Part shown: one piece after another, positions 1 to 64,000 of the stretch
How positions within the stretch are numbered: the first letter of the stretch is position 1
How the letters are laid out: the number at the start of each line of letters is the position of its first letter
From: Schizochytrium sp. TIO01
Taxonomy: Eukaryota > Protista > Bigyra: Labyrinthulomycetes
NCBI GenBank assembly: GCA_004764695.1
Contig: SMSO01000032.1
Coordinates: forward strand, 2,108,001 to 2,172,000
Direction: 5' to 3'
Length of the DNA: 64,000 nt
The notes under the pieces: generated by a model
What the model was told of the DNA's origin: nothing
Database searches by the model: none
What the model saw: only the letters and a program-made list of their open reading frames with translations
Position numbers and translations under genes: made by a program

Positions 1-72
1 CGATTTCAATGAAGTATGCTTAAGAACAAGTAGTTCATCTCATTTCTTGGTCCAGTGTGAAAGATTGAACAA

Positions 73-753
73 TTACTTGTGAGCTGCGCGAGAACGTGCG
101 TCCCGAGCCTTATCTTTCATCAAATTAACGAAGAAGTCATAATCGGTTTGCGCAGCAATCATCTTGACGAGGAAGCAGGAACGTTGTCCTTTCTGTCGTT
201 TTGACATCACGTTAGTGCATGGTGACTTGAATTCAAGAAACACTTAAACTTACATCTTCAGCGAACTTGCTAAGCTCCTCCCGAAACTCTTCTTGGTCTA
301 AGCCCTGCTCCTCAACAAAGTCATTTAAGTAGCCTTCGAAAAGCTGTTCAAATTCTTTGAAAATATCCCAATAGACGAGCTTGTTTTCCTCCTCGTCAGG
401 ATCAAATTTGTCGAGATGGTCCATGTAAAACTCATCCAACCCATGGGCAATTTTGGATTGGTAAAAGGGGTACAGATTGTCAATGACACTTCCCTTGGCA
501 CGGGAGTCCATCTAAGTCATAAAAGAGCAATTTGAAGAGTGAGAACCAAACCATCAGAAATATTGATATATTCTTCGTTAGTGACCCCTTTCAATTTGCA
601 AAATACATATAGAGATTGGGTTGACCTCTGTTCATAAAAACGTACAATTGACCCTAAATCACGGTGAGGACACTTCATATCTCCGCTTGCCTTACCACGA
701 AAGGGGCACTCCCCTACTTTCCCTTCCGACATCTTGCCTTCATACTCCGACAT
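73..753 (-). CDS. BART-domain (ARL2/ARL3-binding, CFAP36/ARL2BP-like) protein, 3 exons: 753-646, 511-254, 192-73 (161 aa)
   Basis: Phase-0 introns 645-512 (GTACGT...TTAG) and 253-193 (GTAAGT...ACTAAC...ACAG, 61 nt) join ORFs 517..753 and 233..511 to a third exon KGQRSCFLVKMIAAQTDYDFFVNLMKDK...HK*. EENKLVYWDIFKEFEQLFEGYL and TDYDFFVNLM are typical of BART domains. Confidence 0.8.
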
Positions 754-1512
754 CTTGAAAAAACACCTCTACTGTAAACCTCTGCTACACAAAAGAGGGT
801 GGAGTATTCTGGTTTTGCTCAGGTTCGGGATCTTCTGCGATAATGATGTCCCCCGGGTCCTTTTTTATTCAGTCTTATCCTGGGCTAACACCAGAGCCAA
901 CTTTACTTTTAATCAAGAATGGAACCACCCATCCATAGTCTCACTCATTCCCATACATTCCAAAAAATTATACTAAATGAGTCCGCGCAAGTTATCATCC
1001 ATTCCGTCGTGAACACTATCTACTATAGCATGGACCATCCTGGATAGCGCGGAGCGACCTCCAAGACCCAGTCTATGAAGATCTCCGCGCACGGGTTCTG
1101 AGTTCCCGTCGAGGCAGCCCTGTTGCACACCCCTCCTTGGGAACTCGATGGGGACTCCCATAGGTACTAATAAATACCTTGTGAGGAGAGGCCTAGTGAC
1201 AATCCCTCTAAACATCTTCAGTAATAGCAAGAGGGAAATCACACTCCGTATGATTTTAAAACCTCAGTAACAAAATTCAAAAAGAGTTTGAAAAACTAAG
1301 AAATTCCTTCCACATCCCACACACTCCTGCAGCCCATTGTATGATAAAGAGTATATAAATAAACTCGCCGACACAACATATTTTGTGAGGAGAAGTAGAA
1401 TTTTGCCCCAGAGTTTCGCTTATTCACTCCTATCTTTCTTTCCCCTCCTGCGAGTTTTTTTGAGCTCGTACCTACATATTGCTAGATATTAAGAGTACCA
1501 AAGATAATTGAG

Positions 1513-1830
1513 ATGGTCGATGCGACCATCCCAGGCGATGAAGAACAAGCCAAGAACTTTGCTGAGGAGAAGACGATCGAGTTTGATTGCATTACCTAGC
1601 TATTGAAAACCCTGTCGTTATTCGGCATTGCACCGCTTACTCACAGTCTGGCCATACGGTTATTGAATAGACAGACAAGGTTGGTAAATTGCGATCCTTG
1701 TCGTTGCAAGGTGGCCACAAGCAAGAACTACGGAAACAAGAAATTGGTTGATCGACTAAACGACGATAGTACACCTGTACAGGCACAGGGGAATTGTGTT
1801 TCTCAGAATAGTCGCTTGCAAGGTTGTTAA
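1513..1830 (+). pseudogene. Possible decayed U-box/SP-RING fragment
   Basis: A two-frame mosaic reads EFDCIT/LAIENPVVIRHCTAYSQS/AIRLLNRQTRLVNCDPCRC...NKKLVDRL, resembling the U-box pattern FxCPIT..DPV...HTY.RSAI...CP...N..L. In-frame TAG at 1597-1599. Confidence 0.25.
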
Positions 1831-1854
1831 AAAAGAAGCAAAATTGCAAATTCC

Positions 1855-2964
1855 ATGATGGATTTTAACATGTTTGCTCTGCAACCCGGCCAAGACCCTC
1901 TATTGAAAGGTGCGGAAGTTCTTGAAACAGCACAAGTTAAAGAAAATGGCGAGCTCGCCATAAGCTGCAAGGACATTGCAGCTGCTGCACGGCGAATTGC
2001 TCCATATGCGAATCGAACTCCAGTAATGACCTCAACCACGCTCAATGAACGTGTTTTTGGGACTGATAGCGAAGGAGGAACAGTGTTTCTCAAGTGCGAG
2101 AATTTCCAAAAAGTTGGAGCCTTCAAGTTTCGAGGTGCTTGCAATGCAGTATTCTCTCAAGAGAAACTCCCACTTGCAGGCTTCATTACCCATAGCTCGG
2201 GAAACCACGGGCAGGCGCTTGCTCTTGCAGGCAAGCTACGAAAATCACCAGTCACTATTGTTGTTCCAACGGGAGCACCAAAAGCCAAGGTAGATGCCAT
2301 GAAAGGCTATGGCGCAACGATTGTTGAAAGTGACCCAGCCACGCGTGCCGAGCAAACTGAGAAAATTGCGAAAGAGTCCGGGGCCATGATTATCCACCCC
2401 TCGAATGAGCCTCTTGTCATGGCCGGCCAAGGCACTCTTATGGCAGAATTCTGGGCACAACTGAGCCAAATGTGTGACCAGGATCTTCAAGTCATGGTTG
2501 TACCTGTAGGTGGAGGCGGTATGCTCTCTGGTGTTGCGGTGGCTGCCCGCGCTCTTATACCAAATGTTTACATAATTGCAGCCGAACCTGCGATTGCCGA
2601 TGACACTGCCCGATCCAAAGAATGTGGCTCAATGCAAGACCACCGTGATGGAAAGGTCCCAGAGACTATTGCAGATGGGCTTCGGACAACTCTTGGAAGC
2701 AATACTTGGCCAATCGTCCGTGATCTTGTAAACGAGGTGATCCTTGTAAGCGAGGAAGAAATCATCAAAGCTATGCACTTTGTCTTTGAGCGTCTCAAGC
2801 TTGTCATTGAGCCTTCCGCAGCTGTTGGTGTCGCAGCACTTTTGTCGAATCAGTTCAAGCAAGGGTACCTCAAAACCCATCCTGATACGAAGAATGTAGG
2901 TGTTGTACTCTGTGGCGGTAATCTCTCGCTAACAGAACGGCTTCCTTTTCAAAATGAAATGTAG
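1855..2964 (+). CDS. SRR: Serine racemase / PLP-dependent Ser-Thr dehydratase (fold type II)
   Basis: 369-aa ORF with KCENFQKVGAFKFRGA (PLP lysine), HSSGNHGQA, VPVGGGGMLSG, TIADGL, EPSAA and CGGN motifs. Confidence 0.9.
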   Translation: MMDFNMFALQPGQDPLLKGAEVLETAQVKENGELAISCKDIAAAARRIAPYANRTPVMTSTTLNERVFGTDSEGGTVFLKCENFQKVGAFKFRGACNAVFSQEKLPLAGFITHSSGNHGQALALAGKLRKSPVTIVVPTGAPKAKVDAMKGYGATIVESDPATRAEQTEKIAKESGAMIIHPSNEPLVMAGQGTLMAEFWAQLSQMCDQDLQVMVVPVGGGGMLSGVAVAARALIPNVYIIAAEPAIADDTARSKECGSMQDHRDGKVPETIADGLRTTLGSNTWPIVRDLVNEVILVSEEEIIKAMHFVFERLKLVIEPSAAVGVAALLSNQFKQGYLKTHPDTKNVGVVLCGGNLSLTERLPFQNEM

Positions 2965-3341
2965 AGCTACTTTTGAGGAAGAGACGAACGTTCAAACTAT
3001 TTTTAGCACATAAATTCCTTCTTCAAGGAGAGCAAAGGGTTTCAAAGTCATCCGAATTTTGCCCTCTGTAATTCAGCACTTTACTAAATGTCAAGCTATA
3101 AGTCAATTCGCTTCATTCATCTTTAAGAAGTCAAGCTGCTGGAGAATGCACTTGCTTAGCAGCTTGCTCGCTTTCAGTATTTTTGTGTTTGTTTTTTTCT
3201 TCAAAGAAGCTAATGTATGATATTTCTTCATTTTACCTGTTGTAGGGAAACTCTAAGATGATGATATAGAAGATTACGAGGGTAAATAAAAGCTAGTAAG
3301 ATTGCAAGAAGCAGTTGCCATCGCACGGAATTATGCACTAT

Positions 3342-5126
3342 TTAGTCAAAGCTAGTGCGTGACTGGAATGAGGAAATAGGAAGGCCTCCAGTGCCGAGGC
3401 GGGCCAGCTCATTAAGGAAGGTGTTACTGCTATGGATGCTAGATCCGCCGATAACCACGCGCATGCCTGGGTTTGCAGCATTGAAACGATGCACTGCGGC
3501 AGCTTCCTCGAAAGTAGCACCTCCAAGGATAAAAACAATCACGTCACGAGGTTTCTCACGAGCATTTCCAGACCCTGCAAAGGCATAAACCTTTTCGGAG
3601 AGCTTACCCTTGGCGAGCATGTCCAGAGTCTCCGCGAGTAGAGGGTTGTGCTGAGTGTACACATTACTGACACCTTTGATGGCGCGGGTGGCAAGCTTGA
3701 GACTTTTAGAGAGAAGCGTGCTTTCCCCAAAAAGGTCGCTACCACGCTTGCTAGCGCCAGCATATGCAAGAATCTGGTCCACAAGTTGGATTCGGACTTC
3801 CTCAACGCCCTTTTCGCGAAGCATTCGTTTCAATTGGGCGATTGCGTTGCCAGTGTGTGTTTCATAGCGAATCGCATAAAGAAGCACCAAACGAAGTGCG
3901 TCAGGACGTGATGTACTTGGGCTCATAATCTTGCTCTTCACCTCCTCGACCTGCGTAGCATGGTCACTTGTGCATGCAAGCTCCTGCTCGAGCTGCGACA
4001 CCTCCATAAGTTTATGCGCGTTGACCAGGCGAACCAATTCGCCGACAACTGCGACGTGCTTTGATACATTCGTCGCAAACTGCTTGAACTGCGGGTAGCT
4101 CTCCACAAATCGCTGCATGTCCTCAATACTCTCAATCTGCTGATTCGTCTTTTGTTGCCGCTGATAATTCTGCAAAAGTTCTGCCACAGCCTCCGCCAAA
4201 TCGCCAAAGTTCGTGTACATATGAGACTCAAAGAAAGAATCTGAGAGCGCCAGAACGACCTCCTCCATATCCTTGCTAACGCCGGGCGCTTTTGCCAAGC
4301 TCACGCGGTTGTTCCGTATTCCCAAAAGCTCGTGAACCATGGCTTGGTATGTCCACTGCGTGAGCAGTGGAGTCACCGGGTCATCACGTCGGTCTACAAT
4401 GAGTAACATCGACTGCTGACCATCACGAAAATCAAAGAGCTGCTGTTCGCGCTCCATTTGGTGCTTGATCTCACGAGCAAAGTTGTGGCAAAGGTCAGAG
4501 CCTCGTTGATATCTGATGGCGGGCCTCTTCTTGAATGCAAGAAGGCTTGCAATGACACCCTCAACGGTACGGTAGTAAGATCCTTCCTCATCACGAGACC
4601 AGCGTGCTCGAGGTACACTGTGCAAGAGACTGTTGGCAATGTTGAGAGTGAACAACTCGTTGTTTACAGCGTAAAAGTCTGCGAAGACCTCTTGAACCTG
4701 CTTCACGACCTCGCGTTCATCCGCATCTGCAAGCTGCTGCAAGAGATCTTGACGCACGATATTGCTAAAGAAGATGTGGTATTCGCCATAGCGCGGTTCA
4801 CGAAGCTCCTGACGAAGGGCCTGAACGTTGGACCGCGTAGGTCTACAAAACACGACTCCTTTGAGGTGCATCATGGGCTCGCGAGGGTCAGTGATGTTGG
4901 TTGCAAGAAATACTTCGCGCTCAAGAACCTTGGTTTGAGACATAACCATGGACAGAATTCCGGTCGTTTCCCAATCCAGCAAAAGGACCTTCATGCCGGA
5001 TATACTGGATAAGATCTTGTCAAAGTACATCTCGCTAGAGGTTACAGGGTTCATACCGGAGCTCTCACGCTGGAGGTGAGAGAAACCGGACTCTTTTGGC
5101 CCTCCGGCGCCCGATGAAGATGCCAT
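3342..5126 (-). CDS. VPS45: Vacuolar protein sorting 45 (Sec1/Munc18 family)
   Basis: 594-aa ORF with GMKVLLLD.ET.GI.S.V.SQ, DRRDDPVTPLLTQWTYQAMVHELLGI, NVYTQH.P and FILGGATFEEA motifs. Confidence 0.95.
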   Translation of the reverse strand: MASSSGAGGPKESGFSHLQRESSGMNPVTSSEMYFDKILSSISGMKVLLLDWETTGILSMVMSQTKVLEREVFLATNITDPREPMMHLKGVVFCRPTRSNVQALRQELREPRYGEYHIFFSNIVRQDLLQQLADADEREVVKQVQEVFADFYAVNNELFTLNIANSLLHSVPRARWSRDEEGSYYRTVEGVIASLLAFKKRPAIRYQRGSDLCHNFAREIKHQMEREQQLFDFRDGQQSMLLIVDRRDDPVTPLLTQWTYQAMVHELLGIRNNRVSLAKAPGVSKDMEEVVLALSDSFFESHMYTNFGDLAEAVAELLQNYQRQQKTNQQIESIEDMQRFVESYPQFKQFATNVSKHVAVVGELVRLVNAHKLMEVSQLEQELACTSDHATQVEEVKSKIMSPSTSRPDALRLVLLYAIRYETHTGNAIAQLKRMLREKGVEEVRIQLVDQILAYAGASKRGSDLFGESTLLSKSLKLATRAIKGVSNVYTQHNPLLAETLDMLAKGKLSEKVYAFAGSGNAREKPRDVIVFILGGATFEEAAAVHRFNAANPGMRVVIGGSSIHSSNTFLNELARLGTGGLPISSFQSRTSFD

Positions 5127-5991
5127 TTTCCCACGATGGCCTTGATATTGTTGGGATCGGGACGACTGCAGGCAAGTACGAGACCCAAGGAAAGTGCAGG
5201 CGCGAAGGAACCAAAGAGGCTAATTGAGATTCCAAGTAAGCGCTCCAAGTGGCCACAGGTGCCGCAGAAGTCGGCGGCGGTCGTGTTTGGTCCACGCTGT
5301 GAGTGATGAAGATGATTTGACTGTGATAGTTCAAAGCAGAGAATATTAGTTTACTATATTTAAAGCTAGTAGTACCCTAACATTCATCATCGCTAATGAT
5401 CAAAAGTGACGATCATCATTCGACCGAACCAGTGAAAGAAGAGAGAGTACGTGTCGAGCTTGCTCTAATTGATACTTGTGTGAAATCGTTTACGTTGTAG
5501 ACTAGGTTTGTACATATTTATTTCGTCCCAGGCAGTTGAGCAGCCATGAAGAGCGAAGAGTATTGAGGTAGTCAGATTTCTCATTATAATATTTTTCAAA
5601 TAAAATCAAAATATTATATCCTAATTCCTTCTAAAGAAAAGATTGTTAGATCCTTAGATTTCTTTATTTATCTGTATTAATTAATAATTGATTGCAAAAG
5701 CACTTTATCGCCACGTTGTCATTTATTCAGTTAAGACTCATCTTAGAAGTAGAACGAAACATATGGTTTATTGTTTTAAAAGAAGTACAGTTGTGGTTAC
5801 AGTAAATTGAATACAACTTTGAAATGGCCTAATGCCAGCTGATCAAAGAGCTTACTCGCTATTGATTGAGTAAACAAACAGCAATTGCGGAGAAGAGTTG
5901 CGATTGAAGAAAGCGTATAAGAGCCAGGCTTCAAAGCAAGGAGCGGAGAGGAGAGCCTACAGACGAATATATAGATATCGTTGGCTGCAAG

Positions 5992-6949
5992 ATGGCTCAA
6001 GAAAGTGACGGTAGGTTGAACCGAGAGAAAAAACAAGCAAGCCTCGCCAAAACAGTATTTACGTGGTAACGTTTAGATTGGCCGCTCGCGTAGTTCGAGG
6101 ACCAGTTTGTCAATGGTTAATTTTATGTACGACTGAAGGTGGAAATGTTCGTAGTTCACGGTAGACGGAAATCTATTACCCCGTATTGCCGGATTACTTG
6201 ATTTTGGCAATTAGCATTCCCTCCCCCCAAACCATAGAAAATCCACCAGGATGATGTTTGGGGAAAGGAGCACCTTCTCAAGGACCTATCGAATGGAAGA
6301 CTGACGACGCAAAATTGTATCCATCTGTTGACTGTTATGTTATATCCATACAACAGCTTTGGCATCGCAAGAAACTGTCCCAGCAGTAGGATGCGAAGAG
6401 GACCCTGTTCCCCCAGTGGACGTGCTCGACCAACTTGCCGTGAAAAGGACTGTGGACGACTGTATCTGCAAAATTATCGAAATTGAAGGCTACAAAGAAG
6501 ATCTCGTGCTTAGCAATGTAAAACTAGTCCTTATGTCCACAGCGTGTGCGGTGGCATTGTTTGCACAGTTGGGACCTCTTTCCTTTCCTGAGGATAAAGT
6601 GTTATTGACTGGTTGTGTTATATTCTATGCTGTAGCAAGTGCATTGCTACAAGTGATTGCATCATTTATTGAGAGAGACTATATTATTCGTACACTTCCC
6701 AAAGAGGGCGGTATTTCTGGTGGCCTACTGGTCTCAACTTTTATGGATCGGGGAGAAGAGAATATTAAGGTGTGTTTGGAAATGCGGAACTCTAGCGAGC
6801 CATGTGTGGAGGAATACTCTTCATCTGTGGGCTGCTATTTTGCGCAGGACGGAGAGCTTGATGAACAAGCTGTGCAAGCAGATCTGTATTCGTGTCTTTC
6901 TAAATTAGAGTCCCGTTTTGCGCAGCAGGCCGGGAAAAAAAATGCATAA
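5992..6949 (+). CDS. SPCS2: Signal peptidase complex subunit 2 (SPC25); exons 5992-6010 and 6357-6949 (203 aa)
   Basis: VKRTVDD...GYKED...SNVKL, two TM segments and SSVGCYF..DG match SPC25. The ORF-track start is a TTG. A micro-exon CAAG-ATG GCT CAA GAA AGT GAC G|GTAGGT (phase 1) splices in frame to ACAACAG|CT at 6356/6357. Confidence 0.8.
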
Positions 6950-7476
6950 TGCTTCGGTGATGTGCCAAAAGAAGGACTCGCTTCGTTTTATCGAGCTTAC
7001 ATAGGGGCGCTGTAAAATCACGTTGTTCATTTGGCAGCATAACAGTATTTTGTTTTTCTGCTCGAGCGTTGCTTTCGTTGAGAGCCACGATCATGCTCCT
7101 TGATAGAATTTACTGATAATGAGCAAAGAACCATCCTTAAAATTCTCACATATTTTGGTCAGACTATCATAACAATATGCTCTTTGTTTTTTGTTTTTGT
7201 TCTTTTTAATTTTCTGTTCTTGTCAGCATTTCTTATCTCTATTCCCGAATTGTGGTGGCATTGCAGAGCAAACATTTAATAATCAACTGTCATTTACGAT
7301 AGATTTTTACAGTGTGAAGAGATGTACGAAATCGAATGCAATAGCAACATGATTTAAAATCATAACAAAAACAAAACAAAACATCATAATAAAGTAACAA
7401 GCTTGTTTGGGTTGAGCGCGTTATGCCTTGTAAAAGATGATGAGAAAAATAGGGGTGAAGCTTAGATGTAAATTAT

Positions 7477-8397
7477 TTAGTACACATCCGAGTCCCCGGA
7501 AGAAAAGCTTAAATCACGATTACGCACAAACCCTTTGGGTCTCGTTTGTCCAAAAACAAGATCATCAACATAGCCTTGATTGAATGTGTAAAGTGCAGGC
7601 ACTGTAAAAAAGCCGATTCCCGCCAATGTGAAGATAACATAAGCGGGGTAATAAATATTCAATATTATCACACCAAGGATCACACCAACAAAGGCACCCA
7701 AGCTCTGCATGTCCTCTGTATCAAACATAATCCATTCTAGGTTTTCCATTATGGTACCAGCAATCATACTGAAACCCTTAGTGAGTTTTTGAATTTCTGT
7801 TGCAGGCACAAGACGACGTTGTTCAACAAATCGCTCTGCTGTAAAGTGCCGGCTCACAAGTTTGGCATCTCGAAGCACTGGTGTAAAATTCACAGTGATT
7901 GCGCTTAGCGTCAACTGAAACAGAACCATGAAGCTGACAATCGTCAGCATGGAGTACTCTGAGTAGTGGAGAAGCCCATACCATAGTACAATGACGCTCA
8001 ATGCAAGCGACGAAAAGGCGGGTTCTTCCCATAACGCCAGACTTTTCAAATGATGTCTTACATATAATTCCGGGTCATCTAGATCTAACTGATCGCCCTC
8101 AGCTGTATCTAGGCCAACTCCATCTTCTTCTTCGTCCCTTTCGCCCTCATGATCAGTTCGCGGGCCATCATCTTCTGCGCTGTCGTCGAACATCACGTCG
8201 TCACGGTCCTCGATTGTATAATCCAAGCGCTTTGACATTCTTTCTTGCTGCTGAGATCCTTTCACTACACGGGTATGCCGCACAACCCACCTTGTGCGGT
8301 CCGCGTCCTGAAAATCAGTCATGTCTTCCTCGAACTCCCCATCGCTTCCTCCGCCATATACATCTTCAGCTTTGATTGCGCGCACCATATTGCCCAA
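7477..8397 (-). CDS. Reticulon-domain ER membrane protein
   Basis: Acidic N-terminus followed by LALWEEPAFSSLALSV...SMLTIVSF and a second long hydrophobic stretch ending FTVPALY, as in the reticulon homology domain. Confidence 0.75.
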   Translation of the reverse strand: MGNMVRAIKAEDVYGGGSDGEFEEDMTDFQDADRTRWVVRHTRVVKGSQQQERMSKRLDYTIEDRDDVMFDDSAEDDGPRTDHEGERDEEEDGVGLDTAEGDQLDLDDPELYVRHHLKSLALWEEPAFSSLALSVIVLWYGLLHYSEYSMLTIVSFMVLFQLTLSAITVNFTPVLRDAKLVSRHFTAERFVEQRRLVPATEIQKLTKGFSMIAGTIMENLEWIMFDTEDMQSLGAFVGVILGVIILNIYYPAYVIFTLAGIGFFTVPALYTFNQGYVDDLVFGQTRPKGFVRNRDLSFSSGDSDVY

Positions 8398-8835
8398 AGT
8401 GCAAGAAGCAACCCGGCAAGGACACCAAGGAGCCCAGTGCTGATTCCCAACCTCTTAAAAGGAAGACCGCGTGCACAGCACCCTCGGAATAGGACCACGC
8501 ACGCGGTAAATAGACCCCGTGGCCTGTCTGCAGATCTCACTCTCCGTCTGCTGCAACGATTGGCCGTTTTAAGTACTGTGCTGACGCTTCACGAGTCCAT
8601 CTTTGTATACTTACTTCCTCGTGTCAGGTGATACGAGATCGGCGCGTGCATGTCGCCCTATTGCTATAGCGATAAAGTATCTTTAAAATCTGTCCCAGAG
8701 GTCCTTGGCTATTTCCGTGTTTGAGGTAGTGGCTTCAATTGAGGATTTCTAAGCAAAACAAAGCCAAAAGGCCACACATCCGGCATTTGCTGGTGCGAAA
8801 GTTGCCAGGCAAGAGGCCTTTGGGCAAGGCCAAAG

Positions 8836-9405
8836 ATGGAAACTTCACCTGCGAAGTGCACCGCTGCAGGGGCTGAGGCTAAAGATGGTGAGACCTTTTT
8901 GAATCAAGAAACGGCAGAGGAAGAAGCCTCGCTGGAAAGAAGAACCCTGACCGAAGGGAGTCCACAAGACAGTGCAGATAGGATTATAAGTTCTCAGGAA
9001 TGCAAAGTCCAAACGCAGACACACATTGTAGATTCTGATGATTGGAGGGCGGATAGACTCAATCTTGATGCGGTGACTGGCTCAGCATCTTCTGAGCCAC
9101 AGAGCAAGCTCAAGTCCAAGTCCAAATCAAGACGACCACCGCAAGCACCCTCTAGAATATATAACCCACCCTCTCTGATGCAATGTTGCCTGGCTACTAT
9201 AGGCGAAAAGCCCAGAGAAGCCGTACTCCAGCAAAATCTATACGGACTTGGCGAATCGCTACTTGCACAGATGATCTACGCAATTTACCAACAAGGAAAC
9301 CTGACGATACCTCTTGTGCGACACTTTGAATCAGTAGCAAAAGAGGAGGGGCATGACCTAATCCTACGTTTTGTCGAGGGCCTTGATATATTTGCAGCCA
9401 TTTGA
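8836..9405 (+). CDS. Hypothetical protein with Elongin BC-box-like motif
   Basis: 189-aa ORF with good ATG context (AAAGATGG). PSLMQCCLATI fits [ST]LxxxCxxx[VIL]. Confidence 0.6.
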   Translation: METSPAKCTAAGAEAKDGETFLNQETAEEEASLERRTLTEGSPQDSADRIISSQECKVQTQTHIVDSDDWRADRLNLDAVTGSASSEPQSKLKSKSKSRRPPQAPSRIYNPPSLMQCCLATIGEKPREAVLQQNLYGLGESLLAQMIYAIYQQGNLTIPLVRHFESVAKEEGHDLILRFVEGLDIFAAI

Positions 9406-9618
9406 ATGGTTGTTTCTCTCTGTAAATAATACCCAGCGAAGCTGACCTGCTTGCTCTGCCTTTGAGATAAGGGAGAGTGATACTTGATTACTCGCACATC
9501 AATCAGTTGAACGCAAAAGAAAATACTGTACCTATATATTTCCAATTTAAATTTTATGCACTTTTATACAATTTGATAAGTATAGGTTTTCGCAAGCAAG
9601 GCTACTAAGAGCAGGCAA

Positions 9619-11316
9619 TTATTTCTCAGATCTGGCAAATTTTTTCATTCGTTTTTTTCGCCGTTGGTGATGTCGTGTTAATCGATCACGAAGGCCATTA
9701 AAGCGAATGAATTCTTTCCGGCATCGCCTTCCTCTATTCAGAGCCTGCAAACGAACAATAAGATCTCTCTTGCACTTCACATATTGTCTAGATTGAAAAC
9801 CACGCCACACCCTCTGGATTTCGTTTGCCATCAAATGCCGTTGTACCTGCTTTTCAGCGAGACTTTGAATAGTATAGAAAATCCATTGGGATATTCTCAA
9901 TCGTAACATTAAGCGCTTGCCAGAATACCTTGCTTGGCGGATGCGTGCCTGAAGGTGCGCAATCCGCTGCCAATCCTCAAAGATAGGTTTCAAAATTATA
10001 CACGCCAAAATTTTAAGTCCTTGACGCCGCCGGTTCTTAACAGTGAAACAAACTGAATAAAATTTTCTGAACGATTTGGCAAGAAGTCGCAAACGTTTAC
10101 CTTGTTGGAAAGTACGCACCCCCTTTTTTTGTGCAACTATATTTCTCCAAGCTTCGAAAACCTGCATTGCACTTTGAACACGAGAGCGCTTGAATGCTTC
10201 TGTTAGCTCGTGGCTTTGATTTTCCACATGTCTTCGCGCAATAAAACCTCGTACATGTTTTTGCACAGTAACTGCCGTTTTATATCGAAATATATAACGT
10301 GCCTCAACTCTTTTTCTGAGCCAGAAAGTTATCTTGGATGCTTGGAAGTTCAGGAAATGCAAAAATGCTCTACCGGGAAGATTAAGTGTTACCGAGAGAA
10401 ATTCATCAAACTCGCGGAACCTCTCGCTCAAATCTCTAAATAATAAAGCATCATTTACTCGGTGACGAGCCCATAGAACGCGACGGTGCGCTTCTTGGAG
10501 ATCAGGACTATCAGAATCACTGTTAGAAGTCTGAATAAGATTTGATGGCAAAGAAGTGAAAGTGTGGACTTTCCTTTTGCATCTTTTCGAACAGTGTTGT
10601 GCTTTAGACCCAACGACCTCTGGCTGTCGCGTGTATAGTATGTGCTGAAACTTATTAGGGTTTCCTTTTTTTAATGGCCGCAAATTGTACAATTTGGGAT
10701 GTATCGAGTCGGAGTGTATAGTATCCGTAGCCTTTACAAGGTTCATGCAAGTATCAAATTCTTCATCCATGGCTTGTATCACCTTGACACACGCTTCGAT
10801 ATCTAATGCATTAATTTGGAAGTTCTGGAAGCTTCCTGGATCTGAAGGACTTAGACAGACTGTCCCGTGGTTGGTACTTAGCCATTCCCTCTTTGTGACA
10901 GTTCCGCTGACACATCTTCCGCCAAATAACTCTATTTTAACATGCTCATCTTCAGCATACCGTTCTGGATGATGAGTCTCAATCTTTAGAGCGACTCTTG
11001 AATTCTGATCGAAATCAGTTCTCATTCGCCTAAGCCGCAAGCGATGTGGTGGTTGATATTTAGAATCACACTGTCCCATTTTGTCTCGGATGTACGCATC
11101 ATGCTTTCGAGCACGATCATGAGCATCTTTTAATTTGTTTTCAAATTCTTCTTGCATTTGGAAAACCCTCTTTTCAAAGAATAGTATCTGCGAGGCTCTC
11201 GAGTCATTCCAAAGGCGCTCTCGCTCAGATGTACTTGTGTAGATCTTAAACTCAGTCGGTTTCCGAGCTGGACAGGAAGTCGATGAAGTAAAGGCGGCAT
11301 CTGTGTTGTTTTTCAT
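9619..11316 (-). CDS. IQ-motif / Sfi1-like repeat protein (calmodulin- or centrin-binding candidate)
   Basis: Long ORF (first ATG 11316) with IQ motifs VQKHVRGFIARR, IQRVWRGFQSR and LQALNRGRRCR, plus F..W repeats (VFEAWR, IFEDWQ). Confidence 0.7.
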   Translation of the reverse strand: MKNNTDAAFTSSTSCPARKPTEFKIYTSTSERERLWNDSRASQILFFEKRVFQMQEEFENKLKDAHDRARKHDAYIRDKMGQCDSKYQPPHRLRLRRMRTDFDQNSRVALKIETHHPERYAEDEHVKIELFGGRCVSGTVTKREWLSTNHGTVCLSPSDPGSFQNFQINALDIEACVKVIQAMDEEFDTCMNLVKATDTIHSDSIHPKLYNLRPLKKGNPNKFQHILYTRQPEVVGSKAQHCSKRCKRKVHTFTSLPSNLIQTSNSDSDSPDLQEAHRRVLWARHRVNDALLFRDLSERFREFDEFLSVTLNLPGRAFLHFLNFQASKITFWLRKRVEARYIFRYKTAVTVQKHVRGFIARRHVENQSHELTEAFKRSRVQSAMQVFEAWRNIVAQKKGVRTFQQGKRLRLLAKSFRKFYSVCFTVKNRRRQGLKILACIILKPIFEDWQRIAHLQARIRQARYSGKRLMLRLRISQWIFYTIQSLAEKQVQRHLMANEIQRVWRGFQSRQYVKCKRDLIVRLQALNRGRRCRKEFIRFNGLRDRLTRHHQRRKKRMKKFARSEK

Positions 11317-12371
11317 TTTATACACGAGGCTAATTAATGGCTCCCCATCATTTACTCACTGCTTTACTTCCATTCCAAACAGAGCCGAGCCTTTGTAGAC
11401 CCCACTACCACATTTTACAATTAGAACTTTGGCGTGTCTTCATCGACCCTCACGAACACGGCCCGTACAGTGCCTGTGCTTTTCACGCGCTCCTATTAAT
11501 CTCCACAAGGGATCCAGGTGACCGCGCTCCCAATTGCGTTCCCATTAGTGCACACGTGCCATATTATGCTCCGTCTTATTTTAAGACGCCGTCTTAAAAC
11601 TAGCCTTGTCCAAAACTGCACTTTCCTTGAGGCCTCGTACCAAGCTGCAAAATGATCTCAGCAAAGGTCTTTTTGAGGGGGGCGTGCTCTACCTTTTACG
11701 TGCTGTCTCGGCAGGTTTTTGCACATGCTTTCTCTGCCATCCGAGGTGGTTCTTTGAGACAGATTTGGTGGTCGGAAAGCTCACATTTGTGGTGGGGGAC
11801 TGGTTTTCCGCCCTTTCTCAAGCCAGAATTGGCTTATCATCCCAGTTATGTACCTCTATGTACCTCTACCTATGTAGGTAGTAGCAGTACAGTAGCAATA
11901 AGTTGAGCTTTTCTTCTTTTTCCATCTTCTTTTACAATGGCACCGAAGGGGGAGAATGAGATCGGCAATGTGTCAACCTCGACGTCGAGAAGCCCTCTGG
12001 CCATGCACAGAAGATCAATCCTCTATTGGAGAAGTGCAGCAAGTGATTGAGTTGAGTCTGGTCACGACGGCTGACACAGTTTCGGGAAGGGTGCTCACGT
12101 TGCGGACAAAAGGTGCCGTTTCTGTTGATTTACACAAGGTTGAATTGAACGATTCCCTGAACTTGCCATCTTGACCTTTCTCATAAATAAAATAGGTAGG
12201 GACTGTTAGTATAGCCCTTCTGGGTGTGCCTCGAACGTGCACTTGGGTAAAGTTCACCAGGCGATCTGCGTTTAATTTCGAAGACCCGACGAGGAGATCA
12301 AACTTGCGGGAAATCTTCATCCTGTCGAAATCAATCTCCGACTGGGTGAAGAGACTGAGGCAGAATTCATT

Positions 12372-14646
12372 ATGGTCAAGGTCACAAAGGAATTGGCTTT
12401 GACGGTGCTTGCATCATGTACTCTCAGCACGCGACTTGGTGGACTATGGCGAGTTGCTTCACGAAAGGGCAAAAAAGCAGTCGTCATTCAGGTACGTTTC
12501 AAGTGTATGAACAATGCCAAGTTAACAAAGAAAGTTAATCTAGAAGCGTGTTACCCGAATCTCGATACGTCTTTGTGCACGTGCTCAAGTATTTGACTCA
12601 GAAACGATGTACTCACTCGTGACTATTTTTTTTAACATCAACTTGAACATGGTCACACAACAGTGGTCTCTCGTCGCTATCACCCTTTCCTCGAAGCATA
12701 TTCGTAAGATGCTCGAACGCGTTCCTTCAATTTTAGTTCCTTCACTTGCAGTGAGCGCACTTTCGTTTGAATTGATTGCTCGCCACATCTTGAAGGCACG
12801 ACAAATCCAGCACGCCGCCCGCAAGTGCCTATGGGCGGTTATTACATTTGGCATGGTTCCTGAGCTTGTAGAAGCAGCGAACCAAGGATTAAGCGCGTTA
12901 ACTAGTGGAGAGGTAGATATTCCAGCACTTATTGCCATGCAGCTCGGCCTATGCCTTAACCAGGCACGAGCTGCCGCGGTTATCTTACTTATGCTTACTG
13001 GTGGGGAGGCTTTTGAGGAGCACGCATTAGACCGTGCCGGGCATTCTCTTCATTCATTACTCTCGCAAAGTCCGGGCAAGGCCCACCGTGTTAACACTGA
13101 TTTAAATGAAATTGAGGATGTCGATGCTGAAGAGGTGAAGCCTGGGGACATCATTATGATTAAGACCGGAGAAGTTGTCCCAGTAGATGGAGTAATTGAT
13201 GGCTTTGAGACTCAATGTGTGCCATCTTTTGATGAAAGTGTTTTAACAGGAGAGGGCATCCCGGTAAATAAGCAAAAGGGTCAAGAGGTAATGGCAGGGT
13301 CTCATCTTGTGGGAGGCGCTTGTCGAGTAGCAGCTGTAGCATACTACCAAGACTCCGTTGTGTCGCGAATGAAGGCAGAACTTTCCAAGGCCCTGAATAG
13401 GAAGGCGTCTCTTGAATTAAAGTCGAAGCGGTTTGCTGGTTTTTTTACGCCACTTACCTTCGGATTTGCAGCCGCGGCTTGCTACATTTCGGACTGGCGA
13501 GGCCTTTGCCAACGGCGACTTTGGGAAGCAGTATTGGCGGTTTTCATGTCAGCGACCCCCTGCCCTGCGGCAATTGGAGTGCCAATTGCTATGCTTTCCG
13601 GAATGAGTGTTGCAAGTCGTCGTCATGGAGCAACAATTAAAGCCGGTATTGCCCTCGAAGGTCTAGCTGACTGTTCAGTTGTTGTGCTTGATAAGACAGG
13701 AACCTTGACAGAAGGAAACCCACAGGTGAAAACTTTCACTGTTGCCAAAAGTCGTCTAGGGGCTGACCTTGAGGTGCTACGCCTTGTCGCAAGTGCAGAA
13801 CAATACTCAACCCATCCTCTGGCCTTGGCAGTTTGCTCATATTATAAAGAGAGAATGCTCGGGTGTAGTGCCGTCAACGAAGAACATTATTCACAACATA
13901 GTTTCCGTCTCCCCGTGGCTCAAATTAGTCACCACGATGGTAGTGGAATCGCGGCAGTCTTAGAAAAAGATGACCTGCAAGTGTTTGTTGGAACTCGAAG
14001 GTTTTGTTTTGACGACCAAGGGTTTGCTTCTTCGGATGGTCATTACAAGGATGTTGATATTGAGGCGTTTTTCGCAATTGCTAAAAATGGAGATCTTTAC
14101 GCGTACGGAAGATTCACGTTTGAAGACCAGCTACGGCCATCAGCACGAAAGGTTGTGAACAAGCTACAGAATGAAATGGGTGTTCGTGTGATGATGTTAA
14201 GTGGAGACCGTAGCGAGCACCTGTCCCGTGTTGCCCAAGACCTTGGTATTGCAGAATTTGCCTCATGTTGGCCGCATGAAAAGGCTGAAATGGTGAACTC
14301 CCTTCGTAAAGATGGTCATATTGTTTTGATGGTTGGTGATGGATCCAATGACTCTGCTGCTCTCGCAGCTGCGAATGTCGGAATGAGCATTGGTGTGAGT
14401 AACCTTGCAGCAGAAAGTGCTTCAGTTGTCCTTCTTAATGATGATCTTTTAAATATTGCAGCTCTTATGTCTCTAAGCAAAAATGTTGTTCGAGTTGCTA
14501 AAGAGACTGTCTCCGTAGGTATGTCAATTTCGCTGTGCCTTATGATGTGTGCTGCTACTGGAGTTACCACTCCATTCATAAGCGCGGTTGCTCAAGAATG
14601 TGTTGACTTAGGAGCTGTTTTTTCTTCTCTTCGAGCCTTGCGTTAA
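12372..14646 (+). CDS. P1B-type heavy-metal ATPase, P1B-5-like (PCP); likely exons 12372-12491 and 12664-14646
   Basis: LTGE, SATPCP, DKTGTLT, HP, GDGSND and terminal QECVD...LRALR motifs. A phase-0 intron 12492-12663 (CAG|GTACGT...CAACAG) joins ORF 12372 to ORF 12607..14646. The 5' exon is less certain than the body. Confidence 0.9.
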
Positions 14647-15122
14647 CTCGCCACAACTGATGCTTGCTTGCCTATTACATTCTGGAGTAATGAGACACTA
14701 TCAAGACATGTAGGTAGGTAAAAAAACTTACACTATAGCATATAGACTGAGGTTCCAAGAGTATTTCAACATCAAAAATTGGCCATGTTGCAGATTTTAA
14801 AGAGTCTGTTAGGCTATTGCATGTTGTAACAAGCCCACTTCAGCATGCAAACGTAAACCCAGTAAAGGAAGAGTTACTGACCTTCGTCTTTGACCGTCAG
14901 GCTTTTATTCCCCGTCCTGTCATTCCATCACGGAAGTATTGTCATTTAAATTCTTAATTGACAATGTTACGCCGATAGCCAAAGGGGCTTGTATGATGGA
15001 CAATTTTTTTCCCTCCTCTAAAACACTTTACAAAAAAAATACAGTGAAAATGAGTTATGAATTTTTTTCTCCACTTGCTATTGCGTATAGTTCGTCTCAA
15101 AAATCCTGTGACAGCACTGATT

Positions 15123-18100
15123 TTATACTTGGAACTCTTCTTCGTCTACTTTTGTTTCGTGGATGTTCCCATAGTCGGCAGTTTCCTTTGCTGTTAAAAA
15201 CGTAGCAGGAACCATAGGTAACTGCGGTGATGAAATTTGTAATTGCTTCTCCGCTTTGCTCAGAAGCACGGGTGGGCCATATGTTGCAAAAAGTGATCCA
15301 AAACAGTCTAGACAGACTCGTTGAGGAATTGTAGGGTGAACATGTTCCAATAACCAGCGATTTGGACTACAGTCATTACAAAGACATTTTCCACAGCGAC
15401 GACAATGGTGCGGACGAATAACCATCGTGAATGCAATATTGCATCGCATGCAGTTTGTCGTATCTTTCACCCAGACGGGTGCTGTTTCAGACTGTATGCT
15501 CTTACGATGTTCGCGCACCTTCTCGATTGCATCTTTCAGATCGGCGATCCACGCAGCACAAGAAACCACGTCTTTAGCGTATACGCGAAATGATTTCTCA
15601 CGACTAACGATTTCAAAAGATGTCAAATCGTTCTCTACAGAGTTGACATGGCAGTATGCAAGAGGAATAGTTCGGTGGTGTCTTACATGTAGAGAAGGAA
15701 ATTCTTCTCGCTCACCATACATCAGAGCATCAGTAAAAAGCAAAAAGTCATACTTGGTTTGTCGGCTTCTTGACTGCTTCACTAAGGCACCCTCACGGAT
15801 ACATTTCCTGTTTACAGGGGCCTCCTGTATAATCATGTCTCCCCATACGGATACAAGCTCGTGCATGTGAACCAAGCCCTCGCGATCGCGAATACGCTCG
15901 TTAATATGCGTTGTCATTCTCTGAATTGCATCAATGGCAAGGTCTAGCCTAGTGCACTCATGATTTGACTGATCCATGCTCTCGCGTAGTCGACGAAGGA
16001 GTAGAATATATCTGGGCAGGCGCTGAATAGGGAGTATGAGCAAGCTTTGAATGCATTGGGCTCCAGTTTTTGCTAATGCAGTATGGTATACCCATTTTTG
16101 ACGCTCAAAGAACTCCCGCAACGTCGATAATGCATGGGTTTTTTCGACAAGAATACGGTTAGCAAACTCAAATGAAGCAGAGTATTCATCATAAAGCTGA
16201 AAGAGAGCACTCATTTGAAGGAAGACGTCAGCGATTGAGCCTTTTAAAAAAGGTTGTCCACTTTCCGAGTATGAAATACAGTGATCTTGGAGACTCTGTA
16301 TGAGGCGCTCGCTTAAAGCAACGATGTATTGTACATCTGACAGAAATACGAACATTGAGGACAGGTCTGCTTGATCAACAATGCCTACTAGTTCTCCTCC
16401 GATCAATAAGGCGTCTGAACGAAAGTCGTCTAGAAGAGGGCGTACATATATCTTCATCAGCACCCGTAGGCCTTCTAGATATGATTTTTCCGAATTCAGA
16501 AGATCAAGGGCTACAAGAACATCAGTTGGAAGATTTTGACCAAAAGATCTTGGTTCGCTCCGTACTTCAGCAGTTTCAGCCTTTGCTTCTGTTACAGAGG
16601 TTTTTTGTCCGAAGAATGATTCAAAAATTGCCATCTGACTAGGGCTCAGTTGTGAATTTGCACCTCTAATAGTTTCAGCTTGCCGATCTGCTTCAGCTTC
16701 GGCTTGCTCAGAAGCAAAATAGCACTGCGAGCACATACGAACAGTGCGGTCCTGCACACGTTTCTCTTGAGCACGATCATTTCTACCCGTTGATGCCTCT
16801 CGTCGAAGGAGGCGGCGGACAGAGCTTTGTTTGGCCACGTCAGAGACCTGCCTTACACCACGAAATTTTGAACAATTCCTACAAAGAAGGCGTCCGCATG
16901 CATAGCAATGATGTCTTCGGCGCAAGGTCGAGAAGGCTACGTGGCATAAAGTACATGCTCGTGAAGTATGATCGGGTTGCCATACAGGGGATACAATTTG
17001 CTTAAACGAAGGGCTTGATGGGCTACAGGGCTCATCATCGTCTTCATCATCATTTTCGTCATCGACATTGTCAACTGCACTATCAGCATCATCATTTACG
17101 GTATCATCTTGCTGCACACGCACATTCTTTCCTTGCCCATCTAGTTTTGCTTTCGGTAGTGTTTTTTTATATTTTGCGATTGTCCGGGACAAGGTGATCC
17201 ACCAATCGCAAAGCTCACCTGGGGTTTTGGCCTTGACACAAAAACTTTTTCCTCCATCCAAAGAGTATATATTAAAGCGTAGCGCGTTTTGACGCTCAAC
17301 TGATAGTGTCGAAAGCATGGAGAGAACAGCTCCACCAACTGCATGATCAACGGATGGAACAGTTGCAAAAGTGTCAACTTCAATTCCTTCGTCACCGACC
17401 GCCATGACACCCACCCGGACAGCGCTTAAATCTAACGCGTGGTGGAGCCTAAACTGCTTGCGGGATAGGCCTCGAGCTTTAGAGCCATAAATCAATGCGT
17501 CATTGAAAAGAACAAACTGGTATTGAACTTCTGCTTTGCGCGAGACTTTGATGAGACTTCCTTCTTTGATGACATACCTTCCGGGCCGCTTAATTGCGAA
17601 TACATGAGGACCGACATCCCAAGCAGAGCCAATTTGAGCAAGCAATGCCTCGCTAGCATGCCTTGACTCAATTGTATTGATGGAAGTTTGAATTGACTCC
17701 AGAAAATCTGCAATAGGTTGAAGTTGTTGACGCGTCTCTTCGTCGTCAGTAGCACGACCTAAACGTTTATTTATGCATCCTCGCATAGTCGTAACTTGAT
17801 GAAGAGGAAGATCTAAAATATCTTCGAATTTGAGGCCTACACGTTGCTCTGTAGCTAAAACAAGGTCTTCAAGGCCTGGCATTGTTTTGCGGCGAATCCG
17901 AATTAACTCAGCAAAGGGTTTTCTTGATTCATAATATTGGGTGTAAACCGAGAAGAGAGGCGCAAAGTGAAGGAGCACTGTTTCTAATTCAATTCCATTA
18001 AGGTCTTTCAGAGCGACTTCTTTCATGTCTCGCGTGAGGTGCTCATTTAATGTGAGAACCGTGCCTGCTGTCCGAAGAAATGCCACTGTCCACGCACTCC

Positions 18101-18254
18101 TTGGGAGCAACGTAGTTGCACCATGTGCATGGCTACGCAAATCAGCCCATACTGCTGAGACAAAAATGTAGCGAAAATTCGCAAATCTGGAAGAGAATTC
18201 TTCAATTATAGACACAAGCTCGACAGCATTATCTTCTTCAGTGGATGTCATCAT
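15123..18254 (-). CDS. FGD-like RhoGEF with tandem (DH-PH-FYVE)x2 architecture
   Basis: 1043 aa. DH motifs SEKSYLEGL and LLILPIQRLPRY; PH motifs KEGSLIKVS..FVLFNDALIYG and REGALVKQS..FLLFTDALMYG; FYVE motifs WQPD..RRHHCYACG and WVKD..RPHHCRRCG. Confidence 0.9.
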   Translation of the reverse strand: MMTSTEEDNAVELVSIIEEFSSRFANFRYIFVSAVWADLRSHAHGATTLLPRSAWTVAFLRTAGTVLTLNEHLTRDMKEVALKDLNGIELETVLLHFAPLFSVYTQYYESRKPFAELIRIRRKTMPGLEDLVLATEQRVGLKFEDILDLPLHQVTTMRGCINKRLGRATDDEETRQQLQPIADFLESIQTSINTIESRHASEALLAQIGSAWDVGPHVFAIKRPGRYVIKEGSLIKVSRKAEVQYQFVLFNDALIYGSKARGLSRKQFRLHHALDLSAVRVGVMAVGDEGIEVDTFATVPSVDHAVGGAVLSMLSTLSVERQNALRFNIYSLDGGKSFCVKAKTPGELCDWWITLSRTIAKYKKTLPKAKLDGQGKNVRVQQDDTVNDDADSAVDNVDDENDDEDDDEPCSPSSPSFKQIVSPVWQPDHTSRACTLCHVAFSTLRRRHHCYACGRLLCRNCSKFRGVRQVSDVAKQSSVRRLLRREASTGRNDRAQEKRVQDRTVRMCSQCYFASEQAEAEADRQAETIRGANSQLSPSQMAIFESFFGQKTSVTEAKAETAEVRSEPRSFGQNLPTDVLVALDLLNSEKSYLEGLRVLMKIYVRPLLDDFRSDALLIGGELVGIVDQADLSSMFVFLSDVQYIVALSERLIQSLQDHCISYSESGQPFLKGSIADVFLQMSALFQLYDEYSASFEFANRILVEKTHALSTLREFFERQKWVYHTALAKTGAQCIQSLLILPIQRLPRYILLLRRLRESMDQSNHECTRLDLAIDAIQRMTTHINERIRDREGLVHMHELVSVWGDMIIQEAPVNRKCIREGALVKQSRSRQTKYDFLLFTDALMYGEREEFPSLHVRHHRTIPLAYCHVNSVENDLTSFEIVSREKSFRVYAKDVVSCAAWIADLKDAIEKVREHRKSIQSETAPVWVKDTTNCMRCNIAFTMVIRPHHCRRCGKCLCNDCSPNRWLLEHVHPTIPQRVCLDCFGSLFATYGPPVLLSKAEKQLQISSPQLPMVPATFLTAKETADYGNIHETKVDEEEFQV

Positions 18255-19628
18255 CGTGGAAACCCGGTTTTCCTTATTGCTGCTTTGCAGCTGTATTCAA
18301 GTTGACCCACAGCCCCCAAAATCCCTTATATTTCCTTTGCAGATTTGAGCAAGGAGGCTTCAAACCAAGCTAGCTTAAAGTATCTCCACTATAGAAGGCG
18401 CTCCAGCGGCTCGTGGCGTATGAAAGACTCGATTAGATGGCCCTCGCCTCCGTGTATACAACTAAAGCGCACCAGGGCTCCGGCGGTTTGCGATTCTGTC
18501 ATTTAGTGGTGTATATCGAAATCAAGTCGAGTCAAGTCATACCTCTTACGATCACCGAGGACCAGAATAGGTTAATTTCTATGTCCATTTTTAAGTAAGT
18601 CCTGGAAGAGTGAGGGTTTGAGCTCCTAATTAGTCCCTACATAGTGCTAGTTAGCTCTGGATGATGTCCAAGTCAATTATCAATCCTTAACCTCATATGC
18701 TTAGACTTGAGAGCACGCCCAATTGTTTATCTATCCACCTCTGTGGTATTTATTTTAATAAACATACTATTACCTTGAAAACCTGGCTTTGCTTCGTCTC
18801 TTTGAGGTTGTAAAACTTCAAGGGTCAAGATTAATCAACTCTAGCTGTATGTTCTCGTGGATGAAGAGGTGTGTACTCCCCTCTCCTGATTTCTACTACT
18901 ATGTAGTAAAGGTCTTAGTACTCAAGCTTTAGGGGTAGGAAAGGAGTATATTCTGAGAACCGTATCGAACTTGATATATTCAACTCAATAACAATCTGGA
19001 GATTATTACCTAATACTCTTATAATGCCCCATGTTTACCCCTCCTATGCTCCTCCCATAGGAAGTCATGCGAATGTAACGCTTGATGTAGTCAACGGTCC
19101 TAATGCCTCACATCATCGTATTAGAGCTGTCTCTTCGATCCTCGGAGGGGCAATGATCAAGTTACTCAAACTCATATAATCTTTAAGGATAGCAACTAAA
19201 AATAGACTTGGACAGTCATCTGAGCGACAAAGTCTTGTTAGATGGCTCTTTCATTTTGATTTTGCGGTTCAGGAAAGCCAGACAAAACAAGCGTAAAAAA
19301 ATAGAGTTGCTACCAAGGCACTAAACAACTAACGCGCATCTCAAAATTAGTATCACCCCTTTCACGAAACTAAAAAATATATTATGTACCTTGGTACCCT
19401 GGTTTTCCTAAGAGAGACGTTGTTTTTAAATAGAACATGAGATCTGATTAGCTAGCAGGGGTAACAAGCAAAACTTAGTCGAAGAAGAGTTGAGACATCT
19501 GAGTTTGTGCAAAACCATAACTTGCTTGTGTGAGTCTAAATCAAATCGATTGCAGCAGAGCAATTTGACTTGGCTAGTCTTTATTTGAAAGCTCGATATT
19601 CATTTAGTTGTGAATTCAACTTTACAAG

Positions 19629-20360
19629 ATGGCATCCTTCCGTACCGTTGTCATTTGTGTTCTTCTGAGCGTTTTGCTTTGTGCCAACAACCTCAAGGTG
19701 GCAAGTGCAATGGGTGTAAAAGAGCACTGCCATACTGCTTGCTCGAGTCTTCTCAGCCCATCCGACCCGTCCGAAGCACAATCGCTTCATCAGGTTATGA
19801 GTAAGAACTGCCTTTCTGCGCTTACCCGTTCAAACTACGATGGTAAAATTTGCCGTACCCACTTCTTGCAAACCGGACTGCTTTCCTGTCAGCTAAGCTG
19901 TGAGCACCTTGTTCAGGGTAATGCTCTCAGTAATAAGCCGGAATTTGCCCAGGAGCGTCGCGCGTGTGACAAGTACTCTGGGGGCCAATACGACCAGTTC
20001 TCCAAGAAGGCCTGCGAAATGGCTGTCAAGACTTCGTCCACCCATTTTGCGAAGGCAGGTATCGCTCTTCGATCAAAGATTGATGAGATGTGTGCTACAG
20101 TCGACGATGATAAGAACTCTGCTGACGAGCCGGAGATTGAGGAGATCGCCTCACCAAAGGGTGCAGAGGTGAAGCGTGTCACCCCTGTTGTTGAAAAGGA
20201 GCCCATTCGTGCATCCCCTCAGGAGCCAGTTGAAATCACCCCGGAGGAACGGATGGAGGCAGTAGAGATCATCGGGGAGGTTATTGCTATGGAAAGTATG
20301 CTTGAAGAGGCCCCTGCTACAGCAAGAAAGCTTCGCAAGTCTGTTGAAATGGAGGTGTAA
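19629..20360 (+). CDS. Secreted Cys-rich hypothetical protein
   Basis: 243-aa ORF with N-terminal signal-like segment (VVICVLLSVLLC), paired cysteines (CHTAC, CQLSC, KKAC) and an acidic Pro/Glu tail. Confidence 0.7.
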   Translation: MASFRTVVICVLLSVLLCANNLKVASAMGVKEHCHTACSSLLSPSDPSEAQSLHQVMSKNCLSALTRSNYDGKICRTHFLQTGLLSCQLSCEHLVQGNALSNKPEFAQERRACDKYSGGQYDQFSKKACEMAVKTSSTHFAKAGIALRSKIDEMCATVDDDKNSADEPEIEEIASPKGAEVKRVTPVVEKEPIRASPQEPVEITPEERMEAVEIIGEVIAMESMLEEAPATARKLRKSVEMEV

Positions 20361-20597
20361 ATTACGAGATTGTAAAGTTATCTTCTTGAAAGCTGCTCTT
20401 CTTTGTTTGTCATTGCATTTGTTGCTTGACTTGGGTTGTCGATAATTGTTTCGTTAAATTTATGTCAAACTGATATTTTGTTTTAAAAATTGTTTTGTTA
20501 TATATTTTGCAAATCACAAGAGCCAGACCAATGGATTTTTTGAAAAGGTAAGATATTTTTGAAATCGAAATAGAAAGCTCGATCACATTTGGGCTTC

Positions 20598-22351
20598 TTA
20601 CCAGTCACCTCGCTCGGCAGCTGACTTTTCGTTTTCTTCGCGCCACTCCCGTTTGATAGTGTTGTACAAAGGCTTGAGAAATTGCTTCTCGAAGCCGTCG
20701 AGATAAGGTTTCATGGATGTGTGCTTGTACAAATCCGAGCTATCAATACTGACTTCTGCTGCGTTGATCTCATCGACCAGCTTGGGAAGGGTGGGTACGG
20801 CATCTGGATCAAACTCGTGGGAGTTAGCAACATCGAGAATAGGTACACAGACCTTTCCCGTCTGTAATGATAAAATAATTAGTTGGAAAGGTACCGAAAC
20901 GAAATGTGTTAGTATATACTCCAAGAGATTGTGAATGGTTGTCTAACCTTATTGGGTCTTTGGCGTGAATAAGTTTTTTGTATAGTCATACTTTTTCATT
21001 CAGCGTTTGAATACCCTTATAAGAGAGAGAACATCAACTTACCTTTGGGTGGATCACAAAAGGGCTCTTGAGCAAGTGATTTCTGTGTGTAGAGACATTC
21101 ACATCAAGACGCGGGTAGCAAAACACGATAAGAATTGTTGGCACAACCTTGCGAAGGTTCGTAATTTGCCTATAATTTGAAGTCCGTTCCCTCGAGAGAC
21201 GTTTGATCTCATCATCCACAGTAGCCTTCAACTGCTTCCACCGAAACTTGGAGTCTTTATCATCTGATGACCAAACACGATCTAAACGCTCGCGAATACT
21301 CTCGTCTGGGATAAGCTTGAGAACCTTGTCCCATCGCTGTTTCTCCGAAAATATGTCCTGGCCCTCTGGGTCAAGAACCATTTGATCAAAGACTTCCTCA
21401 AGTTGGCCCATAGCCCGCTCAATTGACTAAATATAATAAAAAAGAAAATTTACACAGACAAACAGCAACGTCCAGCAATAAGCCGTTAGGAGAAATTGTC
21501 AGCAGGAATGCACCTTGCAATCAGGAAGGAGTGTAGTGACTAAAACTTACGGGATGAAGTGGGTGAGTGAGTTGAACACGTTGTGCCGCATTTTCATTAC
21601 CAATAATGAGGGTGAGGTAATCCACAATCGCTTTGCGCTCCTTGTCTTCAAGCTTTCGAGCCTTTGTATCAGAAACCCAACAATGTACACCTCGGCGACC
21701 AGAGAAAATCCAAACAAGGTGTTCGAAACCAAAATCTTGGCGAAGAGTCTCATCGACAATCTTCATGGCGACAGACATGTACAGCCAACTGCCCTTTTCC
21801 CACATCATGTCAGGCGTGCAACCTAACCTGACCTCATCGTAATCTGTCAAATCGATATCGAAAACGAGTTCGCGCTCGAGTGGCTTAAACGCAGTCGATT
21901 TGGCCGACTTGTGGTTCTTGGGCGGGAGAGAGTATAGTGGTCCAATGTCAATCTTGTGTGGGTTCTTGCTAGCGACCATTTTCTTAAACTCAGATGCGTC
22001 GCGAAAGCATAAGTATCTAATATAGACGTCGTCGGCCATGGTAAAGGAGAACTCCCGGCGCAGGAAGTAATCGCTATCAATTTGCGGTTGCTCGTTAATG
22101 CGATCCGGGTCGTTGCCATAACTTAGCCACCGGAACATTGCCTCGTGGGGAAATAAACGTGCATAGTACACACGAAGCAGTTCTTCATCAAATACGCTCT
22201 TACTGCTGTTCGCAACATCCTTCATCTTGACATCGTCGCTCTCCGAGGTAGGATCTTGTTCCTTTTTCAAGTTTTCACTGCGCGCAGTGTCGTCATCTAC
22301 GCGTTGTGGCGATGCCGGTTGGTCCTGCGGTTGTTGCTCATCAACCTCCAT
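20598..22351 (-). CDS. PRIM1: DNA primase small (catalytic) subunit; exons 22351-21551, 21426-21043, 20861-20598 (482 aa)
   Basis: RREFSFT, KIDIG, ERELVFDIDLTDYD, FSGRRGVHCWV, YPRLD.NVS and HLLKSPFVIHPK|TGKVCVP motifs. Two phase-0 GTAAGT...AG introns (21550-21427, 21042-20862). Confidence 0.95.
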
Positions 22352-23083
22352 GATGCTGACCGTAAGTTTAGAGAACTTAAAATGCTATCAAAGAAGCTGA
22401 TCCGATCGATGTAAACACTTGCTCGCGTCTTGCACAAGGGACTAGCCCAGCTTTCGCCTGCAATGACTCGAGGCGTTCGCGATTGCTCTCTCGCTGTTCT
22501 GTTCGTTGTGAGAATCGAAGTTAGGCTTGATTTTCGCTTGGTCGTTAGGTTCATACTACCCCATGTTAGGTCCCACATGGTACCAAAGCCTATATGCTAG
22601 AATATCTTAAAACATGGAGGATATCCTCTCATAGGCCAATCCTTGCTCCTCTCATAGGCAGCTTTTGGCATTCTTTGCCACGGCTTGAGCATGTATGTCC
22701 ACGCGATGGTCTTGATACTTCAAATAATCCCAACCCTCATTTCCTCGTTGATTAGAAGAGGAGGGGGCATAGGCATGTCATGCATGACAAGCAATTTTGC
22801 CTAGAAGCAAACGGCCTCATCAACCTCAAATAAGTGGCTCTTCCTTCCTCGACATTGCCATCAATTCACATCTCCGCAGCAGCTGTCCGGAGCCCCTCTG
22901 CTACGACGCATCTTCACTCTACATCAGATGCCAAAGGCGGAGCTTCTTCGCAAAGACCTCCATTGCTGCGCAGCTTCTGTGGGTGGAGGGAGAGCCATCG
23001 ACGGATGTCGGTCTGAGGAGATGAAGATCGAGAGGAGGATAGATGATAAATAAATAAACAATACATAATACATCATAACAACT

Positions 23084-23293
23084 AAAACTCTAAAACTCCA
23101 AAACTCCAAAACTCCAGAACTCTATAACTCCCTCCAACCACCGACCTCTGTGCGTGGCTGGTGGCGCAGACACGAGGTCTGTGGGTGCTCCACATCGCTC
23201 CAGGCGCACCCGTGGATATCGGGCCTCGCGACGGGCCGGCCTGAGCGAGCTTCGCTCTGACTGAGTTCTGAGTTCTGAGTTCTGAGTTCTGAG
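23084..23293. repeat. Short tandem repeats (AAAACTCY)n and (CTGAGTT)n
   Basis: Visible tandem units at about 23084-23120 and 23257-23293. Confidence 0.8.
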
Positions 23294-26200
23294 TCAATCG
23301 ATCGATCTCTTTCAAGAGTGAGATCCTCAGAGACCGTGCTCCCCGGCACTGTGGACACCCACTGCCAAGCCGGCCTCCACCTAGGAAGAACTATAGCCGT
23401 GGCTAACACAAAGCAAAGCTTGCGAGAGCCTCCCTGGGTCTTTTGCTTGCGCATCGCTCGCTAGCGGCGCCTAGGCGGTACTGGTAGCAGTACCATAGCC
23501 ACGGTCAGTATTATGTATGCGTGCCTTCGAAGGCAAGAAGAATGAATGAGGTCGCGTCTTCGCAGCAGGGCTTGTGAGGCTTGGGAGAAGATAGTACGCA
23601 TAAAGGCTTCCCGGTTTCTGTGCTCGGGTCGCTGCGTTTCTTTGAGTTGCGGACGCGAGAACGACGCCCGAATGGGTTTCTTTCGTCCATCGATGAAGCG
23701 AGTTCTTTTATTTGTTGCACTTCAAATTAATGTATTTTAAAACAGTTTTGTAGTGGTCACTAAAAATTCAATTGAATAAAAAACAATTTTTTCAGATTAT
23801 TTCTGTACAGATTATTTCTTTGAGGTTGAAAGGTTAAAGGAAGTTGAAGCGAGCAGTAAGACATGAAGAAGACACAGCCCCACTTTCAACTTCTGCGTGC
23901 AATTCGAGAGCGACTTGAAGCTGCTTGTAATGAATGGGCGAGACATCGCAGACCTTCGAAAATCAGGCCAAAGAAGAGGGTTCGAGGGGCGCCTCACTAG
24001 CTCTCCTGAGCTCCAGCTCATGCCCAGCAAGGAAGGGCACCAGGACTCAGTGGCGGCCTGCTTAGGCAGAGGATGCGGGCCGCCTCGCTTAAAAGTTCCT
24101 CTCTGCCGGGGAGAGTCGCCTGGCCCCATAGTATACTCGTAGAAACCGTCTGCAGCAAAAATATTAAAAGCCCTCTGGCTACGAGCTCTTTATCTTACTG
24201 CGAGTGGTAGAAATCAAATAGGGATTCATCTACTTGGTCCCGGTACCACTCTATTTACTGTTTACATTTTAACGTGAAAACGAAATTGAACAATTTCTAT
24301 TTATCTATTTAGTGCAAATGATGAGCAGAGTAATAATAGGAGGGAGTTTTAGATTAAATGTAGATACCTCGTACCTGGCTGCGTTTTAAAGTTTAGCATA
24401 TAGGTAGGTAGGTGTCTTCCATAGCTCCAGGTGTATGGTTACAAGTAGGAAAGAGAAGAAAAGAAGAAGAAACCCTCGTCGTAAGGAAAGAAGAAAAGTG
24501 AACGAGAATTACACTGTGGCTTGAAAGAAAACGCACAATTTGTGATGCACGAGTCACAATTCCCGATTCATGCTGATGCTGATGCCGATGCCGATGCCGA
24601 TGCCGAAGAATCAGTGGAGATAATGCTGCTGCTGCTGCTGCTGATGATGATGATGGAAAACAGCTAGCAAAAGCTGTTGTGATAACTTGCAGCAACACAA
24701 TGGGTATACTTGAAGGTGTCGAAGCAATCTAAGTCAATCTCTACCTGCACCTGAACCATCATTAGCTTAAGCCTTGGGCTTTGTTGAATATTGTGCAAGT
24801 GGGTTCACGGATATTGGCTGACTGGCTGGCTGAGCGATGTTGAATGAGACGATTGAAGAATGCAGCACCTAAGCACCCATCATGGCATTCAACGTTGATG
24901 TTTTCAACAATGCTGCGCGGTACGTCGGAGGTGTTTATTTCTACACTGTTATTCCTTTGACGAAGTTTTGTGCGTGCTCCGCAACACTCACTCTTTCACG
25001 CGGTTGTAGGTACCCGAAGGAAAGGACAGACGTACAATTGGCATCATCTTAGGGAGGTAAGTACCACAGAATGAATGAGCGAGAAAGCAATGACAACGTC
25101 GTGAAGATCGCGCATACATCATAACGCCTTGATGCCGTTTATGCTCAGCTGAGGCTTGGCGTTGCACATCGTGATGGTGGCAGGTAGCTAGGTCGGTACC
25201 AGCTTGGCGGTGTTGGCTGAGTGCTTGATATTGGAGTCCAGTTCGGGTAGAGATTTCCCAAAGGGAGAGAACACAATCAATCCTCAGGGTGTCTTGAAAG
25301 GGCCCAGAATTTGGCTGGGTCTTGGAGATGAAGCATGACGGCGGTGGCAGGCAGGTTGCGAAGGGCCCAAGAGGCAAGTAGCGAGAAGCACTGCCCCGCC
25401 CTGCACTTACAGCTGTCGGTTCATAGCGGCGAGTGGAGTTTCCACAAGTTTGCAAAATTTCAGGAGAAGCCATTGAGGTAGATGAACCTGAAGCGCTTTC
25501 AAGAAGACCTCCGCAACGCCTCCGCACTTTACGAAAGCGAAAGCCGCGCAATCATTAGCCCCGACACCGGTACCGACACCAGCTGCTCGGAGGGCCTGAG
25601 GCAGCATACGCCATGAGCTTATCTTGCTTGTCTAGTCTCGACTCTTCGCTTCTTGCTGCGCGAAGACGAAGAGAGAAGCAGAAGGGAAGGAGAGAAGATA
25701 TTCTATTGTGAGTCTATCGTCTTCTACAAGAATATAAGAACTTGAGCGATTTGAAATCCTCCTCGATCGCTTCCTAGGCGTACTGCTAAGCCTTATCTAG
25801 TCGAGCTTTTCGATGCGCTGTTAATTTTAGGTTTAGTCTTTTTCTTTTTCTTTTATTATTATCTTGATTTAAAGTTTTATAAATTAAAATGAAATGAAAT
25901 AAAATATCTTTGCTGTTGTGTCAAAGATATGTTGGCCCTTACACCCCTCCTCTCCACCTAGCATGGCGTTTACTGCCGCTCTTCTGCATGCTTTGGGCGC
26001 GAAGTCCTCAAGAAAGCCATCGAAATACGATCAGGTACCTAACCTAACCTAAACCAAAATTGAGAAAAACACACAAAACACCCCCCAAAACCGAAAACTT
26101 ACTTAGTATTTTACATTTTTTTTAAATTAAAAAAAATAAAAATGCTCTAGAGGTAATTAAACTAAAATAACTAATGAATTTAGATTAGGCGGCAATACCA

Positions 26201-26380
26201 ATGAGAGGGTCACTAGTGCCTCTGATAGGACCATCCTTAGGGTTGCTATGATACGATTGATGAGATGGGAAGAGAATGAGAATTGCGATCTTATTTGACT
26301 ATGACATTTGATAAGATAGTAAGTGCCTAATATGCAGTCAGTGAAATGAGATATGATAACCAACTATGACAGGCTTAGGC

Positions 26381-26559
26381 AGATAGATAGATAGATAGAC
26401 AGATAGATAGATAGATAGACAGACAGATAGACAGATAGATAGACAGATAGATATACAGATAGAGAGATAGAGAGATTATCATAGACATACAGATAGATAG
26501 ACATATAAATAGAGAGATAGAGAGATAGAGAGATAGAGAGATGAATAATAAATAGATAG
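26381..26559. repeat. Degenerate (AGAT/AGAC)n microsatellite
   Basis: Visible tetranucleotide array. Confidence 0.95.
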
Positions 26560-26576
26560 TGGACAATGATAAAATG

Positions 26577-27563
26577 CGAGCGGAGAAAAGAGAGGGAAAA
26601 GAAAGAAAGAAGAAGCAGCATAGATAGATCGATCTGCCGAGCCCCACCAAGCCGCAGCAGCGCTTGGGCGGCGAGCGCAGCACGGGTAGTTTGGGGGAGG
26701 TTGAGGAGACTGGAGCGAGGGCCTAGGTGGTACGGGCTGTCGTGTGGACCGCAGAGGCGTGGAGGTGGGCGCAACCTGGGGCGCGCACCGCCTGCATTAG
26801 GTCATTCATTCATTCGCTCACTCGTCGATCGAGACCTTGTTTGAGAGGTCTCTTTGTTCTCCTTTCTCTTTCTGCGTTGTTCTCTCTTGTTTGTTTGATT
26901 GATTGATTGATTGTTTGTTTGTTTGATTGAGTGATTGAGTGATTGATTGATTGAGTGATTGACTGTGTTATTTCATTCATTCTTTGTTGTTCCTTCTTTT
27001 CATCGTCAAATTCGATTGATTCACTCATTCTTCGTCGGTCCAATCGCTCAGTGCCAGTCCGTGCAAGGTGGTTTACTGTGACACCTTATTTGGTGCACAG
27101 GGAAGTCTCGATTCGACAGGACGTGTAGCTGCTTGCTTGCTGTGTTGATACTTTGAGGTTGGCTTCTCGATTGGCACGGACGGTGACTCTCGTGCCGCTC
27201 CCGAGACTTGGAACGAGCGAGCGAGGGAGCGAAGCTTGGCTTTGAAAAGCTTCATTGACGGCAAAGCTACGCATACCGGTAAACGTTAATTGTGGCCAAG
27301 TGGAACTTGTCGAAGGAGAAAATCTTGATTGACGAAGGAGTTGCAGGATATTGCTCTGATACGGATACGCCTGTAGCGAACTTCGTATCCTGACTAGTGA
27401 GGGTTGCTTACTTGGTCTGGACTCTGTAGATTGGTCTGCAAGAAGAAGTTCCGGGATTCTCATAAAACGTACTGAGGTTTCCGCTGCTATTAATCTTTGT
27501 TGCGGGTTCAGGCGTGCCGCGGGGCAACGTTAAGAGCTGTAAAGCTCGCCACGGCATGTGCTG
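26577..27563 (+). promoter_or_regulatory. Putative long ATG-free 5' leader of the USP gene, ending in micro-uORF ATG TGC TGA (27556-27564)
   Basis: No plus-strand ATG between 26574 and 27556. The uORF stop overlaps the main ATG at 27564 (TGATG). Confidence 0.55.
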
Positions 27564-30500
27564 ATGGCGGAGTGGAATTGCTCAGCGTGCACATTTCTTA
27601 ACCCCGGAACTCGCAACCAATGCGAAATATGTTGCACCGCAAAACCTGGAGCGACAATTCAAACACGTAGTGAACGCGAGACTTTGTGGAACCAACAGGC
27701 AGTTGCATTACCTTCACGGTTCGTACAGGAAGATGGACAACCAAAACCAGCACAGTATATGCCACGGCAGCACCGCCCCTCTGGGGACTTTGGAGCCCAA
27801 CAACAGATTGGTGATGCTAAACCATGGTTGAGCGAGGCAGCTCGTCGCCAAGGGCAAGCTTCGGCAGTGAACTCCTCTGCACCCGATAGATCCCCAGCTG
27901 TGGCATCCAAGGAACAAATGGACTCGTGGGAGTTTCAGACACCATGGACTAGCATACTTGCGGAACTCGATGCAGAAATTGAGGCCCGTAAGCGCCCAGA
28001 CTGGTTTAAGCTTAACTTTTGTCTCTCCAAGCTTGCCAAGTATCTTAGAAGCTCTGGAGAACAGGTCGCCAACGATGAAGGAGGCTCGACAAAGGAAGAA
28101 AAAAGCGATTGCGATGTAGCAGTTACAAACTTCATGACGAATCGTTTTGACCGAAGTATCGCCATTTTTCTTGATACTGCTGACTCAGACTTTAGCATGG
28201 CTCGAGCCTGGGCAGAACTCCAGCAGGCCTGGAGGAAGGCTGACGATGCTCTGATCGCTGATAATGTTTCTGGCACTGTAGAGCCCAAGGCCCAGGAAAA
28301 GGAAATCGAAGGTTCCACCTCTGTAAACATAAATAATAGGGATAATAGTACTACTAGCACAGCTGTTCTCGAATCAGGAATAGGAGAGAATGCGTCACCG
28401 TCTAGCGGGGTAGAGGACGGTCCCATTGCTCAACGCATGAAGAGAAGTTTTGACATGGGCATTCGTGCAGCTCTGGACATTCTGTTTGATCAGCTTCGCA
28501 AAGAGGACTATTCCAAAATTAGCTTGCTTGGAACATTGCTGGATCCCAAAACGCGAAGATACCATCATCTGTCTTATATGAATCCAGCCTCCAAAGGTGG
28601 GTCTTCCTTCTCGTCAACGAAAACAAATGTAGGCGCTCCTCACTTGCATGATCTTGCAATACGTGAGAGCGTGTCACGTGGCGGATTTAAAGTATTGCTC
28701 GAGTGTGCAGAGCGGAAGGCTTCGGCCAACAGTGAAACTTTTCTTTCCCTATGCCAAATTCTCGCTAAAAATGCCAAAGCGTTTGCAAGCGAACCGCTTG
28801 GGAAAGAAGGTCTCATCGAGTTTCTCTCAAATATGTGCAACGCTCAGCTAGACTGGACTCTGAACAGCTTACTCGATAGCAATGGCCGTTATCAAAGGTT
28901 CATGGATAGTCTGTCTCAAATTGCCGAGGCTTGCGGTAATTCTGAGTCTTTGAAGGTGACTCGCACAGCACTCTCTCAGTATATGCGGTTTGTGCAGTCT
29001 GACAAACTCCGCTTTCGCCGCTTTGGCATCGAGCAACTTGGAAAACTGAGCTCTGCTCTTGTCTCTGGACAAAAAATGACTGTGGATGAACTCACGGTAC
29101 TGTATAAATCTTTTGGTGTATATGAGGAAGTGTTTGGAGATCGCATGGATGAACGTGTCGTGTCTTGTAGCGAGGCTTTACTCAAAAATTCCGCGTTGGA
29201 CGTAGAAATTCTTGATCTGCTGCTCGCGAATACAAATTCACGCGCCGTACGGAAAATGCTCACAACTATTGTATTACAGCCTACATTCACAGACGAGCTA
29301 GCACAACATATGCTGGTTGAAGCAAGCCGTGCTGTGATTTACCTTGCTGACTATGGATCCTACAAGCTCATTGTAGCCGCGCTTGCCAGCGAGCCCCAAG
29401 TTCGCGAAGGCATTATTCAAAAGGGCCCTCTTGCCATGGAAGCAAGTCTTGGTGCACTCTGGACGCTTTTATTTTGCAGCTCAGTACAAGCTCCTGCACA
29501 CCTCATTTCCTCAGCAACACCGCCTCGAATGGACTCTCCTGCTCGTGAACGTGATAATAATTTAGCCCGAAAACGTCCTCTACCTCGAGCTGGAGCATTT
29601 GTGAATCAGGCTCTTCAACACGGACACACGCCTCCCTTGCCTCCGCAACAACAGCACCAGCATCATCATCAACAACAACAAATGCCTTTTGTCGACAATT
29701 CACATGGTCTAGGTCAACCTACTATTGAACGACCTCGTCCTGAACAGGAAACCGACCCAACCGCGCATACAATCTTGGGAGTTTTAGGCTTAAGTGTTGA
29801 TCGTATGGAGGAACTCATGCTTGCTTTTGCACGTGTAGCAAAAGATTGTAACTCACCCCTCAAGCTACGGTTTGCTGAACGGGCACTGGAGCTGGTTAAG
29901 CGAACTCATCTCGCCAATGTTAATGCAAGTGCGGGTTCTTGCTGATACTGAAGCCCAGGACTCTATGTCTATGGGATTTTTCGCTGCAGATGACGACGAC
30001 GAGGCCCTCGCCCCTGTGAGCACTGAAGTTTGTGCGATGCGCCCTGAAGAAACACTTGTTGAGGCCGACGGTCTTCGTGTTACAACCACAGCCCCGGACA
30101 CTGTGGTTGTGGCATACAAAGTCTTCCGCTCATTGATTCTTTCTTGTACTCCCGCCGACCGGCCTAGCATGATTTCAGAGCTTGATCAAGCTTGGGATTT
30201 GAAGAGTCTTCTTTTGAGCGAGTTTGACGCCTTTCTTCGTTTGAGCCCAGTGAGAGCTCGTTTGGATAAAATTGAGGCTTCCATTGAAACGCAAGCAGCT
30301 AACGCAGCGAGCCTAGCTGTGACTTCCGCAGCTGCGGCAGCGGCTTTTGAAGGAAGCATTGCTCAACTTACTTCCGAAGAATCTCGATGCGCAGATGAGC
30401 TTCAGCAACACGAAAAGGCAAGATTACAAACTTTGTCTGCCTTGGTGAAGAACTCGGACCAACGACTTACTCTCACCGTAGACGACATGGATCGTTTGTG

Positions 30501-33500
30501 GACATCGTGCTGCATGCCCTGTTATGATGCAAATCTTGGAAACTACACAACTCAAGAGACCTTCATGCTTTGGCTTCGGGTCACCTGCTTTGATGCGAAG
30601 TACACTTGCGTAGAACCAGAAGTTTGCAAGTACGTACTTTGCGAGCTCTTTCAGAACCGCCTTGACCTCGTGCGTGTTGGCCCCAAAACCTACCATTGTT
30701 TGCAGGCTTACTTTGTATTTGTCAACGTCAGTGATAAGCTCTTAGAGGCCATGGATAATGAAGCTGTCGCAGAAGAATTTAAGTTTAAGACAAGGCCGCC
30801 CCCCAAGGGCCTCGAGGGCCCCAACCTTGTTAATCGTAGAATATCAGTTCTTTTGAAGACAGGCAATATGGCGCCAGGCAAAATCACCAAGCACGTATCC
30901 TGGTCTAATTTGCACAAGATCGAATATGTAAATGGGTTTAGTGAAGAAAAGGATCTCGCGCGGCTGGACTGCTGGCACCTTTTACCTCCCCTTGAACGTG
31001 CTATGGCAGGTCATGTTGTATTCAAAGAAGTGAATGTCTTAGATCTTGCTGGACGAGAAACGGTGTGGACTGTTGCCTTGCACAGTGAACTTCCTGTAGT
31101 TGCCGTCCAAGCTTTTAATCTTTTACTTGGGCTATACGAGCGTGTGCGTTTATCAATGTTGGAAGATGGAGATTCATCAGACATCCCCGAAGTGGACCTA
31201 TTTGTGGAGCACATCTTCGATGAGCTTGAGAGTTTTTTAGGCTCCTCGAATCGGCTAGACTCTCATTCAGGCGGTCACGCAAGTACAACTTCATCCCCCT
31301 CTTCTCTTCACCAAGTGCCGGGTTTGATGGGTTCTAACATGCACAACATGGGCTCTGGTAGTGCCGGTGGCACAGGGTCTGGATCTGGAAATAGTGGTAG
31401 TGAGAGTCAGTTTGGAATGGATATGTCTGACTATATGGATGCTGGCTTCTTGTCTCGGTGTATCCACTTCCTTCATCTTTATGTAAAACAATTGGAAAAA
31501 CAGTTGAACATGGATGAAAACTCCCCCAGAAAACTTGCTGGACTCGGTGCAGGTGATCCTATTCTTTTGCATTTAGAAACGGAATCTGAATCTCTGCAGA
31601 AACAATTTTCTACTGATGGCTTTAAGACACACTCAAGAGCGAGTGTTCACGATGTCATCTTTGATTTGGCAGCTGTTGCAAAGTGCAAACCTGGAGAAGT
31701 TACCCTACGGGTACCACATGACCCTTTGGCTCAATTGTCTTCTGCCCCTCATGATGTCACAATGACCACTGCTTCGTGCGGAAATCTGATTCTTGAAGAG
31801 CTTGGCTTAACAGGTATTGCACCAGTACGGGTTATCGTAGAAACCCCACTCCCTCCTGTAGCCAAACCTGTAACCAAGCCAGCGACCAGTACTGCGTCAG
31901 ATGGCTTTGATGTTGTTCAGTACAACCCTGCTATGATCCGAGGAAGGCTTGTCTCTAAGCACTCTTCCAATGCTATAGACAAGGAGCAGGATGGAACAGC
32001 CAATTCTCCTGGAAATACTGACTCTGATGATAAAAAGGAGGAACCACCTTCTGAGGCTGGAGACACGAGTGAGGTAACTCCTCTCTCATATAGAAGTCAG
32101 CGCTATTTCGGCTTTCGCGATTTATGTATTAGTAAATTCGCGAGTACACCAGGAGGCTTGGTCAGCTGCCAATCTGAAAGAGTTGAAATGCTACTCAAAT
32201 TACTGGACTCTTGCGATAGAGAGGATCGCTTTGAGGTTGCAGAGCTCATAATGAATGTTCCACCTTTTCTTCGAGGACTGGAACATTTACTCGTTGGCCA
32301 ATCCGCCTCTGCAGCTTCTAAATGTGCCAAGTTGCTGCAAACTTTTCAGGAAACTGACATATGGCGTGTTGTATACATACTCAAGCTGTTGGGGGATCTC
32401 GTTCTTTTTCCGGGGACTGAATCTCGCTCTTCTGAACACCAGGCGATTAACTCAAGCTCAGAGGAGCCTTGCAGGTTAGCCGTAGGTGGGCTTGAACTTG
32501 GTCGCTTACTGACTGCTCCTGAGTTTTTTTCATATCCAGATGCGTTACCAAGTGTGCTACGCCTATTCCTCATGCTCATACGCCAATGTGGAGTACCCGG
32601 CATGAGCAAACGTGGGACCAAGGGTTCAAGTACGTCTAATCCGTTGTCTGTAGATTCTCGATTTCGCCCTTCGTCTATGCTGGCGAACAATACGGTAGAT
32701 ACTGCTTTCGCAATATCGGGAAGTTCTGACCCTAGTGCTCTATTCTTGGCTCTTCCGATGCTAGCTCGTACTATTCACCTTTGCGTGGAAGCTTTCGTTG
32801 AGTCTGGTGAAGCTCTTACAAAGCTTGATCTTGTCGATGAAACTGCCGAGGGGATCCTGCGCGTGATTCTCGTAACCCGGGATGAGCTGGAGAAACGCAA
32901 AACTTGCACTAGTATGCATTCTTGCAATTGTTTTGGGGATTTTCTAGGTGTCCCTCTTGACACACCTGATATGACCGGTGACGCCTTCGCAGACGCCGAG
33001 AGCACACGCATGCGCTCAACAGAGCCTCCCGCGCTAGACCAGAACCTGCTGGGTCTTCGTGCTCCTGTTTGTGCGGTCTGTTTGAACACACGTCGACTTG
33101 CCAAAGCAAGTATGCATCTTCTTTCTGCGTTGGAAGTTATTGTGAGTAATATCGAACCGATTGCAAAAAGGATTCTTTCCCGCGGGTCGACTTGTGCAAC
33201 GATTGTTCGTCAATTGGTGCTAAACTGTTCGGTTTCTGAAATGCGACGTGAGGTGTGTAACATGCTTAAGCGCTTTTCAACACAACTTCCGCAACATCGC
33301 GTGAACCTTGGTCAAGCTATCCGCGATGCCGAGCGTGAGCTCGAGTCTCAACGGCATTCTCTGTCATGTGATGACTTCTTTTCTCTCTTTCAAACCTTTG
33401 TTCCTGATACATCTGGGGGTGGCGAAGTCACTGCAGAAGATCATGAGCTTGTGCACCGTATGGTAGCGCTGGTACTAGAGTGGCCAGATCGACCCACTGT

Positions 33501-36500
33501 AGAGGCTGCAGGAACTGAAGAAGCTGAGATCAATTTATTTGTTGGTTTTGTTCAGGCTCTAGCTCGTATTCTTGAAACCCACACTACTTTATGCCAACAA
33601 GCTGCTCGTACTCGACTTAGTCGTGCCAAATATGGTGATGACAACTTGGTACGTGTGTTGTGGAACCGTTTTATGGTTGGGGAGTCTGGGTCGCGCCCGG
33701 TCTGTGAAACTGTCACCTCGAGAAAAGCCTTAACTTCACTGTTGTGCACGCTTGCTGGGGATGATCTTCTTCAAGCTAGCGAGGTTGCCAGTCTGATTGA
33801 GCAATTCTCAAGTACAACGCCTACGCCTTTGTGCGAGGCACGCCGCGGACGTAATCTCGTCCCGGACTGGGAATTCGAGCCCTTGCCTCTTGGCGCATAC
33901 TCAAGCGAGTTTCGTGGACGCAATGATACAGGTCATGTTGGGTTGCGAAACCGGGGCTCAACTTGCTACATTAACTCTCTTTTGCAACTTTTGTTCCATG
34001 TACCACGTTTTCGACGATCGATTCTCAGCGCCCCAGTCACCCCCCCTCAATCACTTGTATCTGGTACCCAGACTGGTTCTGGAAGCGATTCAGGTAGTGT
34101 TGGAAATAGCAGTGGAGGCGGTCGCAGTAAAACATCCGAGTCAGATGAAACTAAAATTGTTGTAGGATGGCTTTGTCGGTGCAGTGGTATCAACGATTTG
34201 AATGCGACGAATTGTCACATTTGCAATTCTGCGAAAGCTGCAGATGCTGAAATGGTTACTGAATCATTTCGTCCTCCACCAAATGGTGCTGCTGGAAATG
34301 CAGAAAATAGTAATGGTGAGTCATACAACCTAGAGGTATTGCGCCAGCTCCAACGTACATTTCGTTTCCTACAAGATTGTAATAAGGGTTGTTTTGATCC
34401 AATCAACTTTGTCGAAGCTTGTGCAGCTCTCAAATTACAGTTCCCTGTTACTTCCCAGAATGACACAAGTGAGTTCTATGATAAACTTCTCGATAACCTG
34501 GAGGCTTCCTTGCAGGGGACGCCATTTTTGGAAGAGATGAACGATTGCTTTTTGGGCCAGCAGACAAAATTAAAGCGTTGCCATACATGTGGTCGGGTTA
34601 GTACAAGTCGTGAGGAGTCATTTTACCGTCTGGAATTGATGACGAAAGATAACTCAGTTGAGAAAAATACCCTCCAGGAGTGCTTGGATAGTTTCGTAGC
34701 CCCTGAAGTAATGACAGGTGATAATAAGGTGGACTGTGAACAATGTCAGGCACGAATGCCGTGTACGTTCGTTTCGTGTATGACAAATCTGCCTGACTAT
34801 TTGTTTATCCACCCCAAGCGGTTCACGTTTGATCTGTATACGATGCAAACTGTGAAGCTTAACCATCGCATCACCTTTCCAACACACTTAGATATGTTCC
34901 CGTACACGCGAGATGGTCGTGCGGTGGAGGCTGAGCGCCAAGCCCGTCTCATGTCATCATCTGGGGGATCTTCTAGTAAGCTTCCAGGCGGCGGCGCAGC
35001 CGGAGGAGATTCCACAGCAAGCAGCCGCTTTGAAGCGAACTCCTTCTGGACTGATGGACCAATGTCGGAAGGCGAGATCGAGGACGCACGCATGAAGTGC
35101 CAATATGTACTCTCAGGAGTCCTAGTGCACCGTGGAAGAGCTGGCGGCGGTCATTATTATTCCTTCAAACATGTGTCCCCGGAAAGTATTGCCGAACGCA
35201 TTGACGAGGGCCATGTAGCAGGTGCCTCACTTTTCAACCACCCCAAGCAAGGTTGGTTTCGATTTGACGATAATAAGGTAATGCCTTTTGACCCGTCAAG
35301 TTCACATTCAGGGTTGGATCCAGAATGTTTCGGAGGAAGCATTGAACGTACTAGTACGACCAACTGGGGTACAGTGCGTACGGAAAAGGTTGAGCGTGAG
35401 TGGAGCGCATTTATGCTTCTATATGAACGCGTGGAAGAAACATTTGAGAAGCCTGTTGGCATGGCAAGCAATCCTGGAAGTGACTTACCATTTTCTCCCA
35501 TGCTTCGTCGAAGCTCTATGCTTTCCTCTACGCCTCACTCTCCAGTTCTTTCAAGTCTTTTATCTGCATCGCGGACTTCACGTCGTCGTGTGATTCGTCG
35601 AATCAAGCGTCACAAAAGCTCAGAGGCAGACCGTAATAAACGATTCCCCTTGGGAGATTTAGTGTCACCTCAAACCGCCGGGGCGGCCGCTGGTGGCGGA
35701 AGTGTAAGGACGTTTCGCGTAGCTCGGAGCAGTGGTCGTATAGGATCTTCCGGTAAATCACAAGTCATCCCCCAGTCTTTGAAAGAGAGCACTCTAAGTG
35801 GGTTAATTGTACAACATCGAGATTGGGTTTCACGCCGTTTTAATGCTTTGCTAAACGAAGAAGTACGAATGAGTAACCAGGCCTATGCTCGACAGGCAGT
35901 TTTGTTTGACCATTTGGTGTTGGCTATGGCTCTTCGGCAACTGCAGATTGCGCAGGATTCTTCTATCCAAGAACCCGATCTGAGCATGGCGGGCCGCCAT
36001 TTTGATTCTAGCGCTGATGTACTTGCAGCAAGTTTGGAAGAAGAAGCAGAGGATCATGGCAGTGACGATATTGCCGACGCTTACAATGTGCGCGAGTCCA
36101 TCAGTGAGAGCTGCTTGCGCGTGTTTCAGCATGTTGCTCTGCGAACAAAACACGCCTCTGAGGCTGATCTTGAGCAATGGGTTTTAGCTCTGGTGCGCAG
36201 TATCAAGGAACACCCTCGGCTCGCAGCTTTGGTCATTCGTGAGCTAGCAGATGAGCAGGCTGTCTACCTTGACGATTCCATGACACGAACAATGGTCAAG
36301 GACATGGAGGATGCGATCAATCAGCTTTCTCGACTGCAACAGTATTCTGGCGCCCTCCAGCAAGTAGGGTACCCATTGCTTGCGATGCGGGGCGTGCGAG
36401 CGCAGCTTTTGGATTGTGCGCATCGCCCTTCATTCCTGGCAACACTATCTTTAATCAAGACTTCTCTCGAAGTCATATTTGATCAAGGTGCTAATGAAGA

Positions 36501-37602
36501 GCCCAAAAAACGGACTTCAAGGCTAAGCCTAATCCAAAACTTTTTGGAGAAGCTTCTTGATGAAGCCCCACATGCTGCTAAGCATGCTAACACTCTTGAA
36601 CGGTATGGTGAGGTCTGGGTAGAAATTGCTTCGATCGGTCATGACGATTTACTCGAATGCGGGTCAACTCTCAATGTTCCAGCACATTTGATTCATTTGA
36701 GTCTTGGCGTGCGCAGTCCTGCCGACAAGGCTCCAGATGGCTCTGACTTGCCCTCAATTGGGATTCCTGAGGGATCAGCAGTGCCAAATATTACACCTTT
36801 GATTAAGGCAACACGGTTTTTTGCCAAATCATCATCGTTAGCACCACTTTCTCGTTTTATGTTAGGGTCTGAGGCGTTTCTTGCCTCGGTTTTCACTCTT
36901 TACTCTACTGGTGAAGAGGGGATGCAACAGCTCATCGAGTCTCACGTTGAACGCCGTCTTTTTGAACCAAGCTTAGTATTGCGTCGAGGCTTGGTTGAGA
37001 TTCGTGAAAATGCTGGCTTCTGTCAATATGCATCTAGCACATCATCTGGGGAGCGTCCTAAGAGAGCACATAGTGCTTATAATCTTCTATGCAAGATGGC
37101 CTCAACAACAGAAACGAACGAGGATCTAGTAGAGTATACACGCATTATTTGCGAAGCTCCACTTGCGGAGTTCAAAAAGACCACATCTGGTTCTTCAGGA
37201 ACTAATGGTCAAGAGGAAGAAGACTTTATCCAGATTCATGCCAAGGGTATAGTTGCTGGGCAAAGTGCTTTTGGTGTAAGCCAGTACTTAGTTTTTGTGA
37301 TTGCCGTATTTATTGAAATTCTAGATCAGAATTCTAGTTTTGCAAGTGCATGGTTGTCCGAGAACCTGGAAATTTGGGAGCCATTGTCACGTTGGCTTAA
37401 GCTGGTGTCTCCGCCTCATAGCAAGGGTTATATCCAGGGGTTTTCTGAGGGCTTCGTTGAGACCCTTGTAAGGAAGATGGCTGATTTTCGCCAGGAGCAT
37501 TTAACTGACATGGACCAGATTGAAGATGAAGGAACTCCTACTGAAAGTAGCACGAGTGACAAGGATGAGGTGAAGAGCAATGCCGAGTCTACATCAAATT
37601 AA
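27564..37602 (+). CDS. Giant ubiquitin-specific protease (USP9X/USP24/USP34-like) with RanBP2/NZF zinc fingers; exons 27564-29928 and 29990-37602 (~3,325 aa)
   Basis: N-terminal NZF WNCSACTFLN...CEIC; Cys box GLRNRGSTCYINSLLQ; QNDTSEF; His box GVLVHRGRAGGGHYYS; WFRFDD. A 61-nt intron 29929-29989 (GTGCGG...TTTTTCGCTGCAG) exactly restores frame between ORFs 27558..29945 and 29872..37602. Confidence 0.85.
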
Positions 37603-38428
37603 AATTTTAAGCTCTTAAGGGAGTTTTTTTTTTTCTTTTTTCTCTTCGTTCACGAGTGGTTTATCCTCTTACTTTACTTATTTCTCTTTTACATAAATCT
37701 CATACTTCTCGACAGCAGCTCTCGTAGGCCTAGTCAGAATTGTCTTGTCTGGGATCGAGCAAAACTGTTACCAGAATGAGAACTTCTTTTTTGTTTCACA
37801 TTTCAACCTTTCTCTTGGAAACTAATAAGGAAAATTGTCTTCAGGTTTATGCAAATGAGATATTTCAATTCTTTTCGTGCTGGGCCATTTTCACCAAATT
37901 TGCAAATATTGACTTGCTATTTCTCAGTTCCAACTTCCACGTTGGAGCCACGTTGGAAGACTAACCAAATGGGGGTTTGTATAGGTGTTTCTACATATTT
38001 AAAAAAAGGCTTTCCATTATAATTACTGTAGAAACACAAATCATTACTATGAAAGCTTTGCAAAATACACCCATTCTTTCTGGAGTCTTCTTATTAGGTA
38101 ATTGAACAATTAAAGAAGAAAAATTGAAAGAAAAGAAAAAATGTTGGATGGAGAGACGCTAGAAACGCTTATAATTAACTTTAGTAGCGCGTCGCAGTTC
38201 CTTTTGAGGTTGACTGATTGAGTGAATTGAATGTTACTATCCCAATCCGTGCTGTTACATTGCTACATTGCAGAACAGAACCACAACTCGCTTGCGTGAA
38301 ATTAGTCTTCACCAAGCGGAGATCATTTACTTGGACAAAGCTCAGGCAGCTGCCTTGCTTTGTTAACATCCGTTTATTATATTACAAACTTTTCTCTCTG
38401 TGTTGAATCACGAATCTCACCTTTGAAG

Positions 38429-39616
38429 ATGGCACGCTTCAACTGGAGAAAAGCGTTGCTCGTGACGGTCTTAGTTTTGGCGCTCGTCCAGGTGCTTGTG
38501 GGTATTGCGAATGGCCAGGACTCTACAAATCAGAATGCCAATGTTGCCGGGAATGCTGTTGCTCAAGTGCCAGAGGCGTCTTCACCAGGGGTCGGCGTTG
38601 ACGTTGACTCAAAGGCTTCGGAACAACTTGCAGCAGCAACTGAAGCAGCGCAAAAAGTAGTCGAGAGTGGCGAGGGTGCAGCCCTCAATGCAGAACAGGT
38701 CGATATGCTCGAGCGAGTTCTATTTGGCTTGCCTGAACCCGATGCAAGGCTTCCCACAACTGCAGAAAAGCGCAACTTAAGCCCTGAAGAGTACAAAAAC
38801 CTGTTGGCAAAGATATGGTCGAAGCGTCAAGAGGAAATTCGTAAAGCTATGGAGAGTATGGATGACGAAGGAGAGATTATGCGGAAGCTGGTGGGAATTA
38901 TCGGGAACGCCACAATGGACGAGGCTCCAACAGAGCTTTTGGATGCTCTTGCGGATGCAGAAGATTGGGTATCTGATCTCGATTATGCTTCTCATTTTGC
39001 CAAGCTTGGCGGAATTCATCAATGTGTTACACTCATGGCTAACCACAAAGACACTGAAGTGCGAACATTAGCTGCATTCACGTTGGGTAGTGCTATCAAA
39101 AACAATGCCGCCCTTCAGGATCTTGCATTGGAAATTGGGGTTGTTCCTTTCCTTGATTCTCATCTTAAACAGACTTTGCTTCCCTGCGCTGGATCTGACA
39201 AGTTGCAGGCACGCGAGTGCGGTAAGATGATGTATGCACTGAGTTCATTGGTTCGCGGGCATATCTCAAGTCAGGCACAGGTCATCTCCTCTGGGCTACT
39301 AGACACTTTAACGACAATGCTTGCTCAGCCAAATTTAGATACGCGGATGCTCATCAAAGTTTCCGCGTTGGTCTACGACAGTTTCACAGAATGGCCAACA
39401 TGCCCGGCGCAGTGGTCTGTTAATGGTACGGAAAGCACATTGTGTTTAAATTTGGAACAACAGGCTCTGAATGTGTTGCAAAGTATTCCGAAGGCTCGTT
39501 CGGAGGCGTTGGTAATGCAAGCTAAATCCAAGTTGCGTCAGGCACTTGAGGCTGCAGGATGTCAATCAACGAAACTCCCAGAGTCCTTCTTCCTTGTGGA
39601 TGCAAAGGAGCTCTAA
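38429..39616 (+). CDS. SIL1: ER Hsp70 (BiP) nucleotide-exchange factor, SIL1/HspBP1-like
   Basis: ATG at 38429, signal peptide, L..LED.VSDLDYA.HF.KLGG and AAFTLGSAIKNN ARM-fold motifs, KDEL-like C-terminus DAKEL. Confidence 0.8.
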   Translation: MARFNWRKALLVTVLVLALVQVLVGIANGQDSTNQNANVAGNAVAQVPEASSPGVGVDVDSKASEQLAAATEAAQKVVESGEGAALNAEQVDMLERVLFGLPEPDARLPTTAEKRNLSPEEYKNLLAKIWSKRQEEIRKAMESMDDEGEIMRKLVGIIGNATMDEAPTELLDALADAEDWVSDLDYASHFAKLGGIHQCVTLMANHKDTEVRTLAAFTLGSAIKNNAALQDLALEIGVVPFLDSHLKQTLLPCAGSDKLQARECGKMMYALSSLVRGHISSQAQVISSGLLDTLTTMLAQPNLDTRMLIKVSALVYDSFTEWPTCPAQWSVNGTESTLCLNLEQQALNVLQSIPKARSEALVMQAKSKLRQALEAAGCQSTKLPESFFLVDAKEL

Positions 39617-39952
39617 CCAATGAGTCCACTCCTCTGAATGTTCTCGACTGAGTTTAGGCGCATCGTGCCTCCTTCTCTCATTTGGTGGCGTGAACGTAGC
39701 AGCCTTTGTACTATGACCTAAATTGTTTCGAATGAATTGTCATTAGGGTATTTACCAACAATAGCTCAGGAAATAAGAGCATTTATATATCTAATCGACG
39801 AGCAGGTTAGAGGCGTTGATAATAGAAACAATATTTAAAAAATAAAAACTGAAAATCTTAAAGGAAATATCACAACTTCCACTAAACATGAAACAAATTA
39901 TCTTTATCTCTGAAATGGCGGTCGTAGAGCCTAAGATTAGAGCAAATGTATG

Positions 39953-41503
39953 TCAAGCATATTCTGTAAATGTAATCCATTCATCTTCTTCAGTTTCGAC
40001 AATACGGTCGTATTGATAACACGTTGTTTGTGTGAAGCCAGAACTTGCGCCACATGCCTCATAGCCAATACTATCATCACCAAAAACAGTGCCAATTGTT
40101 GAAGAGTCATAGTATGGCGTGAAGTCATCATCTTCATCAATTGGTGCTACATCAACTACTTTAAACTTTGTAGTGTCGATATAGAAACTGGCATTTTGAA
40201 TTGCAGCATTCCGAGCAGCTTTAAGAGCTGTGTCGTGTAGGGTTTCATGATTTCGATGACTCGGGTGGTTTTGAACAGCCAAAAGCATCCCCCCGTCAGA
40301 CATTGTCAAGTAGCTAATGCCATTTGAATATACCATATCCTTTGACATATCTGAATCATATGAGTGAAAATGGATAACATAGAGAGGAAGGACCTGAAAG
40401 TCATTCCCAACAACACAGAAGTCAGCGGCATCATAAACAAGTTCGTTGGACTCCAATCCCTTCAATACGGCGCATACAAAGAGGCGATTTCCAAGGAACT
40501 CGCCATCGTATGAGTCAGCTCTACAGTAACTAATTGAGGTTTCTGGATGCTTGCCGAGATAGATTCCATGCCCATACGCTGCTCCGTTTCGAATTTTTAC
40601 GCCGCGCTTGCCTGGCGGGATTAGGCCAGTGCGAACAATACTAGATGCCGCGGAGGTGGCAGTGCCATGAAACATTACTTCAGGCTCAGCCATCTCAGCT
40701 TTCTTTCCTTTGGTAGGGTCATATCTCGATACAAGTTCGTTTCGATATTTGTCGAATTTGGCGGCAATATCGAGACGCATGATGCATTCGATTTTCATTA
40801 TGGCAATATAACTCGGAAGTCTTCGAAAGAGATCATGAATAGAAATGAAGTCGGATACAAGAGGAAGGTTTGCTTCTTCGATGAGTTGTGTAGAAATGGT
40901 ACCCGCATGATAGACATCAAAGTCTGCATTGGCTGGCATACTTTCCAACTTAAAGCCTTCAGAATCAGGTACGTATATAATGTCATTGTGGATCGTGTCA
41001 TCGGGAAGCTCTTTGTGAAGAAGATCGAGAATTTGTTTGCCCCTTTGCGAGATGAACAAGGCATTACTTTGAGCCATGACTTGTGCATTTTGCTCGATAG
41101 CTGTAAGAATGAATTCACGAGCCATGTCAACGATCTGGAGGATCATTGGCTGACCAAGTTGCGTAGCAGCCAGGTTCAGAGCATCTGTGTACAACTGGTC
41201 CGCTTGAACCTGTTTGAGGTAGCCATGCGCATCCACCTGCATGCTAGGCAAAGAGAATGGATACAGCGGGGGCAGCTCAATATGTAGCATAATTGCATCT
41301 TCACATACTCGTTGAAGCGCATTGCTTTGAACGAGAATATTGAGCTTCCGCAACATCTTAGCGTCAGACCCTAGGACAGCTCCCGTGTTCTCTGCACACA
41401 TTTCCTCGCCTAAAACGGCATCCAGGACTTGCAACTCCATATCCGTGAGTTCCGCCGCCTCCAAAAACTTTGGAAGATCCTCAGGAACTAAGGAACTCGC
41501 CAT
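39953..41503 (-). CDS. RWD-domain + PARP-like (ART) catalytic domain protein
   Basis: RWD: ELQVLDAV...LPPLYPFSLP...GQPMILQIV. ART: FHGT...GAAYGHGIYLG...SISYC...LFVCAVL...QVLPLYVI. Confidence 0.8.
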   Translation of the reverse strand: MASSLVPEDLPKFLEAAELTDMELQVLDAVLGEEMCAENTGAVLGSDAKMLRKLNILVQSNALQRVCEDAIMLHIELPPLYPFSLPSMQVDAHGYLKQVQADQLYTDALNLAATQLGQPMILQIVDMAREFILTAIEQNAQVMAQSNALFISQRGKQILDLLHKELPDDTIHNDIIYVPDSEGFKLESMPANADFDVYHAGTISTQLIEEANLPLVSDFISIHDLFRRLPSYIAIMKIECIMRLDIAAKFDKYRNELVSRYDPTKGKKAEMAEPEVMFHGTATSAASSIVRTGLIPPGKRGVKIRNGAAYGHGIYLGKHPETSISYCRADSYDGEFLGNRLFVCAVLKGLESNELVYDAADFCVVGNDFQVLPLYVIHFHSYDSDMSKDMVYSNGISYLTMSDGGMLLAVQNHPSHRNHETLHDTALKAARNAAIQNASFYIDTTKFKVVDVAPIDEDDDFTPYYDSSTIGTVFGDDSIGYEACGASSGFTQTTCYQYDRIVETEEDEWITFTEYA

Positions 41504-42683
41504 GATTGTGTAAGTTATTAGCCTTGTTTTTCTGTTGAGGCTACAAGTGCAATCGTTTCTTTCCCTTTGCTATGAACCTGTCACTCACTATGCTTGTCGG
41601 CAACTGAAGCCTGTTCAACAAAAGTCCTCATCGCTGTCAAAATCGAGTTTTGCCTGAAACCCACACCTCATCTAAGATCCGGAAAGCGCACAGAAAGAAA
41701 TCATATCGATCCTGAGACGTTCCCCAATCGTTCTGAGAACCTATTGCTGTACTACTACTTACTACACAGGTGCGCGATGTGTTGTCAAAACTGTAGCTTT
41801 TCTAGATACGTCTAAGTTTTCCACGCCCCCCTCGGTGGCGTTGTCCACTTCAACAGGCCGGGTTTGCTTGCCCTTCTGGACTACCAAGGTTCACCGCAAG
41901 CTTGCACTTTGGCTCTGTGAAAACAACTACAGTGTTATCCTTTTGCATAAATTTGAGCCCTCAAAACGTTACCAAGAGGGTCCAAAATCAAGACAGCTCA
42001 CATGATGTGTCCTTCGTTGGCTTCTGTCACGCGCTCACTCACAAAGCCGAGCTTTTCCTCTGTCAGTGGTGTGAACTGATTATTCGTCGAGAGGACTTCT
42101 CTTCAACACACGCAATGCAGTGCATGAGGTCCCAAGCACGACAAGCTCGGAACCTCCGAGGCTTTCAAGTGCCCCCTCCCCGCAAAAAATGCAAACACGT
42201 TGCCGGTCGTGGTATCCACGCCGCTAGATGCATCCTTGCGCTACCTATCCAAGAACAAGAACATGGTTGAGAATTGTCTTTGAGTCTAATTCGCAATTTG
42301 CCCCACTTTGTCCCAATAGGAAATGCAAATTTTGCACATTCAAGAGGCGAATTAATTACCAGGTTGCTAAGAGGGGCTAATAGTACTTGCTAGGTCTTGA
42401 TTCCATTGGTCGCGTTCTTTTTAGCGTTCTATATTGATCTCCGTTTCCAAGGCAGTTGGTTGTTCTGTTCTAGGGTGTTCTATTAGTGTTCCATTTCGTC
42501 GTACCTGGTGGTCACTCATTCCTTCGTTGATTTCCTCAAGACGGCGCCCGCTCATCAAACACATCTCGCGGGTGGCAAGGAGAGCACAAGAACTCTGATA
42601 GCGTGTACCGCACCTCCGTGCGCGTTTCCTCTGCCTACGTGGGTGCTTCTTGGGCTTCTTTCGTGCGCTTTAAAACTAGCTAA

Positions 42684-43532
42684 ATGAGCGGTCGTGGTCG
42701 CGGAGGTCGCGGTGGAGGTCGTGGCGGTGGCGGGTTTTTAGATGGTATGCAGACGCCTCGACCCCCGTTTGAGCCTCCTGCGACGTACCCAGCTCGCAAG
42801 CGTCGCTGGCGTAGCCAGCATGAAGACTGGCGCCTGAGGTTCCTCTCTCAGGAACAGCGCGACGCCTTCTTGCAAACCCGTGGTGGCGAGGACACCGCTC
42901 AAAACGCGGCAGCGAGTCAAGCTGTCTCGTCGTACTCAGTCGTGGATCCATCCCAAAATGGGAACGGCAGCAGCGAAAATGAGGATCAGCTTCCGTCAGA
43001 GGTAACCAAGATGGTTGCGGACCAATGGGAACGCGTGCACTGGGACGTGGACTTCAAGGAGCGTCTCAAGAGCTCTACAACAAACCTACACGTGCCTAAC
43101 ACCACCAAGGAAGTTGAGACGTGGGATGCTATGATGCATGCCAAGTTCGAGATGGGTTGCACAGATATTGCCACTACGCTTACCAGACCGCTTTCACTGC
43201 TTTACGTGCCGGGCGAGCTGGCACCGGCCTGTGTGCCCAAGACGGATGAGTTTGGCAACCTTATCAGCTTGGCGAAGGCAACTCCGGCGACAAGAGGTCA
43301 CAACCCGAACAAAAGAAAGGCGGTCAATGTGCTCGCAAGGATGGAGGCCAGGGAGGCGAAGGACCCTGGTCCCAAGCCAGAAAGGAAGAACTCAGCAGAC
43401 GAGGAAGCAGAAGGATCCTCTGCAGGCGAAGAAGAGGTCTCTGACGATGGTGACTACGGCCTCCACCATGTGGATGATGATGACGATGACTTTAATGATG
43501 TTGGTGATGATGACGACGAGGCCGCCTTCTGA
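42684..43532 (+). CDS. POLR3G: RNA polymerase III subunit RPC31/RPC7-like
   Basis: GRG-rich N-terminus, PP..YP, central .PGEL and an acidic tail with DY...DDDDEAAF, matching RPC31 family organisation. Confidence 0.7.
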   Translation: MSGRGRGGRGGGRGGGGFLDGMQTPRPPFEPPATYPARKRRWRSQHEDWRLRFLSQEQRDAFLQTRGGEDTAQNAAASQAVSSYSVVDPSQNGNGSSENEDQLPSEVTKMVADQWERVHWDVDFKERLKSSTTNLHVPNTTKEVETWDAMMHAKFEMGCTDIATTLTRPLSLLYVPGELAPACVPKTDEFGNLISLAKATPATRGHNPNKRKAVNVLARMEAREAKDPGPKPERKNSADEEAEGSSAGEEEVSDDGDYGLHHVDDDDDDFNDVGDDDDEAAF

Positions 43533-44447
43533 GCAAGCGGAGTGTATGGCTAAATCCTTGATTGTGCATCATTAGCTCTTCTCCATCCTTACTTAATGTG
43601 TGAAGTTAGAGATTGACAGAGAAACAGCGGTCAGATATATCAGAATCCGTTTCTGATGATTTATAATTTGTCGCTGGCTAGTTGATCTCTAGAAGGATTC
43701 AACAATCTGCTCTTCATTTACTCTTGCTAATTGACAGCAGCAGCAGCAGCAGCAGCAGAGGTGTACCTACGTCTGAACTCATTGTAAGACCAGCTGATGC
43801 GACTCATGCTCATCTGTTGATGCAGCGACTCTTTGGCTTGCGCGTATATTTTCAAGTTCAGAAGTGAAGCATGCTCGAGCCTCGCAATATGGGTTTTGGT
43901 GGTTGGTTGACTGGCAGTTTACGTATGCAGGAAGAATATAATATCTCTCTTGTAATGTTGCTGTATATGCGAATAGACCAGCAAGAAAAGCTCCTTTTGA
44001 GCTTCCCGGTCTCTACCTGTTATACATTAGGGCTAACTTCATTCTCTTGGAGGGATTGAGCGCCCTTGAAACCCAACTTACGGATTTTTTTACTAGACAG
44101 ACATCCGTAGGTGTCTCGACAGACAGGTCTATGACCGAATACTTGAGAGAAGCGACACATGCTGCTCTTCTCAACGAGTTTTATTGAGACAGCCTAACAT
44201 CTCTGTGCTAGTTTCAGTTTGCTTATGCAGAACCGTGAAGCACGGACCCCTTGATTGGCACAGAGAAAATCTGTGGCTGATCTTAATTTAACTCGAGGAG
44301 GGGGTAACTTCCCCCCTCTACCCTCTCATTTCATCAGACCACGGATCAACGATAAACGTAGTTGAGACCCTTGTCTGCTTTGCTGTTTTAAAGGGAAGCC
44401 TCACTAGCTGAAGCCCGGATGCGTGGAGTGAGCTCATTACGTGGTAG
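43533..44447 (+). ncRNA. Highly structured RNA region (long 3' UTR of RPC31 or separate ncRNA)
   Basis: At least 10 helices, most with plus-strand G-U pairs, e.g. 43607-17/43681-91, 43772-79/43855-62, 43922-30/43961-69, 44200-13/44253-66, 44270-81/44333-45. Confidence 0.5.
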
Positions 44448-45911
44448 TTCTGTGACAAATACAGTGAAGTTTTATCGCATACCCCTCTCGTTATCTTTTC
44501 ACCCTATTTTAATTAAAGCAACAATACCTAAACTTCAAAACTAGATTTTTTTTTAAATTAAAAAAAAAAGAAACACCTACATGATAGATACCTTTATGTT
44601 TACAGGCAGCCTTTCATAGACAGCTGTACTAGATCTTGTCAATATGAAGACTACTTAATTTCGAGAAGCATCGAGAAAAGGAGTGCACTTCACATAAGCT
44701 TCTCTGTAAAGGTCGATCTGGAGTGAGCCATAGATATAATTCATTTATTGTCTTGCCCGTCTTAAGACTCAGCATTTGCAAAGGCATCGTTGAAATGTAT
44801 GTCTAGGTCTCGGTCGCGCCGTCTTCACGCTTGTCGTTATATCGTTTCTCCCCAAAGCAAAGCAGAAGGCGTGTTGTGCGCCAAGTCCATGAGGAGGCCA
44901 GCCATGGCACGCCTTGGGGGATACTTTTTGCATCTCTTCAACCCAACTACAGATGTTGTCCTCCCTTTGCATTACAACCAAGTCTCCGCGGATCTCCAGA
45001 CAGGGCCAGTCTTTCATGGAGATCCAGCTCGCCAAGCGACCGTTGCGAGAAATCAGCCCCCTCCATCTATTCAGTATCCTTGCCCAAGAATCCAAGAACC
45101 CAAGCAAGATCGTCGCTGTTCTTTCACATCGCTGGCGACCGCACCAACGGCATCACCAACTACAAACTGCGTGCCTCCGAGATCCATCCAACGGCTGCTC
45201 GAACCAAATTGCGCTCCCCCATCGCGGTCTTCTTTCTTGGCTGCCTCAGCCTTTCCCGCAAAAGGAGCGAGAGCTAGCTAGCTAGCGAGCTCATCATCGT
45301 ATCGTTGGTTGCATCTTCTTCTGCAGGACCCTCAATTAAATCCGTTATCCCCTTCATTCATTGCACCTCTCAACGGCCGCTCTCGCAAGCTCGAGATTCT
45401 TGGCGAGATGGGTGGAGGAGACTAGGGTGTCTGTCTGTCCTCTCACGTGCTTTGCGTTCGCTCGTGCCTCAATGAGCAGATCCTGTGCACATGCGCATTG
45501 GCTGGCTCGTCTCCGCCTCCCTGGGGCTCTTTCCGGCAAGCACCTGCCTCGCCTTCTGCAGACAGACCCGCAAGAATCGATCTGTATCCATCATACATCC
45601 ATCCATCTGTCGGTCTGTGCGTGCCTCGGCGGACATGGATCTCGTTCTTCCCCGCCGTTATTCCATCCTCGAGATACATAATGCCTTCGCGAGCGCCGCA
45701 ATCGACGGCTCAAAGAGCGCTCTCATCGCGGTCCAACTGTTGCCCATCGCCGACCAATGAACTCCTCCAATCCGTAACTGACGATCGGCCAAGCAGCAGC
45801 AACATCAGGCTTTCCAAAACTTGGCTTCGCTTTCGAAGTCTTCGCTTTCGAAGTCTTCGCGTTGCTTCGCATCGCGAGATACTGCGTCAACTTCAAATCA
45901 GTCGTCGAGGC

Positions 45912-45956
45912 CAAGCAAGCCAAGCAAGCCAAGCAAGCCAAGCAAGCCAAGCAAGC
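45912..45956. repeat. (CAAGCAAGC)n tandem repeat
   Basis: About five 9-bp units. Confidence 0.9.
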
Positions 45957-46955
45957 TCCAGTCAGCTCAGTCGGTCAGTCGGTCAGTCCTCGGGCTCGCA
46001 TTTCGCAGCCTTCGCCGCCGTCGCTGCGCGAGCTGGCTGCTGCCGGAGGCGCTCTGCTGCTGCTCGGTTGGCTTCTGCTGCAGCCGCTTCTCGAAGCTGC
46101 AGAAGGGCGAATGCATCCAATCCCAAAGCATTCATTCATTCATTTCTCTCCTCCTCATCCCAATTCGTCCCAGCGCAGGACTCCGCGGAGCAGGAATTAA
46201 CTACTAACCGCCATAATAATAACAACAACAGCAGAGGAGTTTCAAATTCAAAAAGATAACAGACAGACAGACCAAGACCATCGTTCAGTCAAGCTCAAAC
46301 TTGCTTGTTTACTTACCTTATTTTGCAATTCCGCCGCGTCCGTCCTGAACACGCAGAAAAAGCAGTCGAGCGGCCAAACTTACTTTTGCAATTTCGTCGC
46401 TGGTGCTCCAAAACTGATCATTAACGAACGACTCGTTATTATTTTCATACCTATTTATTGTTTTAATCTTGATCTTGTTTTATATATGTATTGTTATTGT
46501 TGTTATTTTTATTTTAAAATAAAATAAAATAAAATAAAAGTATTTAATTTAATTTGTATCTTTTAAAAATAAATCAGAAATAAACAAAATAAAATAAAAT
46601 AGAACAAAAAACGTGTCCTCTCTAAGACTCACTTACCCACCAAGTCAAGCTTTGGTAGTCCTACTATAACTAACTAACTAACTAACTACCTATGCGACCT
46701 TTAACAGTCCCAGTCGTTAGTACGTAATTTGGCAATTGCGCAGCATTTGGGAAGATACGCGAAGAAGCCTCATATTCTCGCTAACCCTTCCAGGAAAGCG
46801 ACGGGAGATGGAACTGAGCACAATGTACTGCATTTCGAGAGCAGGGCTGCAATAAGAAGTGCGTGGACGCGGATCTGCTCGATGTCTGCGTCCTGGACTC
46901 TCGAAGAAGACGCCGCCAAGGGTTCCTCCGCTCAGCGGGGCTTTTCCCTTTCATC

Positions 46956-47133
46956 GCATTGCATTACATTGCATTACATTGCATTGCATTGCATTGCATT
47001 GCATTGCATTACATTGCATTGCATTACATTGCATTGCATTGCATTACATTGCATTGCATTACATTGCATTACATAGCATTGCATTGCATTGTATTACACT
47101 GCATTGCATTATATCAATTGCATCGCATTGCAT
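46956..47133. repeat. (GCATT/ACATT)n pentanucleotide array
   Basis: Visible array; explains the spurious 'HCIAL' ORFs. Confidence 0.95.
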
Positions 47134-48619
47134 CTAAGGCTTCATTCAAGGCGCGCTCAAGAAGCACCGCGTTCGATCTCTGTGCCTTGGAACTCTAGCC
47201 TTTGTCAGCTCTGCAGTTTCCATCCCATCTCTGCGGCTGAAGAGTGCTGAGCGTTGGGGCAACAATCATTATCGCATCGTCTGAGCTGAGAGGTCTTTCT
47301 GACTTCCTTCCTTCCTTGCTTCCTTCCTTCGTTCTTCCTTCGTTCGTTCGTTCTCCCCATTTCTTGCTCGAAACTCGGCGACCCGGCAGCAGACACGCAC
47401 GCACGCACACGCACACGCACAGGGCTGAGCGTGCATACGCGCTCGCTCGCTCGCTCACTATCGTCGATCCCTTCGAAGGCTGCAGGTGCGCTTGGCAACG
47501 GAATCAGCAGCATCGTCGCTCTCTGTCTCTTTCTCTGTGTCTCTGAGCGTCTCTGCTCCGCCTTTCTTTCTCTCTTTCTTTCCCAGCGCCCTTCATCATT
47601 CACTTCTTTCTTCATTCCAATGGCACGGACCGATCGTTGGAGGGTTGCGACAATCGAAAGACAGCCAGTTGGATAGTTCGACTGCTAGAAGTCACCTACC
47701 GGGACCTAGCACCCGTATCTGGAAGGCGGGTCTTTCAAGGGGGTCTTTCACGTGCGCAGAGTCGGAGAATAGGTGGCACTGGGGTCGTAGCGACTCTATG
47801 TACAGTCTTAGAGGGAGCGGAGAGTAGTCTGCTAGAGGTTTGCCCGAGAGTAAGCGAATAGGCGGGGCTGTGGGGGTACCCGCTGGTTTGCAAACAAAGA
47901 AACAAAGAAACAAAGAAGTTAGGTTGAGAAACAACATATATGTACCACGATGGCAAGGAGTCTTCTGTCTTTTGAGGGGAAGGAAGGAAGGAAGGAAGAA
48001 AGTCCTCGCGTCTTGCTTGATCTTGGTTGTCAACTAAAGCAGCTGCCTTTTAGGAGAACATTCGTTGGTGAACCGCTAAAAAGAGGCGGCTTCTTTGCTA
48101 TGTTGAGACTCGAAAGCGCGATACGTTCGACAATCCTGTGTTTGTACTGGACTCAAAATCCTTGTTTTGCTTGTTCTGCTCCATCTTTTGAGTTTCTTGA
48201 TATCGATTTTTAAATAAATAAAAAGCCAAAATTGAAAAATGCTTTGCACTTCCCAACTCCAACTCTGCTCTTACTCCCTTCGTTATCACTACAACAACAG
48301 ACAATGTAGTACCGAGAGTAAGTAGACGTTGTTCCATGAAAAGCTAAAACAGAGCAAAGAGTGAATAAATTTACAAGCTCAATCAAAGTACTTTCTTCAA
48401 AATTGAAATTATAACTAAATAACTAAATAACTAAATAACTAAATAAATAAATAAAAGAAGTAATAAAAGAAGTGAAATGAAACTTGAATCCATAATCATA
48501 CCAAAACTCCACAAGAGAAGAAGCGAAATGAATAAAGCACTCGTGGGAAAACTATTATGGCAAGCAAGATGATGAAGCAATCAATTAATTCAAGCGCAGA
48601 CAGAAGAAAGGACAGAAGT

Positions 48620-48664
48620 GAGTGAGTGAGTGAGTGAGTGAGTGAGTGAGTGAGTGAGTGAGTG
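48620..48664. repeat. (GAGT)n microsatellite
   Basis: Visible array. Confidence 0.95.
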
Positions 48665-49493
48665 AGAGATACACAGCGTACGCGTAGCTCATTCGCCCCT
48701 AGTCACTAGGACGTCAACTTCTTTTTCAAAGAAAGCGGCTTGCTTCTATTGCTGAAGTGTAGCTCCCGTCCAATTTTGCACTGCTCGAGACTCTGCCTGA
48801 GATCCTCAGCGTGAATCAATGCAATGCAATTCATTCACTCTCCCTTGCCATGGTCCAACTTTCCAGGGAAACAGAGCATGCCTCGAAAGCATCGGGCTCT
48901 CGCCAATCAGTTCGTTCAACGCAGCCGCGGGAGACCAGCCAGCCAGGCCTCCATTCCAACCAAGTCGCCAACTTAAATAACAGTCAGACAGACAGACAGA
49001 CTGTCTGACAGAGAGACTTGAACTTGCGAAGGCTTTCTTCGCAAAGCTAGCTCAGATCGCGAAGACGAAGACGGACCAACTTATGACGTAGGTCGCGGGG
49101 GTACCCCTGGGTCTCTAGCAATGGCAGTATCTTGTTATCCCCCCTTCTACCATGGCCTCGCAGTGCCATCAACGCACCGCCAATAATACAGGAACCGCGT
49201 CTTCGGGCTCCAATAAAGCATTCATTTTCATTCATTCACTCACTCATTCATCCATACTCGAGCCCGAAACCTCAAGATTGGTCGATCGATCGACCTATCT
49301 TCGAATCGAATCGTTCGTTCATCGAGGAGATCTCATCGCATTAGGCCCATGCGTGAGCGAAAGTATGGGCCTCCACGGAAACGCTACAGGCAGAAGGCGA
49401 GTATTGGAGCGCGCGCGGGGACTTTGGCAGCAGCGCCAGAGAGCTCGAAGGAAGGTTAGCTCTCCATCTGTGCATGTACTCTGCGAGATAGAC

Positions 49494-49619
<126 letters not shown>

Positions 49620-49740
49620 ACAGATAAACAGGTTCACTCGCACTTACGAAAAAGCACAAGAACTTTTAAAGACTTTACAAGCGCAACTAGCCATATCGCT
49701 ACAGCTAGCTAGGCTAGCTAGGCAAAAGAAGAGAGGACAA

Positions 49741-49853
49741 AGAGAAAAGAAAGAAAGAAATAAAAGAGCAAAGAAAGAAAGAAATAAAAGAGAAAATAAA
49801 GAAAGAAAGAAAGAAAGAAAGAAAAGAAAGAAAGAAAGAAAGAAAAGAAGAAA

Positions 49854-49889
<36 letters not shown>
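49741..49889. repeat. (AAAG)n purine tract
   Basis: Visible degenerate array. Confidence 0.9.
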
Positions 49890-51854
49890 CGGTCCGATTG
49901 CTCTCGTAACTAAGAGCTGCAGTGCTCTTTTCGAGCCTGCCAGCTTAGGTTTCCCCAGCCGGCGCAGAGCTTTCAGGCCTTGGCTGCTCATGCTCAGGCG
50001 CACTCCAAGAAGGCGAGGACCTGGAGACCTGAGGAGCTCCCGCCCCGCTCGAAGGAGTAGCTACGTGGATGCATCCATCCATGAGGCATGCATGCATGCA
50101 TGCATGCATGATAAACAAACCAACAAACAAAGAACGAGAGAGAGAGAGTGTACTTGATCATGCGCTACGAGTCGGCTAAGGCTTTGCCTGCCTCGCACGA
50201 AGAGAGGAAATAAAGAGAAGAATTGGAATTGATCTTTGAGGGAGGAAAAAGGAACCGTCGCAGAACTGGGAATGCCGGAATAAACTTGAACAGGCGGCAA
50301 AGAAATCGATCAAGAAGAGAAGAGAGAGCATGGAAAGAAAGGGCACACGCCGCTACTACGCTCCTCGAGGAAACGGTGGGAGGGGACGGGTAGAAAGCTG
50401 TCTCTTCTGCTTCTTCTCTTTAGCTGCTGCAGGGCCGCCCACTTCGACCTTTTGCTTTCTTTCGCCACGAGGTTTGTTTTCCTTCTCATGGTCTGTTTGT
50501 TTGTTTGTCTGTTTGTTTGCCATGTCTTATCATGCAAACGGTCTCAGTTCTCTCGCATTCTACTTTTTCTTTGCTCTTCAATCTTCTATGTCATGTTCAA
50601 TGCTCAATATTGTTTATTTAATTAATTGAAATTAAGAAATTAATTAACATCAAAAAACAAATTATTTATACATATACATAGCGATTCTCCGTGGAATTCG
50701 CAAGAATTCGCAAGAACCCGGAGTTCTCGCCGCTTCCCTCCTCGAGCCGACCTCCTCGCGAGGAAATGTAAAGGCGCTCTGCGAGGAGCGACGTGGGAGC
50801 AAGCAAGGGACGTGGAACCTGGAGCTACGCGCCCATCAACGTCAGCTTGGCTGGGGAGCTTTCTTCGCTCAATGCGCAAATGTGATGATGCATTGGAATC
50901 CGATGTGGTGCAAATAAAGCAATGTAATGCAAAGCAATGTAATGCAATGAATGCTTTGATCTAGTTAAAAAAAATGAAAACTAGAAAGTATACAGATTTG
51001 TATATAGCATTCATCATAATTCCTTCTCACTTGAAACTCATCTTTTTCAAGTTTGTGCATACTACAGCCATTTGGAGAACTTGGAGTCCAGTCAAGCAGC
51101 TCGATAAGTATTTATAGGAGGCACCTTGAGGCAGACCTCTTCGCGGCTGCGTTTCTGAGGGTTTGGGCATCGCCACACGAGACACCGTGTGCGCTTGTAA
51201 TTCTCCATATTCATTATAATAACCTTTGCTCTTTAATTTCTGCGTAAAAGCCACGTACGTACTCCTAGTAGAGAGTTCGAAAGAAGCAGGGTGTGTCTCC
51301 TATGTTTTGCCTTCACAAAATATAAATAGTACACATCTCAATCATGGCACTGAGGCCGCGGCAAAGGAGCACCTCGGGCTCCTACATTATGGCCACGCGC
51401 GGAGAAAGCAGACCAGGTCCACGGTTCTAGCTCCTCCATACACTCACTACGTATACCTACTTGACGGGAAGCGGTGCTTCTCCAGTGTTTCCACACAGCT
51501 TTGCAGAAGAAGAGGCCTCGCTGCTTTTATAATAGGAAGCTCAGGTTGGCTGCTGCTATTTCCATCAAATGCAATTGTTTCTTGCATTGCATTGCACTGC
51601 ATTGCATTGCATTACACTTGCCATTGCATAGCTTTGCATCGCTTTGCATTGTTATGCACTTGCCATTGCACTGGCCCTGTCCTCATCCAGCGCCTTCTTC
51701 AGTCGGCAGCAGCTGTTCATCCCGTCCAGGCTTTTGCGAGTCTCAGATCTGGAATATCACATCACATCCACTCTTCGCTCGTACCAAGGACCCTGCAATC
51801 ACGGTCGTTTACAATGCCAGAATGGTGATTCCTCGCCTTTCTTCTCATGGCCTT

Positions 51855-51888
<34 letters not shown>

Positions 51889-53784
51889 CACATCATGGGC
51901 CTCTTTTCTGCGTTGCTTTCCTTTCCTGACTAGTTCAAAAAATCATGCTCAGCTCTTCGCTATGGTGAAGAGAGAGCCAACTTAGCGTACATCCGCTTCG
52001 ATCGCGTCTATTTCCACGAAAGGCGGATTTCTCCCTTCGCGCTGCTAGCACAGATGACACGAGTGCTTCACGAGAGCACCTTCTCCTTTCTCCCAAGCAA
52101 GCGGCGTGAAAGCTCGCTCGCTCGCCCCTCCTTAGCTTTCCAACCAATCTTAAGCCAAAAGTAGACTTTAGAATGCATTCATTCCTTCATTCCTTCATTC
52201 ATTCATTCATTCATTCATTTATTGTATAAAACTAAAACAAAACGAAGAAAGAAAGATACACGCAACTACTCAGCTCCTTTCTGAAGTCTCTCAGGCGGCT
52301 CGGCGCCTCTGCGGCTGCCCATCGCGACGGCGATCGCGAGGAGTTCAATCTTTATTCGCTCACCCTGCCGGTGCAGCCCAAGCTGAGGGAGTCTCCGGGA
52401 AGGAGGAGGGAAGGAAGGGAAGGAAGGGAAGGAAGGAAGGGAAGGGAAGGAAGGAAGGAAGGAAGGAGGAAGGGAAAGGAGAACAAACAAACTTGGAGAA
52501 GCTTCTGCTGCTTGCTTTTGGAAAGGGTAGGTAGGTAGGTACTTCTTACAGCGCCAAAACTGACGAACTGACGAACTGACGAAGGAAGTATGTATGCTAT
52601 TGTCGAGCACAGACGTTCGAGGGCCAAGCCAAGCTCAGGCCAGTGAAGGAAGCCTTCTCAGAAGCCTCCCTTTACCAGCGCAAGTACTGCGTTGCTCGAG
52701 CGTGAGGGCGAAAACATGATCGATTCACAGGAACGGAGCGGTGGGGAAGCGGAGCGGTCTATTACCTCTATTTGTATTTGTCTCTTTTTTATCATTTTGT
52801 TGTTGTTTACGTTTTAAAATGATCTTTTTAAAGTTTTAATTTAATTTTTTTAGTTTGTAAGTAAATTGAATTTTAATTGAAATGTTTATAAACAGGTTTT
52901 TGTGGATGGGTTTTGTAAAATAAAATAAGCAAAGCATTGATTCATCTCGTTTCATCCATGAAAGCGAATGTGGAAGCCTGAATGTTCTTTAGGGCCGCCA
53001 TGGTTCTTTCGTTCTTTCTCAGATGTTGCATTGCACGAGGATCCTCAGCATCGAGTAGAATGAATGCGCAAGAGAACGAATCTGCATACTATAATTTCAG
53101 AAGGCGAGCGATTGACTCACTCACTCTCCATTCACGCACTTGTCTTCGATAGACGCAATCGTTGAGACGCTCGATGCACAGGTGCTTCGATGGTCTCATT
53201 CATTCGCTTCAGTGACTTGGATTCTTTCTGCTCAAGAACTGGCGCTGTAAGCTTAAAAGAACAGAGCGGGTTACTCCTAGCAAGCCTCGTAGCTGCTGGC
53301 GCCTAGGAAATGTTTTTCTGCTGAAGAACATCCATCTTTTTTGGAACAGGCCGGTTCTCTGCCTCGTCCAAGTAATGAGTGCCTCTTAACGCACGCTGTA
53401 GTTCCCTTCTTGTGCATATATATATCCATTGAGGCAGGGTCGAGGCCTCCTTTCTGAGGAGAAGAGGGCTGCGAAAGCTGCAGCCACAGAGAAGACAGCG
53501 ATTGGATCGAGTCTCATCATCGTGCGATATCTGGTGAGGTCGAGGTCTCGAAATCAACGGCGCCGTTGAGTTTTCGACGTGAACTTGAAACAAAACCATG
53601 AAATCTTCGAATGAAGCTTCTACCTAACTGACAGACTCGCTCGATCAGTCTCAGAGACGGTCCTATCTCTCGAGCGTAAGGAGCCCTACGGAGAATCTAA
53701 GACAGAGTCGCCGGATTACTCTCCTCCTTCTCCTATAAAAAAGCAAACTGAAAGCGGCACAAAGAGAGAAAACTCGCCATTTGT

Positions 53785-53849
53785 ACATACATGCATATAT
53801 ACATACATACATACATACATACATACATACATACATACATACATACATA
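53785..53849. repeat. (ACAT)n microsatellite
   Basis: Visible array. Confidence 0.95.
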
Positions 53850-53860
53850 CACGCATAGAC

Positions 53861-54004
53861 AGATCAATAGATCAATAGGACAATAGATCAATAGATCAAT
53901 AGGTCGATAGATTAATAGATCAATAGATCAATAGGTCGATAGATCAATAGATCAATAGATCAATAGGTCGATAGATCAATAGATCAACAGATCAATAGAT
54001 CAAT
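53861..54004. repeat. 8-bp minisatellite (AGATCAAT)n with 32-bp higher-order variant
   Basis: Variant unit AGGTCGAT at 53901, 53933 and 53965. Confidence 0.9.
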
Positions 54005-57000
54005 AATTGTTGTGTGCTGTTCTTTGGATAGAACAGAGCGAAAACGCGCACTGTGGATCTGTCTGAGGAGGAGTGAGTGCACTCAGAGATTGACCGACTC
54101 GTTGTTTCCCTGCCATCGCGAGGTTTGATTTGCGAACGTCTTGATGGCCACGAAGGCTTCAAGCCGCCGCCGATAAGAGGAACCCGCGGTCCCACGGTCT
54201 GAGTGGCAGCCTCGAGCGTGTTATTTGGTTCCGCGAGGGGCTCAGGCTCTCGAAAGCTTGACCAAACGGTAGCGCATTACACGCGAGCAAGCAAGCAAGG
54301 AAGCAAACAAATTGCAATTTGCAAAAATTGCAAAATTGCAATTTTACACTATGATGTTTTCTAAAAGCTTTTAATTTAATAGAGGAAAAAAAAGAAATGA
54401 AGAAAACCAATAAAGAATCAGTCGATCGATCGATCACGATAAGTTTGGGTAATCACGATCGTGATGACGCAAAGCCTTCTTCAGTTCTTCAGTTAAGCAG
54501 ATAGATCAGACTCAAAGCACCTGATACAGAGCAGCCAGGCGGGAAGCGGCCGCAGGCCCACGCAAGCAGACTTGAGATTCGATGCCCTGCCGCTGCTGCT
54601 GGGAACGCCCAGCGCAGCGCTGGGACTGCTTCTGGTGCCACGAATGCAAGATTTCGCCAAATCTGTTGCCAATTCCAGTGCATTCCTATGTACTTACCCT
54701 TCGCTCCCTTTCTCTTGAATTAAAAAAGAAAGAAAAACAAAAAAACAAACGTTTTTTAAATAAAATTTTAAAATAAAAATAGAAAACTAAACAGAAAACA
54801 GAAAACAGAAAATAGAAAGAAAAAAAAGTGAAAAGTGCCTTGAGCTTAGCTAGGCGCTCTAAGAGTAACCCGTTCCTTCGGGTCCTCTCTAGCAGAGAGA
54901 CAGGGTTCCTCTATCTCTGCTATCTTTCGAGGAGATTGCTTTTTCTTTTTTTCTTTTTGCGTAGAAGGTGAGTGATCACGATCTGAGGCAAAAGCGATGC
55001 GAGGCCCTGCAAAGGCACGCTCTCTCTCTCTCTCTCTCTCTCCCGCTCTGTGCCTTAGGCTCGCTCGCTCGCTCGCACGCACGCACGCTTAAGGCGCAGG
55101 ACCCTCAGAGGCCGGCGAGTCAGCGGCCTTCGAGCAGGGACGCAGCAGCGGAAGGGCCGCTTGACGAGCGAAATCTCGCCAAGTCCCCACTCTCTGCGCT
55201 CTTCTGAAAGGCGTACAAATAGATAGATAGATAGATAGAATAGATAAATAGATTGATTTAGCCTGAGTGGATTATCTTCAACTTCGACTACTCTAAGTGT
55301 AATGTTAAAAATTCTGAAGAAAAGGTAAAAAAACATACACGTACTCTCGAACGGCATCACATCAGTGCATTACATCCGTGTCATCATAAATGGAATGAAA
55401 TGGTTTAATGGATGATACAGTTTGACGTTGAGTGGCTGAGCTATACCTTCTATTCCCTGCTAGTTAGTTATCTATTTGCATGACGGGGATCATTGGGATT
55501 TGGTGGGGCGAGTGAGAGAAGAGCTGATTAGTTAATTATTAAATATAGTGAACAAATCAAATTAACGAATGAATGATCGATTAGTGGGAGGTGACTCTCT
55601 AATGTTGCAGATTGCACTGCACCGCTTCAGTCTTGTTAGCGTATTCTGCAGTCAGTCGTTAATTCCTTCACTTTTGCAAGAGGAGAGAAAGGAAGAGAGA
55701 TCGAACCCTCAAGAATGAATGAAGGAATGCATCGCCTACATAACAAACTAACGAACTAACTAACAAACTAACTAACTAACTGTCTGACTGGGAGCGCCGA
55801 GGTGCCGTGTGCCCGCATCTCCACCCACAGTGATGGGCTTTCCGTGAAGGCTGTCATTGGCAGCGGCCACTGTTGTCTCCCCGCAGCCAGGTAGCACTCA
55901 CATAATACGGACCGCTTGCTGGCCTCGGCAAAACTTTACGTCCCCACAGAGGCCACGAATGTTGGCTGTGGGGACCTTTTCAGGACTATCCTTCGATCAG
56001 TCCTCTGATCAAGCAAGTAGGAAAAGATGGAGGCATTTCTTTTCCTTCCTTTTCCTCATCAAGCCATTACTACAGTACACAAACTTGAAAACAAAAACAA
56101 AGAAACAAAAAGCAAAGCAAAGCAAAGCAAAGCAAAGCAGAGCAAAGCGTGACAATAAAAAGTTCGACAGGACGTGTTTGTCCACCAGCTCTTTTCCACT
56201 TCTGTTCCAATTTCAGGTCTGATTTTGCTTTGAGGACAGACCTCCGTTCGCCATGGAATCGTGGCGGTGCGAGGACAGAGGGCGCCGCTCGCACTCCACA
56301 GGCATGTCGAAGCATACGTACGGACCTACCATTCATTGACACTCGCGAAAGCGCGTCTGGTCTCCACTTTCTTGACTGATTGGTTTTGATTGATTGATTT
56401 AGCCCAGTCGAGCTGAGAATGAATTCGTTCTTTTCGAAAGGCCGAAGGAACGTTTCCTTTTCGCCTTCTGTTGAGCTGGTTTTTTTTAGACTTTAAAATT
56501 AATTTGAGTAATAACAACAGTAACAATGGAAAGGTAGATTGATGCAAGCTCAGAAGAATGATAACAATGGCAAGAAGCGCGCATTTGACAGCAAATACAT
56601 GTGCTGCCGAGCTCTCGAGCAAGCAGTATCTCACGCGAGTGCGTCTACGTAGCAGCAGAGGGCTCTTTGACTCGCAATCCAAAGGCCACCGTTAGTCAGT
56701 CAGTCAGTCAGTCAGTCAGTCATAGATTGCAAACTTTGTTATTATGCGCTTTCCAAGGGAATCGTACCGTCTTTTAGGGCTTGGTAGAAGTACCGCCAGG
56801 AACTGGAAAATGGCACGTAAGTATGTAAATGTGGGCCGTTGAGCGTGGAAAAGAAGGGAAGCAAGCACTCCGTTCCATCTACTCTCACTTGCTTTGGCTT
56901 GAATTTGGGGGTCTAATGAACGCCGGTCGAGCGCTTTTTCGCGATTCTCATCGGCGGTTTGCGATGCTCTTCAGAAATCAAGAACTGGGAGCAGAGCACG

Positions 57001-57751
57001 GCAAGCAATGAATGGGAAGGAAGAATCGCTCGCACTGCTTATGCAGGCTTTTATATGTATTAATTTTTTTAGTTGTAACTTTTTCATTGTAAAGGAGAGA
57101 AGAAAAGAGAGTAAAATCAGTTTGTTGAAAATTACATTAATTCGCAAAAACAAACACCGGCGGTGCGGAATTTGGATAGAAAGATAGACAGACAGACAGA
57201 CAGACACAACTTAAAAAGAAGCAGCAAAGGAAGACAAATGTGTTGTTCTTCAACTCTTAGCATCGTACACAATGAACATCAAACCACCAGGGAAGGAAGA
57301 AGAAGCATACTCCTTTCCAAAGACAGTCCCAGATACAGACAGAAGAAGCGCGGCGGCAGAGCAGCGCGCAGGCCAGTGAGTAAGCAAGCCAATCAATCCA
57401 GCGACAGAGGCGAGTTCATTACTTTTCCAGTTCTTCTTTCTTTCTTTTTAGTTATTGCTCTTATTTCTTTTAGGAGTCAACAGAGAAAAAAGAATTGAAA
57501 AAAGAAACGAGAAAAGAAGAAGAAGAAGTGGTCGCCGACCAAAAAGAAACCCGTTTTCGCTCCTGAAGTTCGAGGCTGATTTGCAGACTCGCACGCGTAA
57601 TCAATCTCTCAGGCGACAGGTCTCTGAGAAACTTGATGGCGCCACACGAGTTTGTGCAGAGACAGACACAGAGAGAGAGAGAGAGGGAGAGAGAGACGGC
57701 ACACGCACTGGCGCCAAGAGCGATAAAAGAGCTCTGCTCGCGGGATTTACC

Positions 57752-57826
57752 TATTTATTTATTTATTAGTTTATTTATTTGTTTATTTATTTGTTTATTT
57801 ATTAGTTTATTGATTTATTTATTGAT
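57752..57826. repeat. (TTTA)n degenerate microsatellite
   Basis: Visible array. Confidence 0.85.
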
Positions 57827-58265
57827 TGCCTACGTGAGAGAGATCATGATGGAGATTGAAACACGAGGAAAGAACTAGGCAGGAAAGTAACAAGTAACTA
57901 ACCGCCTCAGGCGCTAACTTCCTACTGTAAAGTCTTTCTCGCTTTGATCGTTTGTTTCTTTGTCGCTCTCTCTAATTAGGCAGATAGCTGCAATTTGCAA
58001 ATTACACCTTGATATGGTTGGCTAAGTAGGCAGTAGCGAAGATGTTTTGTAGGCTTCTATATGAGATTGATGTACCGATTTGGAAACTTTCTGCATACTG
58101 TGAGGCTAATAGTTGATCATTCTCTGAGTCAGACGAGTAATTTAGGATATATTTATCTCTATCATGTTTTTTTTTTTTTTTTTTTTTAAATTAAAAAATT
58201 GGTATGTTTTATTGAAAAAATAATTGAAAAAGTAATTAAATTTCTGAATATAAATATAATATATG

Positions 58266-60719
58266 AATAGATTATTAAAGGTATAGTCGTAAACAAAAAA
58301 AATTAAAGAAACAGTTGGAGTTAGAAAAATAAAGAGGAATTCCAACGATCGCTCGATCGTTCTTGAGCAGTCAAGGCAAACAGTACAAGCGATTTTGCAG
58401 CAACCTCAACCAGGCAGAACCACATCAAGCCTTGGCGTCACGACCCAGCTAGCGCAGAGCCTTGCCACCGACCCCTCCAGGATTCCAAGACTCTATCCAA
58501 AGAAAGAAAGTCTACTCGTTCGCGCCTCTCTCCGTTGGTTCTTTCCTTGATCGATTGATTGAAACCTCCTGCCATCGAGAATCGCCAACGCTCAGAGAAC
58601 GAGAGCACGTCTACCGACAGCAGCAAACCCGAATCACCAGTGTGCCGGCCGAATCTCCAGACTTGAACCCAGACGGAGACCAGAAGATCTCCGGAGCTCA
58701 CTCACGTGGCGCCGACTCGCACTCGCAGACTCTGCAAGACTGAGCGTACTTCTACTTCGCTCTTTCGTTCGTTAAGCGAAGCAAGCACTCACTCTGTCAA
58801 TCAATCAAATCGTTCGCTCGCTCCATCTTTCCTTCCCTCTTGTAGGCGAAGGCTCACTCGAACAAACTATACACCGATCTCACGTCTGAAGAGACGAGCA
58901 CATAAGTAAGGCCTCGCAGGACTTGGGAGCTCCTGCAAATCATCTCGCGAAGCTCTTCGCTCAATAGCCAGAAGCATCGAAGAATTGAGAAAGGACTCAA
59001 GAACCCTTCCTGGAACGTCAGATCCTGTATATAGAATATACAGAGATTATATACCTTCTTCTTTTACATATTCTTCAAATTCATCAAGGACTTCTTCCTT
59101 CACGTGGGAAGGCAACCGCGGTGATCAAAACCGGTAAGTTACAATAACTACACAAAGACATTGGTTGAGATCGATTAATCGATTGATCAATCATTTATGC
59201 TCACAGCACTCCGCAAGCGTGACGGCTATTCATCAACTGAAATACAGTTGATAGTCAGCTGTGTACTTGTCAAAGGGTAGCTGTTGCCTGTGAAGCCACG
59301 CCGAGTGAGAACGCGAAATCTCGCTAGTGTCCTGACGATCACGGCCGCAGTACCAGTTTGTATATTGTGATTGATAGTAGTTCTTAGAGACGTTTAAGAG
59401 GGTATGAGGGCCTAAGTATATAATTGCAGGTGGCATTGAGAAAAGCAATTGCACTGTAGTGCAGTGCAGTGCAGTACATACTCCACCCCTCTACCTTGGC
59501 AGCTCTCCACAACCAAGTAGCAAAAAATTAGGAGCAGTATTTTCTTGCCATCTCAATTTGGGGCACAAGAGATCGCCTATTACTCGGGCAGCACCAACCG
59601 ATCGCTTGCTGCCGAGCCCAGCCTCTTGCCACCTTTAACAACGCACTCCTTCTGCGCGCCCTAAAGGCGAATAAAGGGAAGTAAGGAAGCTATCATTGGC
59701 CCGACCAGTGAGACCAAAGACGGCAGGGACACAAAGAATTTGGGTTGTTGAGAAGAAATTAGGAATTGGCGACTCAATTAATTAGTCTTTTCCTATTTCG
59801 GGTGAGAGAGTGCGCGCGAGAGTTCGCATCACAAACGGAGAACCGCCAAAGACCCTCACGAGGGTCTATAAACCTTCTTCGTTGATCTATGGCTAGTATA
59901 GCTGACGCACTCAAGAGCATTCACACAGCAGTGCTGCCACCCACCCATCTATCATACCTGCCCTCACGTGGCCCCATCTTCCGAGGAATCGTTGGTTGAC
60001 CGCACAGCAAAGGCCAGAAAGTAAAGGAGGCCAAGAGCGCCACCATTCGACAAGGCTCCGGCAAAGCAAAGGCTGTGTGCTCTCCGTGCGCTCCCATTGC
60101 TCTCACTCTCTAAGAACTATTAGTACTACATTTGGTAGATAGAATTAAGGGAGTAAATTCCTAGTTCCGCCGCCCCTTCAGTACACCACCCATTGACGGC
60201 AAGAGCACGCGTTGCGCTGATTCCCGTTAGCGAATACAAACTTTACTCAACTAACTGATTGACTAACTGACTGACTGACTGACTGGCGCACGGCACAATC
60301 AAGCGCATTACATTTCGTTTACTGACACAGCAAGTAGCATTGGCATTCATTCGTGCATTCACTTTGAGCCTGTTGAACACCTGTGATTTGCAGTTAGTAT
60401 TAGCTGCATCTCAACCACTTGGCTAAAGCAGCACTAATAGCACTTGCCGACGCAGCAGTAGTAGCTTGACCACACTGAGTCTCTGACGGAGTCTAAGGCG
60501 GCTACGCTTCGCTTCGAAGACTATCAGCTGTCGCTTGGTAGGACTTTACTTCTTCTTTCCTTCTCTATTTCTTCTTTGTCTTCACTTTCAGCACTACTTT
60601 CTTAGCACTTCACGTAAGGAAGAGACTAGGAGTACACCTTTGATTGAGAATTGCAAGAAGGACACGAGTGGTGAGAAACTCACGCACTAGTTTTCTCTCG
60701 TAACTTCGATCAGCATTAC

Positions 60720-60753
<34 letters not shown>

Positions 60754-61718
60754 CCTGCTGTGACTCTCGGCGCGCGCGACGTTATTGGTTAATTCCTTTT
60801 TCTCTCGTTTGCCTTCGACCTCCCTTCTTTACTTTTTCTTAAATTTTTTCCCGACACCACACTCCAGAGGCATCACCGCTGTAGTGGTCAAATAGGATAA
60901 ACAATAGAAGAAGACCATAGTTCCACGTGGACTGTGCTCTCGCAAATTGATTAAAGCTTTTATCTCAACAAGGCACACTACTTCAGGTACCTTGCCGCCA
61001 GCCAGCCAGCCACCCGAGCGAGATTAACCGTCTTCTCGCACGCAGTTGAGTGGAAAGGCTTGACAGCAGATAGGAGCAGCAAGCAACAAGACACTATCCA
61101 CAAGCAGTCCCTGCCTTTATTGAGGTCTAGCGTGGATCAAGTCTCCTTTCTTTCTCAACCGTTGCTAGCGAAAGACCGGATTGGTTCAATCAGGCATTCA
61201 CAGCATCGCGTTCCCAAGTAGTGTGTTCATCAGGCAACAACTACTTTTACAAACTAAAACAAAATAAGCGCTGGTCCTCCCGAAAGGAAAGAAATTACAG
61301 CTCAGCAAAGAAACAATCCGTGACGAGTGGCGGAGGACAGACAACTGAGCGGAACGCTACCAGCTAGCCACAAGGAGTGAACTATTACCTACCCTCAAGT
61401 AAGGGAGAGTGAGTGAGAGGAATTCCTTCTTGCTTGTTTGTATAACCAGCCAATTACCTTTCTCGTAAGAGTCGGGGGACCAGTCAACAGTTCTCGATTC
61501 GTTCGACAGAGGTCTGGGTACTGGGCACATTACTCGAACAGTAGGGAATCAAAAATACCTAACACTATCACAAATCCAGCAAACACCAAACTCTAAGTGG
61601 GGCAAAGGCACCAAACAGAGAAAAGCAAAACCAACACACGGCAAGCAAAGCAAGGTAGCTGACGAGCTGTTTAGTGCATAGTAAGAACTTTTGTATTCAA
61701 CAACAACAACAATACACA
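58266..61718 (+). promoter_or_regulatory. Putative very long AUG-depleted 5' leader of the zinc-finger gene, with candidate intron 59134-59928
   Basis: Only three plus-strand ATGs (59197, 59404, 59889), none from 59892 to 61718. Donor G|GTAAGT at 59134; GCTGAC branch at 59901; CACACAG acceptor ending 59928. Confidence 0.65.
60721..60753. repeat. (GTT)11 microsatellite
   Basis: Visible array. Confidence 0.95.
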
Positions 61719-62603
61719 ATGTCTAACACGTCCACGCAGGCCTTTAGTATTGCAAAGACCAGCCCTGTGCCGAAGCCAGGTAGCAGCAGCACCAATAACA
61801 CTCCTAGCCACAACCACGAAAGCAACAAGTCCAACAAAATGTACCGCTGCAAAACGTGTAACGAGGAATTCGTCCACAGAAATGTTCTCAAGACACACAA
61901 CGAGACGATGCACAGCTCAGTCCGTGTACCGTGCGACCAATGCGACAAGACCTTCACCACTAAGAGCTCTTTGCGCCTTCACAAGGAGGCCATCCACGAT
62001 GGTATCCGCTACCAGTGTAACTATTGCGACAAGAGCTTCGGACAACTCGGTAGCTTGCGCAGGCATATGAAGTCCATTCACCCCAGCATGAAGGCCGCCC
62101 GAGGAACCAACGATATCATGCGTAGTGCTAGTGAGAAGTCACAATCGGATGAGTCTACAATCAGCACTCCATCTCCGGTATCTCGGAGTCTTCCTCGCAC
62201 CCCTTCTGCTCTCGGCGCTGGTGACTCCTCCCCTCGGTCCACTGGATCCGAGTCCACTGCTTCGCTTCTTTCAGTATCTGGTTTCAATGTCTCTCCTTCG
62301 GAACTCAGCAAGTCGTCGAAGAAACGCCTTGCCCCCACAGATTTGATGAAGCAGTGGCCTGGTGCAAGTCCTAAGCAACGTCGTGCATCCACCGCATCTG
62401 CTTCCCCGATGCATCTTGAGGAATTCGCAGAGTTTTCTGACATGGAGGCTGAACAAGAGGAGGTAGAGGAAGAAGACTACCAGGATCAGCAGAATATTGA
62501 AGACGTTAACGAGGAGTCATACGAGGGTCCTTATCTAACCTTCAATTCTGCAGAGACACAGGCCATCGCCATCCTTGTCGGCATGCAAAATAATCTTCTT
62601 TAA
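61719..62603 (+). CDS. C2H2 zinc-finger transcription factor (3 fingers)
   Basis: First ATG at 61719 (ACACAATG). Fingers CKTC..HNETMH, CDQC..HKEAIH and CNYC..HMKSIH, then Ser-rich and acidic regions. Confidence 0.9.
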   Translation: MSNTSTQAFSIAKTSPVPKPGSSSTNNTPSHNHESNKSNKMYRCKTCNEEFVHRNVLKTHNETMHSSVRVPCDQCDKTFTTKSSLRLHKEAIHDGIRYQCNYCDKSFGQLGSLRRHMKSIHPSMKAARGTNDIMRSASEKSQSDESTISTPSPVSRSLPRTPSALGAGDSSPRSTGSESTASLLSVSGFNVSPSELSKSSKKRLAPTDLMKQWPGASPKQRRASTASASPMHLEEFAEFSDMEAEQEEVEEEDYQDQQNIEDVNEESYEGPYLTFNSAETQAIAILVGMQNNLL

Positions 62604-63679
62604 GCTTTTGCATTTATTGCGGTACCATATGTCCACTAGCCAAGCTTGGCACCATGCGCGAGGCTGAGCAAATTGTCTCCATTTTTTCGCGATCACCTAC
62701 CCCAACTTTTCATTTCAAGCTGGAAAGGTCTGACTACTCATTTTATTTTTCCATACCTTTTTTACCTACTGGGCGGACGCTCAAAGACACACTCGCCATG
62801 CCATCTCCTGTCAGAGCAGCATTCAAGAAAAAATACAGAATAGATCTTCTATATCTATTTTCTCAAATAGCGCTCTTATGGTTAACTAGATGGTGTGCTT
62901 TTCCCATGAAAACACATATGCTTTATGTGCATTTCTTTCTCTTTATACAACATGCTATGGCCCTCGCGTATCATGGTAGTATGAAAGAATATGTCTTTTG
63001 GGGCACGATTCCGCTCATATTTGTTGCCATACTTACTTTCCTTTTTTTCCCTTTTACAAATTACCTTTCTTTTAGCTATCAGCTCGCCTTCCATTTTTCT
63101 TTTCTTTTACTCACATTCTTTAGTACGATCACGAGACCGTTTATCCTCTTTTCTTACAAACTTTAAAGTAATTTGTTGTTTCTTTATTCTTCATCTTGTG
63201 ATTTCTATATTACTCTCCCTTGCAAGTTCAAGGTATACACTACAAAACCATTGCAGCGTTCAAACTACTGTCGCAACGCATACAAATCAACCCATACACA
63301 TTGAAAAATAATTTTATAAGTATGCCATAGTACATTTTGTTTTCATCATTTCAGAATTTTACTTGCAGCTTTTGCCACTTCAGAGTTGCAATCTTGAGAA
63401 CTTGGTTAGCAGGACTTCGAATGATCATCGGACTTTTGCTCGAAAGAGGTTTAACTATTCAAACATCGCCTCTACTGACCTCTTCTCTGGAGAAGTGAAA
63501 TCTCAAATTCTCCAATCCATCTACACCACACATGTTCACTGGCTATTCTCATGACAAGGGGCTTGTCATGGGTTTCGTAGGATTAATTGCACATGCCACT
63601 TCTTGACCTGAGGTGTTGTAAATGCTAGTTGGAAACCCGCGGCTTCAAAGCTTAGGTTGCACCGGTTCAGTAATTGCTT

Positions 63680-64000
63680 TCACATGTTAGCGCCCTCATC
63701 TTGAGTATTCTTTAGTCCCTTGATAAACAAACCCTTGCGAGATTTGTGGTCTTTCTTATTTTTCTTTTTCTTCTTTCTTCTCTTTTCCTCATCACGAGAA
63801 CCTATAGAATTGTTTTCGTTTTCCTCCTCATCATCACTCAAGTGAACTCGTTTACGATGTTCATTTTTAGTTTCAGTGGTGTCCATCTGCACATCATGAG
63901 AAAATTCATCAATGACAAGCCCTTCTTTTTCTTTGTGATTTCTTTTCCCCTTTTTGCGTTTCTTCTCATGTTTGCTCTTGCTAGAATGCTTTTTGGAGTT
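63680..64000 (-). CDS. 3' end of a Lys-rich, probably nuclear/nucleolar protein (5' part outside the window)
   Basis: Frame open from the window edge (NSKKHSSKSKHEKKRKKGK...) to TGA at 63680, 107 codons including stop. Confidence 0.65.
   Translation of the reverse strand, partial: NSKKHSSKSKHEKKRKKGKRNHKEKEGLVIDEFSHDVQMDTTETKNEHRKRVHLSDDEEENENNSIGSRDEEKRRKKKKKNKKDHKSRKGLFIKGLKNTQDEGANM

What the first reader, a model, noticed from the sequence alone, without database searches (positions are those of the whole stretch)
58266..61718. Multi-kilobase, strand-specific AUG desert leading to the C2H2 transcription factor
Reading line by line, the plus strand has no ATG from 59892 to 61718 (about 1.83 kb, roughly 28 expected) and none from 58266 to 59196. 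The reverse triplet CAT occurs about 20 times in the 1.83-kb stretch. The first ATG reached is the zinc-finger start. Such strand-specific purging is the footprint of a scanned 5' leader, here 1.8-2.6 kb long, two to three times the CDS. It implies selection for a giant AUG-free leader, perhaps acting as a scanning delay, helicase dependence, non-AUG uORF control or protein-binding platform. With the USP leader, it may represent an undescribed translational-control design in this lineage.
Basis: partly seen in the sequence, partly recalled or inferred. Interest (0 to 1): 0.8.

Follow-up and report, generated by a model that had tools for sequence, protein, structure and literature searches.

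The report
Two-kilobase AUG-free leader of protist regulator
In a marine protist, about 2,100 bases of spliced transcript in front of a zinc-finger regulator gene hold no AUG start codon, likely because ribosomes scan this giant leader end to end, a design already described for the Candida regulator WOR1.

Summary
In detail: 59892-61718 holds 0 ATG against 14.9 expected, with 23 CAT. Transcript contigs from three studies cover 58387-59133 and 60331-63148 and splice out a 1,197-nt GT-AG intron (59134-60330) that the DNA run keeps. The gene is a three-finger C2H2 protein of a thraustochytrid (51% identical to a Hondaea protein). Best reading: purifying selection against upstream AUGs in a long, scanned leader. 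Other leaders in the window are purged too (1 ATG in 945 nt of five unselected leaders; 1 in 939 nt before the USP locus). The design is known: Candida WOR1 has a roughly 2-kb leader without AUG uORFs, and this scan noted a 1.65-kb fungal case before. I found no thraustochytrid report. Unexplained: the intron is itself ATG-poor (3 against 17), which hints at a second promoter, an alternative splice site or intron retention. The start site, full-length molecules and any regulatory role are untested. New member of a known kind.

The parts
58150..58340 (+). AT-rich patch with a TATAAA at 58249-58254; candidate promoter of the long transcript (inferred). The last upstream ATG is at 58263.
   Evidence: Sequence; RNA-type contigs begin 124-196 nt after the last ATG. 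Contig ends are only a weak hint of a start site.
58387..59133 (+). Leader exon 1, non-coding, 0 ATG; contig 5' ends at 58387, 58431 and 58459 in three studies
   Evidence: table 8 (X8, X9, X1)
59134..60330 (+). 1,197-nt leader intron (GTAAGT ... ACTGACACAG). It holds the only three ATGs of the interval and is itself ATG-poor (3 against 17).
   Evidence: Joint 59132>60330, GT..AG, in 3 of 3 RNA-type runs and 0 of 1 DNA run; ends checked; shuffles
59197..59280 (+). Intronic AUG uORF, 27 codons, weak context; present only in unspliced RNA
59404..59415 (+). Intronic AUG uORF, 3 codons
59889..59999 (+). Intronic AUG uORF, 36 codons, weak context; last ATG before the 1.83-kb desert
59867..59872 (+). 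TATAAA inside the intron, 17 nt before the last ATG; candidate second promoter that would give a 1,827-nt AUG-free leader (untested)
   Evidence: sequence only
59901..59928 (+). Candidate branch point plus alternative 3' splice site (GCTGAC ... ACACAG); its use would give a 2,537-nt AUG-free leader. No such joint was seen.
   Evidence: absent from the joints (contigs drop rare forms)
60331..61718 (+). Leader part of exon 2, 1,388 nt, 0 ATG, ending in a CAA-rich stretch with A at -3 of the start codon
   Evidence: One contig spans 60330-63148 in X8 and X9 and 60330-64000 in X1
61719..62603 (+). CDS of a 294-aa C2H2 zinc-finger protein, likely a transcription factor, with a conserved C-terminal AIAIL motif
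   Evidence: Pfam zf-C2H2 E 8e-15; 51% identity to a Hondaea fermentalgiana protein with an N-terminus of similar length
62604..63148 (+). 3' UTR up to the contig end in X8 and X9; not ATG-depleted (13 in 545 nt)

Best explanation
The desert is the 5' untranslated region of a C2H2 zinc-finger gene: transcript contigs join a first exon (about 58.4 kb to 59133) across a 1,197-nt intron to a second exon running into the CDS, and these roughly 2.1 kb hold no AUG, likely because cap-dependent ribosomes scan the whole leader and selection removes any AUG that would capture them. Shown: the strand-specific absence of ATG, the splice joint, contig cover from the leader into the CDS, and that splicing removes all three ATGs. 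Inferred: that the start site lies near 58.3-58.4 kb, that one molecule carries the whole leader, that initiation is by scanning, and that selection rather than mutation did the purging. The leader is likely long because this regulator gene has an extended, probably multi-start control region, as Candida fate regulators do. The purge is the same rule that acts on the short leaders of neighbouring genes, visible here because the target is ten or more times longer.
For: 0 ATG in the 2,135-nt spliced leader against 15.8 +/- 3.3 in 3,000 shuffles, minimum 6; 21 CAT. The intron joint is in 3 of 3 RNA-type runs from 3 studies and absent from the DNA run. GT..AG on the plus strand fixes the strand. 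The 3' UTR (13 ATG in 545 nt) and three coding-region introns (7 ATG in 477 nt, 6.4-7.8 expected) are not depleted, which argues against a mutational bias of the transcribed strand. TTG, ATT and GTG are over-represented (O/E 1.3-1.5), as reported for uAUG-purged leaders (PMC7889888 section 7). Five leaders not chosen for a desert hold 1 ATG in 945 nt against 14.3 expected. ATG gaps end close to contig 5' ends at three long leaders: 124-196 nt here, 51-80 nt at the USP locus, -17 to +10 nt at the P-type ATPase. The start context is strong (A at -3) and matches the Hondaea N-terminus. Precedent: WOR1.
Against: The runs are only guessed to be RNA by the tool, though their GT-AG joints argue that they are. 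Contigs show neither start sites nor single molecules, so an additional start near the CDS is not excluded. The intron is also ATG-poor (3 against 17.0 +/- 3.2; 0 of 3,000 shuffles reach 3 or fewer), which one spliced isoform does not explain; given three ATGs, their all falling in the intron has a chance of only 0.04. If the longer X8 contig upstream of the primase gene (736 nt, 24 ATG) is counted as leader, the five-gene purge disappears (25 ATG in 1,531 nt). The one relative with DNA (L001) has only a 381-nt ATG gap and 1.47 kb between divergent starts, so the giant size is not shared there. Strain differences were too few to show selection.
Confidence: 0.78

Rival explanations
1. Add-on to the best reading: the gene makes several leader isoforms, and choosing between them tunes translation. 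Splicing gives a 2.1-kb AUG-free leader. A second start after TATAAA 59867 or an alternative acceptor at 59928 gives 1.8 or 2.5 kb, also AUG-free. Intron retention inserts three short uORFs that would damp translation or trigger decay.
For: The intron is ATG-poor, unlike three other introns (Fisher P 0.008). The desert begins just after a TATAAA and just before a branch-point/AG motif. In run X1 the intron contig starts at 59247 and is not linked to exon 1. All three RNA-type runs hold intron contigs.
Against: Only one joint was seen in 3 runs. Intron cover is expected from pre-mRNA alone. TATAAA and CTGAC..AG motifs are short and common. The intron could instead be former exon that was recently intronised.
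Confidence: 0.35
2. The leader is an active translational control element, like WOR1 or UME6 (repressing) or EFG1 (activating), working through bound proteins or non-AUG uORFs. Its length is selected for that role.
For: A 2-kb leader sits on a transcription-factor gene at the end of an 18-kb stretch with no ORF over 192 aa, the same gene class as in Candida. The leader has 47 near-cognate codons with a purine at -3.
Against: No unusually stable local structure: mean z -0.22, 0 of 34 windows below -2. No Rfam match. The longest stop-free stretch is 96 codons against 104 in shuffles. No conserved block was found against L001 (best hit 18 nt, E 0.015). In yeast, unstructured leaders of 50 against 500 nt differ only twofold (PMC12415969 section 7); 2 kb was not tested there.
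Confidence: 0.35
3. Most mRNA starts close to the CDS. The long spliced RNA is a minor upstream isoform, and the desert is kept by that minority or is a relic.
For: Contigs cannot show a start inside a continuous unitig (tool note). EFG1 has long and short forms (PMC6034079).
Against: A complete purge over 2.1 kb implies that selection reaches exon 1. Exon-1 and joint contigs have mean word depths of the same order as the exon-2/CDS contig (joint 210-305, exon 2 268-523); the tool warns that this cannot rank parts of a gene, so it is a weak hint only.
Confidence: 0.12
4. The mRNA is translated by internal entry near the CDS, and the leader is not scanned.
For: Very long leaders have often been proposed to act as IRESs (recalled); a CAA-rich stretch precedes the start codon.
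Against: Internal entry would remove the need to purge AUGs 1-2 kb upstream, yet the purge is complete to the 5' end.
Confidence: 0.03
5. Chance, base composition or a DNA-level constraint.
For: The AT dinucleotide is under-represented in the leader (O/E 0.6), which halves the expectation from 31 to 16.
Against: Shuffles that keep dinucleotides never fall below 6. CAT is present. The desert matches the transcript structure.
Confidence: 0.01

Closest known systems
Candida albicans WOR1 5' UTR (PMC4552353; passages read)
   Same: Leader of about 2 kb (1,978-1,997 nt) on a transcription-factor mRNA, stated to contain no AUG-initiated uORF, in a genome where most leaders are short.
   Different: Unrelated protein and lineage (fungus against stramenopile). 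WOR1's repression of translation is shown by deletion and polysome data; nothing comparable exists here. This leader is assembled across a 1.2-kb intron that holds the only AUGs.
Long leaders of C. albicans EFG1 (up to 1,170 nt), CZF1 (1.7-2.1 kb), UME6 (3 kb) (PMC6034079 and PMC4552353 passages)
   Same: Kilobase leaders on regulator genes. The single AUG uORF reported in the EFG1 leader is absent from strain SC5314.
   Different: The EFG1 leader has a mapped 218-nt activating element and long and short start sites; here no element is mapped.
General depletion of upstream AUGs in eukaryotic 5' UTRs (PMC7889888; passages and section 7)
   Same: AUG is the most depleted triplet, near-AUG triplets are enriched, and purifying selection is the accepted cause.
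   Different: There the depletion is partial and strongest near the CDS. Here it is complete over 2.1 kb. Cryptococcus and Neurospora have long leaders that are AUG-rich (PMC7049704 passages).
Earlier scan note e1-7702234: 1.65-kb ATG-free stretch before a fungal Zn2Cys6 gene
   Same: Same pattern: a kilobase ATG desert ending at a regulator's start codon.
   Different: Another genome, no RNA evidence there, an unchecked AI note; not independent support.

Membership tests
Long AUG-free 5' leader of a regulator mRNA (WOR1 type) | Transcribed, non-coding leader over 1 kb on the gene's strand | tested here: met
   Contigs of 3 of 3 RNA-type runs cover at least 2,063 nt of spliced leader, with a GT-AG joint on the plus strand; no stop-free stretch above chance
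Long AUG-free 5' leader of a regulator mRNA (WOR1 type) | No AUG in the mature leader | tested here: met
   0 in 2,135 nt against 15.8 expected
Long AUG-free 5' leader of a regulator mRNA (WOR1 type) | Downstream gene is a transcriptional regulator | tested here: inconclusive
   C2H2 fingers and thraustochytrid homologues fit a transcription factor; DNA binding was not tested
Long AUG-free 5' leader of a regulator mRNA (WOR1 type) | The main start site is the distal one and single molecules carry the whole leader | not testable with these tools
   Only assembled contigs were available; no raw-read runs were listed
Long AUG-free 5' leader of a regulator mRNA (WOR1 type) | Leader changes translation efficiency (deletion, polysome shift) | not testable with these tools
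   Needs reporters or ribosome profiling
Spliceosomal 5' UTR intron | GT-AG ends, joined in RNA and not in DNA | tested here: met
Non-AUG N-terminal extension | Long open frame continuous with the CDS upstream of the AUG | tested here: not met
   Only 20 open codons before an in-frame TAG; the Hondaea homologue has no longer N-terminus
Structured cis-regulatory RNA or IRES | Known family match or unusually stable local structure | tested here: not met
   0 Rfam hits in 43000-64000 at gathering threshold; 0 of 34 120-nt windows with z below -2. Long-range structure and covariation were not tested.
AUG-uORF control (GCN4 type; recalled) | AUG uORFs in the mature leader | tested here: not met
   None in the spliced form; three appear only if the intron is kept

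The most novel reading that the evidence does not exclude
Thraustochytrids obey a near-absolute first-AUG rule, purging upstream AUGs even from kilobase leaders (2 ATG in about 4.0 kb of seven leaders here). Their regulator genes use leader architecture as a switch: splicing or start-site choice in a 1.2-kb leader intron turns an AUG-free, fully scanned 2-kb leader into one with three uORFs. ATG deserts would then map giant leaders and master regulators in this lineage from DNA alone.
Probability: 0.2. Interest if true: 0.62.

Novelty: new member of a known kind. Interest (0 to 1): 0.36.

Why it matters
It shows a natural, RNA-supported 2-kb leader with no AUG outside the Candida regulators, in a distant eukaryotic lineage, so the pairing of master-regulator genes with giant purged leaders may have arisen more than once. 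Such an mRNA is a ready test substrate for how far 40S subunits scan: the yeast length series I read stops at 500 nt. Thraustochytrids are industrial DHA producers, and one paper reports mRNA-protein uncoupling under nitrogen depletion without examining UTRs (PMC13234984 passages). Practically, strand-specific ATG deserts appear to mark transcript 5' ends in this genome. The mechanism itself is textbook, which caps the interest.

Tried and rejected
No whole genome is held, so no genome-wide desert scan or functional enrichment was possible. One search listed no holder on record as RNA: 18 of 22 runs are guessed RNA, all are contigs, none raw reads. The three RNA-type runs have no cover over about 56400-58380 where the DNA run has cover; this is noted only as a control against DNA carry-over. 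Strain differences: 25 listed substitutions in 58437-61473 were checked (12 in leader exons, 13 in the intron; 53 further rows were not shown). None creates an ATG, but only about 0.5 would be expected, so this is uninformative. The metagenome scan with the single protein found nothing. The alignment scan gave 11 loci, of which only L001 matches at high identity (63%; the others 28-40%); it has an extra N-terminal finger and may be a paralogue. Four other loci checked (L002, L003, L007, L008) have longest ATG gaps of 178-325 nt. The Hondaea locus DNA could not be obtained. Rfam: no hit. The bacterial promoter scan is irrelevant to this eukaryote and empty. The leader has no similar copy elsewhere in the window. 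Hidden coding on the spliced leader, a non-AUG extension and local structure were rejected. Earlier-finding look-ups for this genome, for thraustochytrid words and for the Hondaea protein returned nothing. My first coordinates for the ATPase intron were one base off and were corrected to 12492-12663.

Full report
Observation. The plus strand has ATG at 58263, 59197, 59404, 59889 and then 61719. The 1,827 nt from 59892 to 61718 hold 0 ATG and 23 CAT. Dinucleotide-preserving shuffles give 14.9 +/- 3.1 with a minimum of 6 in 2,000, and 60 order-4 Markov simulations of the window give a longest gap of 496 nt on average, 662 at most. Over the whole interval 58266-61718 there are 3 ATG against 33 expected, the lowest ratio of all 64 triplets.

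Context. The window is eukaryotic. The ORF 61719-62603 encodes 294 aa with C2H2 fingers. Among the 10 hits, the closest named one is a Hondaea fermentalgiana protein (51% identity over 87%), then Mucochytrium and unnamed proteins, so the organism is a thraustochytrid. The four likely DNA runs that hold the stretch total 63-64 million letters, like the 63-Mb genome of Schizochytrium (Aurantiochytrium) limacinum (PMC7179369, search listing only); the species is my inference. The Hondaea protein starts at about the same place, and all homologues share a C-terminal AIAIL-type motif. Between 43532 and 61719 there is no ATG-started ORF over 192 aa (these ORFs were not scanned against Pfam).

Transcript structure. 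I laid 3 of the 18 runs guessed to be RNA (three studies) and 1 of the 4 likely DNA runs on 55001-64000. All three RNA-type runs show one joint that skips 1,197 nt with GT..AG ends; the DNA run does not. The intron is 59134-60330. Exon-1 contigs begin at 58387, 58431 and 58459, which is a weak hint of the start site, just after an AT-rich patch. One contig runs from 60330 through the CDS to 63148 in two runs and beyond 64000 in the third. All three ATGs lie in the intron. The spliced leader is therefore 2,063-2,135 nt (2,256 if the start is just after ATG 58263) with 0 AUG and 20-21 CAT; 3,000 shuffles give 15.8 +/- 3.3, minimum 6. Limits: the runs are not on record as RNA, contigs show neither start sites nor single molecules, and 14 rows of the contig table were not shown.

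Is the purge specific to leaders? The 3' UTR has 13 ATG in 545 nt. Three coding-region introns found have 7 in 477 nt, against 6.4-7.8 expected. So transcription alone does not remove ATG. I laid two of the runs on 8001-28000 (16 table rows not shown; two leader ends were read from the 'from_end' column). Five leaders not chosen for a desert (186, 83, 386, 140, 150 nt) hold 1 ATG in 945 nt against 14.3 expected, and that one lies at the very 5' end. The USP-locus contig starts at about 26625-26654 (from record offsets), giving about 0.92 kb of leader with a single ATG 8 nt before the start. Against this: in run X8 the primase contig extends 736 nt upstream and includes 24 ATG; counted as leader, it cancels the five-gene result (25 in 1,531 nt). 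In X9 the main contig stops 150 nt upstream, so I read the extension as another RNA, but that is not shown.

What the leader is not. It has no long open frame (96 codons against 104 in shuffles), only 20 open codons in frame before the AUG, no Rfam match and no unusually stable local fold (0 of 34 windows with z below -2). The only relative with DNA and high identity, L001, has a 381-nt ATG gap before its start. That is the longest of seven starts checked there, but the intergenic space is only 1.47 kb and there is no sequence similarity. The giant size is therefore not universal in the family; L001 may be a paralogue.

The open point. The leader intron has 3 ATG against 17.0 +/- 3.2 (0 of 3,000 shuffles reach 3 or fewer), fewer than the other introns (Fisher P 0.008). 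Ribosomes may therefore read intron sequence in some isoform, or the intron may be former exon. The 1.83-kb desert starts just after TATAAA 59867-59872 and just before a branch-point/AG motif ending at 59928; these would give AUG-free leaders of 1,827 or 2,537 nt. Retention would add uORFs of 27, 3 and 36 codons, all ending well before the CDS. In run X1 the intron contig begins at 59247 and is not linked to exon 1. None of this is decisive.

Mechanism. Most likely the capped mRNA is scanned from its 5' end to the first AUG, 61719, which has A at -3. Any earlier AUG would divert ribosomes, so selection removes them along the full leader (inferred; confidence 0.78). Internal entry is unlikely because it would not need a purge 2 kb upstream. 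Whether the length itself regulates translation is untested. In yeast a tenfold longer unstructured leader (50 to 500 nt) costs only twofold (PMC12415969, abstract and section 7), and scanning above 100 nt per second has been reported (10.1101/2021.12.08.471614, search listing only), so a simple scanning delay is a weak candidate.

Comparison with what is known. Upstream AUGs are depleted in 473 of 478 eukaryotes, and near-AUG triplets are enriched (PMC7889888, passages and section 7); TTG, ATT and GTG are enriched here too. In Candida albicans, long leaders mark fate regulators: WOR1 1,978-1,997 nt with no AUG uORF and reduced translation, CZF1, EFG1 and UME6 (PMC4552353, PMC6034079 and PMC11878023, passages). 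Cryptococcus and Neurospora instead have long AUG-rich leaders (PMC7049704, passages). This scan noted a similar 1.65-kb fungal case without RNA data, and that note led me to PMC7889888. For thraustochytrids I found no report. 'Aurantiochytrium' with 'upstream AUG' gave 0 papers. 'thraustochytri' with 'uORF' gave 2: in the one I searched, uORF appears only in a reference, and the other, a review, I saw as a listing only. Searches listed nothing on their leaders or this gene. The library lacks most subscription papers, and no supplements were read.

Verdict. It works like the WOR1-type long AUG-free regulator leader; the functional criteria of that class could not be tested. New member of a known kind, interest 0.36. 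The boldest reading not excluded is a lineage-wide strict first-AUG rule with a splice or start-site switch in the leader intron (probability 0.2, interest 0.62).

Noticed in passing
window 26574-27563 (+): USP-locus leader: the transcript contig starts at about 26625-26654, matching the 982-nt ATG gap. The only ATG is a two-codon uORF at 27556 whose stop overlaps the main start (TGATG), a possible reinitiation or leaky-scanning device.
   Followed up: partly
window 27564-37602 (+): The USP locus is split into two overlapping ORFs in different frames (793 aa with a weak RanBP zinc finger; 2,561 aa with a UCH domain), while one contig of about 11 kb starts in the leader. An intron, an assembly indel or a frameshift is possible; the junction was not covered by my read laying.
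   Followed up: no
window 11986-14646 (+): P-type ATPase gene: a 172-nt intron (12492-12663) moves the true start to 12372 (700 aa), not 12607. Its leader of about 360-386 nt matches a 369-nt ATG gap.
   Followed up: yes
window 24395-25700: Both RNA-type runs hold contigs here without a clear gene; the minus strand has stop-free frames of 187 and 111 codons. In X9 the contig is 2,349 nt long, of which only 975 lie on the window.
   Followed up: partly
window 22352-23087: In X8, but not in the main X9 contig, transcript cover extends 736 nt upstream of the primase gene across an ATG-rich stretch; possibly a separate or divergent RNA.
   Followed up: partly
window 43533-58265: 14.7 kb without a convincing gene upstream of the C2H2 gene, with recurring AT-rich patches and many tetranucleotide and pentanucleotide microsatellites; looks like an extended control region. 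The 738-nt ATG gap at 46882-47620 spans a TGCAT repeat.
   Followed up: no
window 62550-62600 (+), protein residues 279-290: A short C-terminal motif (E-x2-A-x-AIL) is the only part outside the fingers conserved in all eight aligned homologues; it may be a co-repressor binding motif (guess from recall).
   Followed up: no
window 63334-64000 and 56808: Strain differences: loose contig ends at 63442 and 63781 in one DNA and one RNA-type run suggest an insertion or repeated element downstream; a 24-nt insertion lies behind 56808 in the DNA run.
   Followed up: no
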